DNA from: Geosiphon pyriformis uo1
Taxonomy: Eukaryota > Fungi > Glomeromycota
Reading direction: 5' to 3'
NCBI GenBank assembly: GCA_016748015.1
Contig: JAAOMT010000617.1
Location: forward strand, 442,635 to 506,634
DNA length: 64,000 nt
In this document: one piece after another, positions 1-64,000 of the stretch
How positions within the stretch are numbered: position 1 is the first letter of the stretch
How the letters are laid out: each line of letters opens with the position of its first letter
Program-made: the position numbers and the translations under genes
The notes under the pieces: generated by a model
The model's database searches: none
What the model was told of the DNA's origin: nothing
What the model saw: only the letters and a program-made list of their open reading frames with translations

Positions 1-206
1 TTCTAACTTCTGAAATGTTGTAGTTTCCAAAAAAATAATTGTTGATGCGATTTTCAATATATTGGTATACTGATTTCTTGACAACTTCAATTCCGTCTAA
101 AATGTTGAATCTTTGCTTGCAGCGGGTGTAAATTGACTGATGATACTTTAGAGTTGTTGTGTCTGGTGTGATCGCCACTTTGAATTTGTTGCTGTGTTAT
201 TTCTGT

Positions 207-218
207 GGGAGAGCACCA
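207..218 (-). promoter_or_regulatory. Primer-binding site (sense TGGTGCTCTCCC)
   Basis: TGG-starting motif 2 nt after the LTR end. Same motif at 25732-25743, 56012-56023, 32732-32748, 35104-35113. Confidence 0.9.
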
Positions 219-220
219 AA

Positions 221-1234
221 TGTTACTGGAGGTTTTTTGGTCTCTTTTTTTGAATGTTATAAATGTCTGTTGGTTGCAAATTCACATTTTCTAGAAGTAG
301 TTGAACCTCCAATAACTGAATTTATTTTCAAATTATCTTCTATAATTTGAACTAGCTGGGCTTATAAGTGGAATGGCCAATTTCTTGCCAGTTACTTTAT
401 GTAGTTACATTGTAGTAAATGTCAACTCTTTCCCAGGAATTGTTCATCTGGAAGCTCACAAAAAATGTGTAGTTACTTTGCTGTGAAAGTCAACACTTCT
501 ACAGAAATCTCATCTGTAGACTACCCTAATGATTTTAATAAAAAAAATAAAAGAAAAATAAAAAAAATGTAAAAGAAATAGAATTTTGTCAAGGGAAACG
601 TTTTTTATCCAGGCCTGGAGTTACTAACAGTTTACTGAAATTGGTAGCTAATCAATTTCAAAACGTTAGTTGGGTTTTGGGGATTTTCCAAGTGCAATAA
701 TTAAAGAATTTGGTTTTTTAAATTATTTGATATTTATTTCTTTTTATGTATATAAGAATGGTTCTAAGTGATAAATCTAAAGTAAGATACATTTTCTTAA
801 AAAGAAAAGCTCTTCTTTTATACAACTTGTTGTAGTACTAGTCTATGAACTTGCACTTTTTTTCTTTGCTCAAATTTTGGCGAACTAAAGATACATTTTG
901 ATGGACTACAAGTTATTTCACTGAACTATTGATTAATTTGGGTGAACTATTCATAATTTCGGTGAATTTCTATAAATTTCAGCAAATTTCTTATAAATTT
1001 CAGCAAATTTCTGTAAATTTTGGTGAATTTTTGAATGTTACAAAGTTCAAGATATTGTGTAATTTGATTATCCTACTTTTTGTTATACTAATTGGATTAT
1101 TTAATTAAATCATGATATGTGATAATTGATTAAATAATAAATGATAATTTGAAATGATATTAATATATTAATTAATTATAGGAATTATAAGGGTAATTTC
1201 ATGCTAATTAATAGCTAAAATTTTACTGGTAACA
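221..1234 (-). repeat. Family A 5' LTR (1014 bp)
   Basis: TGTTAC...GTAACA termini. Homologous to 19129-20087, 25746-26704, 47429-47922, 56026-57001. Confidence 0.95.
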
Positions 1235-1258
1235 ATGTGACAAAGACAACCAAGAAAA

Positions 1259-1894
1259 ATGGAAATACCAGAGCATATTTACACCATAGTTTAATAATTA
1301 TTCCAGGCCTTAAGTCAACAACCTTTAGACATGAAAATTATTATTAACAACCAAACAATTTGCTATCAAAACACCAAAAAAAAAACAAAGAATACACCAT
1401 ATCAGCAGTTACTAAAGAATGATAAAAACTGGTCAAACAACATAATAGAAAAAGTAAAAAACACTTTTGAGAAAATACTTATTATGGCACCAACAGAAAA
1501 ACTTACAAATGAGAATTGGAAGCAATAGACAGAACAACTTTTAATATCATACTGTTACTATCAGCTAGGTCGAAAGTTAAATATTCAGAAGTTGTATATT
1601 GACAAATCCAAGAGAATATTTAACCAAAACATAATACAGCAAATTGAAGAATTTATTGAGAAAAAAACAAACTTGACACTACATGTGAGAACAATTTATC
1701 AACTGCACAACATATTTCAGAACTATCCAGAAATACTGTTACAGTCTGACATGGAAACCATAACCATTAACTAATGGGGAAGAATGAACAATACACAAGT
1801 AGAAGATGTAAAGAACAGAGTCAAATAAACAATACTTGAAAAAAAAGTATTAGAGCTAATTCAGAATAAAGATTTTGATAGAGCTCAATATTAA
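1259..1894 (+). pseudogene. ORF3 of family B (211-aa unknown protein), premature stops
   Basis: 636 nt from ATG to TAA, same length as 6065-6700 and 15860-16495. ORF-track pieces 1331-1528 and 1592-1774 are in this frame. Confidence 0.85.
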
Positions 1895-1905
1895 AAAAGA
1901 GGAGA
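1893..1905 (+). promoter_or_regulatory. Polypurine tract
   Basis: AAAAAAGAGGAGA, 3 nt before the LTR TG. Confidence 0.88.
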
Positions 1906-1908
1906 TAA

Positions 1909-2759
1909 TGTTACTCATAAAAAAAAAACAAATATAGGGAGAATAGTAGACCAATGAGTGAATAGTATGTAGCACGTGAACATATTGCTCAACAATATAG
2001 AGCAATGTCTAAAATCATGGCATATTGTTCAGCAATATGGAGCAATGTCAGAAAATTAGAGCACATCACTCAGCAATGTAAACATTGCTCAAGAAATCAT
2101 AACACATCACTTGGAAATGTAAGTGATCTCATAGAACATTAATTATGTATATATAGTGGTAGTATTAGAAGTAGAAAAAGCAGAATTCTTTAGTTAGAAA
2201 TCTTCTATCCACAAATATTAAATAAATAAATCATCTACTATCCAAATTCACTCTCCACTATCAACATAAAATGTTGATAGTAATTGATACTTAACTACAC
2301 TGGAACAATAGCTCTTAATCACGGCTATTGACAAGATACTAATTTGCACATTGCCTTGGCTTCTTTCTTTATTTTCTTTTATTTTTCTTTCATTTTTTGA
2401 TTTTTTTTGTTGAATACTAACTGATTAAGGATTAAAGTACTGAGTAATTAACGTCACAAATAGTCTGGTAAAAGACCCAGAAATAAGGGTAAAATTATAT
2501 ATATATTATCAGATAGCTTACCAGAAGGGCACAAATGCCAGAATAAATCCAGCCACTAAGCTGAAAAAAAAATTGGAAAAACAACTTAAGAATACAACCA
2601 CTATTAATCTTAAAAGATCTCTGTCTATTATACAAAAGACTCAACTCTAAAACCTTCAGATACAACTAACATACCAGTATTACCAGTATCATCAAGATAT
2701 TGAGCACCAAGTTATAGATTTGTTATTTAATTTGAGACCCCAAATAATCATCTGTAACA
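1909..2759 (+). repeat. Family B 3' LTR (851 bp)
   Basis: TGTTAC...GTAACA termini. Homologous to 6714-7605. Confidence 0.95.
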
Positions 2760-4598
2760 ATAGATAGAATAGATATACCAGTTAATATGGCAGAGAAAGA
2801 AATTGTTGACAAAGAAAAAATTATCTCAACCTATTAAACAATTTCCATTCCACCATATGACCAGTATATATTAGTCATAAAAAGGAAAGTAAGGGATCAA
2901 GCTCAATTGTTTGAAGCAGAAGCCACTATTTGTGAATCAGGCGAGATTGGACTCACCAATCTCTACATATCAGCCAAAAGCCCCAAAAACATCAAAATTC
3001 TCATTTATAATACAACTGGAAAAGTCATCAAAATACCAAAAGGAATTATCATTGAATATTTAACCACCAAAGTTGAGGATCAACCACCAAACCACATTCC
3101 AAATTTTCTACAGCTTTGCAGATATGTGGACATTACATCACAAATCATCTATAGAAGAAGTGAATATTATCTCCTCCAACCAGAACAATTGGAACAGATG
3201 AATATAGGAAATTTAGATCCACTTCAACAGATACAACTCAAGATATTACTCAACAATTTCAATAACATCTTTTCTAGTGAAAATGAATTTGGCCAAACCA
3301 ACATCATCCAGCATTAGATCAAGACTGAAAATGCAATGCCAATTAAACAAAGAGCATACAGAGTACCATCAGCTAGCCATGAGATTATTTGTCAAGAAAT
3401 TAACCAAATGCTTGACAATGGATTAATTCAGCCATCAATGAATCTATGGTCATCACCAGTGGTACTGGTCCATAAGAAAAATGTGAAAATCCGTTTTTGT
3501 ATAGACTACTAGAAACTGAATGGAGTAACAAAAGATGATAGCTATTTAACTCCAAAAATCCAAGAACTATTCGATGCTTTTGGAGGAAATAAATGGTTCT
3601 TAACACTAGATTTAAATAGTAGTTACTGACAAGTAGCCATGGATCCAGCCAACAAAGAAAAAACAGCATTCACCACAAAAGAAAGAAATTTTGAGTTTGA
3701 AGTTATGCCATTTGGCTTGATAAATGCTCCAGCAACATTCCAACAGCTTATGGAAATTGTCTATACTGAATTACTATGAAAATCAGTAGTCATATACTTA
3801 GATGACACCAATGTGTTCTTAAAAACATTTAATAATTATCTGCATTATCTCCAACAAGTGTTTGAAAGATTAAGAAGAACAGAATTAAAACTAAACGCAA
3901 CTAAATGTTTCTTTGGAAAAACTGAACTCAAGTTTTTGGGACATATAATGAGCAAAAATGAAATCAAAACAAATCCAGACAAAATTAAAGTAGTTAAGAA
4001 CTTTCCAGTACCAACTAACTTGACAAAACTAAGAGCATTTTTAGGTTTTGTAGGCTATTATTGCCATTTTATCAAAGACTTTTCAAAACTGGCTCAGTCT
4101 TTTCACTATCTACAGACCAAAAATGTGAAGTATAAATGGACCAAAGCTCAACAAGAAGCATTTGACACATTAAGAAAAAAGCTTATCTAAGCTCCAGTAT
4201 TAATATATCCAGATCACAGCAAACCATTCATAATCACCACCGATGCATCAGGTCAAGCATTGGAAACAGTACTATCACAGAAAAGATCAAATAGAAGAGA
4301 ACATCCAGTAGCTTACACCAGTAGAAACTTAAGTTCAGCTGAGAAAAACTATAGAACTCCAGCACTAGAACACTTAGCTATCTATTAGGCTGTTATTAAA
4401 TGGAAAGAATATTTGAGTCAAAAGTTTGAAGTGTATACTAATCACAAAAGATTGACTTCAATCCAGAAACAAGATTTTGCAAACAATTGCTATGCCAGAT
4501 GGAAAATAGAACTTTCACTATTTAATTATATAATACATTATAAAAAGGGAAAACACAATAGAAATGCTGATGGACTGTCATAAATGAAACAAATCTAA
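2760..4598 (+). pseudogene. pol: Decayed post-dUTPase region, reverse transcriptase and RNase H
   Basis: MPFGL.NAP, YLDD (~3795), FLGH, TDAS, VYTNHK motifs; ends MKQI-stop. Confidence 0.95.
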
Positions 4599-4627
4599 AA
4601 ACATTCCAACAAAAAATATAACAAAAA

Positions 4628-6004
4628 ATGAATATACAAAAATACCAACAACTTTAATATTATATAAATACCCAATTGTTCAAGAAGAAATTATCTCAAA
4701 AAAAACAAAGGAACATAAAACAACAATCAAAAAATTTTATCAACTATCAAAATATACTTTACTGGAAGAACAGAAGAAATTCAGATCAACCAACTAGAGT
4801 AATCACAGAACCAGAGAAAGAGACAATATTATTCAACATGCACTCAAACCCAACAGCAGGACATTTTTATAAAGAAACAACCATAGAAAGAATCAAAAAG
4901 AGATATTATTGGCCATTAATGTATCCAGACATTATTCAATATGTTCAGAATTGTGATGCTTGTCAGAAAAGAGGTGGAACAAGACCAAGTAAACCATTAA
5001 AACCAATCAAAGTAGAACAACCATTCGATCACATTGGAATTGACTTAGTCAGACCATTAACAATTACCAGCAGAGGCAACAGATATATTGCAGTAGCCAT
5101 GAATTATCTCACAAAATAGTCAGAAGCAAAAGCCATTCAAAGAGCAGATGCAGAATCTATTGCCAAATTTGTTCATCAAGATTTGATATGTCAACATGGA
5201 TATCCAAAAAAACTACTATCAGATCAAGAAACTCATTTTGTGAATAGAACATATACAGAATTAAGTCAAAGATTTGGGATAAAAAGACCATTATTATCAC
5301 CATATTATCCATAAACAAATGGACTAGTCGAAAAGTTTAACAGAACACTGTGTAAAGCAATCGCCAAAATCAGTTAAGAAAACCAAAATAAATGAGATTT
5401 GTTTATACTATCAGTATTATTTGCTTATTGGACAATGTGACAAGATACTACACAAGCAACACCATTTGAATTGGTATATGGTAGGACAGCAATATTACCA
5501 GTTAAGAGAAAGATCAGCACATATCTAACAAAACCAATAACAAAAGCTAATTTCCAAAAAACATTGTTAAAAAGAACATATGACCTAATGGAAACACTAA
5601 AAAACAGATGATGAAAAGCAGCTGATAACATCCAAAAGTCACATGAAAAACAAAAAAAAAGACATGATAATTAACTACCAAACAAACCAGTTAAATTCAA
5701 GATTGGAGACAAAATACTTTTATATCATACCAAAGCAAAAAAACAATAAAGTAAAAAATTTGATCTCAAATGGGATGAACCATTTCACATACAAAAAATT
5801 CTTTAAAATAAAGCTTATAAACTAAGATGGAACAACAAAATTTTAGCCAAAGCAGCACATGATGATTGACTGAAACCATATTACCAAATAGCATCATCAT
5901 CCACCAATAACATTCCACAATTAGGAGTACAATAAATACTGGTTTAATCAGATGAGATTCCATGAGATCTGGAACCAATCATAATCATTGAACCAAACAC
6001 ATAA
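4628..6004 (+). pseudogene. Decayed DDE integrase in its own ORF
   Basis: ATG at 4628. HHCC (H..PTAGH, CDAC), GIDL, SDQ.THF, NGLVE, GPY/F-like tail; 1377 nt. Confidence 0.92.
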
Positions 6005-6064
6005 AATCAAACAATAAAAGAGTATATAAAAACACAGTATACGCAATAAAGGCAACCAAGAAAA

Positions 6065-6700
6065 ATGGAAATACCAGAGCATATTCATGCCATAGTTCAA
6101 TAATTATTCCAGGCCTTAAATCAACAACCTTTAAACATGGAAATTATTGTTAACAACCAAACAATTTGCTATCGAAACACCAAAAGAAAGACAAAAAATA
6201 CACCATATTAGCGGTTACTAAAGAATAATAAAAACTGGTCAAACAATATAATAGAAAAAGTAAAAAACACTTTTGAAAAAATACCAATTATGGCACCAAC
6301 AAAAGAACTTACAAAAAAGAATTGGAAACAATGAACAAAACAACTTCCAATATTATACTGTTACTACTAGTTAGATTGAAAGTTAAATATTCAGGAGTTG
6401 TATATTGACAAATCTAAGAAAATATTCAACCAAGACATAATACAACAAATTGAAGAATTTATTGGAAAGAAAACAAATTCAACACTACATGTTAAAACAA
6501 TGTACTAACTACACAACATATTTTGGAACTACTCAGAAATACTGTTACACTCTGAAATAGAAACCATAACCATTAACCAATGGGGAAGAATGAACAATAC
6601 ACAAGTAAAAAACATAAAAAACAGAGTCGAACAAACAATACTTGAAAAAGAAGTATTAGAATTAATTCAAAACAAAGATTTTGACAGAGCTCAATATTAA
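6065..6700 (+). pseudogene. ORF3 of family B
   Basis: 636 nt, MEIPEHIH...DFDRAQY-stop; the stop abuts the PPT (6699-6710). Confidence 0.85.
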
Positions 6701-6713
6701 AAAAAGGAGATAA

Positions 6714-7605
6714 TGTTACTTATAAAAAAAAAGAAAAACAGATATAGAAAATAGTAGACCAATAAGAGAATAGTATTTAACATATGAGCACATTGCTCAG
6801 CAATGTGAAGCAATGTCAAAAATCATGGCACATTGCTCAACAATATGGAGCAATATCAGAAAGCATGGTATATTGCTCAGGAATATGGAGCGATGTTAGA
6901 AAATTAGGGCACATTATTCAGCAATATGAGCATTGCTCAAGAAATTATAGCACATTGCTCAAGAATATGAGTGATCTCGTAGAACATCAATTATGTATAT
7001 ATAGTGGTAGTGTTAGAAGTAGAAAGAGCAGAATCTCTAGTTAGAAAATCTTCCATCCACAAAAATATTAAATAAATAAATCATCTACTATCCAAATTCA
7101 CTCTTCACTATCAACATTTTATGTTGATAGTAATTGATACTTAACTATGTTGGAACAATAGCTCTTAATCATGGCTATTGATGAGATACTAACTTGCACA
7201 TTACCTTGGCTCATTTTTTTATTTTTTTTTATTTTTTTCTTTCTTTGATTTTTCTTGTTAAATACTAACTGATTAAGAATTAAAGTGCTGAGAAATTGAT
7301 GTCATGGATAGTCTGGTAAAAGATCCAGAAATAAGAGTAAAATTATATATATATTAATAGATAGCTTACCAGAAGGGCACAAATGCCAGAATAAATCCGG
7401 CCACTAAGCTGAAGACAAAAATTGAGAACACAACTCACCAACCAACTACATTGTCATTAAATTTCTGTCCATTATACAAAGAACTCCACTCTAAAAAACC
7501 TTTAGATACAACCAACATGCCAGTAATATCAGTATTGTCAAAATATTGAGCACCAAGTTACAGATTTGTTATTTGATTTGAAATCCCAAATAATCATCTG
7601 TAACA
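6714..7605 (+). repeat. Family B 3' LTR (892 bp)
   Basis: TGTTAC...GTAACA termini, preceded by the PPT. Confidence 0.95.
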
Positions 7606-7831
7606 CCAGTTTTTTGGTTAGTTTTGTAGTTACTGGTATGGTGTATTTTTTTTTTTGCTTGGTGTTTTGATAGCAAATTGTTTGGTAGTTGATAATAATT
7701 TTTATGTTCAATTGTTGTTGATTTAAGGCCTAAAATAATTGTTGAGCTAAGGTATGGATATAATTTAGTATTTCTATTTTTTTTGGTTTTTTTATTATGT
7801 ATATCATGTCCTTATATACTCTTTTGGTTAA

Positions 7832-9212
7832 TTAATTTGATGTATTTGAATCAATAATTATAATTGGTTTCAGATCTTGTGGAATCTCATTTGGTTGGAC
7901 TAGTATTTATTATACTTCTAGTTGTGAAATATTATTAATAGATAATAATGCTATATTGTAATATAGTTTTAGTCAATTTCTATGTACTGCTTTGATTATA
8001 ATTTTGTTGTTTCATCTTAATTTATAAGTTCTATTTTCTAGAATTTTTTCTATGTAAAATGAGCCATTCCATTTGGAGTCAAATTTTCCACTCCATTGTT
8101 TTTCTGCTTTGGTATAATATAAAAGTACTTTGTCTCCAATTCTAAATTCAACTGGTTTATCTGGTAATTGGTTATCATGTCATTTTTTTTGTTTTTTTTG
8201 TAATTTTTAAATGTTATTAGCTGCTTTTTGTCTTTTGTTTTTCAATGTTTCTATTAGTTTGTACATTTTTCTGAGCAATGTTTTTTGGAAGTTGGCTTCT
8301 GTTATTGGTTTAGTTGAATATGTATTGACTTTTATCTCAACTGGTAAAGTTACTGTTTTACCATAAACAAGTTCAAATGGTATTGCTTGTGTAGTATTTT
8401 GCTTTATTGTCTAATAAGCAAATAGTATTAATGATATAAACAAATTCTATTTGTCCTGGTTTTTTTGGCTGATTTTGGAAATTGTTTTACACAATGTTCT
8501 GTTAAACTTTTCCACTAAACTATTTGTTTATAAATGATATGATAATAATAATAGTCTTTTAATTCTAAATTTTTGGCTTAATTCTGCTAATGTTCTGTTT
8601 ACAAAGTGAGTTTCTTGATCTGATAGCAATATTTTTGAGCATCTGTGTTGACAAATCAAATCTTGGTAAACAAATTTGGCTATAGATTCTGCATCTGCTC
8701 TTTGAATTGCTTTTGCTTCTGGCCATTTTGTGAAATAATCTATGACTACTGCTATATAATAATTGTTTCTACTGGTTATTGTTAATGATTTGATTAAGTC
8801 AATTCCAATTCTATCAAATGGTTGTTCTACTTTAATTGGTCTTAGTGGTTTACTAAGTCTTGTTCCTTTTTTTTTGACAAGCATTACAATTTTGAACATA
8901 TTAAATGATGTCTGGATATATTGATGGCCAATAATATTTCTTTCTGGTTTTTTCTATAGTTGCTTCTTTATGAAAATATCCTGCTGTTGGATCTGAATAC
9001 ATGTTATATAGTATTGTTTCTTTTTCTGGTTTCATGATTACTCTAAGTAGTTAATCTGAATTCTTTTTGTTTTTTTAATATAGTATATTTTAGTGAATAA
9101 TAAAATATTTGGATTGTTGTTTAATATTGTTTTATTCCTCTCGAGATAATTTTTCTTGGAACTGTTGAGTATTAATATAATGTTGGAGTTATTGATATTT
9201 TTGTGTATTTAT
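7832..9212 (-). pseudogene. Decayed integrase ORF of B3
   Basis: ORF 8528-8899 has GIDL, TKWPEA, SDQETHF. Start codon decayed to ATA at 9212. Confidence 0.9.
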
Positions 9213-11074
9213 CTTTTGTTATATTTTTAGGTCAAAATATTCTTAAATTTGTTTTATTTGTAACAAACTGTCAGCATTTCCATTTTCTTTTTTCTTTTTA
9301 TAATATATGATATATTTGAATAATAAAAGTTTTATTTTCTATCTTGCATAACAATCATTTCCAAATTTTTGCTTTTGGATTAATGTCAATCCTTTGTGAT
9401 CAGTGTATATGTCAAATTTCTGACTTAAGTATTCTTTTTATTTTATTACTGCCCAATAGATAGCTAAGTGTTCTAGTGCTAGTGTTCTATAGTTTTTTTC
9501 AGCTGGATTTAAGCTGTGACTAGCATATGCTATTGGATGTTCTTTTCTATCTGGTTTTTTCTAAAATAATACTGCTTCTAATGCTTGATTTGATGCATTA
9601 ATGGTAATGATAAATGGCTTGCTGTAATCTGAATAGATTAATACTAATACTTGAATAAGTTTTTTTCTTAAAGTATCAAAAGCTTTTTGCTGTTTTTCAG
9701 TCTATTTATATTTTACATTCTTGGCTTGAAATTGGTGAAGTAGCTAAGCCAGTTTGAAGAAGTTCTGGATAAAGCAGTAGTAATATCCAGCGAATTTCAA
9801 GAATACTTATAGTTCTGTCAAATTTGTTGGTACCAGAAAGTTTTTGACAGTCTTAATTTTGTCTGGATCTGTTTTGATATTGTCTTTACTTATTACATAT
9901 TTTAAAAATTTCAATTTCATTTTGCTAAAAAAGCACTTAGTTGCATTTTATTTTAATTCTACTCTTTTCAACCTCTTGAACACTTGCTGAATGCAAATAA
10001 TCATCAAATATTTTTAAGAACATATTGGTGTTATTTAAATATATAACTACTGATTTCCATAACAGTCTGGTATAAACAATTTTCATAAGCCATTGAAATA
10101 TGACTGGAGTATTGGTTAAGCCAAATAGCATGACTTCAAATTCGAAATTTCTTTCTTTAGTAGTGAATGTAGTTTTTTTTTATTAGCTGAATTTATGGCT
10201 ACTTGCCAGTAAACATTATCCAAGTTTAATATGGAGAACCATTTTTTTCCTCCAAATGTATTGAATAATTTTTGAATTCATAAAATAGAGTAGCTGTCTC
10301 TACAAGTTACACTATTGAGTTTTCTATAATCTACACAAAAACAGATTTTTCTATTCTTCTTATGAACTAGTACCATTGATGATGACCATGAACTTATTAA
10401 TAATTAAATTAACCCATTGTTTAACATTTGGTTGATCTTCTGTTAAATGATTTCATGGCTTGCTGGTGGTACTCTGTATGTTTTTTGTTTAATTGGCATT
10501 GCATCTTTAGTCTTGATCTGATGCTGGATGATATCAGTTCTACCAAATTTGTTTTTACTTGTAAAGATATTAGTAAAATTGTTGAATAACATTTTGAGTT
10601 GCATTTATTGAAATGGGTTTAGATTTCCCAAGTTTATTTGTTCTAATTGTTCTGATTGGAGCAAATAACATTCTTTTTATTCATATATTGTTTGTGATAT
10701 AATATCCACATATCTACACAATTGTGGAAAATCTGGAATAGTGTTTGGTAGTTGGTCTTCAATTTTAGTGCTTAAGTATCCAATAGTGATTCTTTTTGGT
10801 ATTTTGATGGGATCTTCAGTTGTATTGTAGATGGAAATTTTAATGTGATTATTGTTTTTGGCTAGTATATACAAATTGGTAAGTCCAATCTTTTTTGATT
10901 CACAAATTGTAGTTTCTATTTCAAAAATTTGAGTCTGATCTCTTACTTTCCTTTCAATAGTTAACATGTACTAGTCATATAATAGAATAGAAATTGGTTA
11001 ACAGATGGAGATAACTTCTCTCTTGTCAACCATCTCTTTTTCTGCCATATTAATTAGTACATTTATTCTACTTG

Positions 11075-11500
11075 TGGATCAAAATTCACTTATCTCTTTT
11101 GCTATTATTCTTAATACTTCCTTTTTTCCTATTAATACTAACTAAGCTATTTTAATTAGAGATAAGAATATTGTCTGTGCTATTTTTTCATTTGGTTCAA
11201 TAATATATTCTTTTTTTAAGTCATTTTGTAGCATTGCAATGATATTTCTTACATATTCTGCATTAATTATTCCTCCTTTTATATTAATATTTTTCTTTGC
11301 TAAACTAGATTTAGAGGCTAATTGCACTATGATTATTGCTAGAATTTTTAGTGTTATTTTCAGATCAATGCAGATGCACAAATGTGGTTCCAATTTGATG
11401 GCATTTTTCCCTAGATATTTCAAATCAAATCCTACATCAGTATTATGTGCACATTCTAGCATAATATCTTCATTATTATTACTGAACCATTTTAGTTCCT
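11075..11500 (-). pseudogene. dut: dUTPase domain within B3 pol
   Basis: VGFDL, ASKSSLA, GGIINAEY, KIAQ motifs of trimeric dUTPases. Confidence 0.9.
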
Positions 11501-13586
11501 GCTCCTTGAAAAGATCAGGAAGTGCAATATATTGTTTTGGGTTTGAATCTGAGTACAAATCATTGTTATTAGTGTTGTCATTTTGGACTGAGCTGGAACC
11601 ATTGTTTTTGTTATTGTCATCAGAGTTTGAATTGGAATTGGATTTCAATTCTGATTCCGATTTATAGTTGTTGATTGGTTCTTCTTCTTCTAAGATTGTG
11701 TAGATTATATGTAATAATAAATTGTAAATAAGATCACATTTATCACAATATTGGAAGTTACATAGAATTAAACAGTATTAACAAAGTTGAACATTTAACT
11801 GTTTTAACTGCTGTTCTTATTTTGTTTTGATTAGTGCTAAATTCTAGTAGTGCTCATAAAATTTTTCTGGGCTAGCTTTAATATTAAGAAATGCATCTGA
11901 ATTGGGAATAAGAATAATGTTAACTTGTTTTAATGGGTTGTTCTTTATTTCTAAAATCTCACTGAATGAAGTGCCTTTGACTTTGGTTTTTGCCATTTTT
12001 TAAATCTTATTTTCATTATGTGGGTAACCATTTAAGCATGACAAAGCTTGGTTTCATGTAGTATTGAAAGGTGTTTCACAACTTATCTAGTTGTTTATAA
12101 GAATTGTGTATTGGCATAATGTATTACACATTCCTCCTCATCCAGGAATGTCATTCCACATTTCTTTGTTAAGTAACTGTTCTTCACAAGTGAGACATAG
12201 TTTGTTGTTCCACTTGTCTTATTGTTTTGGATAGTTATAACATTTTTTATGACACAGCTTACAGTAATAATGGGTTTTAGTCCAATAATCTTTGTCAGAT
12301 GCAACTCAAGCTTTCATAGAGAATAGTTTTTTTTTGCAGTTTTTGCACTTAAATAGAATATATAATGGCTTTGGTCTGGTGTCAATCAAATAGGATTTTT
12401 CCCAATCACTGGTGGTTTCACTGGTAATAATATTTTTTTGTGGCTCATCTTCTTTTTTCTCTTTTTCCTTATTGTTTCAAGAGAGGATTAATGGTAATTC
12501 ATTGTGGTTGGTGTCAGTCCATAAGACTTAATAGGCTTCTCAAGTAGGTTTTTTTTCTTTTTTTTCAAATTCTATAAGTAGTTGTGTGACAGTTGGTTTG
12601 AAGTGACAGATAGCTGGTATTTGGGTGTGTTGATCATTTTGGCTGAGTTGCAATTCTTGGGTGGTCTAGTCAAGTATGACATTGGTCTTAAACAGCTAGT
12701 CATTATCAACTAGAGCTTGGTATTAGGTGGCTTCCATGATGAGGACTTTTATAAACATAATAATGCCATTAACTTCAAATGGAAAGCCATCAATCTCACC
12801 AATGAGCATTTTTGTTGCTCTATTAGTGGTGATAATTTTAGTGCTAGCAGCATGATCAATTCAGTAACCTAATTGGTTCATGAGTTGTTGTGTGATTATG
12901 CTGCTGGCTAATCTACTGTTCAGGATTAGTTTGATAAACTGACTATTAACCTTGACATCTGTATACATTGCAATAATTGGTTTGGCATTAAAAGTGGCTT
13001 CACTAAATAGAGGTGTTGTTGCTGGTTTTTTGAGTTCAAAAAAAAAATAGTGGCCAATAATTTTTTGTTGGTGAGTGATTTTTTGTTGGTTTCCAAGTTA
13101 TTGAGTGAAATGTCTACTGGGATAACTAGAAGACTTAAATAGTTCTGGGAATTCAGGTTTTGAACATACCCAGTTTTCAAACTTCAATGGTGAGATCCTG
13201 ATAATTGACTTGAGAAACTGAAAATCAATTGATGTATTATCATTGCCAATTTCCAGTTTTGTTAAGTGTGTATGATTCTTAGCCTTTGATTTCTGGATGA
13301 TATTTGAGCTGAGTTTGGTGGCAGTATTTAAATTAATTGTGGTTGATAGATTATTTGTGACTGCAGCTAATATATTATAAATGCTAAAGTTTGATATATT
13401 GGAAGTGAGTATATTGGTTGCTGTATCATTTGTGAGTAATAAGATTGATATTGATCTTAATTTGGAGAATAGGTTAAAGTTTGAAACTGGCAATTGGGGT
13501 TTCAATATTAATTTTCTGATCATAAGTTACCATTATAACAGCAGTCAATTCTGATGTAATCTTATTTACTACAATTGTGGCAGATA

Positions 13587-13606
13587 NNNNNNNNNNNNNN
13601 NNNNNN
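13587..13606. other. 20-N assembly gap flanked by an apparently identical 398-bp duplication (13189-13586 = 13607-14004)
   Basis: Identity across a fixed-size gap while all other repeats are diverged; probable overlap artefact. Confidence 0.9.
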
Positions 13607-14323
13607 GGTGAGATCCTGATAATTGACTTGAGAAACTGAAAATCAATTGATGTATTATCATTGCCAATTTCCAGTTTTGTTAAGTGTGTATGATTCTTAG
13701 CCTTTGATTTCTGGATGATATTTGAGCTGAGTTTGGTGGCAGTATTTAAATTAATTGTGGTTGATAGATTATTTGTGACTGCAGCTAATATATTATAAAT
13801 GCTAAAGTTTGATATATTGGAAGTGAGTATATTGGTTGCTGTATCATTTGTGAGTAATAAGATTGATATTGATCTTAATTTGGAGAATAGGTTAAAGTTT
13901 GAAACTGGCAATTGGGGTTTCAATATTAATTTTCTGATCATAAGTTACCATTATAACAGCAGTCAATTCTGATGTAATCTTATTTACTACAATTGTGGCA
14001 GATACATGTTTCTGGCTGCCACAATTGATTGGTTGACAATAAAAGACATGACTGATTTTGGAAATAATTTGAGTTTTCTTGATTATTTTATTGTTGTAGA
14101 GGTTAATAAATGGCTTAATTGTTAACTAAGTATCCTTCCAATTTCTGGTTGATTGAATCACTGAATTGTTTCAATTTGGAATCCAATTTAGATAATTTAT
14201 TCATTACTAGATTTATAGCTTGGACATAGTTGGCTTTAAGTTCAGCTGATTCAAAGTCTTTGGTGTATGTAATGGCAGTTTGAAGATTGTCTGAATGTAA
14301 TAGACATATGTATTGTTGAATGC

Positions 14324-14980
14324 TGTTACTCATAAAAAAAAAACAGATATAGAAAATAGCAGACCAATGAGAGAATAGTATTTAGCACATGAGCACATTG
14401 CTCAGCAATGTGGAGCAATGTCAGAAAACATGGTACATTGCTCAGCAATATGGAGCAATATCAAAAAACATGGCACATTTCTCAGCAATATGGAGTGATG
14501 TTAGAAAATTAGAGCACATCACTCAGCAATATGAGCATTGCTTAAGAAATCATAGCACATTGCTCATAAATGTGAACAATCTCATAGAACATCAATTATG
14601 TATATATAATGGTAGTGTTAAAAGTAAAAAAAGCAGAATCTTTTAGTTAGAAATCTCCCATTTACAAATATTGAGTAAATAAATTATTTACCATCCAAAT
14701 CCACTCTTTACTATCAACACTCCATGTTAATAGTAATTGATACTTAACCACACTGGAACAATAGCTCTTGATTATGGCTATTAATGGATACTAACTTGCA
14801 TATTGCCTTGGCTCATTTCTTTATGTCATTTCTTTTATTTTCTTGTCTTAATTGTTGTTATTACTAACTCTATTGAGGATTAATGGACAGGGTACTGATG
14901 TCAGGATATAGCACTGGTAAAAAACCCAGAAATAAAGATAGAACACTTGATTAAGGTTAGTTTACCAGGAGAAACACCAG
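14324..14980 (+). repeat. Family B solo LTR, 5' part (3' part at 33517-33729)
   Basis: Starts TGTTACTCAT with no PPT before it. Flanks ATGC (14320-14323) and ATAT (33730-33733) look like a decayed 4-bp TSD. Confidence 0.9.
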
Positions 14981-15846
14981 TGTTACAGGTAATTTTTTAG
15001 TTGTTGGAATAAATAACAAACCCATAACTTGGTGTTCAAAGCTGTTGTCAATAATAGAAATCTGAAGATGTATTTATCTGAAGGTTTTGGTTGAGTCCTT
15101 TGTATAATGGACAGAGATTCAGTGGTAATAGTTTTTATCTATAGCTTTCCAAAACCACAGTTTTGTCAATTTCTTTCTTAGCATAATGGCTGGTGTTTCT
15201 CCTGGTAAGCTAACCTCAATTGAGTGTCTTACTCTTATTTCTGGGTTTTTTACCAGTGCTATATCCTGACATCAGTACCTCACATGTTAATCCTCAATAG
15301 AGTTAATAATAACAACAATTAAGACAAGAAAATAAAAGAAATGACATAAAGAAATGAGCCAAGGCAATATGCAAGTTAGTATCTATCAATAGCTGTGATC
15401 AAGAGCTATTGTTCCAGTGTAATTAAGTATCAATTGCTATCAACATGGAGTGTTAATAGTGAAGAGTGGATTTGGATGGTAAATAATTTATTTATTCAAT
15501 ATTTGTGAATGGGAGATTTCTAACTAAAGGATTCTTTTTTTTCTACTTTTAATGCTACCACTATATATACATAATTGATGTTCTATGAGATTGCTCACAT
15601 TTTCGAGTGATGTGCTATGATTTCTTAAGCAATACTCACATTGCTGAGTAATGTGCTCTAATTTTCTAACATCACTCTATATTGCTGAGCAATGTGCCAT
15701 GTTTTTTGATATTGCTCCACATTGCTGAGCAATGTGCCATGTTTTCTGACATTGCTCTACATTGCTGAGTAATGTGTTCACATGCTAAATACTATTCTCT
15801 TATTGGTCTCCTATTTTCTATATTTGTTTTCTTTTTATGAGATACA
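14981..15846 (-). repeat. B4 3' LTR (866 bp)
   Basis: Direct repeat with 32751-33516; adjacent PPT. Confidence 0.94.
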
Positions 15847-15859
15847 TTATCTCCTTCTT

Positions 15860-16495
15860 TTAATATTGAGCTCTGTCAAAATCTTCATTTTGAATTAATT
15901 CTAATACTTCTTTTTTAAGTATTGTTTGTTTGACTCTGTTTTTCATGTTTTCTACTTGTGTATTGTTTATTCTTCTTCATTGGTTAATGGTTATGGTTTT
16001 CATGTCAGAGTGTAATAGTATATTTGGATAGTTTTGAAATATGTTGTGTAGTTGGTACATTGTTTTAACATGTAGTGTTGAATTAGTTTTCTTTCTGATA
16101 AATTTTTCAATTTGTTGTATTATGTTTTGGTTAAATATTCTCTTGGATTTGTCAATATACAACTTCTAAATATTCAACTTTCGACCTAACTGATAGTAGC
16201 AATATGATATTGGAAGTCGTTCTGTCTATTGCTTTCAATTTTCTTTTGTAAGCTCTTCTGTTGGTGCCATAATAAGTATTTTCCCAAAAGTGTTTTTTAC
16301 TTTTTCTATTAAGTTATCTGTCCAGTTTTTATTATTTTTTGGTGGCTGCTGATATGGTGTATTCTTTGTCTTTTTTTTTGTGTTTTGATAGCAAATTATT
16401 TGGTTGTTAATAACAATTTCCATGTTTAACTGTTGTTGACTTAGTGCTTGTGACAGTTGTTAAACTATGGTGTAAATGTGATCTGGTATTTCCAT
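15860..16495 (-). pseudogene. ORF3 of family B
   Basis: 636 nt; contains ORF-track 15977-16162 and 16235-16423 in one frame. Confidence 0.85.
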
Positions 16496-16550
16496 TTTTC
16501 TTGGTTGCTTTTGTCACGTGTATTGTGTCTTTATATCCTCTTTTGGTTGT

Positions 16551-17934
16551 TCAATTTGATGTGTTTGGTTCAATAACTATGATTGGTTCCAGATCTTGTG
16601 GAATCTTATCTGGTTGAACTATTATCTTTTATACTCTCAACTGTGGAATGGTATTGGTAGATGATGATGCTATTTGGTAATATGGTTTTAGTCAATTATT
16701 ATGTGCTGCTTTGGCTAAAATTTTGTTGTCTCATCTTAATTTATAAGCTGTATTTCCTAGAATTTTTTCTATGTGAAATGGTCCATCCCATTTGGGGTCA
16801 AATTTTCCATTCTATTGTTTTTCCGCTTTGGTATAATGTAAAAGTACTTTGTCTCCAATCTTGAATTTAACTGGTTTGTCTGGTAGTTGATTATCATGTC
16901 TTTTTTTTTGTTTTTCTTGTAACTTTTGGATGTTATCAGCTGCTTTCTGTCATCTGTTTTCTAGTGTTTCCATTAAGTCATATATTTTTTTCAACAATGT
17001 TTCTTGGAAATTATCTTCTGTTATTGGTTCAGCTAGATATGTATTAATCTCTATCTCAACTAGTAATGTTGCTGTTCTACTATATACCAATTCAAATGGT
17101 GTTGTTTGTGTGGTATCTTGCTTCATTGTCCGATAAGCAAATAATACTGATGGTATAAACAAATCCTATTTGTCCTGATTTTCTTGGCTGATTTTGGCAA
17201 TTGCTTCACATAGTGTTCTATTAAATCTTTTAACTAAGCCATTCATTTGTGGATGGTATGGTAATAATAATGGTCTTTTTTATTTCAAATCTCTGGCTTA
17301 ATTCTGCTAATGTTCTGTTTACAAAGTGAGTTTTCTGATCTAATAATAGTTCTTTTGGACATTTATATTGACAAATCAAATCTTAATGAATGAATTCAGC
17401 AATGGATTCTGCATCTGCTCTTTGAATGACTTTTGCTTCTGGCCATTTTGTGAGATAGTCCATGACTACTACAATATATCTGTTGCCTTTGCTGGTGATT
17501 GTTAATGGTCCAACTAAGTCAATTCTGATATAGTTGAATGGTTGTCCCACTTTGATTGGTCTTAATGGTTCACTGGGTTTTGTTCCACCTTTTCTCTGAC
17601 AAGCATTACAATTCTGAACATATTGAATAATATTCGGATATATTAATGACCAATAGTATCTTTTTCTGGTTCTTTCCATGGTTGCTTTTTTATGAAAATA
17701 TCCTGCTGTTAGATCTGAATGCATATTGAATAATATTGTCTCTTTCTCTGGTTTTGTGACAACTCTTATTGATTGATCTGGATTTTTTCTGTTTTTCTGG
17801 TAAAGTATATTTTTATAATTGATAAAATGTTTTAATTGTTATTTGATATTATTTCACTCATTTTGAGATAATTTCTCCTTGAACTGTTGAGTATTTATAT
17901 AATATTGTAATTGTTGATATTTTTGTATGTTCAT
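16551..17934 (-). pseudogene. Decayed integrase ORF of B4
   Basis: ATG at 17934 (MNIQKYQQLQ); CNAC, IDLVGP, TKWPEA motifs. Confidence 0.92.
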
Positions 17935-17995
17935 CTTTTGTTATATTTTCATTGGGTTTGTTTTGGTTTTGTTATATTTTTATGTTGAGATGTTT

Positions 17996-19128
17996 TTAGA
18001 TTTGTCTTATTTACAACAAACTATCGACATTTCTGTTGTCTTTTCTCTTTTTATAATGTATAGTGTAAGTATATGATAATAGTGCCATTTTTCATCTTGA
18101 TTGTCTTCCATCTCCAAATTCTTGTTTATAAAGTGCTGTTAATCCTTTGTGGTTTGTGTATACATCAAACTTCTGGCTCAAGTATTTATTCCATTTTATG
18201 ACTGCCCAATAAATTGCCAAATGTTCTAATTCTGGTGTTTCATAATTTCTTTTAACTGGAGTTAAACCTTGGCTGGCATATGTAATTGGATGTTCTTTTC
18301 CATCCAGTCCTCTCTGTGATAGTACTGCTCCTAATGCTTGGCCTGATGCATCAGTGATAATGATAAATAGTTTATTGTAATCTGAATAGATTAGTACTGG
18401 AGCTTGTATAAGCTTTCTTCTTAAAATATCAAAAGCTTTTTGTTGTGTTTCTGTCCATTTATATTTCACATTTTTGGTTTGGAGATGATTGAAAGATTGG
18501 GCTATCTTGAAAAAGTTTTTGATAAAGTGTCAATAATAGTCTGTGAATCTCAAAAATGATTTTAACTCCATCATATTGGTTAGTACTGGAAAGTTCTTAA
18601 CTATCTTTATCTTTTCTGGATTTGTTTTGATGTTGTCTTTGCTTACTATGTGCTCTAAAAAATTTAATTCTGTCTTGCCAAAGAAGCACTTATTGGCATT
18701 TAACTTTAGTCCTGCTTGTTATAGCTTTTTGAACACTTGTTGTAGATAATGCAAATGATCATCAAATGTTTTGGAGAACATATTAGTGTTATCTAAATAA
18801 ACAACTACTGATTTCTACAACAAGCTGGTATATACTATTTCCATTAGCCGTTGGAATATGGCTGGCACATTTGTTAAGCTGAATAACATCACTTTAAATT
18901 CAAAATTTCCCTTCCGTGTTGTAAATGCAGTCTTTTTTTTGTCCACTAGATCTATGGCTACTTGCCAATAACCACTATCTAAATCCAATGTTGAGAACTA
19001 TTTGTTTCCCCCAAAAGCATCGAATAATTCCTAAATCCATGAAGTTGGATAGCTGTTTCTATGTGTGACTCCATTAAGCTTCCTGTAGTTCACGCAAAAG
19101 TGGATTTTCCTATTCTTTTTCTGGATGA
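17996..19128 (-). pseudogene. pol: RT and RNase H of B4 (RT N-terminal part continues at 26705-26885 and from 27732)
   Basis: ORF 18092-18469 has TDASGQALGAVL and VYTNHK; ends IRQI-stop. Confidence 0.93.
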
Positions 19129-20087
19129 TGTTACCAGAGGTTTTTGGTCTCTTTTCTTTAATGTTGTTGATGGCTGTTTGCTGTGAATTCACATTTTCTG
19201 GATGTGGTTGAACCTCCAGTAACTGAATTTATCTTCAAATTATCTCCTATAATTTGAACTGCTGGGCTTATAAATGGAATGGCCAATTCCATGCCAGTTA
19301 CTTTATGTAGTTATGTTGTAGTAAATGTCAACTCTTTTCCAGGAATTGCTCGTCTGGAAGCTCACTAAAATGTATAGTTACTTTGCTGTGAAAGTCAACT
19401 CTTCTACAGGAATCTTGTCTGTAGACTATCCTAATAATTGTAATAAGAAAAGAAAAGAAAAATAAAAGAAATGTAAAAGAAATAGAATTTTGTCAAGGGA
19501 AATGTTTTCTATCCAGGCCTGGAGTCACTAACAATTTATTGAAATTGGTAGCTAATCAATTTCAAAACGTTAGTTGGGTTTTGGGGATTTTCCAAGTGTA
19601 ATAATTAAAGAATTTGGTTTTTCGAATTATTTGATATTTATTTCTTTTGTGTATGTAGGAATGATTCTAAGTGATAAATCTAAAGTAAGATACATTTCCT
19701 CAAAGAGAAAAGCTCTTCTTTTATACAACTTGTCATAACACTATTCTATGAACTTGAACTTTGCTATTTTCTATAATTTTGCTGAATTAAAGATACATTT
19801 CAGTGAACTACAAGTTATTTCTGCAAACTATTAGATATTTCGGCAAATTTCTTACAAATTTTGGTGAACTTTTTGAATGTCACATAGTTCGGGATATTGC
19901 ATGATTGATCATCACAATTAGGTTACATTTGTGTTGTGTACAAATTGGGTTATTAATTAAATGATAATTTCAGATATTTTACTAATGTAATAAGTGATAA
20001 TTTGAAATGATAATATATGCTAATTAATGATAAGATTTATAAAAATAATTTCATGTTAAACAATGTCTTTAATTTTATCTGGTAACA
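19129..20087 (-). repeat. A2 3' LTR
   Basis: TGTTACCAG...CTGGTAACA termini. Confidence 0.95.
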
Positions 20088-20293
20088 TAACTTCTTCCTC
20101 AAGACTGAGCTCTGTCGAAGTCCAAGTATTGTCTGTAATTTCCAGATAGTAATTCAAAATTATTGAAGAAATTTGGTCTGAAAATTGTTGAAATTTCAGT
20201 TTTGTGAGCTTTCCAATGTATTGAATCTTTAAAGGCTGAAAAATTGGGTTTTGTAGAACGTTTTCACAGGTGTGGAATAGGTCATAAAGTTTA
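20056..20293 (-). pseudogene. C-terminal part of family A ORF3, fused in frame to truncated RNase H
   Basis: KLYDLFHTCENVL...IGKL aligns without gaps to B ORF3 QLHNIFQNYPEIL...WGRM. Confidence 0.7.
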
Positions 20294-23200
20294 AGGGCCC
20301 AAATTACAGCTGCTGTTTCCAATTCAGTGGCAGGATAATTTTTCTCAGCTGTTTTTAATGTTTTGCTAGCATAGGCAATTACTCGCTCATTTCTATTGTC
20401 ATCCAATTGTGATAGAATAGCACCGAAGACAGTATAAGAGGCATCTGTTGCTAATTGGAATTGGTTGCTAAAATCTGGGTAGGCAAGAATTGGAGCTGTT
20501 GTTAGTTTTTCTTTGAGGATTTCAAATGCATTTTGGCATTTAGCAGTCTATTCGTATTTGATATTTTTGGTGGTAAGCTGGTTGAGAGGTTTTGCGATTT
20601 CTGAGAATCTTTTGATAAACTTCCGATAATAGGAGGCTAACCCTATGAATCTTTTTAGTTCTGTAGTGTTTTGAGGAGTTTTGAAGTTTTTGACAGTGCT
20701 GATTTTTCCAGGGTCTGGTTTGATTCCATCTTTACTAACAATATAACCAAGGAAGGCCAAGCTTGTTTTTCCAAAGTAGCATTTTTTGATGTTGAGTTTT
20801 AGTCCTGCTTTTCGTAATCATTGAAAAACTTCTTGCAGGTGTTTTAAGTGTAATTTGAATGATGGAGAATAAACATCAGTATCGTCAAGATAAACAACTA
20901 CTGACTTCCGAAGGAGTCCTTGGTACACAACATCCATTAATCTCTAAAATGTTGCTGGTGCATTGCATAATCCAAAAGGCATTACATTGAATTCATAATT
21001 TCTGCCTTGGGTGGTGAATGCTGTTTTGGGGTGATCTTTGGAATCCATAGCAACTTGCCAGTAACTGCTTTTTAAATCTAGCATTGAAAAGTATTTGGAT
21101 TTTCCAAGGGCATCTAACATGTCATTAATTTGGGGAAGGGGGTAGGCATTTCCAATTGTAATACTGTTGAGTTGTCGATAGTTAACACAAAATCGTATCT
21201 TTCCATTTTTCTTTTTAACTAGCATTACAGGTGAAGCCCAAGAACTCATGGAGGGTTGGATGAGCCCGTTGTTAAGCATTTGTTGTATTTTTTCTTGAAT
21301 AAATTGGTGGCTTTTTGGAGCAAATCGGTAGACTTGTTGTTGCCTTGGTTTAGCATCTCCTGTGTAGATTTGATGTTAAACCAAATTGGTTCTTCCTAAG
21401 TCATTGTTGTTTTTGGCAAAGATATCAGCAAATTCTGCAATTAGTTCTTTGAACTGATTTTGTTGTTGTGATTCAAGTTGTCCCATGTTGATTCGAGATA
21501 GTTTTTTTATGACAACATGGTAGTTTTCAGAGCTGGGGTTTGGGTTAATTTTTGATAGTGAATGTCCAATAATTTCAGAAAAATTGGGGACTGTTTGGGG
21601 TAATTCTTGTTGAAATATATTACTGTAAATAACTCCAATTTCTAAATTATTTAATAAAACTATGGTGTAATTATTGGAGTTGTAAAAAGTAACTCGGACT
21701 TTCTTTGTTCCTTCTGGAATATAAATGTTTGGGATCAAAATATTATGTTCCAAGCAGACTTGTTCATTGGACTCAAAAATTTGTTGTGTGATTATTGGCT
21801 TTGGGCAGGTGTAGATTTCCAGATGTTTTCCAAAGGGTGAAATGGTAATTGGTTGTGGAAGTCTAAGAATCTGGTGGGATTTGTTCTGTGTGTTAAAAGC
21901 TATATTAACTGGAACTGTGAATCATCCAGTTGAACCAAAACCTTGGGTTCCTCTATTGTTTTTTCCTAATTGTTCTCTTTGATTGACTAGTTGCAAACCT
22001 GAAATGTTGATTAGAGGTAGGTAAATAGCTTGGGCAATTTTTTCAGCATGTTCGATCTTGAATGGTTTGTCAGTTTCATTTTGAAGCATCACTATTATGT
22101 CTCCAGTATATCCAGCATCAATTATTCCTCCTCTAACATTAATTCCTTTGCTTGCCAGAGAGGACCGGGAGGCAATTTGAACCATTGCTCCTGGTGGAAT
22201 TTCGAGTGCAATTTTGAGGTTGATTTTTGTGAGAGATTTGGGTTTGAAAACAAGAGTATTCTTGTCTGGATATCTTAGATTATATCCAGCATTAATTTCA
22301 TGTGCTTTTTCAGGTTTTATTCCTTGTCCATTGTTGTTGAAGTATTTAAGTTGTAAGGCAGGCTGATTTTCAATAAGATAGATGGGCATTGTTTTAATTT
22401 TTTCCATTGCTTTAGGTTCTCCAAATTCAATTTCGTTCTCATCACTTTTGCTGGGCAGGGGGATGCTAAGAGCATAGCATTCAGAACACCACTGTTCATC
22501 ACAAGGCATAATGTATTCTTCACATAGCCTAATGTTTATTTGCTCTAATCATTGAATTTGAGCTTCTTGGGTTGGATAGATGTGACTTGTAATTTGGTGG
22601 TAGACTTCTACTTCATCTTCATAATTGAATCCAGCTAATTCCATGGTGTATTCAATGTATTCTGCTTCCTTCATTTGATGGATATCTTCTTTGGTAGCTC
22701 CATTAATTAATGTCATTGCTAGGTCAAAAATCATCTCAGCATCATGGAGGTAGTGATAAAGTTTGTTGAAAGCACTGTTGTATGCTGCATTAAAAGGTGT
22801 TCCTCTTTTTACTTTTTCTGAAATTGATAAACCATATTGGCAGGTCTGATTGCAGACTTCTTCTTTCATGGCTACATCAATCTAATTGCATTCTTCCAGT
22901 AGCATATCTCCACAAGTCAAACAAGGAGTGTTATCCTATTTTCTGCTTCTTTTTATTAGATGGCCCTATCATTCTCTGTGGCAAGCCTTGCAGTAATAAC
23001 AAGTATGATTTTCATATTCTTCTTCAGGTGAAATGCAGGCTCCCATTGACGATAGTTTCTTGTGGCAGTCCTTACATTTAAGGGGAATGTAGGGGCGTTT
23101 TTTTCTTGGTTCTGGCTTTGAGTATGGGATATTCCATCCAGGGGTTTTGGGTTCAGAGTGTGGTGTAAAATGTTCTTGTTCAGTTTCATCAGCCCAATTG

Positions 23201-25700
23201 GATGTTGATCCAAGAGCCATGAATGTTTCGATTATTGGTTTTTTTTTTCTGGTTCAAATTCAAAAGCCGGGGCTTTTTTGGAGCATTTGTTAAATGTACT
23301 ACAAGTGGCAGGTACTCAGACATGTTGTCCTTGGTAAAAGATTTGTAGTTCTTGGGTTTCCCAGTCTAATTTTGCATTGGCTTTCTGGAGCCAATCATTT
23401 CCGACAAGAGCTTGATATTAGGGAGCATTCATGACCAAAACTTTGACTGGAATGGTGATTCCATTAATTGTAAATGGAAAATTGTCAATCTTTCCTACTG
23501 GAATCTTTTTCATGCCATTGGCAGTAACAATGATTGTCTGAGCTGGTTGGTCAACATTTTTTTTTAGCTGCTGTATTAATTGATATGTGATAATGCTTCC
23601 GGTGGATCCACTGTCTAGGATCAAGCGAATTGACTTTCTTTTTACTTCAGCTTCTGTGTACATTACAGTGATGGCTTTTTGCTTGTTAGCCGCTGCATTG
23701 CTAAGCAAGAATGGTGATTCATTTGCTTCAAATTTGAACAGGAATATATCTGAAAGATTGGCATTTTCAGCAATTTTGGCTGGTGGGATTGTGGTAGGAG
23801 TATAAGAAAGGTTTTGTTGTTGTGCTGCAGCTCTGCCTTCCAAGAGTGCAGTATAGTGAAAATTCTGTTTTTCAGGTATTGTTAAATAACTGGGTTGAGT
23901 ATGATAGTGATTGATCTTGGTTGAGTGGAATTTTAGAGGACCAATTGGTTGTTTGAACTAATTCTATTGTTGTTTACTTGGTATCGGTTTTGTGGTGTAA
24001 ATTGGTTTTGTGTAATCAGTCTTTGAGCAGGTACTTGATAATGTTGTATAAGTGGTTGTTGGTATTGCTGTTGGATTGGCTGTGGGACGGGTTGATAATA
24101 GTTACTTGGGTATTAGGGTCTTGGTAGATAGTAAGCTGGTAATGATGGTTGATAATAAGATTGCTGTGGTGGAGGGTAACGTTAATTACTCCTATTTTGT
24201 TGGTCTTGTTATAGCTTTCTGCAATCTCTTTTCCAGTGGCCAGAGATTTCACAGTAATGGCAATTCTGAGGCTGGTTATTAGGAAGTGGTGCAAAGTTAT
24301 TTTGATTTCGTCTTTGGAGTGGTTGATATCTTTAGAGTTGCTGTTGTTGTTGATTGGTAAAATAGTTTTCAACCTTCTTTGTGAGTTGGTCAATTTTTTT
24401 CCTCAGCTGCTGAGCTGGTTTCTCCAATTGCCAAATTTACAAGTTTTGTGCAATTGGCCTCTTCTATGGCCATTTTGTATCTTTTCGCATGCTGTATGGC
24501 AGAGTTTAAATCTTCTGGGGCATATGGGCGAACCTTTTTAATTAGTTTATCTTTAAGACCAGCAATAAATTGATCCAAGATTTGAGCATTGGAGTAATAA
24601 TCATTTGTTTTGAGTTGGCAAATTTGTCTGAGAAGTTTGTTGAATCTCCCAATATAAGTCATGACAGATTTGGAGAGTTCTTGTTTGATATTGCGAAAAC
24701 GATTTTGAAGTGTAATTGAGGTGTTGTTATCGGTGAATTGTTCTAGAAAGGCAGTTTTGAAAGCTGTCTAGTCATTAAAAAGGGTGGTCAAGTTTTCGAA
24801 CCATTCACCTGTTGTTCCTTTGAGGAAGTAGAGAATTGTTCTTAACATTTTGGCAGTATTCCATCCATTTGCATCTCCAGCTTTAGTAACTTGGTTGAAC
24901 CATTCTTGGGAACTGGTCTCAATGTTTTCGCCATTGAATTCAGGGATTTTTGCGATGTATGCTGTTATTTCATCTTCCTCGTTTTCACTGTCTATTGATT
25001 CTTCTTCAGATATTTCAGAGTCGTTTTTTTTGTTTGCTGCTGTCTCAGAGTGTTCACTTTGATTTTCAGCTAGAAAGTCAAGAAAATTGGAACTAGTTTG
25101 AAGGGGTTCTTGTTGTCTGGTGGGACTTCTGGGTGATGTAAAATCTTTTAGTCTTGCAAATTGATTTAAGGGTGAATTAGGTGTTTGTGCTTGTGCAAGT
25201 AAAGCTGGAAAAGATGTGATAGTAAGTGGAAGTTTTGAACTGGTCTCTTGTTCAGGTGTTTGTAAATGTTTGACAGTTGTTTTTGGTAGTATTGGAGTAT
25301 TTGGGGTGGTTTTTGAGTATTGCTTCAATTTTTGTTTGCCTTTGTTGCTTGTTTCTGTCTCTGATTCAAAATCAACGGAGTATTGAAACTGCACTGGATA
25401 TGTTTCTTCACAGTACTTGATAATATTAAAGTTAAGTTCTTGAAAGTAAGTGGCAAGTGTTTTGCTGTTAAGGTCTTCAGTTTTCAACTGTGAATAGTGT
25501 ACTAAATTATTGTAAAGATTGCTTTTGACTTCTGAGATATTGTAATTTCCAAAAAGATAATTGTTGATGCAGTTTTCAATGTATTGATATACTGATTTCT
25601 TGACAACTTCAATTCCGTCTGGAATGTTGAATCTTTGCTTGCAGTGGGTGTAAATTGACTGGTAATACTCTAGAGTTGTTGTGTCTGGTGTGGTCACCAC
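20294..25700 (-). pseudogene. pol: Decayed Gag-PR-Cys-rich-dUTPase-RT-partial RNaseH of A2
   Basis: Capsid-like ORF 24768-25700, CHYCEISGHWKRDC knuckle, LILDSGS protease, RT ORF 20944-21279, YLDD at ~20880-20893. Confidence 0.95.
21922..22365 (-). pseudogene. dut: dUTPase domain of A2
   Basis: All five motifs: AGYNL, SRSSLA, GGIIDAGYTG, KIAQ, RGTQGFGSTG. Confidence 0.95.
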
Positions 25701-25745
25701 TTTAAAGTTGTTTTTGCTGTGTTGTTTCTATGGGAGAGCACCAAA

Positions 25746-26704
25746 TGTTACCAGAGGTTTTTGGTCTCTTTTCTTTAATGTTGTTGATGGCTGTTTGCTG
25801 TGAATTCACGTTTTCTGGATGTGGTTGAACCTCCAGTAACTGAATTTATCTTCAAATTATCTCCTATAATTTGAACTGCTGGGCTTATAAGTGGAATGGC
25901 CAATTCCATGCCAGTTACTTTATGTAGTTACATTGTAGTAAATGTCAACTTTTTTCCAGGAATTGCTCATCTGGAAGCTCACTAAAATGTATAGTTATTT
26001 TGCTGTGAAAGTCAACACTTCTACAAAAATCTCATTTGTAGACTACCTTAATAATTATGATAAAAAAAGAAAAGAAATATAAAAGAAATATAAAAGAAAT
26101 AGAATTTTGTTAAGAGAAACGTTTTCTATCCAGATCTGAAGTCACTAACAGTTTATTGAAATTAATAGCTAATCAATTTCAAAACATTAGTTGGGTTTTG
26201 GGGATTTTTCAAGTGTAATAATTAAAGAATTTGGTTTTTCGAATTATTTGATATTTATTTCTTTTGTGTGTATAGGAATGGTTCTAAGTAATAAATCTAA
26301 AGTAAGATACATTTCCTTGAAAAGAGAAGCTTTTCTTTTATACAACTTGTCATAACACTATTCTATGAACTTGAACTTTGCTATTTTCTACAATTTCACT
26401 GAACTAAAGATACATTTCGGCAAACTACAAGTTATTTCTGTGAACTATTAGATATTTTGGCAAATTTCTTACAAATTTTGGCGAACTTTTTAAATGTCAC
26501 ATAGTTTGGAGTATTGCATGATTGATCATCACAATTAGGTTACATTTGTGTTATGTACAAATTAGGTTATTAATTAAATGATAATTTCGGATATTTTACT
26601 AATGTAATAAGTGATAATTTGAAATGATAATATATGCTAATTAATAATAAGATTTATAAGAGTAATTTCATGTTAAACAATGTCTCTAATTTTGTTTGGT
26701 AACA
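25746..26704 (-). repeat. A2 5' LTR
   Basis: Direct repeat of 19129-20087; adjacent PBS. Confidence 0.95.
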
Positions 26705-26885
26705 ACGAATACTACTGGTAATGACTATAGACTCATTGATAGCTGAATTAACCTGTTGTTAAGCATCCAGTTGATTTCTTGACAAATGATCTCATGGCTG
26801 GCAGGTAGTATTCTGTATGCTCATTGTTTTATTGGCATAGCATTTCCAGTTTTGATTTGGTGTTGGATGATGTCAGTTCTGCCAA

Positions 26886-27731
26886 TGTTACTTATAGAAT
26901 TATAGGGAATATATATTAGCATAGTTATTAGCCAATTAGAAGTAAACATAGTAAATGTGGAATTCCAGGATTCCTTTCAGGAATTGCAGGATTCCAGGAA
27001 TTACAGGATTCTTACGAGAAATCACAGGATTTCAGAATTCCAGAATTCTTTTCAAAGGAATTGCAGGATTCTGGGAATCCCAGAATTTCTGTTGTAAAGA
27101 ATTGAGGAATCAAAGAATCTCAATTATGTATATATAGCAGTAGTATGAGAAGCTGAAAAGACAGATCTCTTAGTTTAAATTTCATCTAGACAACCTTCCA
27201 AACACAATAAATAACTATTTGGTATCTCAAACCTAATTCCACTATTAACACTTCATGTTGATAGTAATTGATACTTAAACACACTGGAACAATAGCTCTT
27301 GATCACGGCTATTGATGGGATACTAACTTGCAAAACCATCTTAGCTTATTCATTATTTTCTTTTATTTCTTTTCTTTATTTTTTTTTTTGATTTTATTGT
27401 TATGCACTAATTGGTTGAATAAAGCACTAGATTACTGACATCAAAGATTGCCTGGTAAAAAACCCCTGTGAGAGAGTAGGACATGTACAGAAGATACGGA
27501 ATACTTACCAGAAGATTGCTGGCCATCATGCTGAGAGAAGAATTGACAGAATTGCAATTCTGAAAAGCTATGAATAAAACAACTATTGAATCTCTGTCTA
27601 TTATACAAAGAACTCAAACCAAAACCTTTAGATACAAAACTTTCAGATTATTAACATCAACACAAATAACTTTTAGCACCAAGTTATGAGTTTGTTATTT
27701 GATTTGAAATTCCAAAAAATCACTCATAACA
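26886..27731 (+). repeat. Solo LTR C (B-related R/U5, different U3)
   Basis: TGTTAC...ATAACA termini, perfect TSD CCAA. Shares the hairpin and U5 blocks of B LTRs. Confidence 0.93.
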
Positions 27732-30700
27732 CCAAATTCATTTTTGCTGGCAAAGATGTTATTGAACTTGTTGAACAACATCTTCAGTTGCATGAGTTGA
27801 AGTGGGTCTAGAATCTCCATGTTTATTTGTTCCAATTGTTCTGGTTGGAGCAAATAACATTCATTTTATCCATATATTGTTTGTGATGTAATATCAACAT
27901 ATCCACAAAGCTGTGGAAAGTCTGGAATAGGATTTGGTGGTTGGTCCTCTATTTCAGTAGTTAAATGTTCTATGATGGTTCCTTCTGGTATCTCTATAAC
28001 TTTTCTGGTGTTGTTGTAAATGAGAATTTTAATGTGGCTATAGTTTCTGGCTAATATGTAGAGATTGATGAGTCCAATTTCTCCTAATTCACAACATGCT
28101 GCTTCTGTCTCAAAAATCTGGTTCTGATTCTTCACTTTCCTTTTTATGACTACCATATACTGGTCATATGATGGAATGGAAATTGGTTGACTAGTGGAGA
28201 TAATTTCTCTTTTGTTAATAATCTTTTCTTCTATCATATTAATTGATATATCTACTCTACCCGTTGATCCAAATCCTTGTATTCCTCTTGCTGTCATTCC
28301 TAATTTTTCCCTATTTTTTACTAATACTAACTAAGCTATTTTGACCAGAAGCAGGAATATTGCCTGCACTATCTTTTTATTTGGCTCTATTACATAGGCC
28401 TTTTCTGAATCATTTTGTAGCATAGCAATGATATTTTCTATATATCTTGTGTCAATTATTCCTTCTCTGATGTTAATTTTTTTTTGCTAGACTACTCCTA
28501 AATGCTAGTTGAACTATTGTGGTTGCTGGAATTTCCAGTGCTATTTTCAAATCAATGCAAGTGTGCAAATGTGGTTTCAACTTGATGGCATCTTTTCCAG
28601 GATATCTTAGATCAAACTCTGCATCAGTATTATGTGCACACTCTGGCATAATATTTTTATTCTTGTTGCTGAACCATTTTAGCTCTTGCTTCTTGGTGAG
28701 GTCAGGGAGCACTATAAATGTTTTGGAGTTTGAATCTGAGTCCAAATTGCTGTTATCTTTGTTGTCATATTGAACGGAGCTAGAACCAGTGTTTTTATTG
28801 TTATCATTGTTGGAGTTTGAATTGGGATTGAAAATTGATTCCGATTATAATGTGCAGCTGCTGATTGGTTCTTCTTCTTCTGGAATTGTGTAGATCATGC
28901 GGATCAGTGAGTTGTAAATGAGATCACACTCATTACAATATTAAAAGTCACATAGGATCAAACAGTAGTCACATAGTCAAGTGTTTAGCTGTATTAGCCA
29001 TTGCTTCTGCTTCTCTCTTGTGGGTGCCAAGTTTTGGTAATGCTCATGGAAGTCTTCTGGATTGGTTTCTATGTTGAGAAAAATGTCTGAATTTGGAACA
29101 AGGATAATGTCAATCTGTTCAGGTAAGTTGTTTTTAATTTCCAGAATTTCACTGGACATGGCTCCTTGGACTTTGGCATTTGCCATTTGCCAGATCTCAT
29201 CCTCGTTGTGTGGATAGTCATCCAATCAGTTAATTGCTTTATGCCAAGCTGCTATTATGGGTGTGCCATGACTCATCCAGTTACTGATAAGAATTGTGTA
29301 CTGGCATGAAGCATTACATGTTTCTTCTTCACCAGAAATGTTATTCCACATCCCTTCATCGAGTAACTGTTCACCACAAGTAAAACATGGTTTGTTGTCC
29401 CACTTGTCTTGGTGCTTTGGATATCTGTAGCATTCGCAATGATACAGTTTGTAGTAATAATGTGTTTGCATTCAGTGATCTTTATCTGGCACAATCCATG
29501 CTCCTATGGATAAAAGTTTCTTTCCACAGTTTTTGCATTTAAGTGGAATAAATGGTGGCTGTGATAGTGGCTGGCGAACGGAATATGAACTTGTCCATCC
29601 TTTGGTTGTGTCTTCTGTTGGTTTGATTTCTCCAGATACGTTTTCTTCTTTTTCCTTCCCTTTTTCTTTTTTCTCTCAACTTATTGTTGATAGCAACTTG
29701 TTTTGGTTGTTGTCAATCCAAGCATTGATGGTGGTTCCCCAAGTATGTTTTTTTCTTTGTTTTTTTTTTTCATTATCATTGTTGTCCCAGAAGAGTATTG
29801 GCAGTAGTTTATTGTGGTTATCGTTAGCCCACAAAACTTAATAGACTTTTCAGGTAGATTTTTTCTCTTCTTCTTCAAATTCAATGAATGGTACTGGTGT
29901 GTTGATGGTCTTAAAGTGGCCGCACATGGCTGGTACGCATGTATGTTGGCCATTTTGGCTGAGTTGGAGCTCTTGCATTGTCTAATCAAGGATAGCATGT
30001 GTCTTAATGAGCCAGTCATTACCAACTAGTGTTTGATATTGAGTGGCTTCCATTACCAGAACTTTGATAGGGACTATGATGCCATTGATTTCAAAAGAAA
30101 AGTCGTCAATCTCACCAATAAGAGTTTTGGTTGCTCTATTAGCTGTGATAATCCTTGTGCTGGCAGCTCTGTCAACTTGGTAACTTAATTGATCTATGAG
30201 TTGTCTGGTGATAATGCTGCCAGCTGATCCACTATTCAGGATTAGTTTGATATACTGACCATCAACTTTGGCATCAGTATACATCATGGTTATTGGTTTG
30301 GTGTCCAGAGCAGCTCCACTGAACAATAGAACTGATGTAATTTCCTCAAGTTCAAATGGAAATATGGCAGCAAGTGATTCATTTTCAGTGCTGGCAGCTG
30401 GTGGAATGTTGTGGGTAAGTGGCTTCTGGTTGGTTTCTTGTTTGCTGGATGCCACATCTTCTGGGGTAACCAGAAGACTTAAGTAGTTCTGGGAACTCGG
30501 GTTTTGATTATACCTGGTTTCTGAACTCTGCTGGTGTGATCCTGATGGTTGATTTAATAAACTGGAAATTGGTTGGTGAACTACCATTGCCAATCTCCAA
30601 TTTTGGGTTATTCTGGATTTGGGATTTCTGGATGTTATCATAGATGGGTTTTGGGACAGTGTTTGAATTGATTGTTGTGGTTAATAAACTATTTGTGGCT

Positions 30701-32690
30701 GCAGTTAATATATTATGAGTGGCTGCAGTTAATATATTTGAGATTGATATACTGGTGTTTGATAAATTGGCATTATTGGCAGATAAGCAGATTGATATTG
30801 ATTTTGATTCGAGTAATAATTTGGAGTAGAGAACTGGCGATTGGAATTCCAATATTGATTTCCTGATCATGGGTTACTATAAGCATGGCAATCGGCTCTA
30901 ATGTAACCTTGTTTACCACAGTTGTGGCAGATTTGCGTTTCTTGTTGCCACAGCTGATTTGTTGATAATGATGAACGCAACTGATTTTAAAAACGATTTG
31001 TGTTTTCTTAATTATTACATCATTGAAAAGGCTAATAAATTGGGCGATTGTCAGCTAAGTATCTCTCTAATTTCTGATTAATAAAATCACTGAATTGTTT
31101 CAGTTTAGAATCCAAGTCAGATAATTTATTCATTACTAAATTCACAGCTTGGGTGTGATTGGCTTTTAACTTAGCAGCTTCAAAATCTCTAACATGAGTG
31201 ACTGCAGTAGAAAGATCTACCAGATGCATTGGACATACTCATTGGAGGATGCTGCTGCATAAGCCTCTAATGAACTGATTTAAGATTTGTGGTACTGTAA
31301 AGTAATCAGCTTGGATAGCTTGGATTTGGTGCAGATTTCTGTGGAAGCATCTCAAGTAAGTGGTGACTGTTTCTGTGTCCTCTTGTTTTAGGGTGGTGAA
31401 AGTACTTGTCAGGTGGTTGATACTGTTATTATTACTAAAATATCTTAGGAATTCTATTTTAAATGCATTAAAATTTTGGGGTTTCTGGGCCAAGCTATAA
31501 TATCATGAGTTGGTAGTATCCTTTAGAAAATATGGGATGACTTGTATTGTTCTTGTGTCATCCCAATTATTTGCAGTAATGGCTTTGGCAATGTCATTGA
31601 TCCATGTCTGGGCATCATCTTCTTCACTGGTGAACTTCTCAAGTTTTGCAATTGGTGCCAAAGCCATTGGTGCGATTGGTTGCTGTTGTTGTATTGGTGA
31701 TTGAAGCTGTTGTTGTAATTACTGAACTGGTTGCTGGATAAGTTGCTGTAGTAATGGCTGTTAAAAAAGTATTTGCTGTTGTTAAATTGGTTCGATAATC
31801 AGTTCAATTGGTGGCTGATCAATGACAATATTTAGAGGTAAGTTTTGTTGATTAATTAAGTCGGAATTTTGGTCATTCTGATTTGGCAGAGTTTTGATTT
31901 CTGGATTTTCTAGATTTTGATCTTGCTGAGTCTAAAAATTCAGGGTCTCAATATCTGGGTTCTCAGTAATTGGGTTCTGGTAAGTGAATTCTTGATCTTT
32001 AGATTCTTTTTTCTCTTTTTCTTCTTGTTTTTTTTCCAATTTGGTTGGTTCTCACAGATCAATAATTCCAAAATCTGGTTGAAGTGGTGGTGATCAAACT
32101 CCTAATGGCATTGGTGATCTTGATTTGAATCCCTCAAAGTACGCGCCATATGGTTCTAATAGATCTTCTTTTCTTTGTTTACTTTGGAATGAAAATCATC
32201 CAAATGTTGATGTCGCATTTAATATAGACATGCCTGCTAATGCGATATTGATGACGCTTCTAAGAGTATAATGATATAATAAATTTGTAGGTGATTCAAT
32301 TCTGTGTTTCTTCCAAGTGAGTGGTTGGATTTATTGAAGTGTTACTGCCGGTGTTTGTAATTTTCCTTTGTCTTTACTTGTATAAGTGATTGGGTATCTT
32401 TGTTGTGTGTGATGTTCAATTTCCTTATTAATCTCAGTGATGATAGATGCAAAGTTATAATTTGTTGGTAAGCTGGTGTTTTGGATTAATTCGTGGTAAA
32501 AAGTTTCTCTTGCTGATTTAGTGTTTACTGGCATTCCTAACAAATAGACAATTCTTTTATTGACATAGAAATTGAAGGCTGATTCTGCTGATATCTGATT
32601 GTGGTTCAATCCCAAGTGTTGATAGTAATGTTGAAATAAGAATTTTGCGAATCCTAAATGATTTGCTCTTATACTTTCTGATTCTGCCAC
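27732..32690 (-). pseudogene. gag: Decayed Gag-PR-Cys-rich-dUTPase of B4
   Basis: ORFs 32331-32690, 31239-31493 (capsid-like), 29982-30641 (LILNSGS protease), and 28473-28745 plus 27866-28297 (dUTPase, RGIQGFGSTG). Confidence 0.92.
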
Positions 32691-32731
32691 TGTTGATTTA
32701 TTTGTTGGTACTGGTTCTCTGTAGGATTATA

Positions 32732-32748
32732 CCTCACAGGGAGCACCA
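32732..32748 (-). promoter_or_regulatory. Primer-binding site (sense TGGTGCTCCCTGTGAGG)
   Basis: Complement of a tRNA 3' end ...CCTCACAGGGAGCACCA. It resembles elongator Met or Ile(UAU) ends rather than initiator Met; identity not verified. Confidence 0.85.
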
Positions 32749-32750
32749 AA

Positions 32751-33516
32751 TATTACAGATGATTCTTTGGTTGTTGAAGTAAATAACAAACCCATAACTT
32801 GGTGCTCAAAGCTGTTGTCAATAATGGAAATCTGAAGATGTATTTATTTGAAGGTTTTGGTTAAGTCTTTTGTATAATGGACAGAGATTCAGTGATAATA
32901 GTTTTTATCCATAGCTTCCTGAAACCACAGTTTTGTCAATTTTTTTCTCAGCATAATGGCTGGTGTTTCTCCTAGTAAGCTAACCTCAATTGAGTGTCCT
33001 ACCCTTATTTCTGGGTTTTTTACCAGTACTATATCCTGACGTCAGTATCCCATGCATTAATCTTCAATAGAGTTAGTAATAACAACAATTAAGACAAGAA
33101 AATAAAAGAAATGACATAAAGAAATAAGCCAAGACAATACACAAGTTAGTATTCATCAATAGCTGTGATCAAGAGCTATTGTTCCAGTGTGGTTAAGTAT
33201 CAATTGCTATCAACATGGAGTGTTGATAGTGAAGAGTGGATTTGGATGGTAAATAATTTATTTATTCAATATTTGTAAATAAGAGATTTCTAATTAAAGA
33301 ATTTTTCTTTTTCTACTTCTAATGCTACTGCTATATATACATAATTGATGTTTTACAAAATCATTCACATTTCCGAATGATGTGCTATGATTTTTTGAGC
33401 AATATGCTATGATTTCTAATATTGCTCCACATTGCTGAGTAATGTGCTCATGTGCTAAATACTATTCTCTCATTGGTCTGCTATTTTCTATATCTGTTTT
33501 CTTTTTATGAGTAACA
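32751..33516 (-). repeat. B4 5' LTR (766 bp, fewer U3 repeats)
   Basis: Direct repeat with 14981-15846. Confidence 0.93.
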
Positions 33517-33729
33517 CTGGCCATTACACTGAGAAAAAAATTGATGAAACTGCAGTTTCAGAAAGCTATGGATAAAAACTATTACCACTGAATCTCTGTC
33601 TATTATACAAAGAACTCAACCAAAACCTTCAGATAAACACACCTTCAGATTTTCATTATCAACAACAGTTTTGAGCATCAAGTTACAGGTTTGTTATTTA
33701 CTCCAACGACCAAAGAATTATCTGTAACA
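33517..33729 (+). repeat. Family B solo LTR, 3' part
   Basis: Resumes the LTR sequence broken at 14980; ends TCTGTAACA. Confidence 0.9.
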
Positions 33730-35265
33730 ATATTACTGTGCAGACTACAGATGAACTGGTTCAAAATCTGCAGTTCTGTGAAATAGGCTGCATCAATTGC
33801 TTGAATTTAGCACAAAGTCTAATAAAAGCATTCTAGGTAGGTAATAACAGCTTTAATATCTCTTTGTTTAATAATAGTGAAAGTATTGGCTAAGCAGTTA
33901 ATACTGTTATTATTACTAAAATATCTTAAGAACTCAAGTTTAAACACATTAAAATCTTGGGATTTATTTGTCAAGCTTTAATATCACAAGTTAGCAGTAT
34001 TCTGAAAAAAGTATGAGATGGTTTATAATACTCTGGTGTTATTTTATTCATTGGCTGCAATGGCTTTTTTCACATTATTTAGCCATGTTTGTATGTTATT
34101 CTTTTTGCCAGTAAATTTTTCTAGTTTGGTGATAAGTGCATAGGCCATTGGTACTGTAATTGGTTATTGTAATGAGTTTGGTTGTTGTTAAGGTTGTGGC
34201 TGTGACTGGATTGTATGACAATTGGTACAATTGATGGTAGATTAATTACAATTTCTGAAGGTAAGTTTGGTTAATTAATAATGACAGGGCTCAAATTGTT
34301 CTAATTTTGCTAAGTTGAAACAATCAGAGTTTGAATTTTTGGGTTTTTTGGAATCAGGTATTGATAATTAAATTTTTGATTGTTATCTTCTTCTTTTTCT
34401 AATTCTATTACTTCTTAAGGACTAACAGTTTCGAAATTGGGTTGATATAACAGTGATTGAAATTCTAATAGCATAAGTGATTGTGATTTAAATTCTTTAA
34501 AATACTTATCATATGTTTCTAATAGGTTGGCTTTTAATTGTTTACTTGGATATAAAATTTGAGCTACTAGTGTTTTCATGTTTGATATAAAGACACTTGC
34601 TAATAAAATATTGATGGTGTTTTTAGGTCTATAATGATATGATAAATAGATTGATAACTTGACTTTTGGTTTTTTTTAAGTAGATAGTTGTATTCTTTAA
34701 GAGGTTACTATTGAGGTTTGTAGTTTTCCTTTACTTTTGTTTGCATAGGTAATTGGATATCTTTGTTGGATGTGATTTTCAATTTTTTTATTAATTTCTA
34801 TAATAATTAATGCAAAATTATGAATTACTGGTAAACTAGTGTTTTGAATTAATTTGTTGTAGAAATTTTCCCTTGTAAATTTGGTATCTACTAATTCTCC
34901 TAGATATAATAAAATTTTTTTGTTGACATAGAAATTAAAAGCTAATTCTGCTAATAAATAATTGCTGGTTAATTCCAAATATTGACAGTAGTATTGGAAT
35001 AAGAATTTGGCGAATTCTAAATGATTTGTTTTTATTATTTCTAATTCTGCCATTTTTGGATAGTTGTTACTAGTGCTGGTTTTCTATAAGATTATACTTT
35101 ACAGAGAGCACCAAATGTTACAAATGATTATTTGGGGTCTCAAATTAAATAACAAATCCATAACTTGGTGCTTAATAATTGAATTATATTAGTAATATCT
35201 GAAGGTTTTGGTTGATCTAAAGGTTTTCATAATCTGAAGGTTTTGGTTGAGTCCTTTGTATAATA
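33730..35265 (-). mobile_element. B3 5' part: gag N-terminus (33730-35053), PBS (35104-35113), truncated 5' LTR (35116-~35265)
   Basis: ORF 34697-35053 is homologous to 32331-32690. Confidence 0.9.
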
Positions 35266-35959
35266 AGTATTTGTTTAGAAACCAGTTTCAAAAGTCTTAA
35301 AATTGTTTACTAAATTGTTTTTAAACAGAGAAGCAAATTAAACAGAAGAACAAAAAATTAAGTACAATAAAATTTAAATTGTTTCTGTTATGTACTATAA
35401 AATATTCTTTTAATTGTTATAACAAGTATAAATAATTATTTATACAATAGAAAACAAGTGAATTTTGACAATTTTACAGAAAACACTACTTTTATGTTAC
35501 AAGTTAAAGTAATAAGCTAATGAATAGCAAAAGAAAATATAATTATAGAATAATAAAAATAATCAAAGAGAGAATTTTAATTTGCTCTCTTATTAAAAGA
35601 ATAAAAATTCAATATGTGTAATCAGTCTTATAAAAATCACAATTGTAAATCTTTCTGAAAATTTAAAGATAGAAAAATAGTTCATAATTGTTAACAAAAT
35701 AATATTACTAGTATTATTTTATGCTTTAACTCAGCAATTTTTAGAATTAATAACATATATTATTGTGTTTTTCAATTGTTTTTTTATTTAAGGAATTACA
35801 AAATCAAACAATTGTTTTTCAGATTAATTCTAACAATACAAATTAAAAAAAAAAGATAAAGTATATAAATGCTAACAAGTAATTTTTTATTCTAAAATAT
35901 TTAGATATTTAAAAGAAAAATAAATAATATAAGAGAAATTAATTGATAATAAGTTTTAT

Positions 35960-36189
35960 TTTATTATTTTTATTATGTTTTTTTTATAGTTAAAGAACTT
36001 AATACTTATATAGCTATTGAAAATAGTCAATAATCAGATTAATGACTAGTTCAATAATTAGATCAATAATTAAGTCAATAATCAAATTAATAATCAGATT
36101 AATAATTAAGTTAATAGTTAGATTATTGATTAAAACTTTTTTATTCTTTGTTTTAATTATGATCATAAAAATAGGAAAAAAAAGTTTTT
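35960..36189 (-). mobile_element. Short (~230 bp) SINE-like retroelement with the 5' head of the ORF1-only LINE, 12-bp repeats and an A-rich tail
   Basis: 36140-36189 resembles 57295-57346. ATG at 36166 opens MIIIKTKNKK versus MTMIRAKNKK. T-runs at 35955-35986. Confidence 0.5.
36026..36121. repeat. Tandem repeat, 8 x 12 bp (RTYAATAATYAR)
   Basis: Units gtcaataatcag, attaatgactag, ttcaataattag, atcaataattaa, etc. Confidence 0.85.
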
Positions 36190-36199
36190 AATAATTTAG

Positions 36200-37830
36200 T
36201 TATTAAAATAATCAAAATATTAATAAATTTAACTTGCAAAATTAAACAATTAATTTAAATTCCAAAAAATAACAATTTAAAATTAATTATAAAATTAATA
36301 ATAAAAACAACAAAATAAGTAAAAATATAATAACAAAAAAATTAATAAAACAAAAGTCTTAATATAGAATTTAATATTAATAAACTAAAATTTAAAAATC
36401 TTAAAATTAAATATTAATTTAAATAATAACTTAAAAAAAGAATATTTTACAATTTAAAACTAAATAATTTGTATTTTAATTCTTAAAACAATATTAATAT
36501 TTAAAAGTTTTTATTAAATATAATATTTTCTTAAAGTATTTAATAATTATAATATTTAAATTTTTTTAAAACCAAAAATAATAATAATATATTGTAGATA
36601 TTAAACAAAATTAAAAAAATTAAAAATTAATTAATTTGGCTTTAAAAATATTTTAAAAAATAATAACTTTTTTTAATTAATAAAAATAATAATTTTAATA
36701 CTGTTTTTATTTATTAGAATTAACTAAAAAATTAAAACAGCCATAATTGTATCAAAAAACATTAAATAAACAATAATATATTACTAAATACTAGCAAATT
36801 TTAAAAAATTTTACTTAAAATACCAAAAATATTTTAATATTTACAACAGTAATATTTTTAACTATGTTTTATAAAATAACAATAACAAAAAAAACAGATT
36901 TAAAAATTACCAAAAATTTGACAATTTTAAGATTAATAAAATAAATAAAACTAATAAATTTAATTAAAAAAACAGTATTTAATAAAATTTAAAAAACAAA
37001 CTTTATACAAACAGTTTTATATTGTTCTTAAACACACACTTAATATTAAAAAAATTATATATAAATTAAAAACAGTTTTAATAAGCCAATTTAATTTTGA
37101 ATAATAAATTAAAAACTAAAATAAAAACTATTTATTTAATAAATTTTAATAACTAATAATTATTTTTCAAGTATTATTAAAGACAATATTATTAAAAAAC
37201 AATAAAAAAAGCTTATTTAATTAATTTAATCTTTAAAATCAAAAAACTTAATAAGTTAATTAGTTAAAAACATATGCAAAAACATATTTTAAAACTAGTA
37301 AAAATTAACCAAAAATTAATATAACAGCCAAAAATTAATTTAAATTAAAATTAACTAATATGTTTTTATTATTGTTTAAAATAAATTTTTTTTCTATTTA
37401 CAATTACATAAAATTAAATATTATAATTAATACAAATAATATAAAATTGGCAAAAAAGCCAAAAAAAACCAAAAAATATAATTGGCTTTAAAACAATAAA
37501 ATTAGCATTAAAAACACCAAAAAGATTTTTTTTAAAAAAGTTGTTTTTTAATTATTCTGGTTTTTTTAATTATCTAAGCAGTAATAAAAAAAATAAAAAA
37601 ATAACTTGGTTATTAACTTTTTATTAAATATTTTAAAGTTTTTAAAAAAACAAAATAATATATATTTTTAAATTAATAAAAGATTAATTAATAATTATTT
37701 TATTTAAAAAAAGTACTTTTATAAAGTATTATTAAGTAGTCTTTATAATTATAAATATTTTATTAATAAAAATATTATAAATTATAACTTTTTTATTTTT
37801 ATTTTGATTGTAATCATAAAAATAAAAATT
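36200..37830 (-). mobile_element. Extremely AT-decayed ORF1-only LINE derivative (3' part missing)
   Basis: Collinear with 46070-47428+57006-57346, e.g. CTTAAAACAATATTAATATTTA at 36482 and 46329. ATG at 37817. Confidence 0.7.
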
Positions 37831-37965
37831 TTATAAATATTTATTTAAATTAAGATTAAAAACTTCTTTCTTTTCTTTATTCAAAAATCCCAAAAAAGAG
37901 TCAAAAGTTTTTTTGGAAGAAGTTTTTTTACTATTCAGTATGATAAATCAAAACTGTTTTTCGAT

Positions 37966-40676
37966 TACGAAACCACTGTTGGCTTTGTTATTGCTGTTAT
38001 AAAGAAGACTATTAAAGTTTCTGGTTCTGAAGGTGGCTTTAAGACTGTTGCATTGAGGAAAAAAAGAAAGGGAGATGTTTTGAAAAAGAGTTTTGATAAT
38101 AAAAAGGTTACTACAAAAGCTTCTGGTGCTCGTTCATGGAGTTCTGAGACTGGTAACACTATTAAGTCTGAGAGTATTGACATGGAGAAAGAGTGCTTGG
38201 TTGAAGAAACTAGTGTTGACTATGGTAAAAATAGTACTTTCACAGAAGGAGATCCTGATCAAATGCCAAAGAGTTTGCATGTAAAGACCAAGAAGGTATT
38301 AGGAAAGCCACTGGGTGTGATTAATTATAATACTGTCAATACAGAAGATGATATGTTGGATGATTCCTTCCTTATTCCACTGTTATGGTTTAAAAATTTA
38401 GCAAAAGAATCATAAAAATAATATAAACTATTTAATCATAATATAGCACAGTAATAATCTTAGAAAGATAATGATTAACATAGTAGCAAACATCATCTTG
38501 TGATAGTGGCAAGCACCAGTTCACAATAGCAGCCAACACCAACTGGTGATAGCAGCAAACACCAGATTGAAATATCAAAAAAAAAGTATTACAATGTGTT
38601 TTCTCATAGAACTACAAACATGTATATATACAGTAGTTTTAATATTGAGAAAAAAGAATCAAGTAATAAAAATCATAATTTATCAAGCAATAGATCCAAT
38701 TTTATCCAACAAACTCTACTTTAAATTATACTTTCAAATTAAATATCCCAAGAAACCTTTAAATCAAAAAAAAATGAAAAAGAATATTTAAAACTGAATT
38801 ATCACAACTCAAAGTATTAAGAAACTTACTTGTATTATTTATTGAATGAAACTATCATTCATCAACTGAATTCCTTGAAAGAATAATCCTTGATCAAGAT
38901 TATTCATATTGTTACTAATTGATAAAAGCTTTATTGTAAGAATTAAGAAAAGCATTAAAGGTCATTAACATTCTGTGTTTTTAGATTAGAGAAACACATT
39001 AGGGAATTGCAAGAATAGCCTCAGAGAAAACCTCAGACAGTGGGTAGATTTCAGTTCAGCCTCTGAGAAGGAGTACATAAACACACACAACAATCAAAAA
39101 TTGAAGAATAACTTACATTGCAATATTAAAAAGAAAGCCTTCAGTATAACAATAATATTATTACACAAATAGAATTGAAGAACTTATGAAAGACTGATTG
39201 CAATTAAAACGAGATATCGGCAATTAAATATAACAAGAAAACCATTCCATAACACCATTTTTTTTCCTGTCAAGCCATCTGTTTAAGTGTCTGTTCACAA
39301 GTCTTTTGCTTTAGATATTAATCTTGTGGCAATCACTAGAAAGTCTTCTCAGGAAAAATTAAGTTTTATCAGAAGAATTTTTTTAAGTGTGAATGGTTTT
39401 GGGGGGGGCCTCCACTCCCTTAAAATTTGGTGGAATCATTCATGCAACTTTCACATCAGAAGAGGCAATAATGGCTGTGGCTAGATTAGCAAATAATCAT
39501 GGTGTTGTAGTAAATACTGATCTTAAGCACTCTGGCAACAATCATACAAATTGGGCAATTGTAATGAAAGAAATTCCTGTGGGAACTTCCATGAAGGCTG
39601 TGCACACTGCCGTGTCCGAATTTGGATTGATTAAGTTAATCAAAATGCAACTGGGGTCTGTGGCAAAAAGCAATTGTCGAATTAGAAGATCAGAATCAGG
39701 CTAATCTCTTGGCATCCAAATGGTCTATCCTTATTGGAAAAGATACAGTACATGTAATGTTGACAAACAGACATGGGATTCCAGGGATGAATTCAAGATG
39801 CTGCTATACACTCTTTCTGTAGGAACAAATGTTCATGACCTTTGGGATTTTGTTGGTTCAGTTGGTGAAAAAACATATGTTATTGATTGTAATCCTGTTA
39901 GCTACGTCCATGTTTGCTGTACCACTGTTTGCTTTGGATCTGAATCTGATCTGGTTAGTGCAATAGCTGCAATCCCAGTTATAAAAAAGATTGGTTTTCA
40001 CTGGTCTTGTCTCTCTTTGGCATTGTGCTTAGTCTGCAGGCTTCCTGGTCATACATTTCTTAATTGTGTTTCAGTTAAGGTTGGTTCAACCCTGAGGGGC
40101 AGAAAAGCACCTCTTTCTGCTCAGAATCAGGTCAAATTGGTGACTATCTATGCTCAGAAGTCCATGCCCATTCCTCATCCATTGGCCTTCAGTAGTAAGA
40201 CTTGGGGATCAGTTATTGGTGCTCTTCCGGTGCACAGTTCTTATGATGCTGGTTCATTTCTTGGTTCTGACAATGTTGGTAAACCTCTTCCTTCTGTTGT
40301 GAATGATTTGGAAAAGCATTTGGTAAATATTGAAAGTGGTCTTATTAGTCTCGCGGGACAAATTGGTGAGTTGGCTAAGAGGTTGGATTCACTTGTGCCA
40401 GTAGTTTCCCAGTTTAGCCCTGGATGTTAACTGCCAATGATCCCTCTATCACAGAATTAAGGGGAGGATATAGTAATAGGAGTGGGCTCAGGTGAGACTA
40501 TCGGTGATGAGACTACTACTGCTACTGCTATGGTAAAGGACTTGTCTGCATCCCCCCATGTTGTCAAGTTAGAAAATATGTTGGAAGACCTTGCTGCTTT
40601 GGTGCTGAGTTTGTCTGCTCATTTTGACGGATTGGTTCTGGCTGGTGGTGTGATTTCACAACCTCCTTTCCAATAA
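37966..40676 (+). pseudogene. LINE ORF1 (RRM-like region, CCHC knuckle, coiled coil), split by solo LTR D; start approximate
   Basis: CLVCRLPGHTFLNC at 40026-40067; heptad-like LEKHLVNIESGLISLAGQIGELAKRL. Confidence 0.82.
38381..39254 (+). repeat. Solo LTR D (874 bp)
   Basis: Termini TGTTATGG...CCATAACA, TSD CCAC/CCAT, abrupt composition change inside LINE ORF1. Confidence 0.9.
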
Positions 40677-43600
40677 GTAGTCTTATTTGGAAAATTGCTA
40701 CTTGTAACATTAAGGGTATGAATGTTCCTGCTAAACAAAATAATATTGTTTGATGGCATAGAGATATGAACAATTTGGTTTTGATTTTCACAGAGACTAA
40801 GTTGAAGGATAAGGTTTGTCCATGGATGGCTACCAAATTTGGTGGTGTTCAAGTTTTCTTTTCTGGTTTGAACTCTGGCTATGTGAGTGTTGATGTGGCA
40901 ATTGTTATGAACAACTCTTTGGCTAAACATGTGTGTAAAGTTTCTGAGGTTCTGGGTTGTCTTCTTTGCATCAGATTATTTTTCAAAAATAAACTTTTGG
41001 TTTTGATTTTGGGGCTCTATACTGGTGCCTTCCTGACTATTCAATTTTCCCAGGCTGTTAAGATAAATTCTCTGATCGCAAAGGCTGTAAATGAATCTTC
41101 TTTTGTTATTCTTGGTGGTGATTTCAATGAGGATGGATCTCATAGATGTGCTAGTTTCAAGAAATGTTTTGATCTGGGTTTAGTGAATTCTCTGGATGAG
41201 AGTTCTTTTGTGAAAACACCCACATAGTATAACTTTTGTGGTGTTGAAAAAACAATTGATTTTGTTTTCATATTTTCAAATTTGGTTAATGCAGTAGTGG
41301 ATTGCAGTATGACTGATGTTTTGGAGCACTTTGATACTGATTACAATGCTGTTACTGTTTCTGTGAAGCTGGGGGGTCTTTTGGATGTACAACTTTCTTC
41401 ACTCTGCAAACAGGTGAACAAAGACCATTGGAAGTTTGATGTTAAAGATGCCGATGATTTGAAATAATGTGAGTTTAAGGCTGCCTCGGCTGCCAATGCT
41501 ACTGTGCTTTTGGATGCTTTTGTTGTGGCTCAAAGGTTTTCGGATTTAGATGAATTGTGGGACATTATTCGCAAAACTATGATTTTCTCAGCCGATGTGT
41601 CTTTCAAAAAAAAATGGTTTAAGAGTTATGATAGTGTTTTTACTAAAGTGTCTTCTTGGTTTCACAAGTTGGAATTGTTGGTGTTCAAGCTGGTAAAGGC
41701 TTCTTGTTTAGCTTCCTGTGAGAATTTTGAGTTGCTGTTGGAAACATGGAACAGACTTGATTCTGTGAGTGCATCAGAGATGAAGTCCTTGTTTCTCTTG
41801 GGTTCTAGTTTTAATGTTGTTCATTTTGTTCTGGCCAAGATGAGAAAATCTTACCACTTATCCAAGTTGCTGAAGTCCCAGTGGGCTGAGGAATCACGTA
41901 TTAAGCAAGCTATTGACAGTAAAATAGAGAGTTTTGAGTTGGATAAGGGTTGTACTATCAGAAGTGTGTTAGAGCATCCTTTTTGCAAAGTGGTATTAGA
42001 TCATTTAATTGTGAATAATGAGCTGATCTTAGAGCCTGAGTTGGTTAAATCTAAGGTGGATGAGATAATGGAAGGATGGACTCAGAAGCATGGAGTGGTG
42101 TCTGACTTTTTGAATGATTGGAGTTGTTAATATAAGCCCTTGGATTATGTTTTTGATGGTGCTTTTTCTGATGTAATATATGTGATTGGTTTTGATGAAA
42201 TGTTGGCTGTCGTTTCAAATCTGCCTGATGGGAAAGCAGCTGGTCTTTCTGGCATCTCAAACAAATTGTGGAAGCACTGTAACAAGTTAGTTTTGGATAT
42301 GCTTTTGGTGCTTTTAAATTGTTGCTTGGTTTGTGAATCTGTTCCTAGTCCTTAGAGGGAGATCTGGGTCTCAATGATTCCTAAACTGTATGAGTGGGAG
42401 GGTGTTCTTACAAACACCCATTCTATTGTGTTGATAGAAACAGCCTACAAAATACTTTCCAAGATTCTCTCAGACAGGATTTCTTTAGCTTGCAGCAAGT
42501 TTGATGTTCTTTGTGACGATAACTTCTCTGTTTTGAAAGGTACAACAATGCAGTCTCTCATTTTTGCCATTGGTTCTGTGGTTAAGAATGCTTTGAAAAA
42601 GAACTGGGAGCTGTAGCTGGTTTTACAGGATATGTATAAGGCCTATGATTCTGTTGGTTGAATACATCTCAGAAGGAGTTTAGTTAGAATCAAAATGTGT
42701 AACAGGTTCATTAGATTTTTTGGTGAAATTTACAATGGTCATATCAATAGGGTGATGACTGACTTTAGTTTGACTAATGGATATCATGTTCATGATGGTT
42801 TGGATCAGAAGAAGGTTTTCTCGCCTCTTCTATGATGCATTTTCTATGATTTACTTTTGTGCAAGGTCAAGTGACAAAAGAGTGTTTGTGGATACAGGTT
42901 GAATTCTTATTTTATTTCCAAAACTGGCCAGGCTGAATCTCAGGCTGGGTTGACTTCGTTTTTTGTAGCAGGTGCATTTGTTGATGATACCATATGGATT
43001 GGTAGTAGCCAGGCCACTACACAGCACATACTCAATATAGCTAGTGAGTTTTTTGAATTTAATGACATTTCTATTAACCATGATAAGACTGTGGCTATTC
43101 TCATCAACTGTTGGGTTGAGTCCCCATATCTAACTGTCAGTGGTTTGCCAATTTCTATCACCAAGAAGAGGGAATCTTACTGTTATCTGGGCATTTTTTT
43201 GTCATCTGAGGGTTTGTCAAAGCCTAGTTTGGCTAAGGCTCATTTGGACATTCAGTTTTTTGTTAATCTTGTCATGAGAAAGACAATTTCAGATAAGCAT
43301 TTTGTGTATTTAGTGTCTGCTACAGGACTCAGTTCAGTTATATTCCTTTCAGTGTGTGTAATAAGTGAGATGCTTTAATTCGAAAGGGTCTGAAATCTAA
43401 ATCTGGTCTTTCACATAACTTTCTGAGTGATGCAATCTATCATCCTTCTTTGTATCATTTAAAATCTTTTGAGCAGATTCAGGCTGAAAGCAAATCTGCT
43501 TCTGTGGTTTCCTTTGCTAATTCAATTGGAATCTTAGATTGGTTGTTTTCTTACAGGTTTTATGATCTTCAGATTCTCAGTTGGTGTCCTTATCACTTTT

Positions 43601-45339
43601 TGGTGTTCCCGACTCATATTGGCATCACCCTTTTAAATAGTTTTTTGGCAGGTGTGGTCTATATTTTTTCTGGATGTGATTTGTCTTTGGACAATTTTCC
43701 ATCCTGTGCTTTTCACCATTGGGAAAGCACTTCTATGTTTCTTGTTCTCAGCAAGCCCAATTTTCTCAAATGTGTCTTCTTGCTTAAGTATTATGGTATC
43801 ACATTTGTGAAGCAGCTACGTGATCAAAATGGTGTTGTTTTTAGTTAGAAAGCTTTCAAGTATTGAAAGAGGCTGAACCCCTATGGACCTGTTCTTTTAT
43901 GGTTTGATCTCTCTGTTCGTTTTTTCAGTGGTGCTGTGCTTTCTTCTGTAGACTCTTCACTTGGGGATAGTTGTATCTTATTGGATGTTTGTCAATCTCG
44001 CGGTTTTGGTATTGTTTGTGACAATCTGTTGGATGTTAATGTGGCTTGCCTTTCTGTGTATACAGATGGGTCTCTGAGTGGTTTGGAAACTTGTAATATG
44101 AAGACTGGTGCTGCTGTTTTTTTTGAGGACATTAATTCAGGTTTGGGTATGAACATGTTTGGTCTGGTTTCTTCTATGAAAGTGGAGTTGCAGGCCATCT
44201 CCTTGGCTCTTGAATGTGTTCCCTCTTTTTGTTCAGTTAACTTGTTCTCGGACAGTCAGGCCGCTTTGAATGCTTGCAAGTCTGAGTCTTTGCTGGTTTG
44301 TTCAGATTTCAGAAATCAGTATTGGATTAAATGTCACCACATTGCTAACATTATTCATCAGAAAAATTTGGATGTAAATTGGATCAAAGTTAAAGGTCAT
44401 TCAGATATCCTAGGCAATATGTGGACTGATGCACTTACTAAAGATGCTGCTTTTTCTTCTTGGCAGCTGCCTCATATAGTCAGTGAACATTTTCTGAAGG
44501 CTGGTAGTATTGCAATATCTGGTATTTCAAGATATTTTGTCTATAGTGTTTTCCAGTCTGTTCATTAAACACATTGGGAGGTTGGCTCTGGTTCTGGAGT
44601 TGTGGTAAATAGTTTGCAGGGTGAAATTGATTGGTCCAAGTCTTCTTTGGTGTGGCATTTGGATTCTTACATGGCTGCTGGTTTTACTAGTATGCAGATG
44701 GCTGGCTTTCGGACATATTTCATGAAGGCCTTGTATCATCATCTTCCTGTTGTTGTACATAAGTGTCTGTATGATAAGTGTTACCCTAGTGTGGTTTGTT
44801 TGTTCTGTGACAATATTGAGGTTTCAGACCATGTCTTTTCCTGTTCCTTTGATGCTGCTGGTCATGCTCAATTGATGGACATTTATGCAGATGCCTGGGC
44901 AGTGTGTTCTGGTTTGTCTCATTCTTCTTTGTGTGTTTCTCAGTTGTTGTCAATTTGCATTTCTAATATGGCGATTGGTGTGGTTCTGTGTAAGGGCTTT
45001 GTTTTCAATAATTTGTATTATGAGTCTGTTTCTGTTTACAAGGATCCTGAGATGGTGGTTTTTAATGTTGTGGATTTTGTTTGCAAGTTTTGCCTTGCAT
45101 TCTGTAATAATATCTGACTGGTCTGTACAAGATACTGGGCCATTATGGAGAAGAATAAGCTGATTCCACATGATGGCTCTGTCCTTGTCTCTGTTTCTGG
45201 TTTTGCTTCCCAGCTTTTGGCTGGTGTGGTTAAGTTGTTGGGTGTTGCTGATGTACTCAACATTAGTTTTGGGTTTTGCAAGCTTTGTTTATTTTTTGCA
45301 GGTATTAATGATGTGGTTTCTGTTGGTATAAGTGCACAG
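40673..45339 (+). pseudogene. LINE ORF2: APE endonuclease, RT, RNase H, CCHC
   Basis: ATCNIKG, ETK, GGDFN, IDF; QDMYKAYDSV, FVDD; VYTDGS, ELQAI, SDSQA, KVKGHS; CLFC...HVF.C. Confidence 0.95.
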
Positions 45340-45520
45340 TATTGTTCTGACTGGTCTGAATGGCTGGTCACGTGTAGGAAAAACATGATTTGCACCTAGT
45401 TTAGATCATTTGAATGATGTATAGTTCTAGGTAGTGTTTGGACTTCACTTGTTAAAAGATAAAAAAAAAAAAATTAAGATTTTAAAATTATATAATAAAA
45501 AAAAATTTATTAACTATAAT

Positions 45521-47428
45521 ATTTTTTTAATGTTTTTTTATTATTAAGCTTTAACAAATATGATTCAACTACTACATAGAAATTAAGAACAAATTAAGTG
45601 TTTTAGTATTAAATATAGTTTATGTATTCTTTACATATAATCAATTACTCAAGTCAATTTAAACTATACTATATTGATACTCTAAAAAAAAACTTATTTA
45701 AAGAAAACATTTTTGAATAATCTTAAACAATATAGTACTATTATTAACCAATTTAACTAGTTATTTAGCCATTTTTAAAATATTAGTCTTAATACTAATA
45801 AACTTATGTTTTTATAGTAATATCAAATTAGAAACCATATTATTATTAAATATAAACAAACTTACATAAAAGCCAAACATATTAATGTTTTTATAATTAC
45901 ACTCAGTTTTTAAAGCAATTATTTTTTGCTTTAATTTTATCAACTGCTTTATTAAAAATATTTATATATACTAAAATTTCATTGATTTTAAGACCAAATA
46001 TACTACATAAAATCAAATTTCTATTAACAAACTATTTAAACACAGTAAACAAAAAACAATTGGCTTAACAATAAATTTAATTAATGCAAAAAACTTGGCC
46101 AAATCAGATTTCAAAAAGACTAATCAAAAAAAATTATAGAATTATTAGCCACTATATTAACAGAAAAAGCATAACCAATTAAAAAACTAGAAACTAAAAA
46201 AGATAAAGAAGCAACAACCTTAACATAAAACTTTACATTAATAAAACAAAACACAAAAGTCTTAAAAATTTTAAAAAAAAGAGATAAAATATCTTATAAT
46301 TAACAGTTAAATAATTTAAGTTTTGGCACTTAAAACAATATTAATATTTATAAGTTTTTTACTAGATACAATACTTTTTTAAAATATTATTTTAATAATA
46401 ATAGCATCCAAATTATTTTGTAAGCCAAACATAATTAGAATAAACCAAAAATAACAACCAAAATCAGATAAGCAAAAAATAAAACAAGTTTGACTACTAA
46501 CTTAAAAAATCATATTATTGATTTCAAAAACAGTATAATCAAAAAAAAGATTGACCAATTTGGTCTTAAACTTATTATAAAACAGAATATTTTTATTTTT
46601 ATTTATTAGAAAAAAAATCTTAATATTATTTTTACTCAACAAAATTAACCAATAATTTAAAACAAATACAACAGTATCCAAATTTTTGAAATAAACAATC
46701 ACATATTGTCAAATGCCAGCAGACTTCAATATATACAGATAACTTCTTCAAACACATTAAGCATTATTTTAATATCAATAATAAATACATCCAAAAACAT
46801 ATTATACAATGTAATTATAGCAAAAAAAACCAGACTCAGAAACCACCAAAAATTTAACAATCTTAAAAGTAATTAAACAAACAAAGCTCTTAAACTTAAC
46901 TAGAAACACAGTTTTTAAAGACTATTAAGAAATAAACTCTATATAAAAAAGCTTTATATTGTCTTTTATAATTGATTTTACATTCAAAAAACCATATATA
47001 AATTAAAAAACAACCTTAATATAAGTCAATTTAATCTTAAAAATCAAATCAAATACTAAAGTAAAAGCTACTTATTCAGCAAATTTTTAATAACTAGTAA
47101 TAATTTTCCAAATACTACTAACAGCAACACCAGAAATCAATAAAGATAATAATAAATTGGTTTTTATTTGGTCAGTTCAGTTTTCAAAAACAGATAATTT
47201 AACAGAAGATTGTTGTTTTGCTTTTAAAACTGGTAATAATCTATTAAAAAACATCATATTTAACAATACAGCCAATAATTAATCTTGGTCTATCTTAGAT
47301 AACATATTAGATAATATAATAAGGATCTTATCTAAAATTTTATTTAAAACTATAAAGAGGTTTAATATAATAATAGCAGAAGCAAGCAACTGTTCATACT
47401 TTTTGGAATTTTTGATTTTTTTGGTCAT
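45521..47428 (-). mobile_element. ORF1-only (HAL1-like) LINE derivative, 3' part
   Basis: ORF 46502-46702 aligns to LINE ORF1 (WQ..IV...W.IL..K...FK..L..L). Decayed knuckle CFKCQNLNYLTVNY at ~46295-46337. 45620-45672 matches the LINE 3' UTR. Confidence 0.72.
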
Positions 47429-47922
47429 TGTTACTGGAGGTTTTTTGGTTTCTTTTCTTAAATGTTGTCGATGCTTGTTTGCTGTGAATTCACGTTTTCT
47501 GGATGTGGTTGAACCTCCAATAACTGAATTTATCTTCAAATTATCTTCTATAATTTAAACTGCTGGGCTTATAAGTAGAATGGCCAATTCCGTGCCAGTT
47601 ACTTTATGTAGTTATGTTGTAGTAAACATCAACTCTTTCCCAGGAATTGCTTATCTGGAAGCTCACTAAAATGTATAGTTACTTTGCTGTGAAAGTCAAC
47701 TCTTCTACAGAAATCTTGTCTGTAGGCTACCCTAATGATTGTAAAAAAAAAGAAAAGAAAAATAAAAGAAATGTAAAAGAAATAGAATTCTGTCAAGGAA
47801 AACGTTTTCTATCCAGGCCTGAAGTCACTAACAGTTTACTGAAATTGGTAGCTAATCAATTTCAAACTGTTTAGTAGGAATTAGTTAATTTCAAAAGTGA
47901 AATAATTCAGGATTTGATTTTT
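47429..47922 (-). repeat. A3 3' LTR (cut by gap)
   Basis: Matches 56026-56518. Confidence 0.93.
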
Positions 47923-48657
47923 NNNNNNNNNNNNNNNNNNNNNNNNNNNNNNNNNNNNNNNNNNNNNNNNNNNNNNNNNNNNNNNNNNNNNNNNNNNNNN
48001 NNNNNNNNNNNNNNNNNNNNNNNNNNNNNNNNNNNNNNNNNNNNNNNNNNNNNNNNNNNNNNNNNNNNNNNNNNNNNNNNNNNNNNNNNNNNNNNNNNNN
48101 NNNNNNNNNNNNNNNNNNNNNNNNNNNNNNNNNNNNNNNNNNNNNNNNNNNNNNNNNNNNNNNNNNNNNNNNNNNNNNNNNNNNNNNNNNNNNNNNNNNN
48201 NNNNNNNNNNNNNNNNNNNNNNNNNNNNNNNNNNNNNNNNNNNNNNNNNNNNNNNNNNNNNNNNNNNNNNNNNNNNNNNNNNNNNNNNNNNNNNNNNNNN
48301 NNNNNNNNNNNNNNNNNNNNNNNNNNNNNNNNNNNNNNNNNNNNNNNNNNNNNNNNNNNNNNNNNNNNNNNNNNNNNNNNNNNNNNNNNNNNNNNNNNNN
48401 NNNNNNNNNNNNNNNNNNNNNNNNNNNNNNNNNNNNNNNNNNNNNNNNNNNNNNNNNNNNNNNNNNNNNNNNNNNNNNNNNNNNNNNNNNNNNNNNNNNN
48501 NNNNNNNNNNNNNNNNNNNNNNNNNNNNNNNNNNNNNNNNNNNNNNNNNNNNNNNNNNNNNNNNNNNNNNNNNNNNNNNNNNNNNNNNNNNNNNNNNNNN
48601 NNNNNNNNNNNNNNNNNNNNNNNNNNNNNNNNNNNNNNNNNNNNNNNNNNNNNNNNN
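47923..48657. other. Assembly gap (735 N) covering the rest of the LTR, the PPT and most of ORF3
   Basis: N run. Confidence 1.
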
Positions 48658-48798
48658 ATTTGGGGCTAAATTTGTAACTACTTCTGTTTGGGTATAATTA
48701 ATGTGGTTTCCAGTAACAGTAATGAATAATTTGGGTATTGTTTTTAAAGCTAACATTAGTTTTTGGGATAATTGTTGAATGTTTTGAGGAATAGTTAT
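48658..48798 (-). pseudogene. N-terminus of family A ORF3
   Basis: TIPQNIQQLSQKLMLAL aligns to B ORF3 EIPEHIHTIVQQLFQAL. Probable ATG>ATA at 48798. Confidence 0.65.
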
Positions 48799-48920
48799 TA
48801 TAAGCAATTTGAAATAAAAGAAAATTATTTTTGGTGCATGGGTTTTTATGTTATTTTTGTTTTGTTTTTGTGAAATTGTTTCTAAATTATAAGAAGATAA
48901 CTATAATAATAAATTTTAAA

Positions 48921-50306
48921 TTAAGTGTTCAAGTTGTGAGGCTGTTCAATGACAATTATTGGTTCTAAATTTTGGGGAATGTCTTCAGGATTGATTAAAG
49001 GAGAATGTGTACCAATTTGTGGAATTAATGATTCAGGATTGTTTCTAGAATTATAGTGTTTCAAACAATCTCCATGTGCAACTTTTGCTAGAATTTTGTC
49101 ATCAAGTCTTAGCTTGTATGATCTGTTGCCTAAAACTTCATGGATAAAAAATGGTCCATCCCATTTATTTTCAAATTTTCCATTCCATTGTTTTTTAGCT
49201 TTAGTTCTGTATAAGAGAACTTTGTTTCCAATTTTAAATTCATTGGTGACTGGAGGCAATTTGTTATCATGCCATTCTTTTTGTTGAGCTTGAGAGTGTT
49301 TAATATGGGTGGCTGCTATTTGTCATTTTTCTTCCAATGTGCTAAGCAAAGTGTAGGCTCTTCGTTAAAGTGTTTCTTGGAAATTGTTTTCATTGATTGG
49401 TTGTATTGGGTATGTTTTCACTGTGAAACTAATTGGTAACATTGCCGTCCTTCTGTAAGTTAAATCAAATGGTATGTGTTTTGTGATATCTTGTTTTAGT
49501 GTCCTATATGCTAGTAACACTGATGGAATAAAGAGATCCCATTCTTGCTCAAAATCGGTTGAAACTTTGGCTAATGATTCACACAATGTTCTGTTGAACC
49601 GTTCTATCAGTCCATTTGTTTGTGGATGGTAGGGTGAAGATAATGGTCTCTTGACATTAAATTGTCCACAAATTTCCTGGATTAAATTGTTCACGAAATG
49701 TGTTCCTTGATCAGATAAAAGTTCTATTGGGCATCTATATCTACAAATAATGTCTTTGTAGATGAAGTTTGCTACTGATTTTGCATCTGCTCATTGAATG
49801 GCTCTGGCTTCAGGCTATTTGGTGAGATAGTCTACGGCTACTGCAATGTAGTGGTTTCCTTGGTTTGTGATAGGTAGTGGTCCGACTAAATCGATACCAA
49901 CTTTATCAAAAGGCTGTCCAACTTTAATTGAGTTTAAAAGTTCTATAGAGCAAGTTCCTTTTCTTCTTTGACAACTATCACAAGATTTAACATATTCGTG
50001 AATGTCTTTTCTCATTTGAGGCCAAAAGTAGTATTCTAGTGTTCTTTGGGTGATGCTGTCTTTTCCAAAGTGGGCTGATGAAGGATCTGAGTGCATATTG
50101 TATAATATAGTCTCTTTTTCCTGTTCTTGTATTAATCTGAGTGGTTTGTCTGGGTTTTTCAAATTTTGGTAATAAATAATGTTGTTGTGTAGAAAATATT
50201 GTTTGGCTTGTTGTTGTAGTTGATGTTTTTCATCTGGAGACCAATCTGTTGAGATTGTTAATGTTTCCAAATATTGTTTGAGATCATTGTAGTTTTCCAA
50301 ATTCAT
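48921..50306 (-). pseudogene. Integrase ORF of A3 (461 aa, single frame, premature stops)
   Basis: ATG 50306; HHCC, GIDLVGP, NGLIERFN, KWDGPF. ORFs 49815-50306, 49365-49694 and 48921-49259 share one frame. Confidence 0.94.
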
Positions 50307-50358
50307 TGTTTATTGGTTCTTTTGGTTGGTTAAGTTGAGTGTTGGTTTTTGTGTTTTT

Positions 50359-53300
50359 CTAATCTTGTCTTATTCTGGAGAGACAGTCAACATTGGTGTG
50401 GAGTTTTCCTGGTTTGTAATGTACTATGTATTGATAGTTTGCTAGAAATTCTGTCCATCGGGTTTGTTTTGCATTCAGCTAAGTATTTTTGTTCTGAAGC
50501 CATTTGAGTCCAATATTATCAGTGATAATATCGAATTCTTTAGGCCTAAGATAAAGGTTGAAGTGGTGTAGGGCCCAAATTACGGCTGCTGTTTCTAGTT
50601 TTGTAACAGGGTAGTTTTTCTCAGCTGGTTTTAATGTTCTGCTAGCATAAGCAATTATTCGCTCATTTCCATTGTCATCTAGTTGTAATAAGATAGCACC
50701 AAAGGCAGTATATGAAGCATCTGTAGCTAGTTGAAATTGGTTGCTGAAATCTGGATAGGCAAGAATTGGAGCTGTTGTCAGTTTTTCTTTGAGAATTTCA
50801 AAAGCTTTTTGGTGTTCGGTAGTTCATTTGTATTCAACATTTTTGGTGGTGAGCTGGTTGAGGGGTTTTGCAATTTCCGAAAATCCTTTGATAAACTTCT
50901 GATAGTAGGATGCTAATCCTATGAATCCTCTTAGTTCTGTAGTGTTTTGAGGAGTTTTGAAGTTTTTGACAATGCTGATTTTTCCAGGATCTGGTTTAAT
51001 TCCATTTTTACTAACAATATGATCAAGGAAGGCCAGGCTTGTTTTTCCAAAGTAGCATTTTTCAATATTGAGTTTTAGTTCTGTTTTTTGTAATTGTTGA
51101 AAAACTTCTTACAGGTGTTTTAAGTGTAATTCGAACAATGGAGAATAAACATCAGTATTGTCAAGATAAATGACTACTGATTTCCAAAGAAGTCCTTGGT
51201 ACACAACATCCATTAATCTCTGAAACATTGCTAGTGCATTGCATAATCTGAAAGGCATTACATTGAACTCGTAATTTTCACTTTGGGTGGTGAATGCTGT
51301 TTTGGGGCAATCTTTGGGATCCATAGCAACTTGCCAGTAACCATTTTCTAAATTTAGTGTTGAAAAGTATTTGGATTTTCCAAGGGCATCTAACATGTCA
51401 TCAATCTGGGGAAGAGGGTAGACGTCTTCAATTGTAACACTGTTGAGTTGTCGATAGTCAACACAAAATCAGATCTTTCCAATTTTCTTTTTAACTAACA
51501 CTACAAATGAAGCCCAAGGACTCATGGAGGGTTGAATAAGCCCATTGTTAAGCATTCATTGTACTTCTTTTCAGATGAATTGGTGGCTTTTTGGAACAAC
51601 TCGATATGCTTGTTGTCTTCTTGGTTTGGCATTTCCTGTATAAATTTGGTGTTGGACCAAATTGGTTCTTCCTAAGTCATTGTTGTTTTCAGTGAAAATA
51701 TTGACAAATTCTGCAATTAGCTCTTTGAGCTGGGTCTGTTGTTGTGGTTCAAGTTGTCTCATGTTGATTTGAGATAGTTTTTCCATGACAACATGGTAGT
51801 TTTCAGAGCTGGGGTTTGGGTTGATTTTTGGTAGTGAATGTCCAATAATTTCAGGGAAATTGGGAACTGTTTGGGGTAATTCTTGTTGAAATATATTACT
51901 GTGAATAACTCCAATTTCTAAATTATTTAATAAAATTATGGGGTAATTATTAGGGTTGTAAAAAGTAACTCAGACTTTCTTTGTTCCTTCTGGAATATAA
52001 ATGTTTGGGATCAAAATATTATGTTTCAAGCAGACTTGTTTATTGGACTCAAAAATTTGTTGTGTGGTTGTTGGTTTTGGGCAGGTGTAGATTTCTGGAT
52101 GTTCTCCAAAGGGTGAGATGGTAATCGGTTGTGGAAGTCTAAGAATCTGGTGGAATTCGTTCCATGTATTAAGAGCTATGTTAACTGGAACTGTGAATCG
52201 TTCAGTTGAACCAAAACTTTGGGTTCCTCTATTGCTTTTTCCTAATTGTTCTCTTTGATTGACTAGTTGCAAACCCAAAATGTTGATTAAGGGTAGGTAA
52301 ATAGCTTGGACAATTTTTTCAGCATGTTCGATCTTGAATGGTTTGTCAGTTTCATTTTGAAGCATCACTGTAATGTCTCCAGTATATCTAGCATTGATTA
52401 TTCCTCCTCTGACATTGATTTCTTTGCTTGCCAGAGAGAACTGGGAGGTAATTTGAACCATTGCTCCTGGCGGGATTTCGAGTGCAATTTTGAGGTTGAT
52501 TTTTGTGAGAGATTTGGGTTTGAGAACAAGAGTATCCTTGTCTGGATATCTTAGGTCATATCCAACATCAATTTTGTGTGCTTTTTTGGGTTTTATTCCT
52601 TGTCCGTTGTTGTTGAAGTATTTAAGTTGTAAGGCAGGCTGATTTTCGATAAGGTAGATAGGTGTTGTTTCAATTTTTTCCGTTGCTTCAAGTTCTCCAA
52701 ATTCAATTTCGTTCTCATCATTTTCGCTGGACAAGGGGATACTAAGAGCATAGCATTCTGGACACCACTGTTTATTACAAGGCATAATGCATTCTTCACA
52801 TAGCCTAATGTTCATTTGCTCTAATCATTGAATTTGAGCTTCTTGAGTTGGGTAAGTGTAACTTGCAATTTGGTGGTAGACTTCTACTTTGTCTTCATAA
52901 TTGAATCCAGCTAATTCCATGGTGTATTCAATGTATTCTGCTTCCTTCATTTGGCGAACATCTTCTTTGGTAGCTCCATTAATTAATGCCATTGCTAGGT
53001 CAAAAATCATCTCAGCATCATGAGGGTAGTGATAAAGTTTGTTGAGAGCACTGTTGTATGCCACATTAAAGGGTGTTCCTCTTTTTACTTTTTCTGAAAT
53101 TGATAAAGCATATTGGCAGGTCTGATCGCAGACTCCTCCTCTCATGGCTACATCAATCCAATTGCATTCTTCCGGTAGCATATCTCCACAAGTCAAACAA
53201 GGGATGTTGTCTCATTTTCTGCTCCTTTTTATTAGATGGCTCTATCATTCTCTGTGGCAAGCCTTGCAGTAATAACAAGTATGATTTTCATATTCTTCTT

Positions 53301-56190
53301 TAGATGAAATGCAGGCTCCCATTGATGATAGTTTCTTGTGGCAGTCCTTACATTTAAGGGGAATATAGGGGCGTTGTTTTCTTGGTTCAGGTTTTGAGTA
53401 AGGGATATTTCATCCAGAGGTTTCGGGTTCAGAGTGTGGGGTAAAATGTTCTTGTTTTGTTTTATCAGCCCAGTTGGACGTTGATCCAAGAGCCATGAAT
53501 GTTTCAATAAGAGGTTTTTCCTCTTCCAGTTTGAATTCAAAAGCTGGGGCTTTTTCAGAGCGTTTGTTGAATGTACCACAAATGGCAGGTACCTGGGCGT
53601 GTTGTCCTTGATAGGAAATTGTTAACTTTTGTGTTTCCCAATTCAGATTAGCATTGGCTTTTTGAAGCCAATCATTTCTGATGAGAGCTTAGTACTGAGA
53701 TGTATCTATTACAAAAACTTTGACTGAAATGGTAATTCCATTAAGAGTAAATGAAAAATTGTCAATTTCTCCTACTGGGGTCTTTTTCATGCCATTGGCA
53801 GTAATGATTACTGTTTGAGCTGGTCAGTCGACATTTCTCTTCAACTGTTGCATTAACTGGTAGGTGATAATGCTTCTGGCAGATCCACTGTCTAGGATCA
53901 AGTGAATTGTCTTTTCTTCGACTTCTGCTTCAGTGTACATGGCCATGATTGCTTTTTGTTCATTGGTGGCTGCATTGCTAAGCAGAAATGGTGACTCATT
54001 TGCTTCAAACTCAAAAGGGAATATATCGGAAAGGTTAGCGTTTTCAGCAATTTTGGCTGGTGGGATTGTGGTGGGAGTATAAAAAAGGTTTTGTTGTTGT
54101 TGTGCTGCAGCTCTACCTTCCGAGAGTGCAGTATGGTGAAAATCCTGTTCTTCCGGCATTGTTAAATAACTGGATTGAGTGTGGTAGTGGTTGGGTCTTG
54201 GTTGAGTGGTATTTTGGGAAACCAATTGGTTGTTCGAACTGATTCTATTGTTGTTTACTTGGTATCAGTTTGGTGGTGTGAATTGATTTTGTGTAATCAG
54301 TCTTCGAGCAGGTACTTGATAATGTTGTGTAGGTGGTTGTTGATATTGTTGTTGGATTGGCTGTGGGGCTGGCTGATAATAGTTATTTTGGTATTGGGGT
54401 CTTGGTGGATAGTAAGCTGGTAGTGGTAGTTGATAATAAAATTGCTGTGGTGGAGGGTAACGTTGATTACTCCTATTTTGTTGGTCTCGTTGCAGCTTTC
54501 TGCAATCTCTTTTCCAGTGACCAGAGATTCCACAGTAATGGCAATTCTGAGGCTGGTTATTGGAAAGTGGTGCAAAGTTATTTTGATTTCGTCTTTGGGA
54601 TGGTTAATATCTTTGGGGTTGCTGTTGTTGTTAATTGGTGAAATAGTTTTTAACCTTCTTTGTGAGTTGGTCAATTTTTTTCTCAGCTGCTGAGCTGGTT
54701 TCTCCAATTGCCAAATTTACAAGTTTTGTGCAATTGGCCTCTTCCATGGCCATTTTATATCTTTTCGCATGCTGTATGGCAGAGTTTAAATCTTCTGGCA
54801 CATGTGGGCGAACCTTTTTAATTAGTTTATCTTTTAGACCAGCAATAAATTGATCCAAAATTTGAGCATCAGAATAATAATCGTTTGTTTTGAGTTGGCG
54901 AATTTGTCTAAGAAGTTTGTTGAATTTCCCAATATAAGTCATAACAGATTTGGAGGGTTCTTGTTTGATATTTCGAAAACAATTACAAAGGGTAATAGAG
55001 GTATTATTGTTGGTGAACTGTTCAAGGAAGGCTGCTTTGAAAGCGTTCCAATCATTGAATGGGGCAGCCAAGTTTTCAAACCATTCTCCTGCTGTTCCTT
55101 TGAGAAAGTAGAGAATTGTTCTTAACATTCTGGCAGCATTCCATCCATTTGCATCTCCAGCTTTAGTAACTTGGTCGAGCCATTCTTGGGGACTGGTCTC
55201 AATATCTTCTCCATTGAATTCAGGGATTTTTGCAATGTATGTTGTCATTTCGTTTTCTTCATTTTCACTGTCTATTGATTCTTCTTCAGTTATTTCAGAG
55301 TTGTTTTTTTTGTTTGCTGCTGTCTCAGAGTGTTCACTTTGATTTTCAGCTAGAAAATCAAGGAGATTGGAACTAGTTTGAAGGGGTTCTTGTTGTCTGG
55401 TGGGACTTCTGAGTGATGTAAAATCTTCTGGTCTTGCAAATCGATTCAAGGGTGAATTAGGTGTTTGTGCTTGTGCAAGTAAAGCTGGAAAAGGTGTGAT
55501 AGTAAGTGGAAGTTTTGAACTGGTTCTTTGTTCAGGTGTTTGTAAATGTTTGGCAGTTGTTTTCGGTAGTGTTGGAGTATTTGGGATGGTTCTTGAATAT
55601 TGCTTTAATTTGTTTTTGTCTTTGTTGCTTGTTTCTGTTTTCGATTCAAAATCAATAGTATATTGAGACTGCACTGGATATGTTTCTTCACAGTATTTGA
55701 TAATGTTAAAATTAAGTTCATGAAAGTAAGTGGCAAGTGTTTCACTGTTAAGGTCTTTAGTTTCCAACTGTGAATAGTGTGCTAAATTATTGTAAAGATT
55801 GCTTCTAACTTCTGAGATATTGTAATTTCCAAAAAGATAATTGTTGATGCGGTTTTCAATGTATTAGTATACTGATTTCTTGACAACTTCAATTCCATCT
55901 GGAATGTTAAATCTTTGCTTGCAGTGGGTGTAAATTAATTGGTAATACTCTAGAGTTGTTGCGTCTGGTGTGGTCACCACTTTGAAGTTGTTTTTGCTGT
56001 GTTGTTTCCATGAGAGAGCACCAAATATTACTGGAGGTTTTTTGGTCTCTTTTCTTAAATGTTGTCAATGCTTGTTTGCTGTGAATTCACGTTTTCTGGA
56101 TGTGGTTGAATCTCCAATAACTGAATTTATCTTCAAATTATCTTCTATAATTTGAACTGTTGGGCTTATAAGTGGAATGACCAATTCCAT
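50359..56190 (-). pseudogene. pol: Gag-PR-Cys-rich-dUTPase-RT-RNaseH polyprotein of A3 (start uncertain)
   Basis: ORF-track pieces starting at 55767, 54225, 53196, 52815, 51786 and 51396 are all in one frame; ends SRIRQD-stop. Confidence 0.92.
52200..52640 (-). pseudogene. dut: dUTPase domain of A3
   Basis: VGYDL, GGIINARYTG, KIVQ, RGTQSFGST motifs. Confidence 0.93.
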
Positions 56191-57001
56191 GCCAGTTACT
56201 TTATGTAGTTACATTGTAGTAAATGTCAACTCTTTCCCAGGAATTGCTTATCTGGAAGCTCACTAAAATGTATAGTTACTTTGCTGTGAAAGTCAACTCT
56301 TCTACAAAAATCTTGTCTGTAGGCTACCCTAATGATTGTAAAAAAAAAAAAGGAAAATAAAAGAAATGTAAAAGAAATAAAATTCTGTCAAGGAAAACGT
56401 TTTCTATCCAGGCCTGAAGTCACTAACAGTTTACTGAAATTGGTAGCTAATCAATTTCAAACTGTTTAGTAGGAATTAGTTAATTTCAAAAGTGAAATAA
56501 TTCAGGATTTGATTTTTCGAATTATTTGATATTTATTTCGTTTTTGTGTGTAAAGGATGATTCTAATTGTTAAATCTAAAGTAAGATACATTTTCTCGAA
56601 GAGAGAAGCTCTTCTTTTATACGACTTGTTGTAACACTATTCTATGAACTTGAACTTTGTTATTTTCTACAATTTTGCTGAACTAAAGATACATTTTGGC
56701 GAACTACAAGTTATTTCTGCGAACTATTAGATATTTTAGTGAACTATCAATTATTTCAGTGAATTTCTATAAATTTCGGCAAACTTTTGAATGTTACATA
56801 GTTTGGGGTATTGCATGATTGATCATCACAATTAGGTTACATTTGTGTTGTGTACAATTTGGGTTATTAATTAAATGATAATTTTGGACATTTTTGCTAA
56901 TGTAATAAGTGATAATTTGAAACGATAATATATGCTAATTAATGATAAGAATTATAAGATAATTTTATGCTAAATAATATCTCTAATTTCATCTGGTAAC
57001 A
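56026..57001 (-). repeat. A3 5' LTR (976 bp)
   Basis: Adjacent PBS; ends CTGGTAACA. Confidence 0.95.
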
Positions 57002-57005
57002 TCAT

Positions 57006-57346
57006 TTTCAAAAAAATAGTGTTAATAGTACAAAATATAACAACAATAAATAAAAAAACCAGCTTGTTAACTAGTCTACTATTAAAAACTTTTAAGCTTT
57101 TAATAAAGATAAAAATAACATTAAAACTAACTTATGTGTGTTTCTTAAAAGAAACTTTGATTGGTAAAAAACCAGCCAAAGATAAAAAAAATGTTTTTAA
57201 AGCTATCAAAAACAGTTTTTTACTATTACTACTTAGAAAAAAAGCTTTTAAAATGTTTTGTTTAGCTGTTTTTAAAAAATATTAAATACAGATTTTTTAT
57301 TCTTTGCTCTAATCATGGTCATAAAATTAAGAAAACAGAGTTTTTT
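57006..57346 (-). mobile_element. ORF1-only LINE derivative, 5' part (joins 47428)
   Basis: Continuity across the TCAT TSD. ATG 57322 (MTMIRAKNKK). AAAAAC plus pyrimidine start, like the LINE start at 37858. Confidence 0.7.
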
Positions 57347-57718
57347 ATTTTTTTCTATTGTTTTTTGAGCTTAGTTTTAAAATATTTAATAATAAAAATA
57401 ATAAAAATAAATAAATATTTATTTTTTGTATTTTATAATTAAAAAAAAATTGTTACAAATCCCTAAAATTTTGTCAAAATTATCAGCTTAATAATTTTAC
57501 TTGACCATTAAAAACACTGGATTAATTATATTTTACACTGATTGGATTTTCTTTTGGAAATTTTCTGTTATGTTGAAAATTTTTTCTGCAGCTGTATTCA
57601 TAAACTTAAGTTTGCAACTACTACATGTGACTGTTGAAAGTCCAATATCTGTGATTTAAAAGGTAGAACTCGATGTTTTATATAAAGGGCTATTGTGTTT
57701 GGAAGAAATATAAAGAAA

Positions 57719-59270
57719 TTAGAGCATCTTTAATTAATTGGAAATTATTAGTGAACACGAAATAGAAGTTTAAAAACTTACATTCTCCAATATGCCCGAC
57801 TCTTTTAGCATCGTAATTCCGTTATATCCAAACGTCTCTGTGGCAGTTAATATTTTCATTGCACCAGGGGAGATTTCGTTCTTGTTATGAGACGTAACAA
57901 TTGTGGTGGATTTCTTGACCACAAATTTGGTTTGCTTGCTGAAGAAGGAGAGGCGTTTTGTCGGAGGGGTGACGTTTTTGAGTGAAGGGATCCCATTTAC
58001 TCTTGAAGAGGCTACATCTTGAAGCGGAGATCCAAATTTTCTATTAGGAGTTATATCCCTCGAGACACGACTGTTAGGAATTGGACTAATGTTCATATTT
58101 TCAGGAGACGTATTCATGTAGTATTTTATACTATTGGGTTGATTATCGTTGATTGGGGTTTTCGTGATCCCACCTTTAGTTAAATATGATCTCAAGGAGT
58201 TAGTGCGATTCTTTAGCTTTGATTTGGAAGCCGATTTCTTGATCGACACCTTTTTCTTTGTTAAATTGGTCGTCGCCTTTGATCGAGTGGGCAAGGAAAT
58301 GATTGATTTGCTAGTCGTGTTTACAGTATCTTCGTCATCTGTAAAAATAAAATCAGAGACAGCACTTGGGGATGTCAACAAGGAAGATGATCTGTCTTCC
58401 AAAGGGATACGGCGTAGAAAACTTGTGATGGGTGCCTCAGTGATTCTTCGACTTGTCGCGGTACTTTTTGATGATAAAGGCGACGAACAAAACTCAGATG
58501 AAGATTTATTTTCCGAAAAGTCAAGGTAATGGTTAATGGGTGAATTATCAATAGTCATTATATCGTTTGAGCTGACTGATGTATCTGAGGTGTCTGAACG
58601 AGCAGGAGAGATATTCGATAAATTGACCCTCTTCATGACGATTTTGGTAAAGAAATTCGTAATAGGAGAATCCATCATTCTATCTCCATGATAACTTGAT
58701 TTGGTATTATCGGAATTTTTTGATGAATGTGAATTATCTTTAAAAAGAGGAGAATTCTTGAAATTTGATTGCACTGTTTTATTTTTTGTGCATAAAAAAT
58801 TTAGTATAGGTTGAGCCCTCGATTCCTTTAATTTAAATAATGTTAAATAAGATTTCGGAAAATAAAGCCTGAGTGGAGCTCGAGCAAGAAATAAAGTTCT
58901 CGCCTTACTTCATTGGATGATTTAGGTTTTGTTTCCGAAAGACCTAAAAAAGAGCTTGAGGACGTGCTTTTTTCGAAATCTACTTGTGATTTTGACACCG
59001 CAGGAGTCTCTGCGCATAAGCCCCCATAAATCTCGTTGCCACTTCGAGGTGACAGTGAAGGAGGTGTGGAGTTATCTTATTCCAAAACCAAAAGAATCAA
59101 ATATAATTAAGTCTATGAGTGGATCTTAAAGGCTAGAACCTTTGCTATTTGCTGCGGAGGGAAAAGCTTTAGCAGAGGCTAGGATTCTTAAATATATGGA
59201 CGTTAGAAAACATACCAAAGCTAGCACAGCGCGCCCAAAAATCATTAAGAGAGGCTTGGTCGAGCGCCAT
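57719..59270 (-). CDS. Host gene, ~428-aa S/T-rich disordered protein with PIP-box-like motifs; exons 59270-59216, 59151-59140, 59075-58909, 58825-57782, 57727-57719
   Basis: CpG retained, no premature stops, GT-AG introns of 64, 64, 83 and 54 nt with matching phases, total 1287 nt. Includes ORF 57770-58774. Confidence 0.78.
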
Positions 59271-59275
59271 TTGGT

Positions 59276-59282
59276 CGCGAAA
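59276..59282. promoter_or_regulatory. CGCGAAA (SCB / E2F-like) site just upstream of the host gene ATG
   Basis: Exact CRCGAAA match; single site; function inferred. Confidence 0.35.
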
Positions 59283-59870
59283 AAACGTTAAGCAACAAGG
59301 TGTCCGAATATTTAGTTTACAGTCTGCTTACTATGGTTATAAATCATGTGACATGTCAATATTTTCTAGATAATCAAAGATAATAATTAAACATAATTGA
59401 ACTTATTGTATTGTATTTGACAATTAATACACATTATTTGAGAATATTGTTTTTTTTGTTTTTTCTTGTTAAATACTTTAATAAATATAATATAATTGCT
59501 ATTTATTAATATTTAATATATAAACATTTTACAAAAAAAACATGTTTTATGTTTTTTTATATTATTAAATATTTAATATATTAATATATATAATTTTATT
59601 ACTATCTATTACAATATATTAATTAAAAAATTTATAAGAATTTAATGTTTTTTATTTATTATATTATTATTGATAATCTTATTATTATCTATTATAATAT
59701 AACAATTAAGTATTTTAAAATAAATATAATTTATAAAATTTATTTATTTTAATAAGTAAGATTTAAATATAATTTAATATAATATATTAAGCTAAATAAT
59801 CTAAATTATGTATAAATTATGTATTTTCTACATATAATTAGCCATTTGAATTAATCAAAACAACACTATG

Positions 59871-62800
59871 TATTTATTTATTTATTTTTTTATTACGTTT
59901 AATAAGTGAAGTCCAAACGCGATCTAAGACTATACATCACATAAATGATCTAAACTAGAAGTGAATTATGCATTTTCTACACGTGACTAGCCACTCAGGC
60001 CAATCAGAACAACACTACACACCTATCTTAACAGAGACAAGATCCCTTATACCTGAAAAAAACAAACAAGATTTACGAAAACCAAAACTAATACCAAAAG
60101 CCTCAATGACACCCAACAATCTGACCACACTAGCTGAAAGCACTGCAGATAGACCAGGAACTAGGGCAGGAATGGAGCCATCACGAGGAATAAGTCTATT
60201 CCTTTTCATAAAAGCTCAGTGTTTGGCACGAACTAGCCAAAATTCATCATGAAATGTGAGGCAAAACTCGCGTACAAAACACACAATATTCGAAGCCACA
60301 ACCTTAGTATTCTTAAAGACCAAGAGGAATTTATGGTACCAATTATCAAAAACAAAACCCTTACACAAAGTAGTACTAATTGTAGCATCGGAAGAACAAG
60401 AGGCTAACAACTGCGAGACACATGAAGTAGATCGAAAGAGGCCAGATCACGTTTTTCAAAGAGATACATGAGTGTCCAAAAACTGAACATAACCAGCAGT
60501 CTCGAAAGGACAAACAAAAACATGGTCCGAAAACTTTACATCACCACAGAACAAACACACCACATTGGGGTAGCACTTATTATACAAATGCTTACGCACA
60601 GTGACAGGAAGCTGATGATAGAGAGATTTCATAAAGTATGTCTGAAAACAAGCAGTACATGCACTAGTAAAACCAGCAGCCAAGTGAGAATTAGAGTGCC
60701 AAACCATGGAAAACTTAGACCAGTTAACACCATCATGCAAACCAGCTGCCAAGACTCAGGAACCAGAACCAACCTCCCAATGTGCACAAAGAATAGACTG
60801 AAACACATTACAAACAAAGTGCCTAGAATTACCAGAAACCATATTATCTCCAGCCTTCAAAAAATGTTTACTGACCAAATATGGCAAATGCCAAGTAGAA
60901 AGTGCCACATCTTTAGCTAGCTCATCTGCATGCTCATTGCCTGAAATGCCCAAATGACTCTTAACTTTAATCCAATTCACAGTCAAATTCTTATGATAAA
61001 TTACATTAGCAATATAGCAACGCTCTATCCAACAATGATTCTTAAAGTCTGGACGAGCCAACAATGATTCCGACTTGTATGCATCCAAAGCTACTTGGTT
61101 ATCTGAGAACAAATCAACTGCACAAAAAGAAGGAACACACTCAAGAGCCAAAGCAATGGTCTACAATTCAGACATAGTAGAAGAAACCAGACCAGACACC
61201 CCCACACCCAAACCAGAATTAATGTCCTCAAAAAATACTGCAGCCCCAGCTTTCATGGTAACAGTCTCCAAACCACTCAGAGACTCATCCATGTACACAA
61301 AAAAGTGGGCAGCATCAGTGGCTGACAGATTGTCACAGATAACACCAAAAATGTGAGATTGACGAACATCAGACAGAGCAGAATTTGTCACAAGAGAGAA
61401 GCACACAGGAGGAGAAACAACACCACCAAGAAAACACACAGAAAAATCAAACCAGAAAGGAACTGGGCCACAGGGGTCCAACCTCTTCCAACGCTTGAAC
61501 ATTTGCCAACTAAAAACAACACCATTTTAATCTCATAACTGTTTCACAAAAGCAATACCATATTACTTAAGTAAAGGGGCACATCTCAGAAAATTGACTT
61601 CACCAAGAACAAGAGACATAGGAGTACCACTCCGACGACAGAAAGCACAGACCAGAGATCTGCCTAGAGACAGATCACATCTGGAGAAAATATGAACCAC
61701 ACCTGCTAAAAAATTATTTGAAAAACTAACACTAACACAAGCCGGAAACAGCAAGGGGTGACGGGGATGCCAGCTGAGAACCTGGAGGTTGTGAGACCTA
61801 TGAGAAAATAAGTGGCCCAAAATACCAACTGAATTTGCAAAAGCAATGATGGAGGCCAATTTGCTTTCTGTCTGAATTTGTTCAAAAGTCTTCAAACCAT
61901 ACAAGGAAAAATGATGAAGTGCATCATTGGGGAAATCAAGTGGCAGCCCAAACTTAGACTTCAAGTCTTTGTGAATCAGAGCATTCCATTTATCACACAC
62001 ACTAACAGAAACAAAGCTGAACTGAGTTCTGTAGCTGATGATAGGGAACAACACAGCAGAAACTAAATAACTGAATTGCTTATCCGAGATGGTCTTTTTC
62101 AGAACAAGGTTGACAAAAATCGGACATCTGAATGGGCCTTGGCCAAGCTGGGCACCAAAAGACCATTAAAGGACAAAAAAATACCAAGATAACAATAAGA
62201 TTCACTTTTTTTGACTATGGAAATAGGTGAGTCACTGACAGTCAGGTAAGGGGTCTCAACCTGGCAGTTGACGGGAATAGCCACAGTCTTGTCATTGTTA
62301 ATCAAAATGTCATTAATCTTGAAGAACTCACTAGTAACATCCAGAATGTGTTGTGTAGCAGTCTGGCTGCTACCAACCCAGATGGTATCATCCACAAAAG
62401 CACCAGCTGCAAAAAATGACGTCAAACCAGCCTGAGATTCTACATGGCCAGTATTGAAAACGAAATGTGAATTCAACTTGTAACCACACATCTCCCCTTG
62501 CCTCTTGATCTCACACATAAGTGAATCATAAAATATGTGCCAGAGAAATGGTGAGAAAACTTCACTTTGATCCAAACCATCATGAACTACATACCCATCA
62601 GTCAAGCCAAAATTAGTCATCACCCTGTTCTTGCGATTATTGTGGATGTTACCAAAAAATCTAATGAACCTGTTACACATTTTAATCCTGATCAAACTCC
62701 TCTCAAGATGTTTCCAACCAACCGAATCATACACTTTGCACATGTTCTATAATACCAGCCACAGCTCCCTGTTTTTTTCCAAGACATTCTCGACCACAGA

Positions 62801-64000
62801 ACCAACAGCAAAAATGGGCAACTGCATTGTCGTATCCTTTAAAACAGAAAAATTGTCCCCTTGCAAAATGTCAAACTCACTGTAAGCCAAAGATATCATG
62901 TCCGACAAGATTTTGGAAAAGATCTTGTGGGCTGTTTCAATCAAAGCAATAGGATGAGTGTTCATGAGAACACCCTCCCATTCATAGGGTTTAGGAATCA
63001 TCGAAACCCAGGCTTCCCTCCAAAGACCAGACACCAACTCACAAACTAGGCAGAGATTTAGAAGCACCAAAAGCATATCCAGAACCACTCTGTTACAATG
63101 CTTCTATAATTTATTAGAGATGCCAGAAAAACCAACTGCTTTTCCATCAGGCAAACTCAAAATGACACTAAACATTTCACCAAAACTAATCGATTCCATA
63201 ACACCAGAGAAAACACCATCAAAAATATAGTTCAAAGGCCGAAATTGGCATCTCCAATCATCAGAAAAGTCCAAAACCACTAACCGCCTCTTAGTCCATC
63301 TCTCCATAATCTCATTCACTTTAGATTTAACCAGCTTAGGTTCTAAAACCAACTCATCATCCATTACCAAATAATCCAACACTACCTTGTGAAATGGATG
63401 CTCCAAAACACTTCTAATAGTATGACTCTTGTCCAACTCAAAGCTTTTCATCCTACTCTCAATGGTCTGTCTTATACGAGATTCCTCAGCACGTCTAGAT
63501 TCCAGCATCTTAGAAGAATGATAAGACTTTCTTGTCTTAGCCAGCTCAAAGTGAATACCATTAAAACCAAACTCTGAAAGGAAAAGAGACTTCACTGACA
63601 AAGCGCCAGCAGAGTCAAGCCTGTCTCATGTATTCAACAACAGAGCAAAATTACCTCCAGATGTCAAACGAGAAGCCTTTACCAGCTTAGAAACTAGCAA
63701 CTCCAGCCCATGAAACCTAGAAGACATCTTATTGAAAACACTGTCAAAACCTTTGAACCATTTTTTCTTGAAAGTTTCACCTGCCAAAAGAACCATAATT
63801 TTGCAAATAATGTTCCACATCGTATCCAAATCCGAAAATTTCTCAGCCACAACAAACACATCTGAGAACATAGAAGCATTGGCAGTTGTACCATCTCTGA
63901 ACTCAGCCCACTTCAACTCATTTGCATTCTTGACATCAAACTTCCAGCAATCTTTGTTGGCCTGCTTACATATCGAAGAAAGCCTTGTATCCAACAAACC
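59871..64000 (-). mobile_element. Second LINE copy, same family as 37858-45473; 5' part outside window
   Basis: ORF2 fragments homologous to copy 1; tail of an A-run then (TAAA)n at 59871-59891. Confidence 0.95.
60015..64000 (-). pseudogene. LINE ORF2 (RT, RNase H, CCHC), decayed
   Basis: FVDD in ORF 62099-62743; KVKSH..GNEHAD; CLFC; stop at 60015. Confidence 0.95.

Follow-up and report, generated by a model that had tools for sequence, protein, structure and literature searches.

The window, i.e., the whole 64,000-nucleotide stretch of Geosiphon pyriformis DNA that was analysed, is a nested stack of decayed LTR retrotransposons with a CpG observed/expected ratio of 0.23. Two families, A and B, were distinguished, which are 51%–53% identical in RT and integrase (IN). 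LTRs with TG...CA ends, a primer site, a polypurine tract and a short target duplication were found (A2, A3, B1, B2, B4). The target duplications are 4 bp long; two of them are TCGT/TCAT and ATGA/ATGA, the latter belonging to A3, which extends to position 47429. Pfam matches place the Gag, protease, dUTPase, RT and RNase H domains of A3 together in a single frame; the frame that follows contains H2C2, rve and an SH3-like end. The single frame that the earlier note had seen from gag through RT was confirmed and continues to RNase H (1943 codons, 19 internal stops). The A3 integrase comprises H2C2, a DDE core and a GPF/SH3 end, with 4 internal stops. An ORF3 was found in family B only, whole but with stops in B1, B2 and B4 and cut in B3. 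The three-ORF layout proposed earlier stood for family B, and also for 8 related loci, but not for A3, where the ORF3 position is mostly an N gap. The features are listed in Table 1.

Table 1. Positions of element features in the window
Element	Feature	Position	Strand	Remark
B1	ORF3 copy	1259..1894	+	followed by B1 3' LTR, 1909-2759
B2	RT-RNase H frame, decayed, ORF1 end	3213..4595	+	HMM match, translation
B2	Conserved ORF1 stop, TAA	4596..4598	+	
B2	Spacer	4599..4627	+	29 nt, A/C-rich, AUG-free, unstructured
B2	Stand-alone integrase ORF, decayed	4628..6004	+	ATG 4628
B2	IN-ORF3 spacer	6005..6064	+	60 nt, AUG-free, with TATA-like motif
B2	ORF3	6065..6700	+	211 codons, no Pfam match, terminates at polypurine tract
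B2	3' LTR (TG...CA)	6714..7605	+	polypurine tract just before
B3	Integrase ORF, frameshifted	7832..9212	-	start decayed to ATA (9212)
B3	ORF1 stop, TAA	9243..9245	-	30-nt spacer, 9242-9213
B4	ORF3 copy	15860..16495	-	
B4	Integrase ORF, decayed, frameshifted	16551..17934	-	ATG 17934
B4	ORF1 stop, TAA	17996..17998	-	61-nt spacer, 17995-17935
A3	Stand-alone integrase ORF	48921..50306	-	461 codons, ATG 50306
A3	Spacer	50307..50358	-	52 nt, A/C-rich, AUG-free
A3	Conserved ORF1 stop, TAG	50359..50361	-	
A3	ORF1 (Gag-protease-dUTPase-RT-RNase H), single frame, decayed	50362..56190	-	
A3	5' LTR	56026..57001	-	primer-binding-site-like sequence next

In each of the four window copies (B2, B3, B4 and A3), N.D.LSR marks the end of RNase H and the RT-RNase H frame terminates a few codons later; the codon count from this motif to the stop is equal in families A and B. 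The coordinates that the earlier note gave for these four stops all held, as did its description of A/C-rich spacers (63%–90% A+C, lengths as in Table 1) and of an IN that begins at its own Met in B2, B4 and A3 and at an ATA in B3. Within 150 codons on either side of the junction, no internal decay stop is common to all four copies. The spacers of B2 and A3 were unstructured by folding. The B2 spacer carries a TAA in the IN frame (4619–4621); of the window copies, B4 alone has an additional spacer ATG.

Contigs of one DNA run were placed on the A3 (1094 contigs) and B2 (1072 contigs) junctions, a placement that is biased toward the reference copy; two further runs of that sample yielded no contigs that could be placed. 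No alternative letter was found at ≥5% among the rows listed for the family A stop or ATG, nor at ≥4% for the family B stop, ATG or in-frame TAA at 4619. Reversion of the stop to CAA, CAG or TGG, the test that had been set beforehand, was thus seen at neither the A nor the B stop in this run. CAG makes up 85% of the family A depth at the decay stop 50481, and CAA makes up 67% of the family B depth at the decay stop 4655. In 21 family A contigs, the stop is kept and a different spacer lies directly behind it. However, a decayed CpG-derived T at 4581 also showed no C at ≥4% among the family B contigs; because this T is equally invariant, the invariance of the stop and ATG is not by itself proof within the Geosiphon genome. 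In family A, a spacer of 51 nt instead of 52 nt accounts for 44% of the depth. The TAA immediately preceding the family A ATG is CAA in 98%, which identifies that TAA as decay.

The A3 IN as query returned 1068 proteins of 253–807 residues at E ≤ 1e-30. Among the named homologs are stand-alone IN proteins of Rhizophagus irregularis and proteins of R. clarus, Cetraspora pellucida and Entrophospora sp., and the best named one is a G. pyriformis protein with 81% identity across one third of the query. Most other homologs are metagenome proteins, one of which bears a bacterial bin name. Of the best 120 near-length homologs, 119 (359–453 residues) were aligned, with one mixed gene model left out. 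A Met occupies the A3 Met column in 101 of the 119, and 95 start exactly there; every one of these 101 has D, E or N as its second residue. M1 is invariant in a 56-row alignment. The alignment of the predicted IN structure from one related locus, L001 (pLDDT 90), with foamy-virus IN covers 361 residues (Z 29.6, rmsd 2.9) and begins with residue 2 of the model opposite residue 8 of the viral protein. The IN Met thus occupies the position at which a processed integrase starts.

Among the 120 longer homologs listed, 5 reach at least 39% identity (P0123, P0124, P0126, P0128 and P0242). P0123, P0124 and P0126 were rejected as RT-IN fusions: these named fungal gene models skip both the end of RNase H and the beginning of IN, and were likely joined through false introns whose places differ. 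The fusion in P0128 is genuine, but this protein is without the IN N-terminal helix. Three longer members of one IN cluster have spacer-like extensions with no RNase H.

Scanning of 6 of 64 metagenome parts yielded 80 loci. All 12 close loci with both an RNase H end and an IN start are split (9 intact, 3 decayed), and 23 distant loci (≤37% identity) are fused. Three loci with a broken junction (L048, L058, L062) and two with IN upstream of RT (L068, L073) were counted as neither; in the remaining loci, one of the two genes is absent. L011 and L017 carry 314 and 586 extra residues after RNase H, and a Cys/His block of this tail recurs in L006, L013 and L032. In L014, a restriction-endonuclease-like ORF overlaps the IN start, and some relatives have four or more ORFs. 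The search of viral contigs for IN gave distant integrases only.

The stops could, in principle, be convergent C>T or G>A decay of a sense codon, and both the strong CpG depletion of the window and the near-fixed CpG position 4581 speak for such decay. It is nevertheless hardly credible: intact, stop-free relatives carry the same split and rule it out, there are more than 1000 near-length homolog clusters of which the best 120 all lack RT, and the non-CpG decay stops revert in the same contig data. That the stand-alone IN ORF is a real layout passed on by descent follows from its presence in intact relatives and from the single clade in which the split elements fall, and we estimate the probability of this layout at about 0.97.

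The trees were unrooted and included no Ginger1, Copia, BEL or retroviral sequences. The RT tree and the IN tree recovered the same pairs. In the IN-only tree, the split elements lie on one side of a branch (SH-aLRT 81), inside a group with plant Athila/Tat-like proteins (99). The RT-only tree placed the fused P0128 among the split elements, and a single split clade was not rejected (p-AU 0.56). In the RT+IN tree, the 15 split rows, of which 13 were observed at the DNA level and 2 are gene models, came together on one side of a branch (96/94), compared against 19 of 59 fused rows. Since the split clade nests among fused Gypsy-type Pols in these unrooted trees, we infer that an ordinary Pol underwent fission at the RT/IN cleavage boundary, and that this happened once. 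The split elements constitute one lineage of Ty3/Gypsy, probably of mycorrhizal fungi; its named members fall in several genera of Glomeromycota.

An ORF3 of 140–180 residues follows IN in 10 related loci, and its family comprises 448 clusters at 50% identity. The model of this family is all-helical (pLDDT 95). It had no match in Pfam and, by Foldseek, none in PDB or BFVD, and the best VIA score was Z 5.1. Atlas leads to a closterovirus coat (0.94) and RegA (0.92) were rejected, as the shared features were low. The 211-codon ORF3 of the window occupies the same place, but it gave no HMM match to the family and an hhalign E of 0.17. The IN-ORF3 gap measures −4 to 129 nt and is AUG-free in 9/9. 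The motif TATAWAW precedes ORF3 in 6 of 9 loci (0 of 300 shuffles, in a post hoc test); it overlaps the IN stop codon in 2 loci and coding sequence in 1. This is a hint that ORF3 may have its own internal promoter.

In one subclade, a covarying 39-nt hairpin lies 2–14 nt before the IN AUG (9 loci). It is built of a 4-bp base stem, an 11-nt purine-rich bulge, a 6-bp stem, a bulged A, 2 bp and a 3-nt loop. These same 9 sequences served to derive the structure; 94% of their cells are paired and 8 of 12 pairs changed on both sides. Such pairing was reached by 0 of 500 shuffles, which do not control relatedness, and slid controls gave 21%–48%. RNAalifold predicts the same fold. Among 39 loci, the covariance model recovered the hairpin in 9, once in each and at no site other than that preceding the IN AUG; these 9 are the copies on which it was trained. 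There was no such hairpin in the window, no match in Rfam among the 16 loci scanned, and no match in viral contigs.

The IN start has a purine at −3 in 19 of 22 cases, compared with 290 of 549 internal ATGs (p 0.001). The 60-nt stretches that precede the IN starts contain 9 ATGs, compared with 20.5 in shuffles (p 0.0015). Because of this Kozak context and the AUG-poor leaders, ribosomes probably reach the IN start by scanning. Across 16 junctions, the ORF1-IN gap ranges from −8 to 727 nt; it is ≤110 nt in 12 and without an ATG in 12. Overlapping starts and stops occur in L023 (−8) and L014 (−4), and ORF1 and IN overlap at 1 of the 16 junctions.

We consider it an even chance that IN is made by reinitiation on genomic RNA after the ORF1 stop. 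This reading is ranked first because most gaps are short and AUG-free, the IN-ORF3 gaps are built alike in 9 of 9, the B2 and A3 spacers are unstructured, TATA is not enriched at −150 to −20 of IN (1/18, compared with 2.6 in shuffles), and no splice acceptor AG common to the IN starts was found. The earlier note had left reinitiation and a spliced RNA side by side and pointed to an AAG before the start in B3 and B4. Reinitiation fits better, because the AAG is not general: B2 and L025 have no AG anywhere in the 60 nt before the IN ATG. Eukaryotic ribosomes rarely restart after a long ORF unless a helper signal or protein assists. One such signal, the calicivirus TURBS, has UGGGA as its core; TGGGA or GGGA occurs in the last 120 nt of ORF1 at only 2 of 13 junctions. 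In CaMV, the helper for polycistronic translation restart is the protein TAV, according to an excerpt of PMC3759858. Two loci, L017 (727-nt gap, 12 ATGs) and L003 (365 nt, 7 ATGs and a 71-codon ORF inside), lie beyond simple restart from the ORF1 stop. Both keep AUG-free bases before IN (110 and 82, respectively), a leader that fits a separate RNA or internal entry equally. In the loci that carry the hairpin, its place 2–14 nt before the AUG would hinder scanning.

Expression of IN from its own subgenomic RNA, whether driven by an internal promoter or spliced from the 5' leader, is possible but rather unlikely. It would account for the AUG-free stretch that is kept even in the long gaps of L017 and L003, and it has a precedent in foamy-virus Pol, as far as the excerpt of PMC5035957 goes. 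AAG stands right before the ATG in 65% of the family B depth, in 8 of 9 loci the hairpin contains GTGAY and then YAG, resembling a branch point and acceptor, and L017 has a TATA-like run ~225 nt before IN. Against this, branch-point/acceptor spacing is not common to the loci, B2 and L025 offer no AG, the TATA count before IN shows no enrichment, and short gaps and overlaps would be needless. Structured RNA before the AUG might instead recruit ribosomes, or gate them through bound ORF3 product, Gag or IN, with the window families using an unstructured A-rich leader in its place. The bulged hairpin, with its covariation, its agreement with RNAalifold and its restriction to the site before the IN AUG, favours such a role. 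We nonetheless regard it as improbable, as the hairpin is absent from the window and from 30 of 39 loci, the covariance model recovers just its own training copies, folding of single sequences gives modest z-scores (−0.2 to −1.8), and Rfam gave no match.

Far less probable still is that stop readthrough or frameshifting restores an RT-IN fusion with ordinary packaging. The 51-nt family A spacer, combined with CAA in place of TAA, could open an in-frame, stop-free path, and the ORF1 stop is TAG at 6 of 16 junctions. Several findings argue otherwise. As the earlier note had found in the window, the IN frame relative to ORF1 is not conserved: just 2 of the 16 gaps are a multiple of three, each with an in-frame stop, and at 15 of 16 junctions the IN frame is interrupted by a stop inside the gap, the remaining one being the out-of-frame overlap. 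In family B, the TAA at 4619 lies in the IN frame without a listed variant (one DNA run). In several relatives, RNase H and IN are set apart by 300–600 unrelated residues or by entire ORFs, and readthrough would leave the Kozak context and the invariant Met unexplained.

ORF1 (Gag-protease-[dUTPase]-RT-RNase H) is closed by the conserved stop, and a complete integrase is supplied by the ORF that follows. On the preferred reading, reinitiation, ribosomes would finish ORF1 on full-length genomic RNA, scan the short AUG-free spacer and restart at the IN AUG. Inefficient restart would yield less integrase than Gag-Pol. By analogy with foamy-virus Pol, integrase made in cis may enter the particle bound to its own RNA, and the covarying hairpin of the one subclade is a candidate binding or control site. 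ORF3 would be a likely accessory protein, possibly expressed from its own internal promoter.

LTR retroelements package integrase as part of Pol. A large, old clade that left Pol-borne IN therefore needs another way to translate and load it. The split-IN layout is a new variant of Ty3/Gypsy, in which RNA-mediated packaging of integrase in cis could be tested in a natural setting. It is also a candidate case of reinitiation following a very long ORF in a fungus, and adds a new structured RNA as well as a likely accessory protein whose fold had no match. The separate IN gene accounts for the mis-annotation of these elements, in which gene callers join RT and IN, likely through false introns, or name IN as a host gene, in genomes of which LTR elements are a main component. 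The elements are a possible intermediate between Gypsy integrases and Ginger1 transposases, whose relationship is debated. A broader reading, which we hold to be speculative and doubtful, is that a Glomeromycota clade became polycistronic and pararetrovirus-like, with IN freed from Pol once and translated and loaded via a dedicated hairpin RNA family (not in Rfam). ORF3 would then be a trans-acting factor for restart or IN carriage, and the free IN cistron a ready source of Ginger1-like DNA transposons.

The elements resemble Ty3/Gypsy in their TG...CA LTRs, polypurine tract, primer site and 4-bp duplication, in the order Gag-PR-(dUT)-RT-RH-IN, in a Ty3-type capsid and in the IN fold, with RVT_1 and RT_RNaseH recognized by Pfam. 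The best solved relative is Ty3 Gag-Pol (E 2.6e-51), and the nearest groups are the YPYY-bearing Athila/Tat-related ones. A dUTPase between PR and RT is also found in PosPlaTy3-5 (excerpt of PMC2864245), and Tmt1 is another dUTPase-bearing Ty3/Gypsy among the closest systems. In the parts of two fungal surveys that were available (PMC3248453, PMC2864245), pol is one polyprotein of PR, RT, RH and IN. The split elements differ from this usual state in that IN lies outside the polyprotein and one or more extra ORFs follow it. Excerpts of papers on mycorrhizal-fungus transposons (PMC11952901, bioRxiv 2021.03.30.436303) contain no discussion of the layout. Four further sources (PMC13468544, PMC5911963, PMC2582038, PMC4427930) were rejected as precedents, because in their excerpts a 'separate ORF' refers to gag/pol, an extra RNase H or LINEs, and not to IN. 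No published account of a Ty3/Gypsy clade in which IN occupies its own ORF was found, although one may exist in supplements, Repbase/GyDB or subscription journals.

With Caulimoviridae (CaMV TAV) and caliciviruses, the split elements share ORFs that are closely spaced or overlapping on one RNA, which in Caulimoviridae is likewise reverse-transcribed. As in the split elements, caulimovirus Pol ends at RNase H; caulimoviruses are not known to have an integrase. A TAV-like fold was not found for ORF3.

Ginger1 likewise has a free-standing, Gypsy-like integrase of ~400 residues with YPYY, H2C2, DDE and GPY/F and makes CG-centred 4-bp duplications (excerpts of PMC2836005 and PMC6839031); the comparison was made by description, as the trees hold no Ginger1 sequence. 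The N-terminal extension of the split-element IN before H2C2 has the place of the YPYY-type extension and conserves Y6, L13, P19, F38, L45 and Y46, which makes it a candidate counterpart. Unlike Ginger1, the split elements have LTRs, Gag and RT, lack an OTU/Ulp1 tail, and give concordant RT and IN pairs; no terminal inverted repeats were seen at the element ends examined.

Foamy viruses likewise express an enzyme gene apart from Gag, as the split elements probably do with IN. In the excerpt of PMC5035957, foamy-virus Pol is expressed apart from Gag and packaged through RNA, and the Pol precursor is packaged efficiently whereas mature IN is not. Foamy-virus IN and the modelled split-element IN share the same four-domain fold and start. 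Foamy viruses separate the entire Pol by splicing and still cleave IN from it. In contrast, RT remains fused to Gag in the split elements (A3, L011), and IN alone is free.

The covarying bulged hairpin that lies a short distance upstream of the integrase AUG in nine loci, the hairpin subclade, contained GTGAY in each of them. In eight of the nine, YAG was located seven bases after GTGAY, and the hairpin likewise began with GT in eight. By sequence, GTGAY and YAG resemble a branch point and an acceptor, and with the GT at the hairpin start it is therefore possible to read the hairpin as a 34-nt intron.

ORF1 (Gag-protease-[dUTPase]-RT-RNase H) was a single frame in A3, a family A copy in the window, and in L011, whereas it was interrupted between protease and RT in three other split elements (L017, L003 and L023). 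This upstream junction thus varies within the split clade. The capsid domain of family A lies ~300 codons downstream of the opening ATG. The conserved Cys/His-rich block at the ORF1 C-terminus of the hairpin subclade had no match in Pfam.

Features of the window and of related metagenome loci
Feature	Location	Strand	Detail
Covarying bulged hairpin	L006:585-623; L011:4463-4501; L005, L007, L013, L019, L027, L032, L037		closely 5' of integrase AUG
Second motif, GACCTGCGTAAGGA	L017:7390-7432; L079:45-78		shared; short distance 5' of integrase AUG
Cys/His-rich block	L011:3497-4438; L006:2-541; L013:1-345; L032		past RNase H
Protease/RT stop	L017:3358-3360; L003:870-872; L023:1585-1587		in frame
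Family A ORF1 start	window 56190-56026	-	ATG within 5' LTR
ATGA/ATGA	window 57002-57005 / 47425-47428		4-bp target duplication
TCGT/TCAT	window 26705-26708 / 19125-19128		4-bp target duplication
A2 (family A)	window 19129-26704	-	internal deletion
Other retroelement	window 41375-45477; 59878-64000		inverted copies, 72%
Identical duplicate	window 13189-13586 / 13607-14004		398 bp, flanking 20-N gap
AT-rich stretches	window 34000-38000; 46000-47400		12-23% GC
Mrr-like restriction-endonuclease ORF	L014:509-1234		PF13156, E 5.5e-9
Fourth ORF	L001:3157-3780; L011:6801-7436		3' of ORF3

A2 interrupts the RT of B4, a family B copy, as an insertion; its own RT breaks off near 20290 and is followed by the polypurine tract and 3' LTR. 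Both target duplications fit CpG-centred target sites. The inverted retroelement, encoding RVT_1 and a cellular-type RNase H, is likely a LINE, and the 398-bp duplicate is likely an assembly artefact. The two stretches of very high AT content are ~70% related to each other.

Among the relatives, the stop of the Mrr-like ORF overlaps the integrase start. The two fourth ORFs are weakly similar to each other (E 0.001) and were without a Pfam match. In two distant loci (L068 and L073), RT lies downstream of integrase, a Gmr1-like order.
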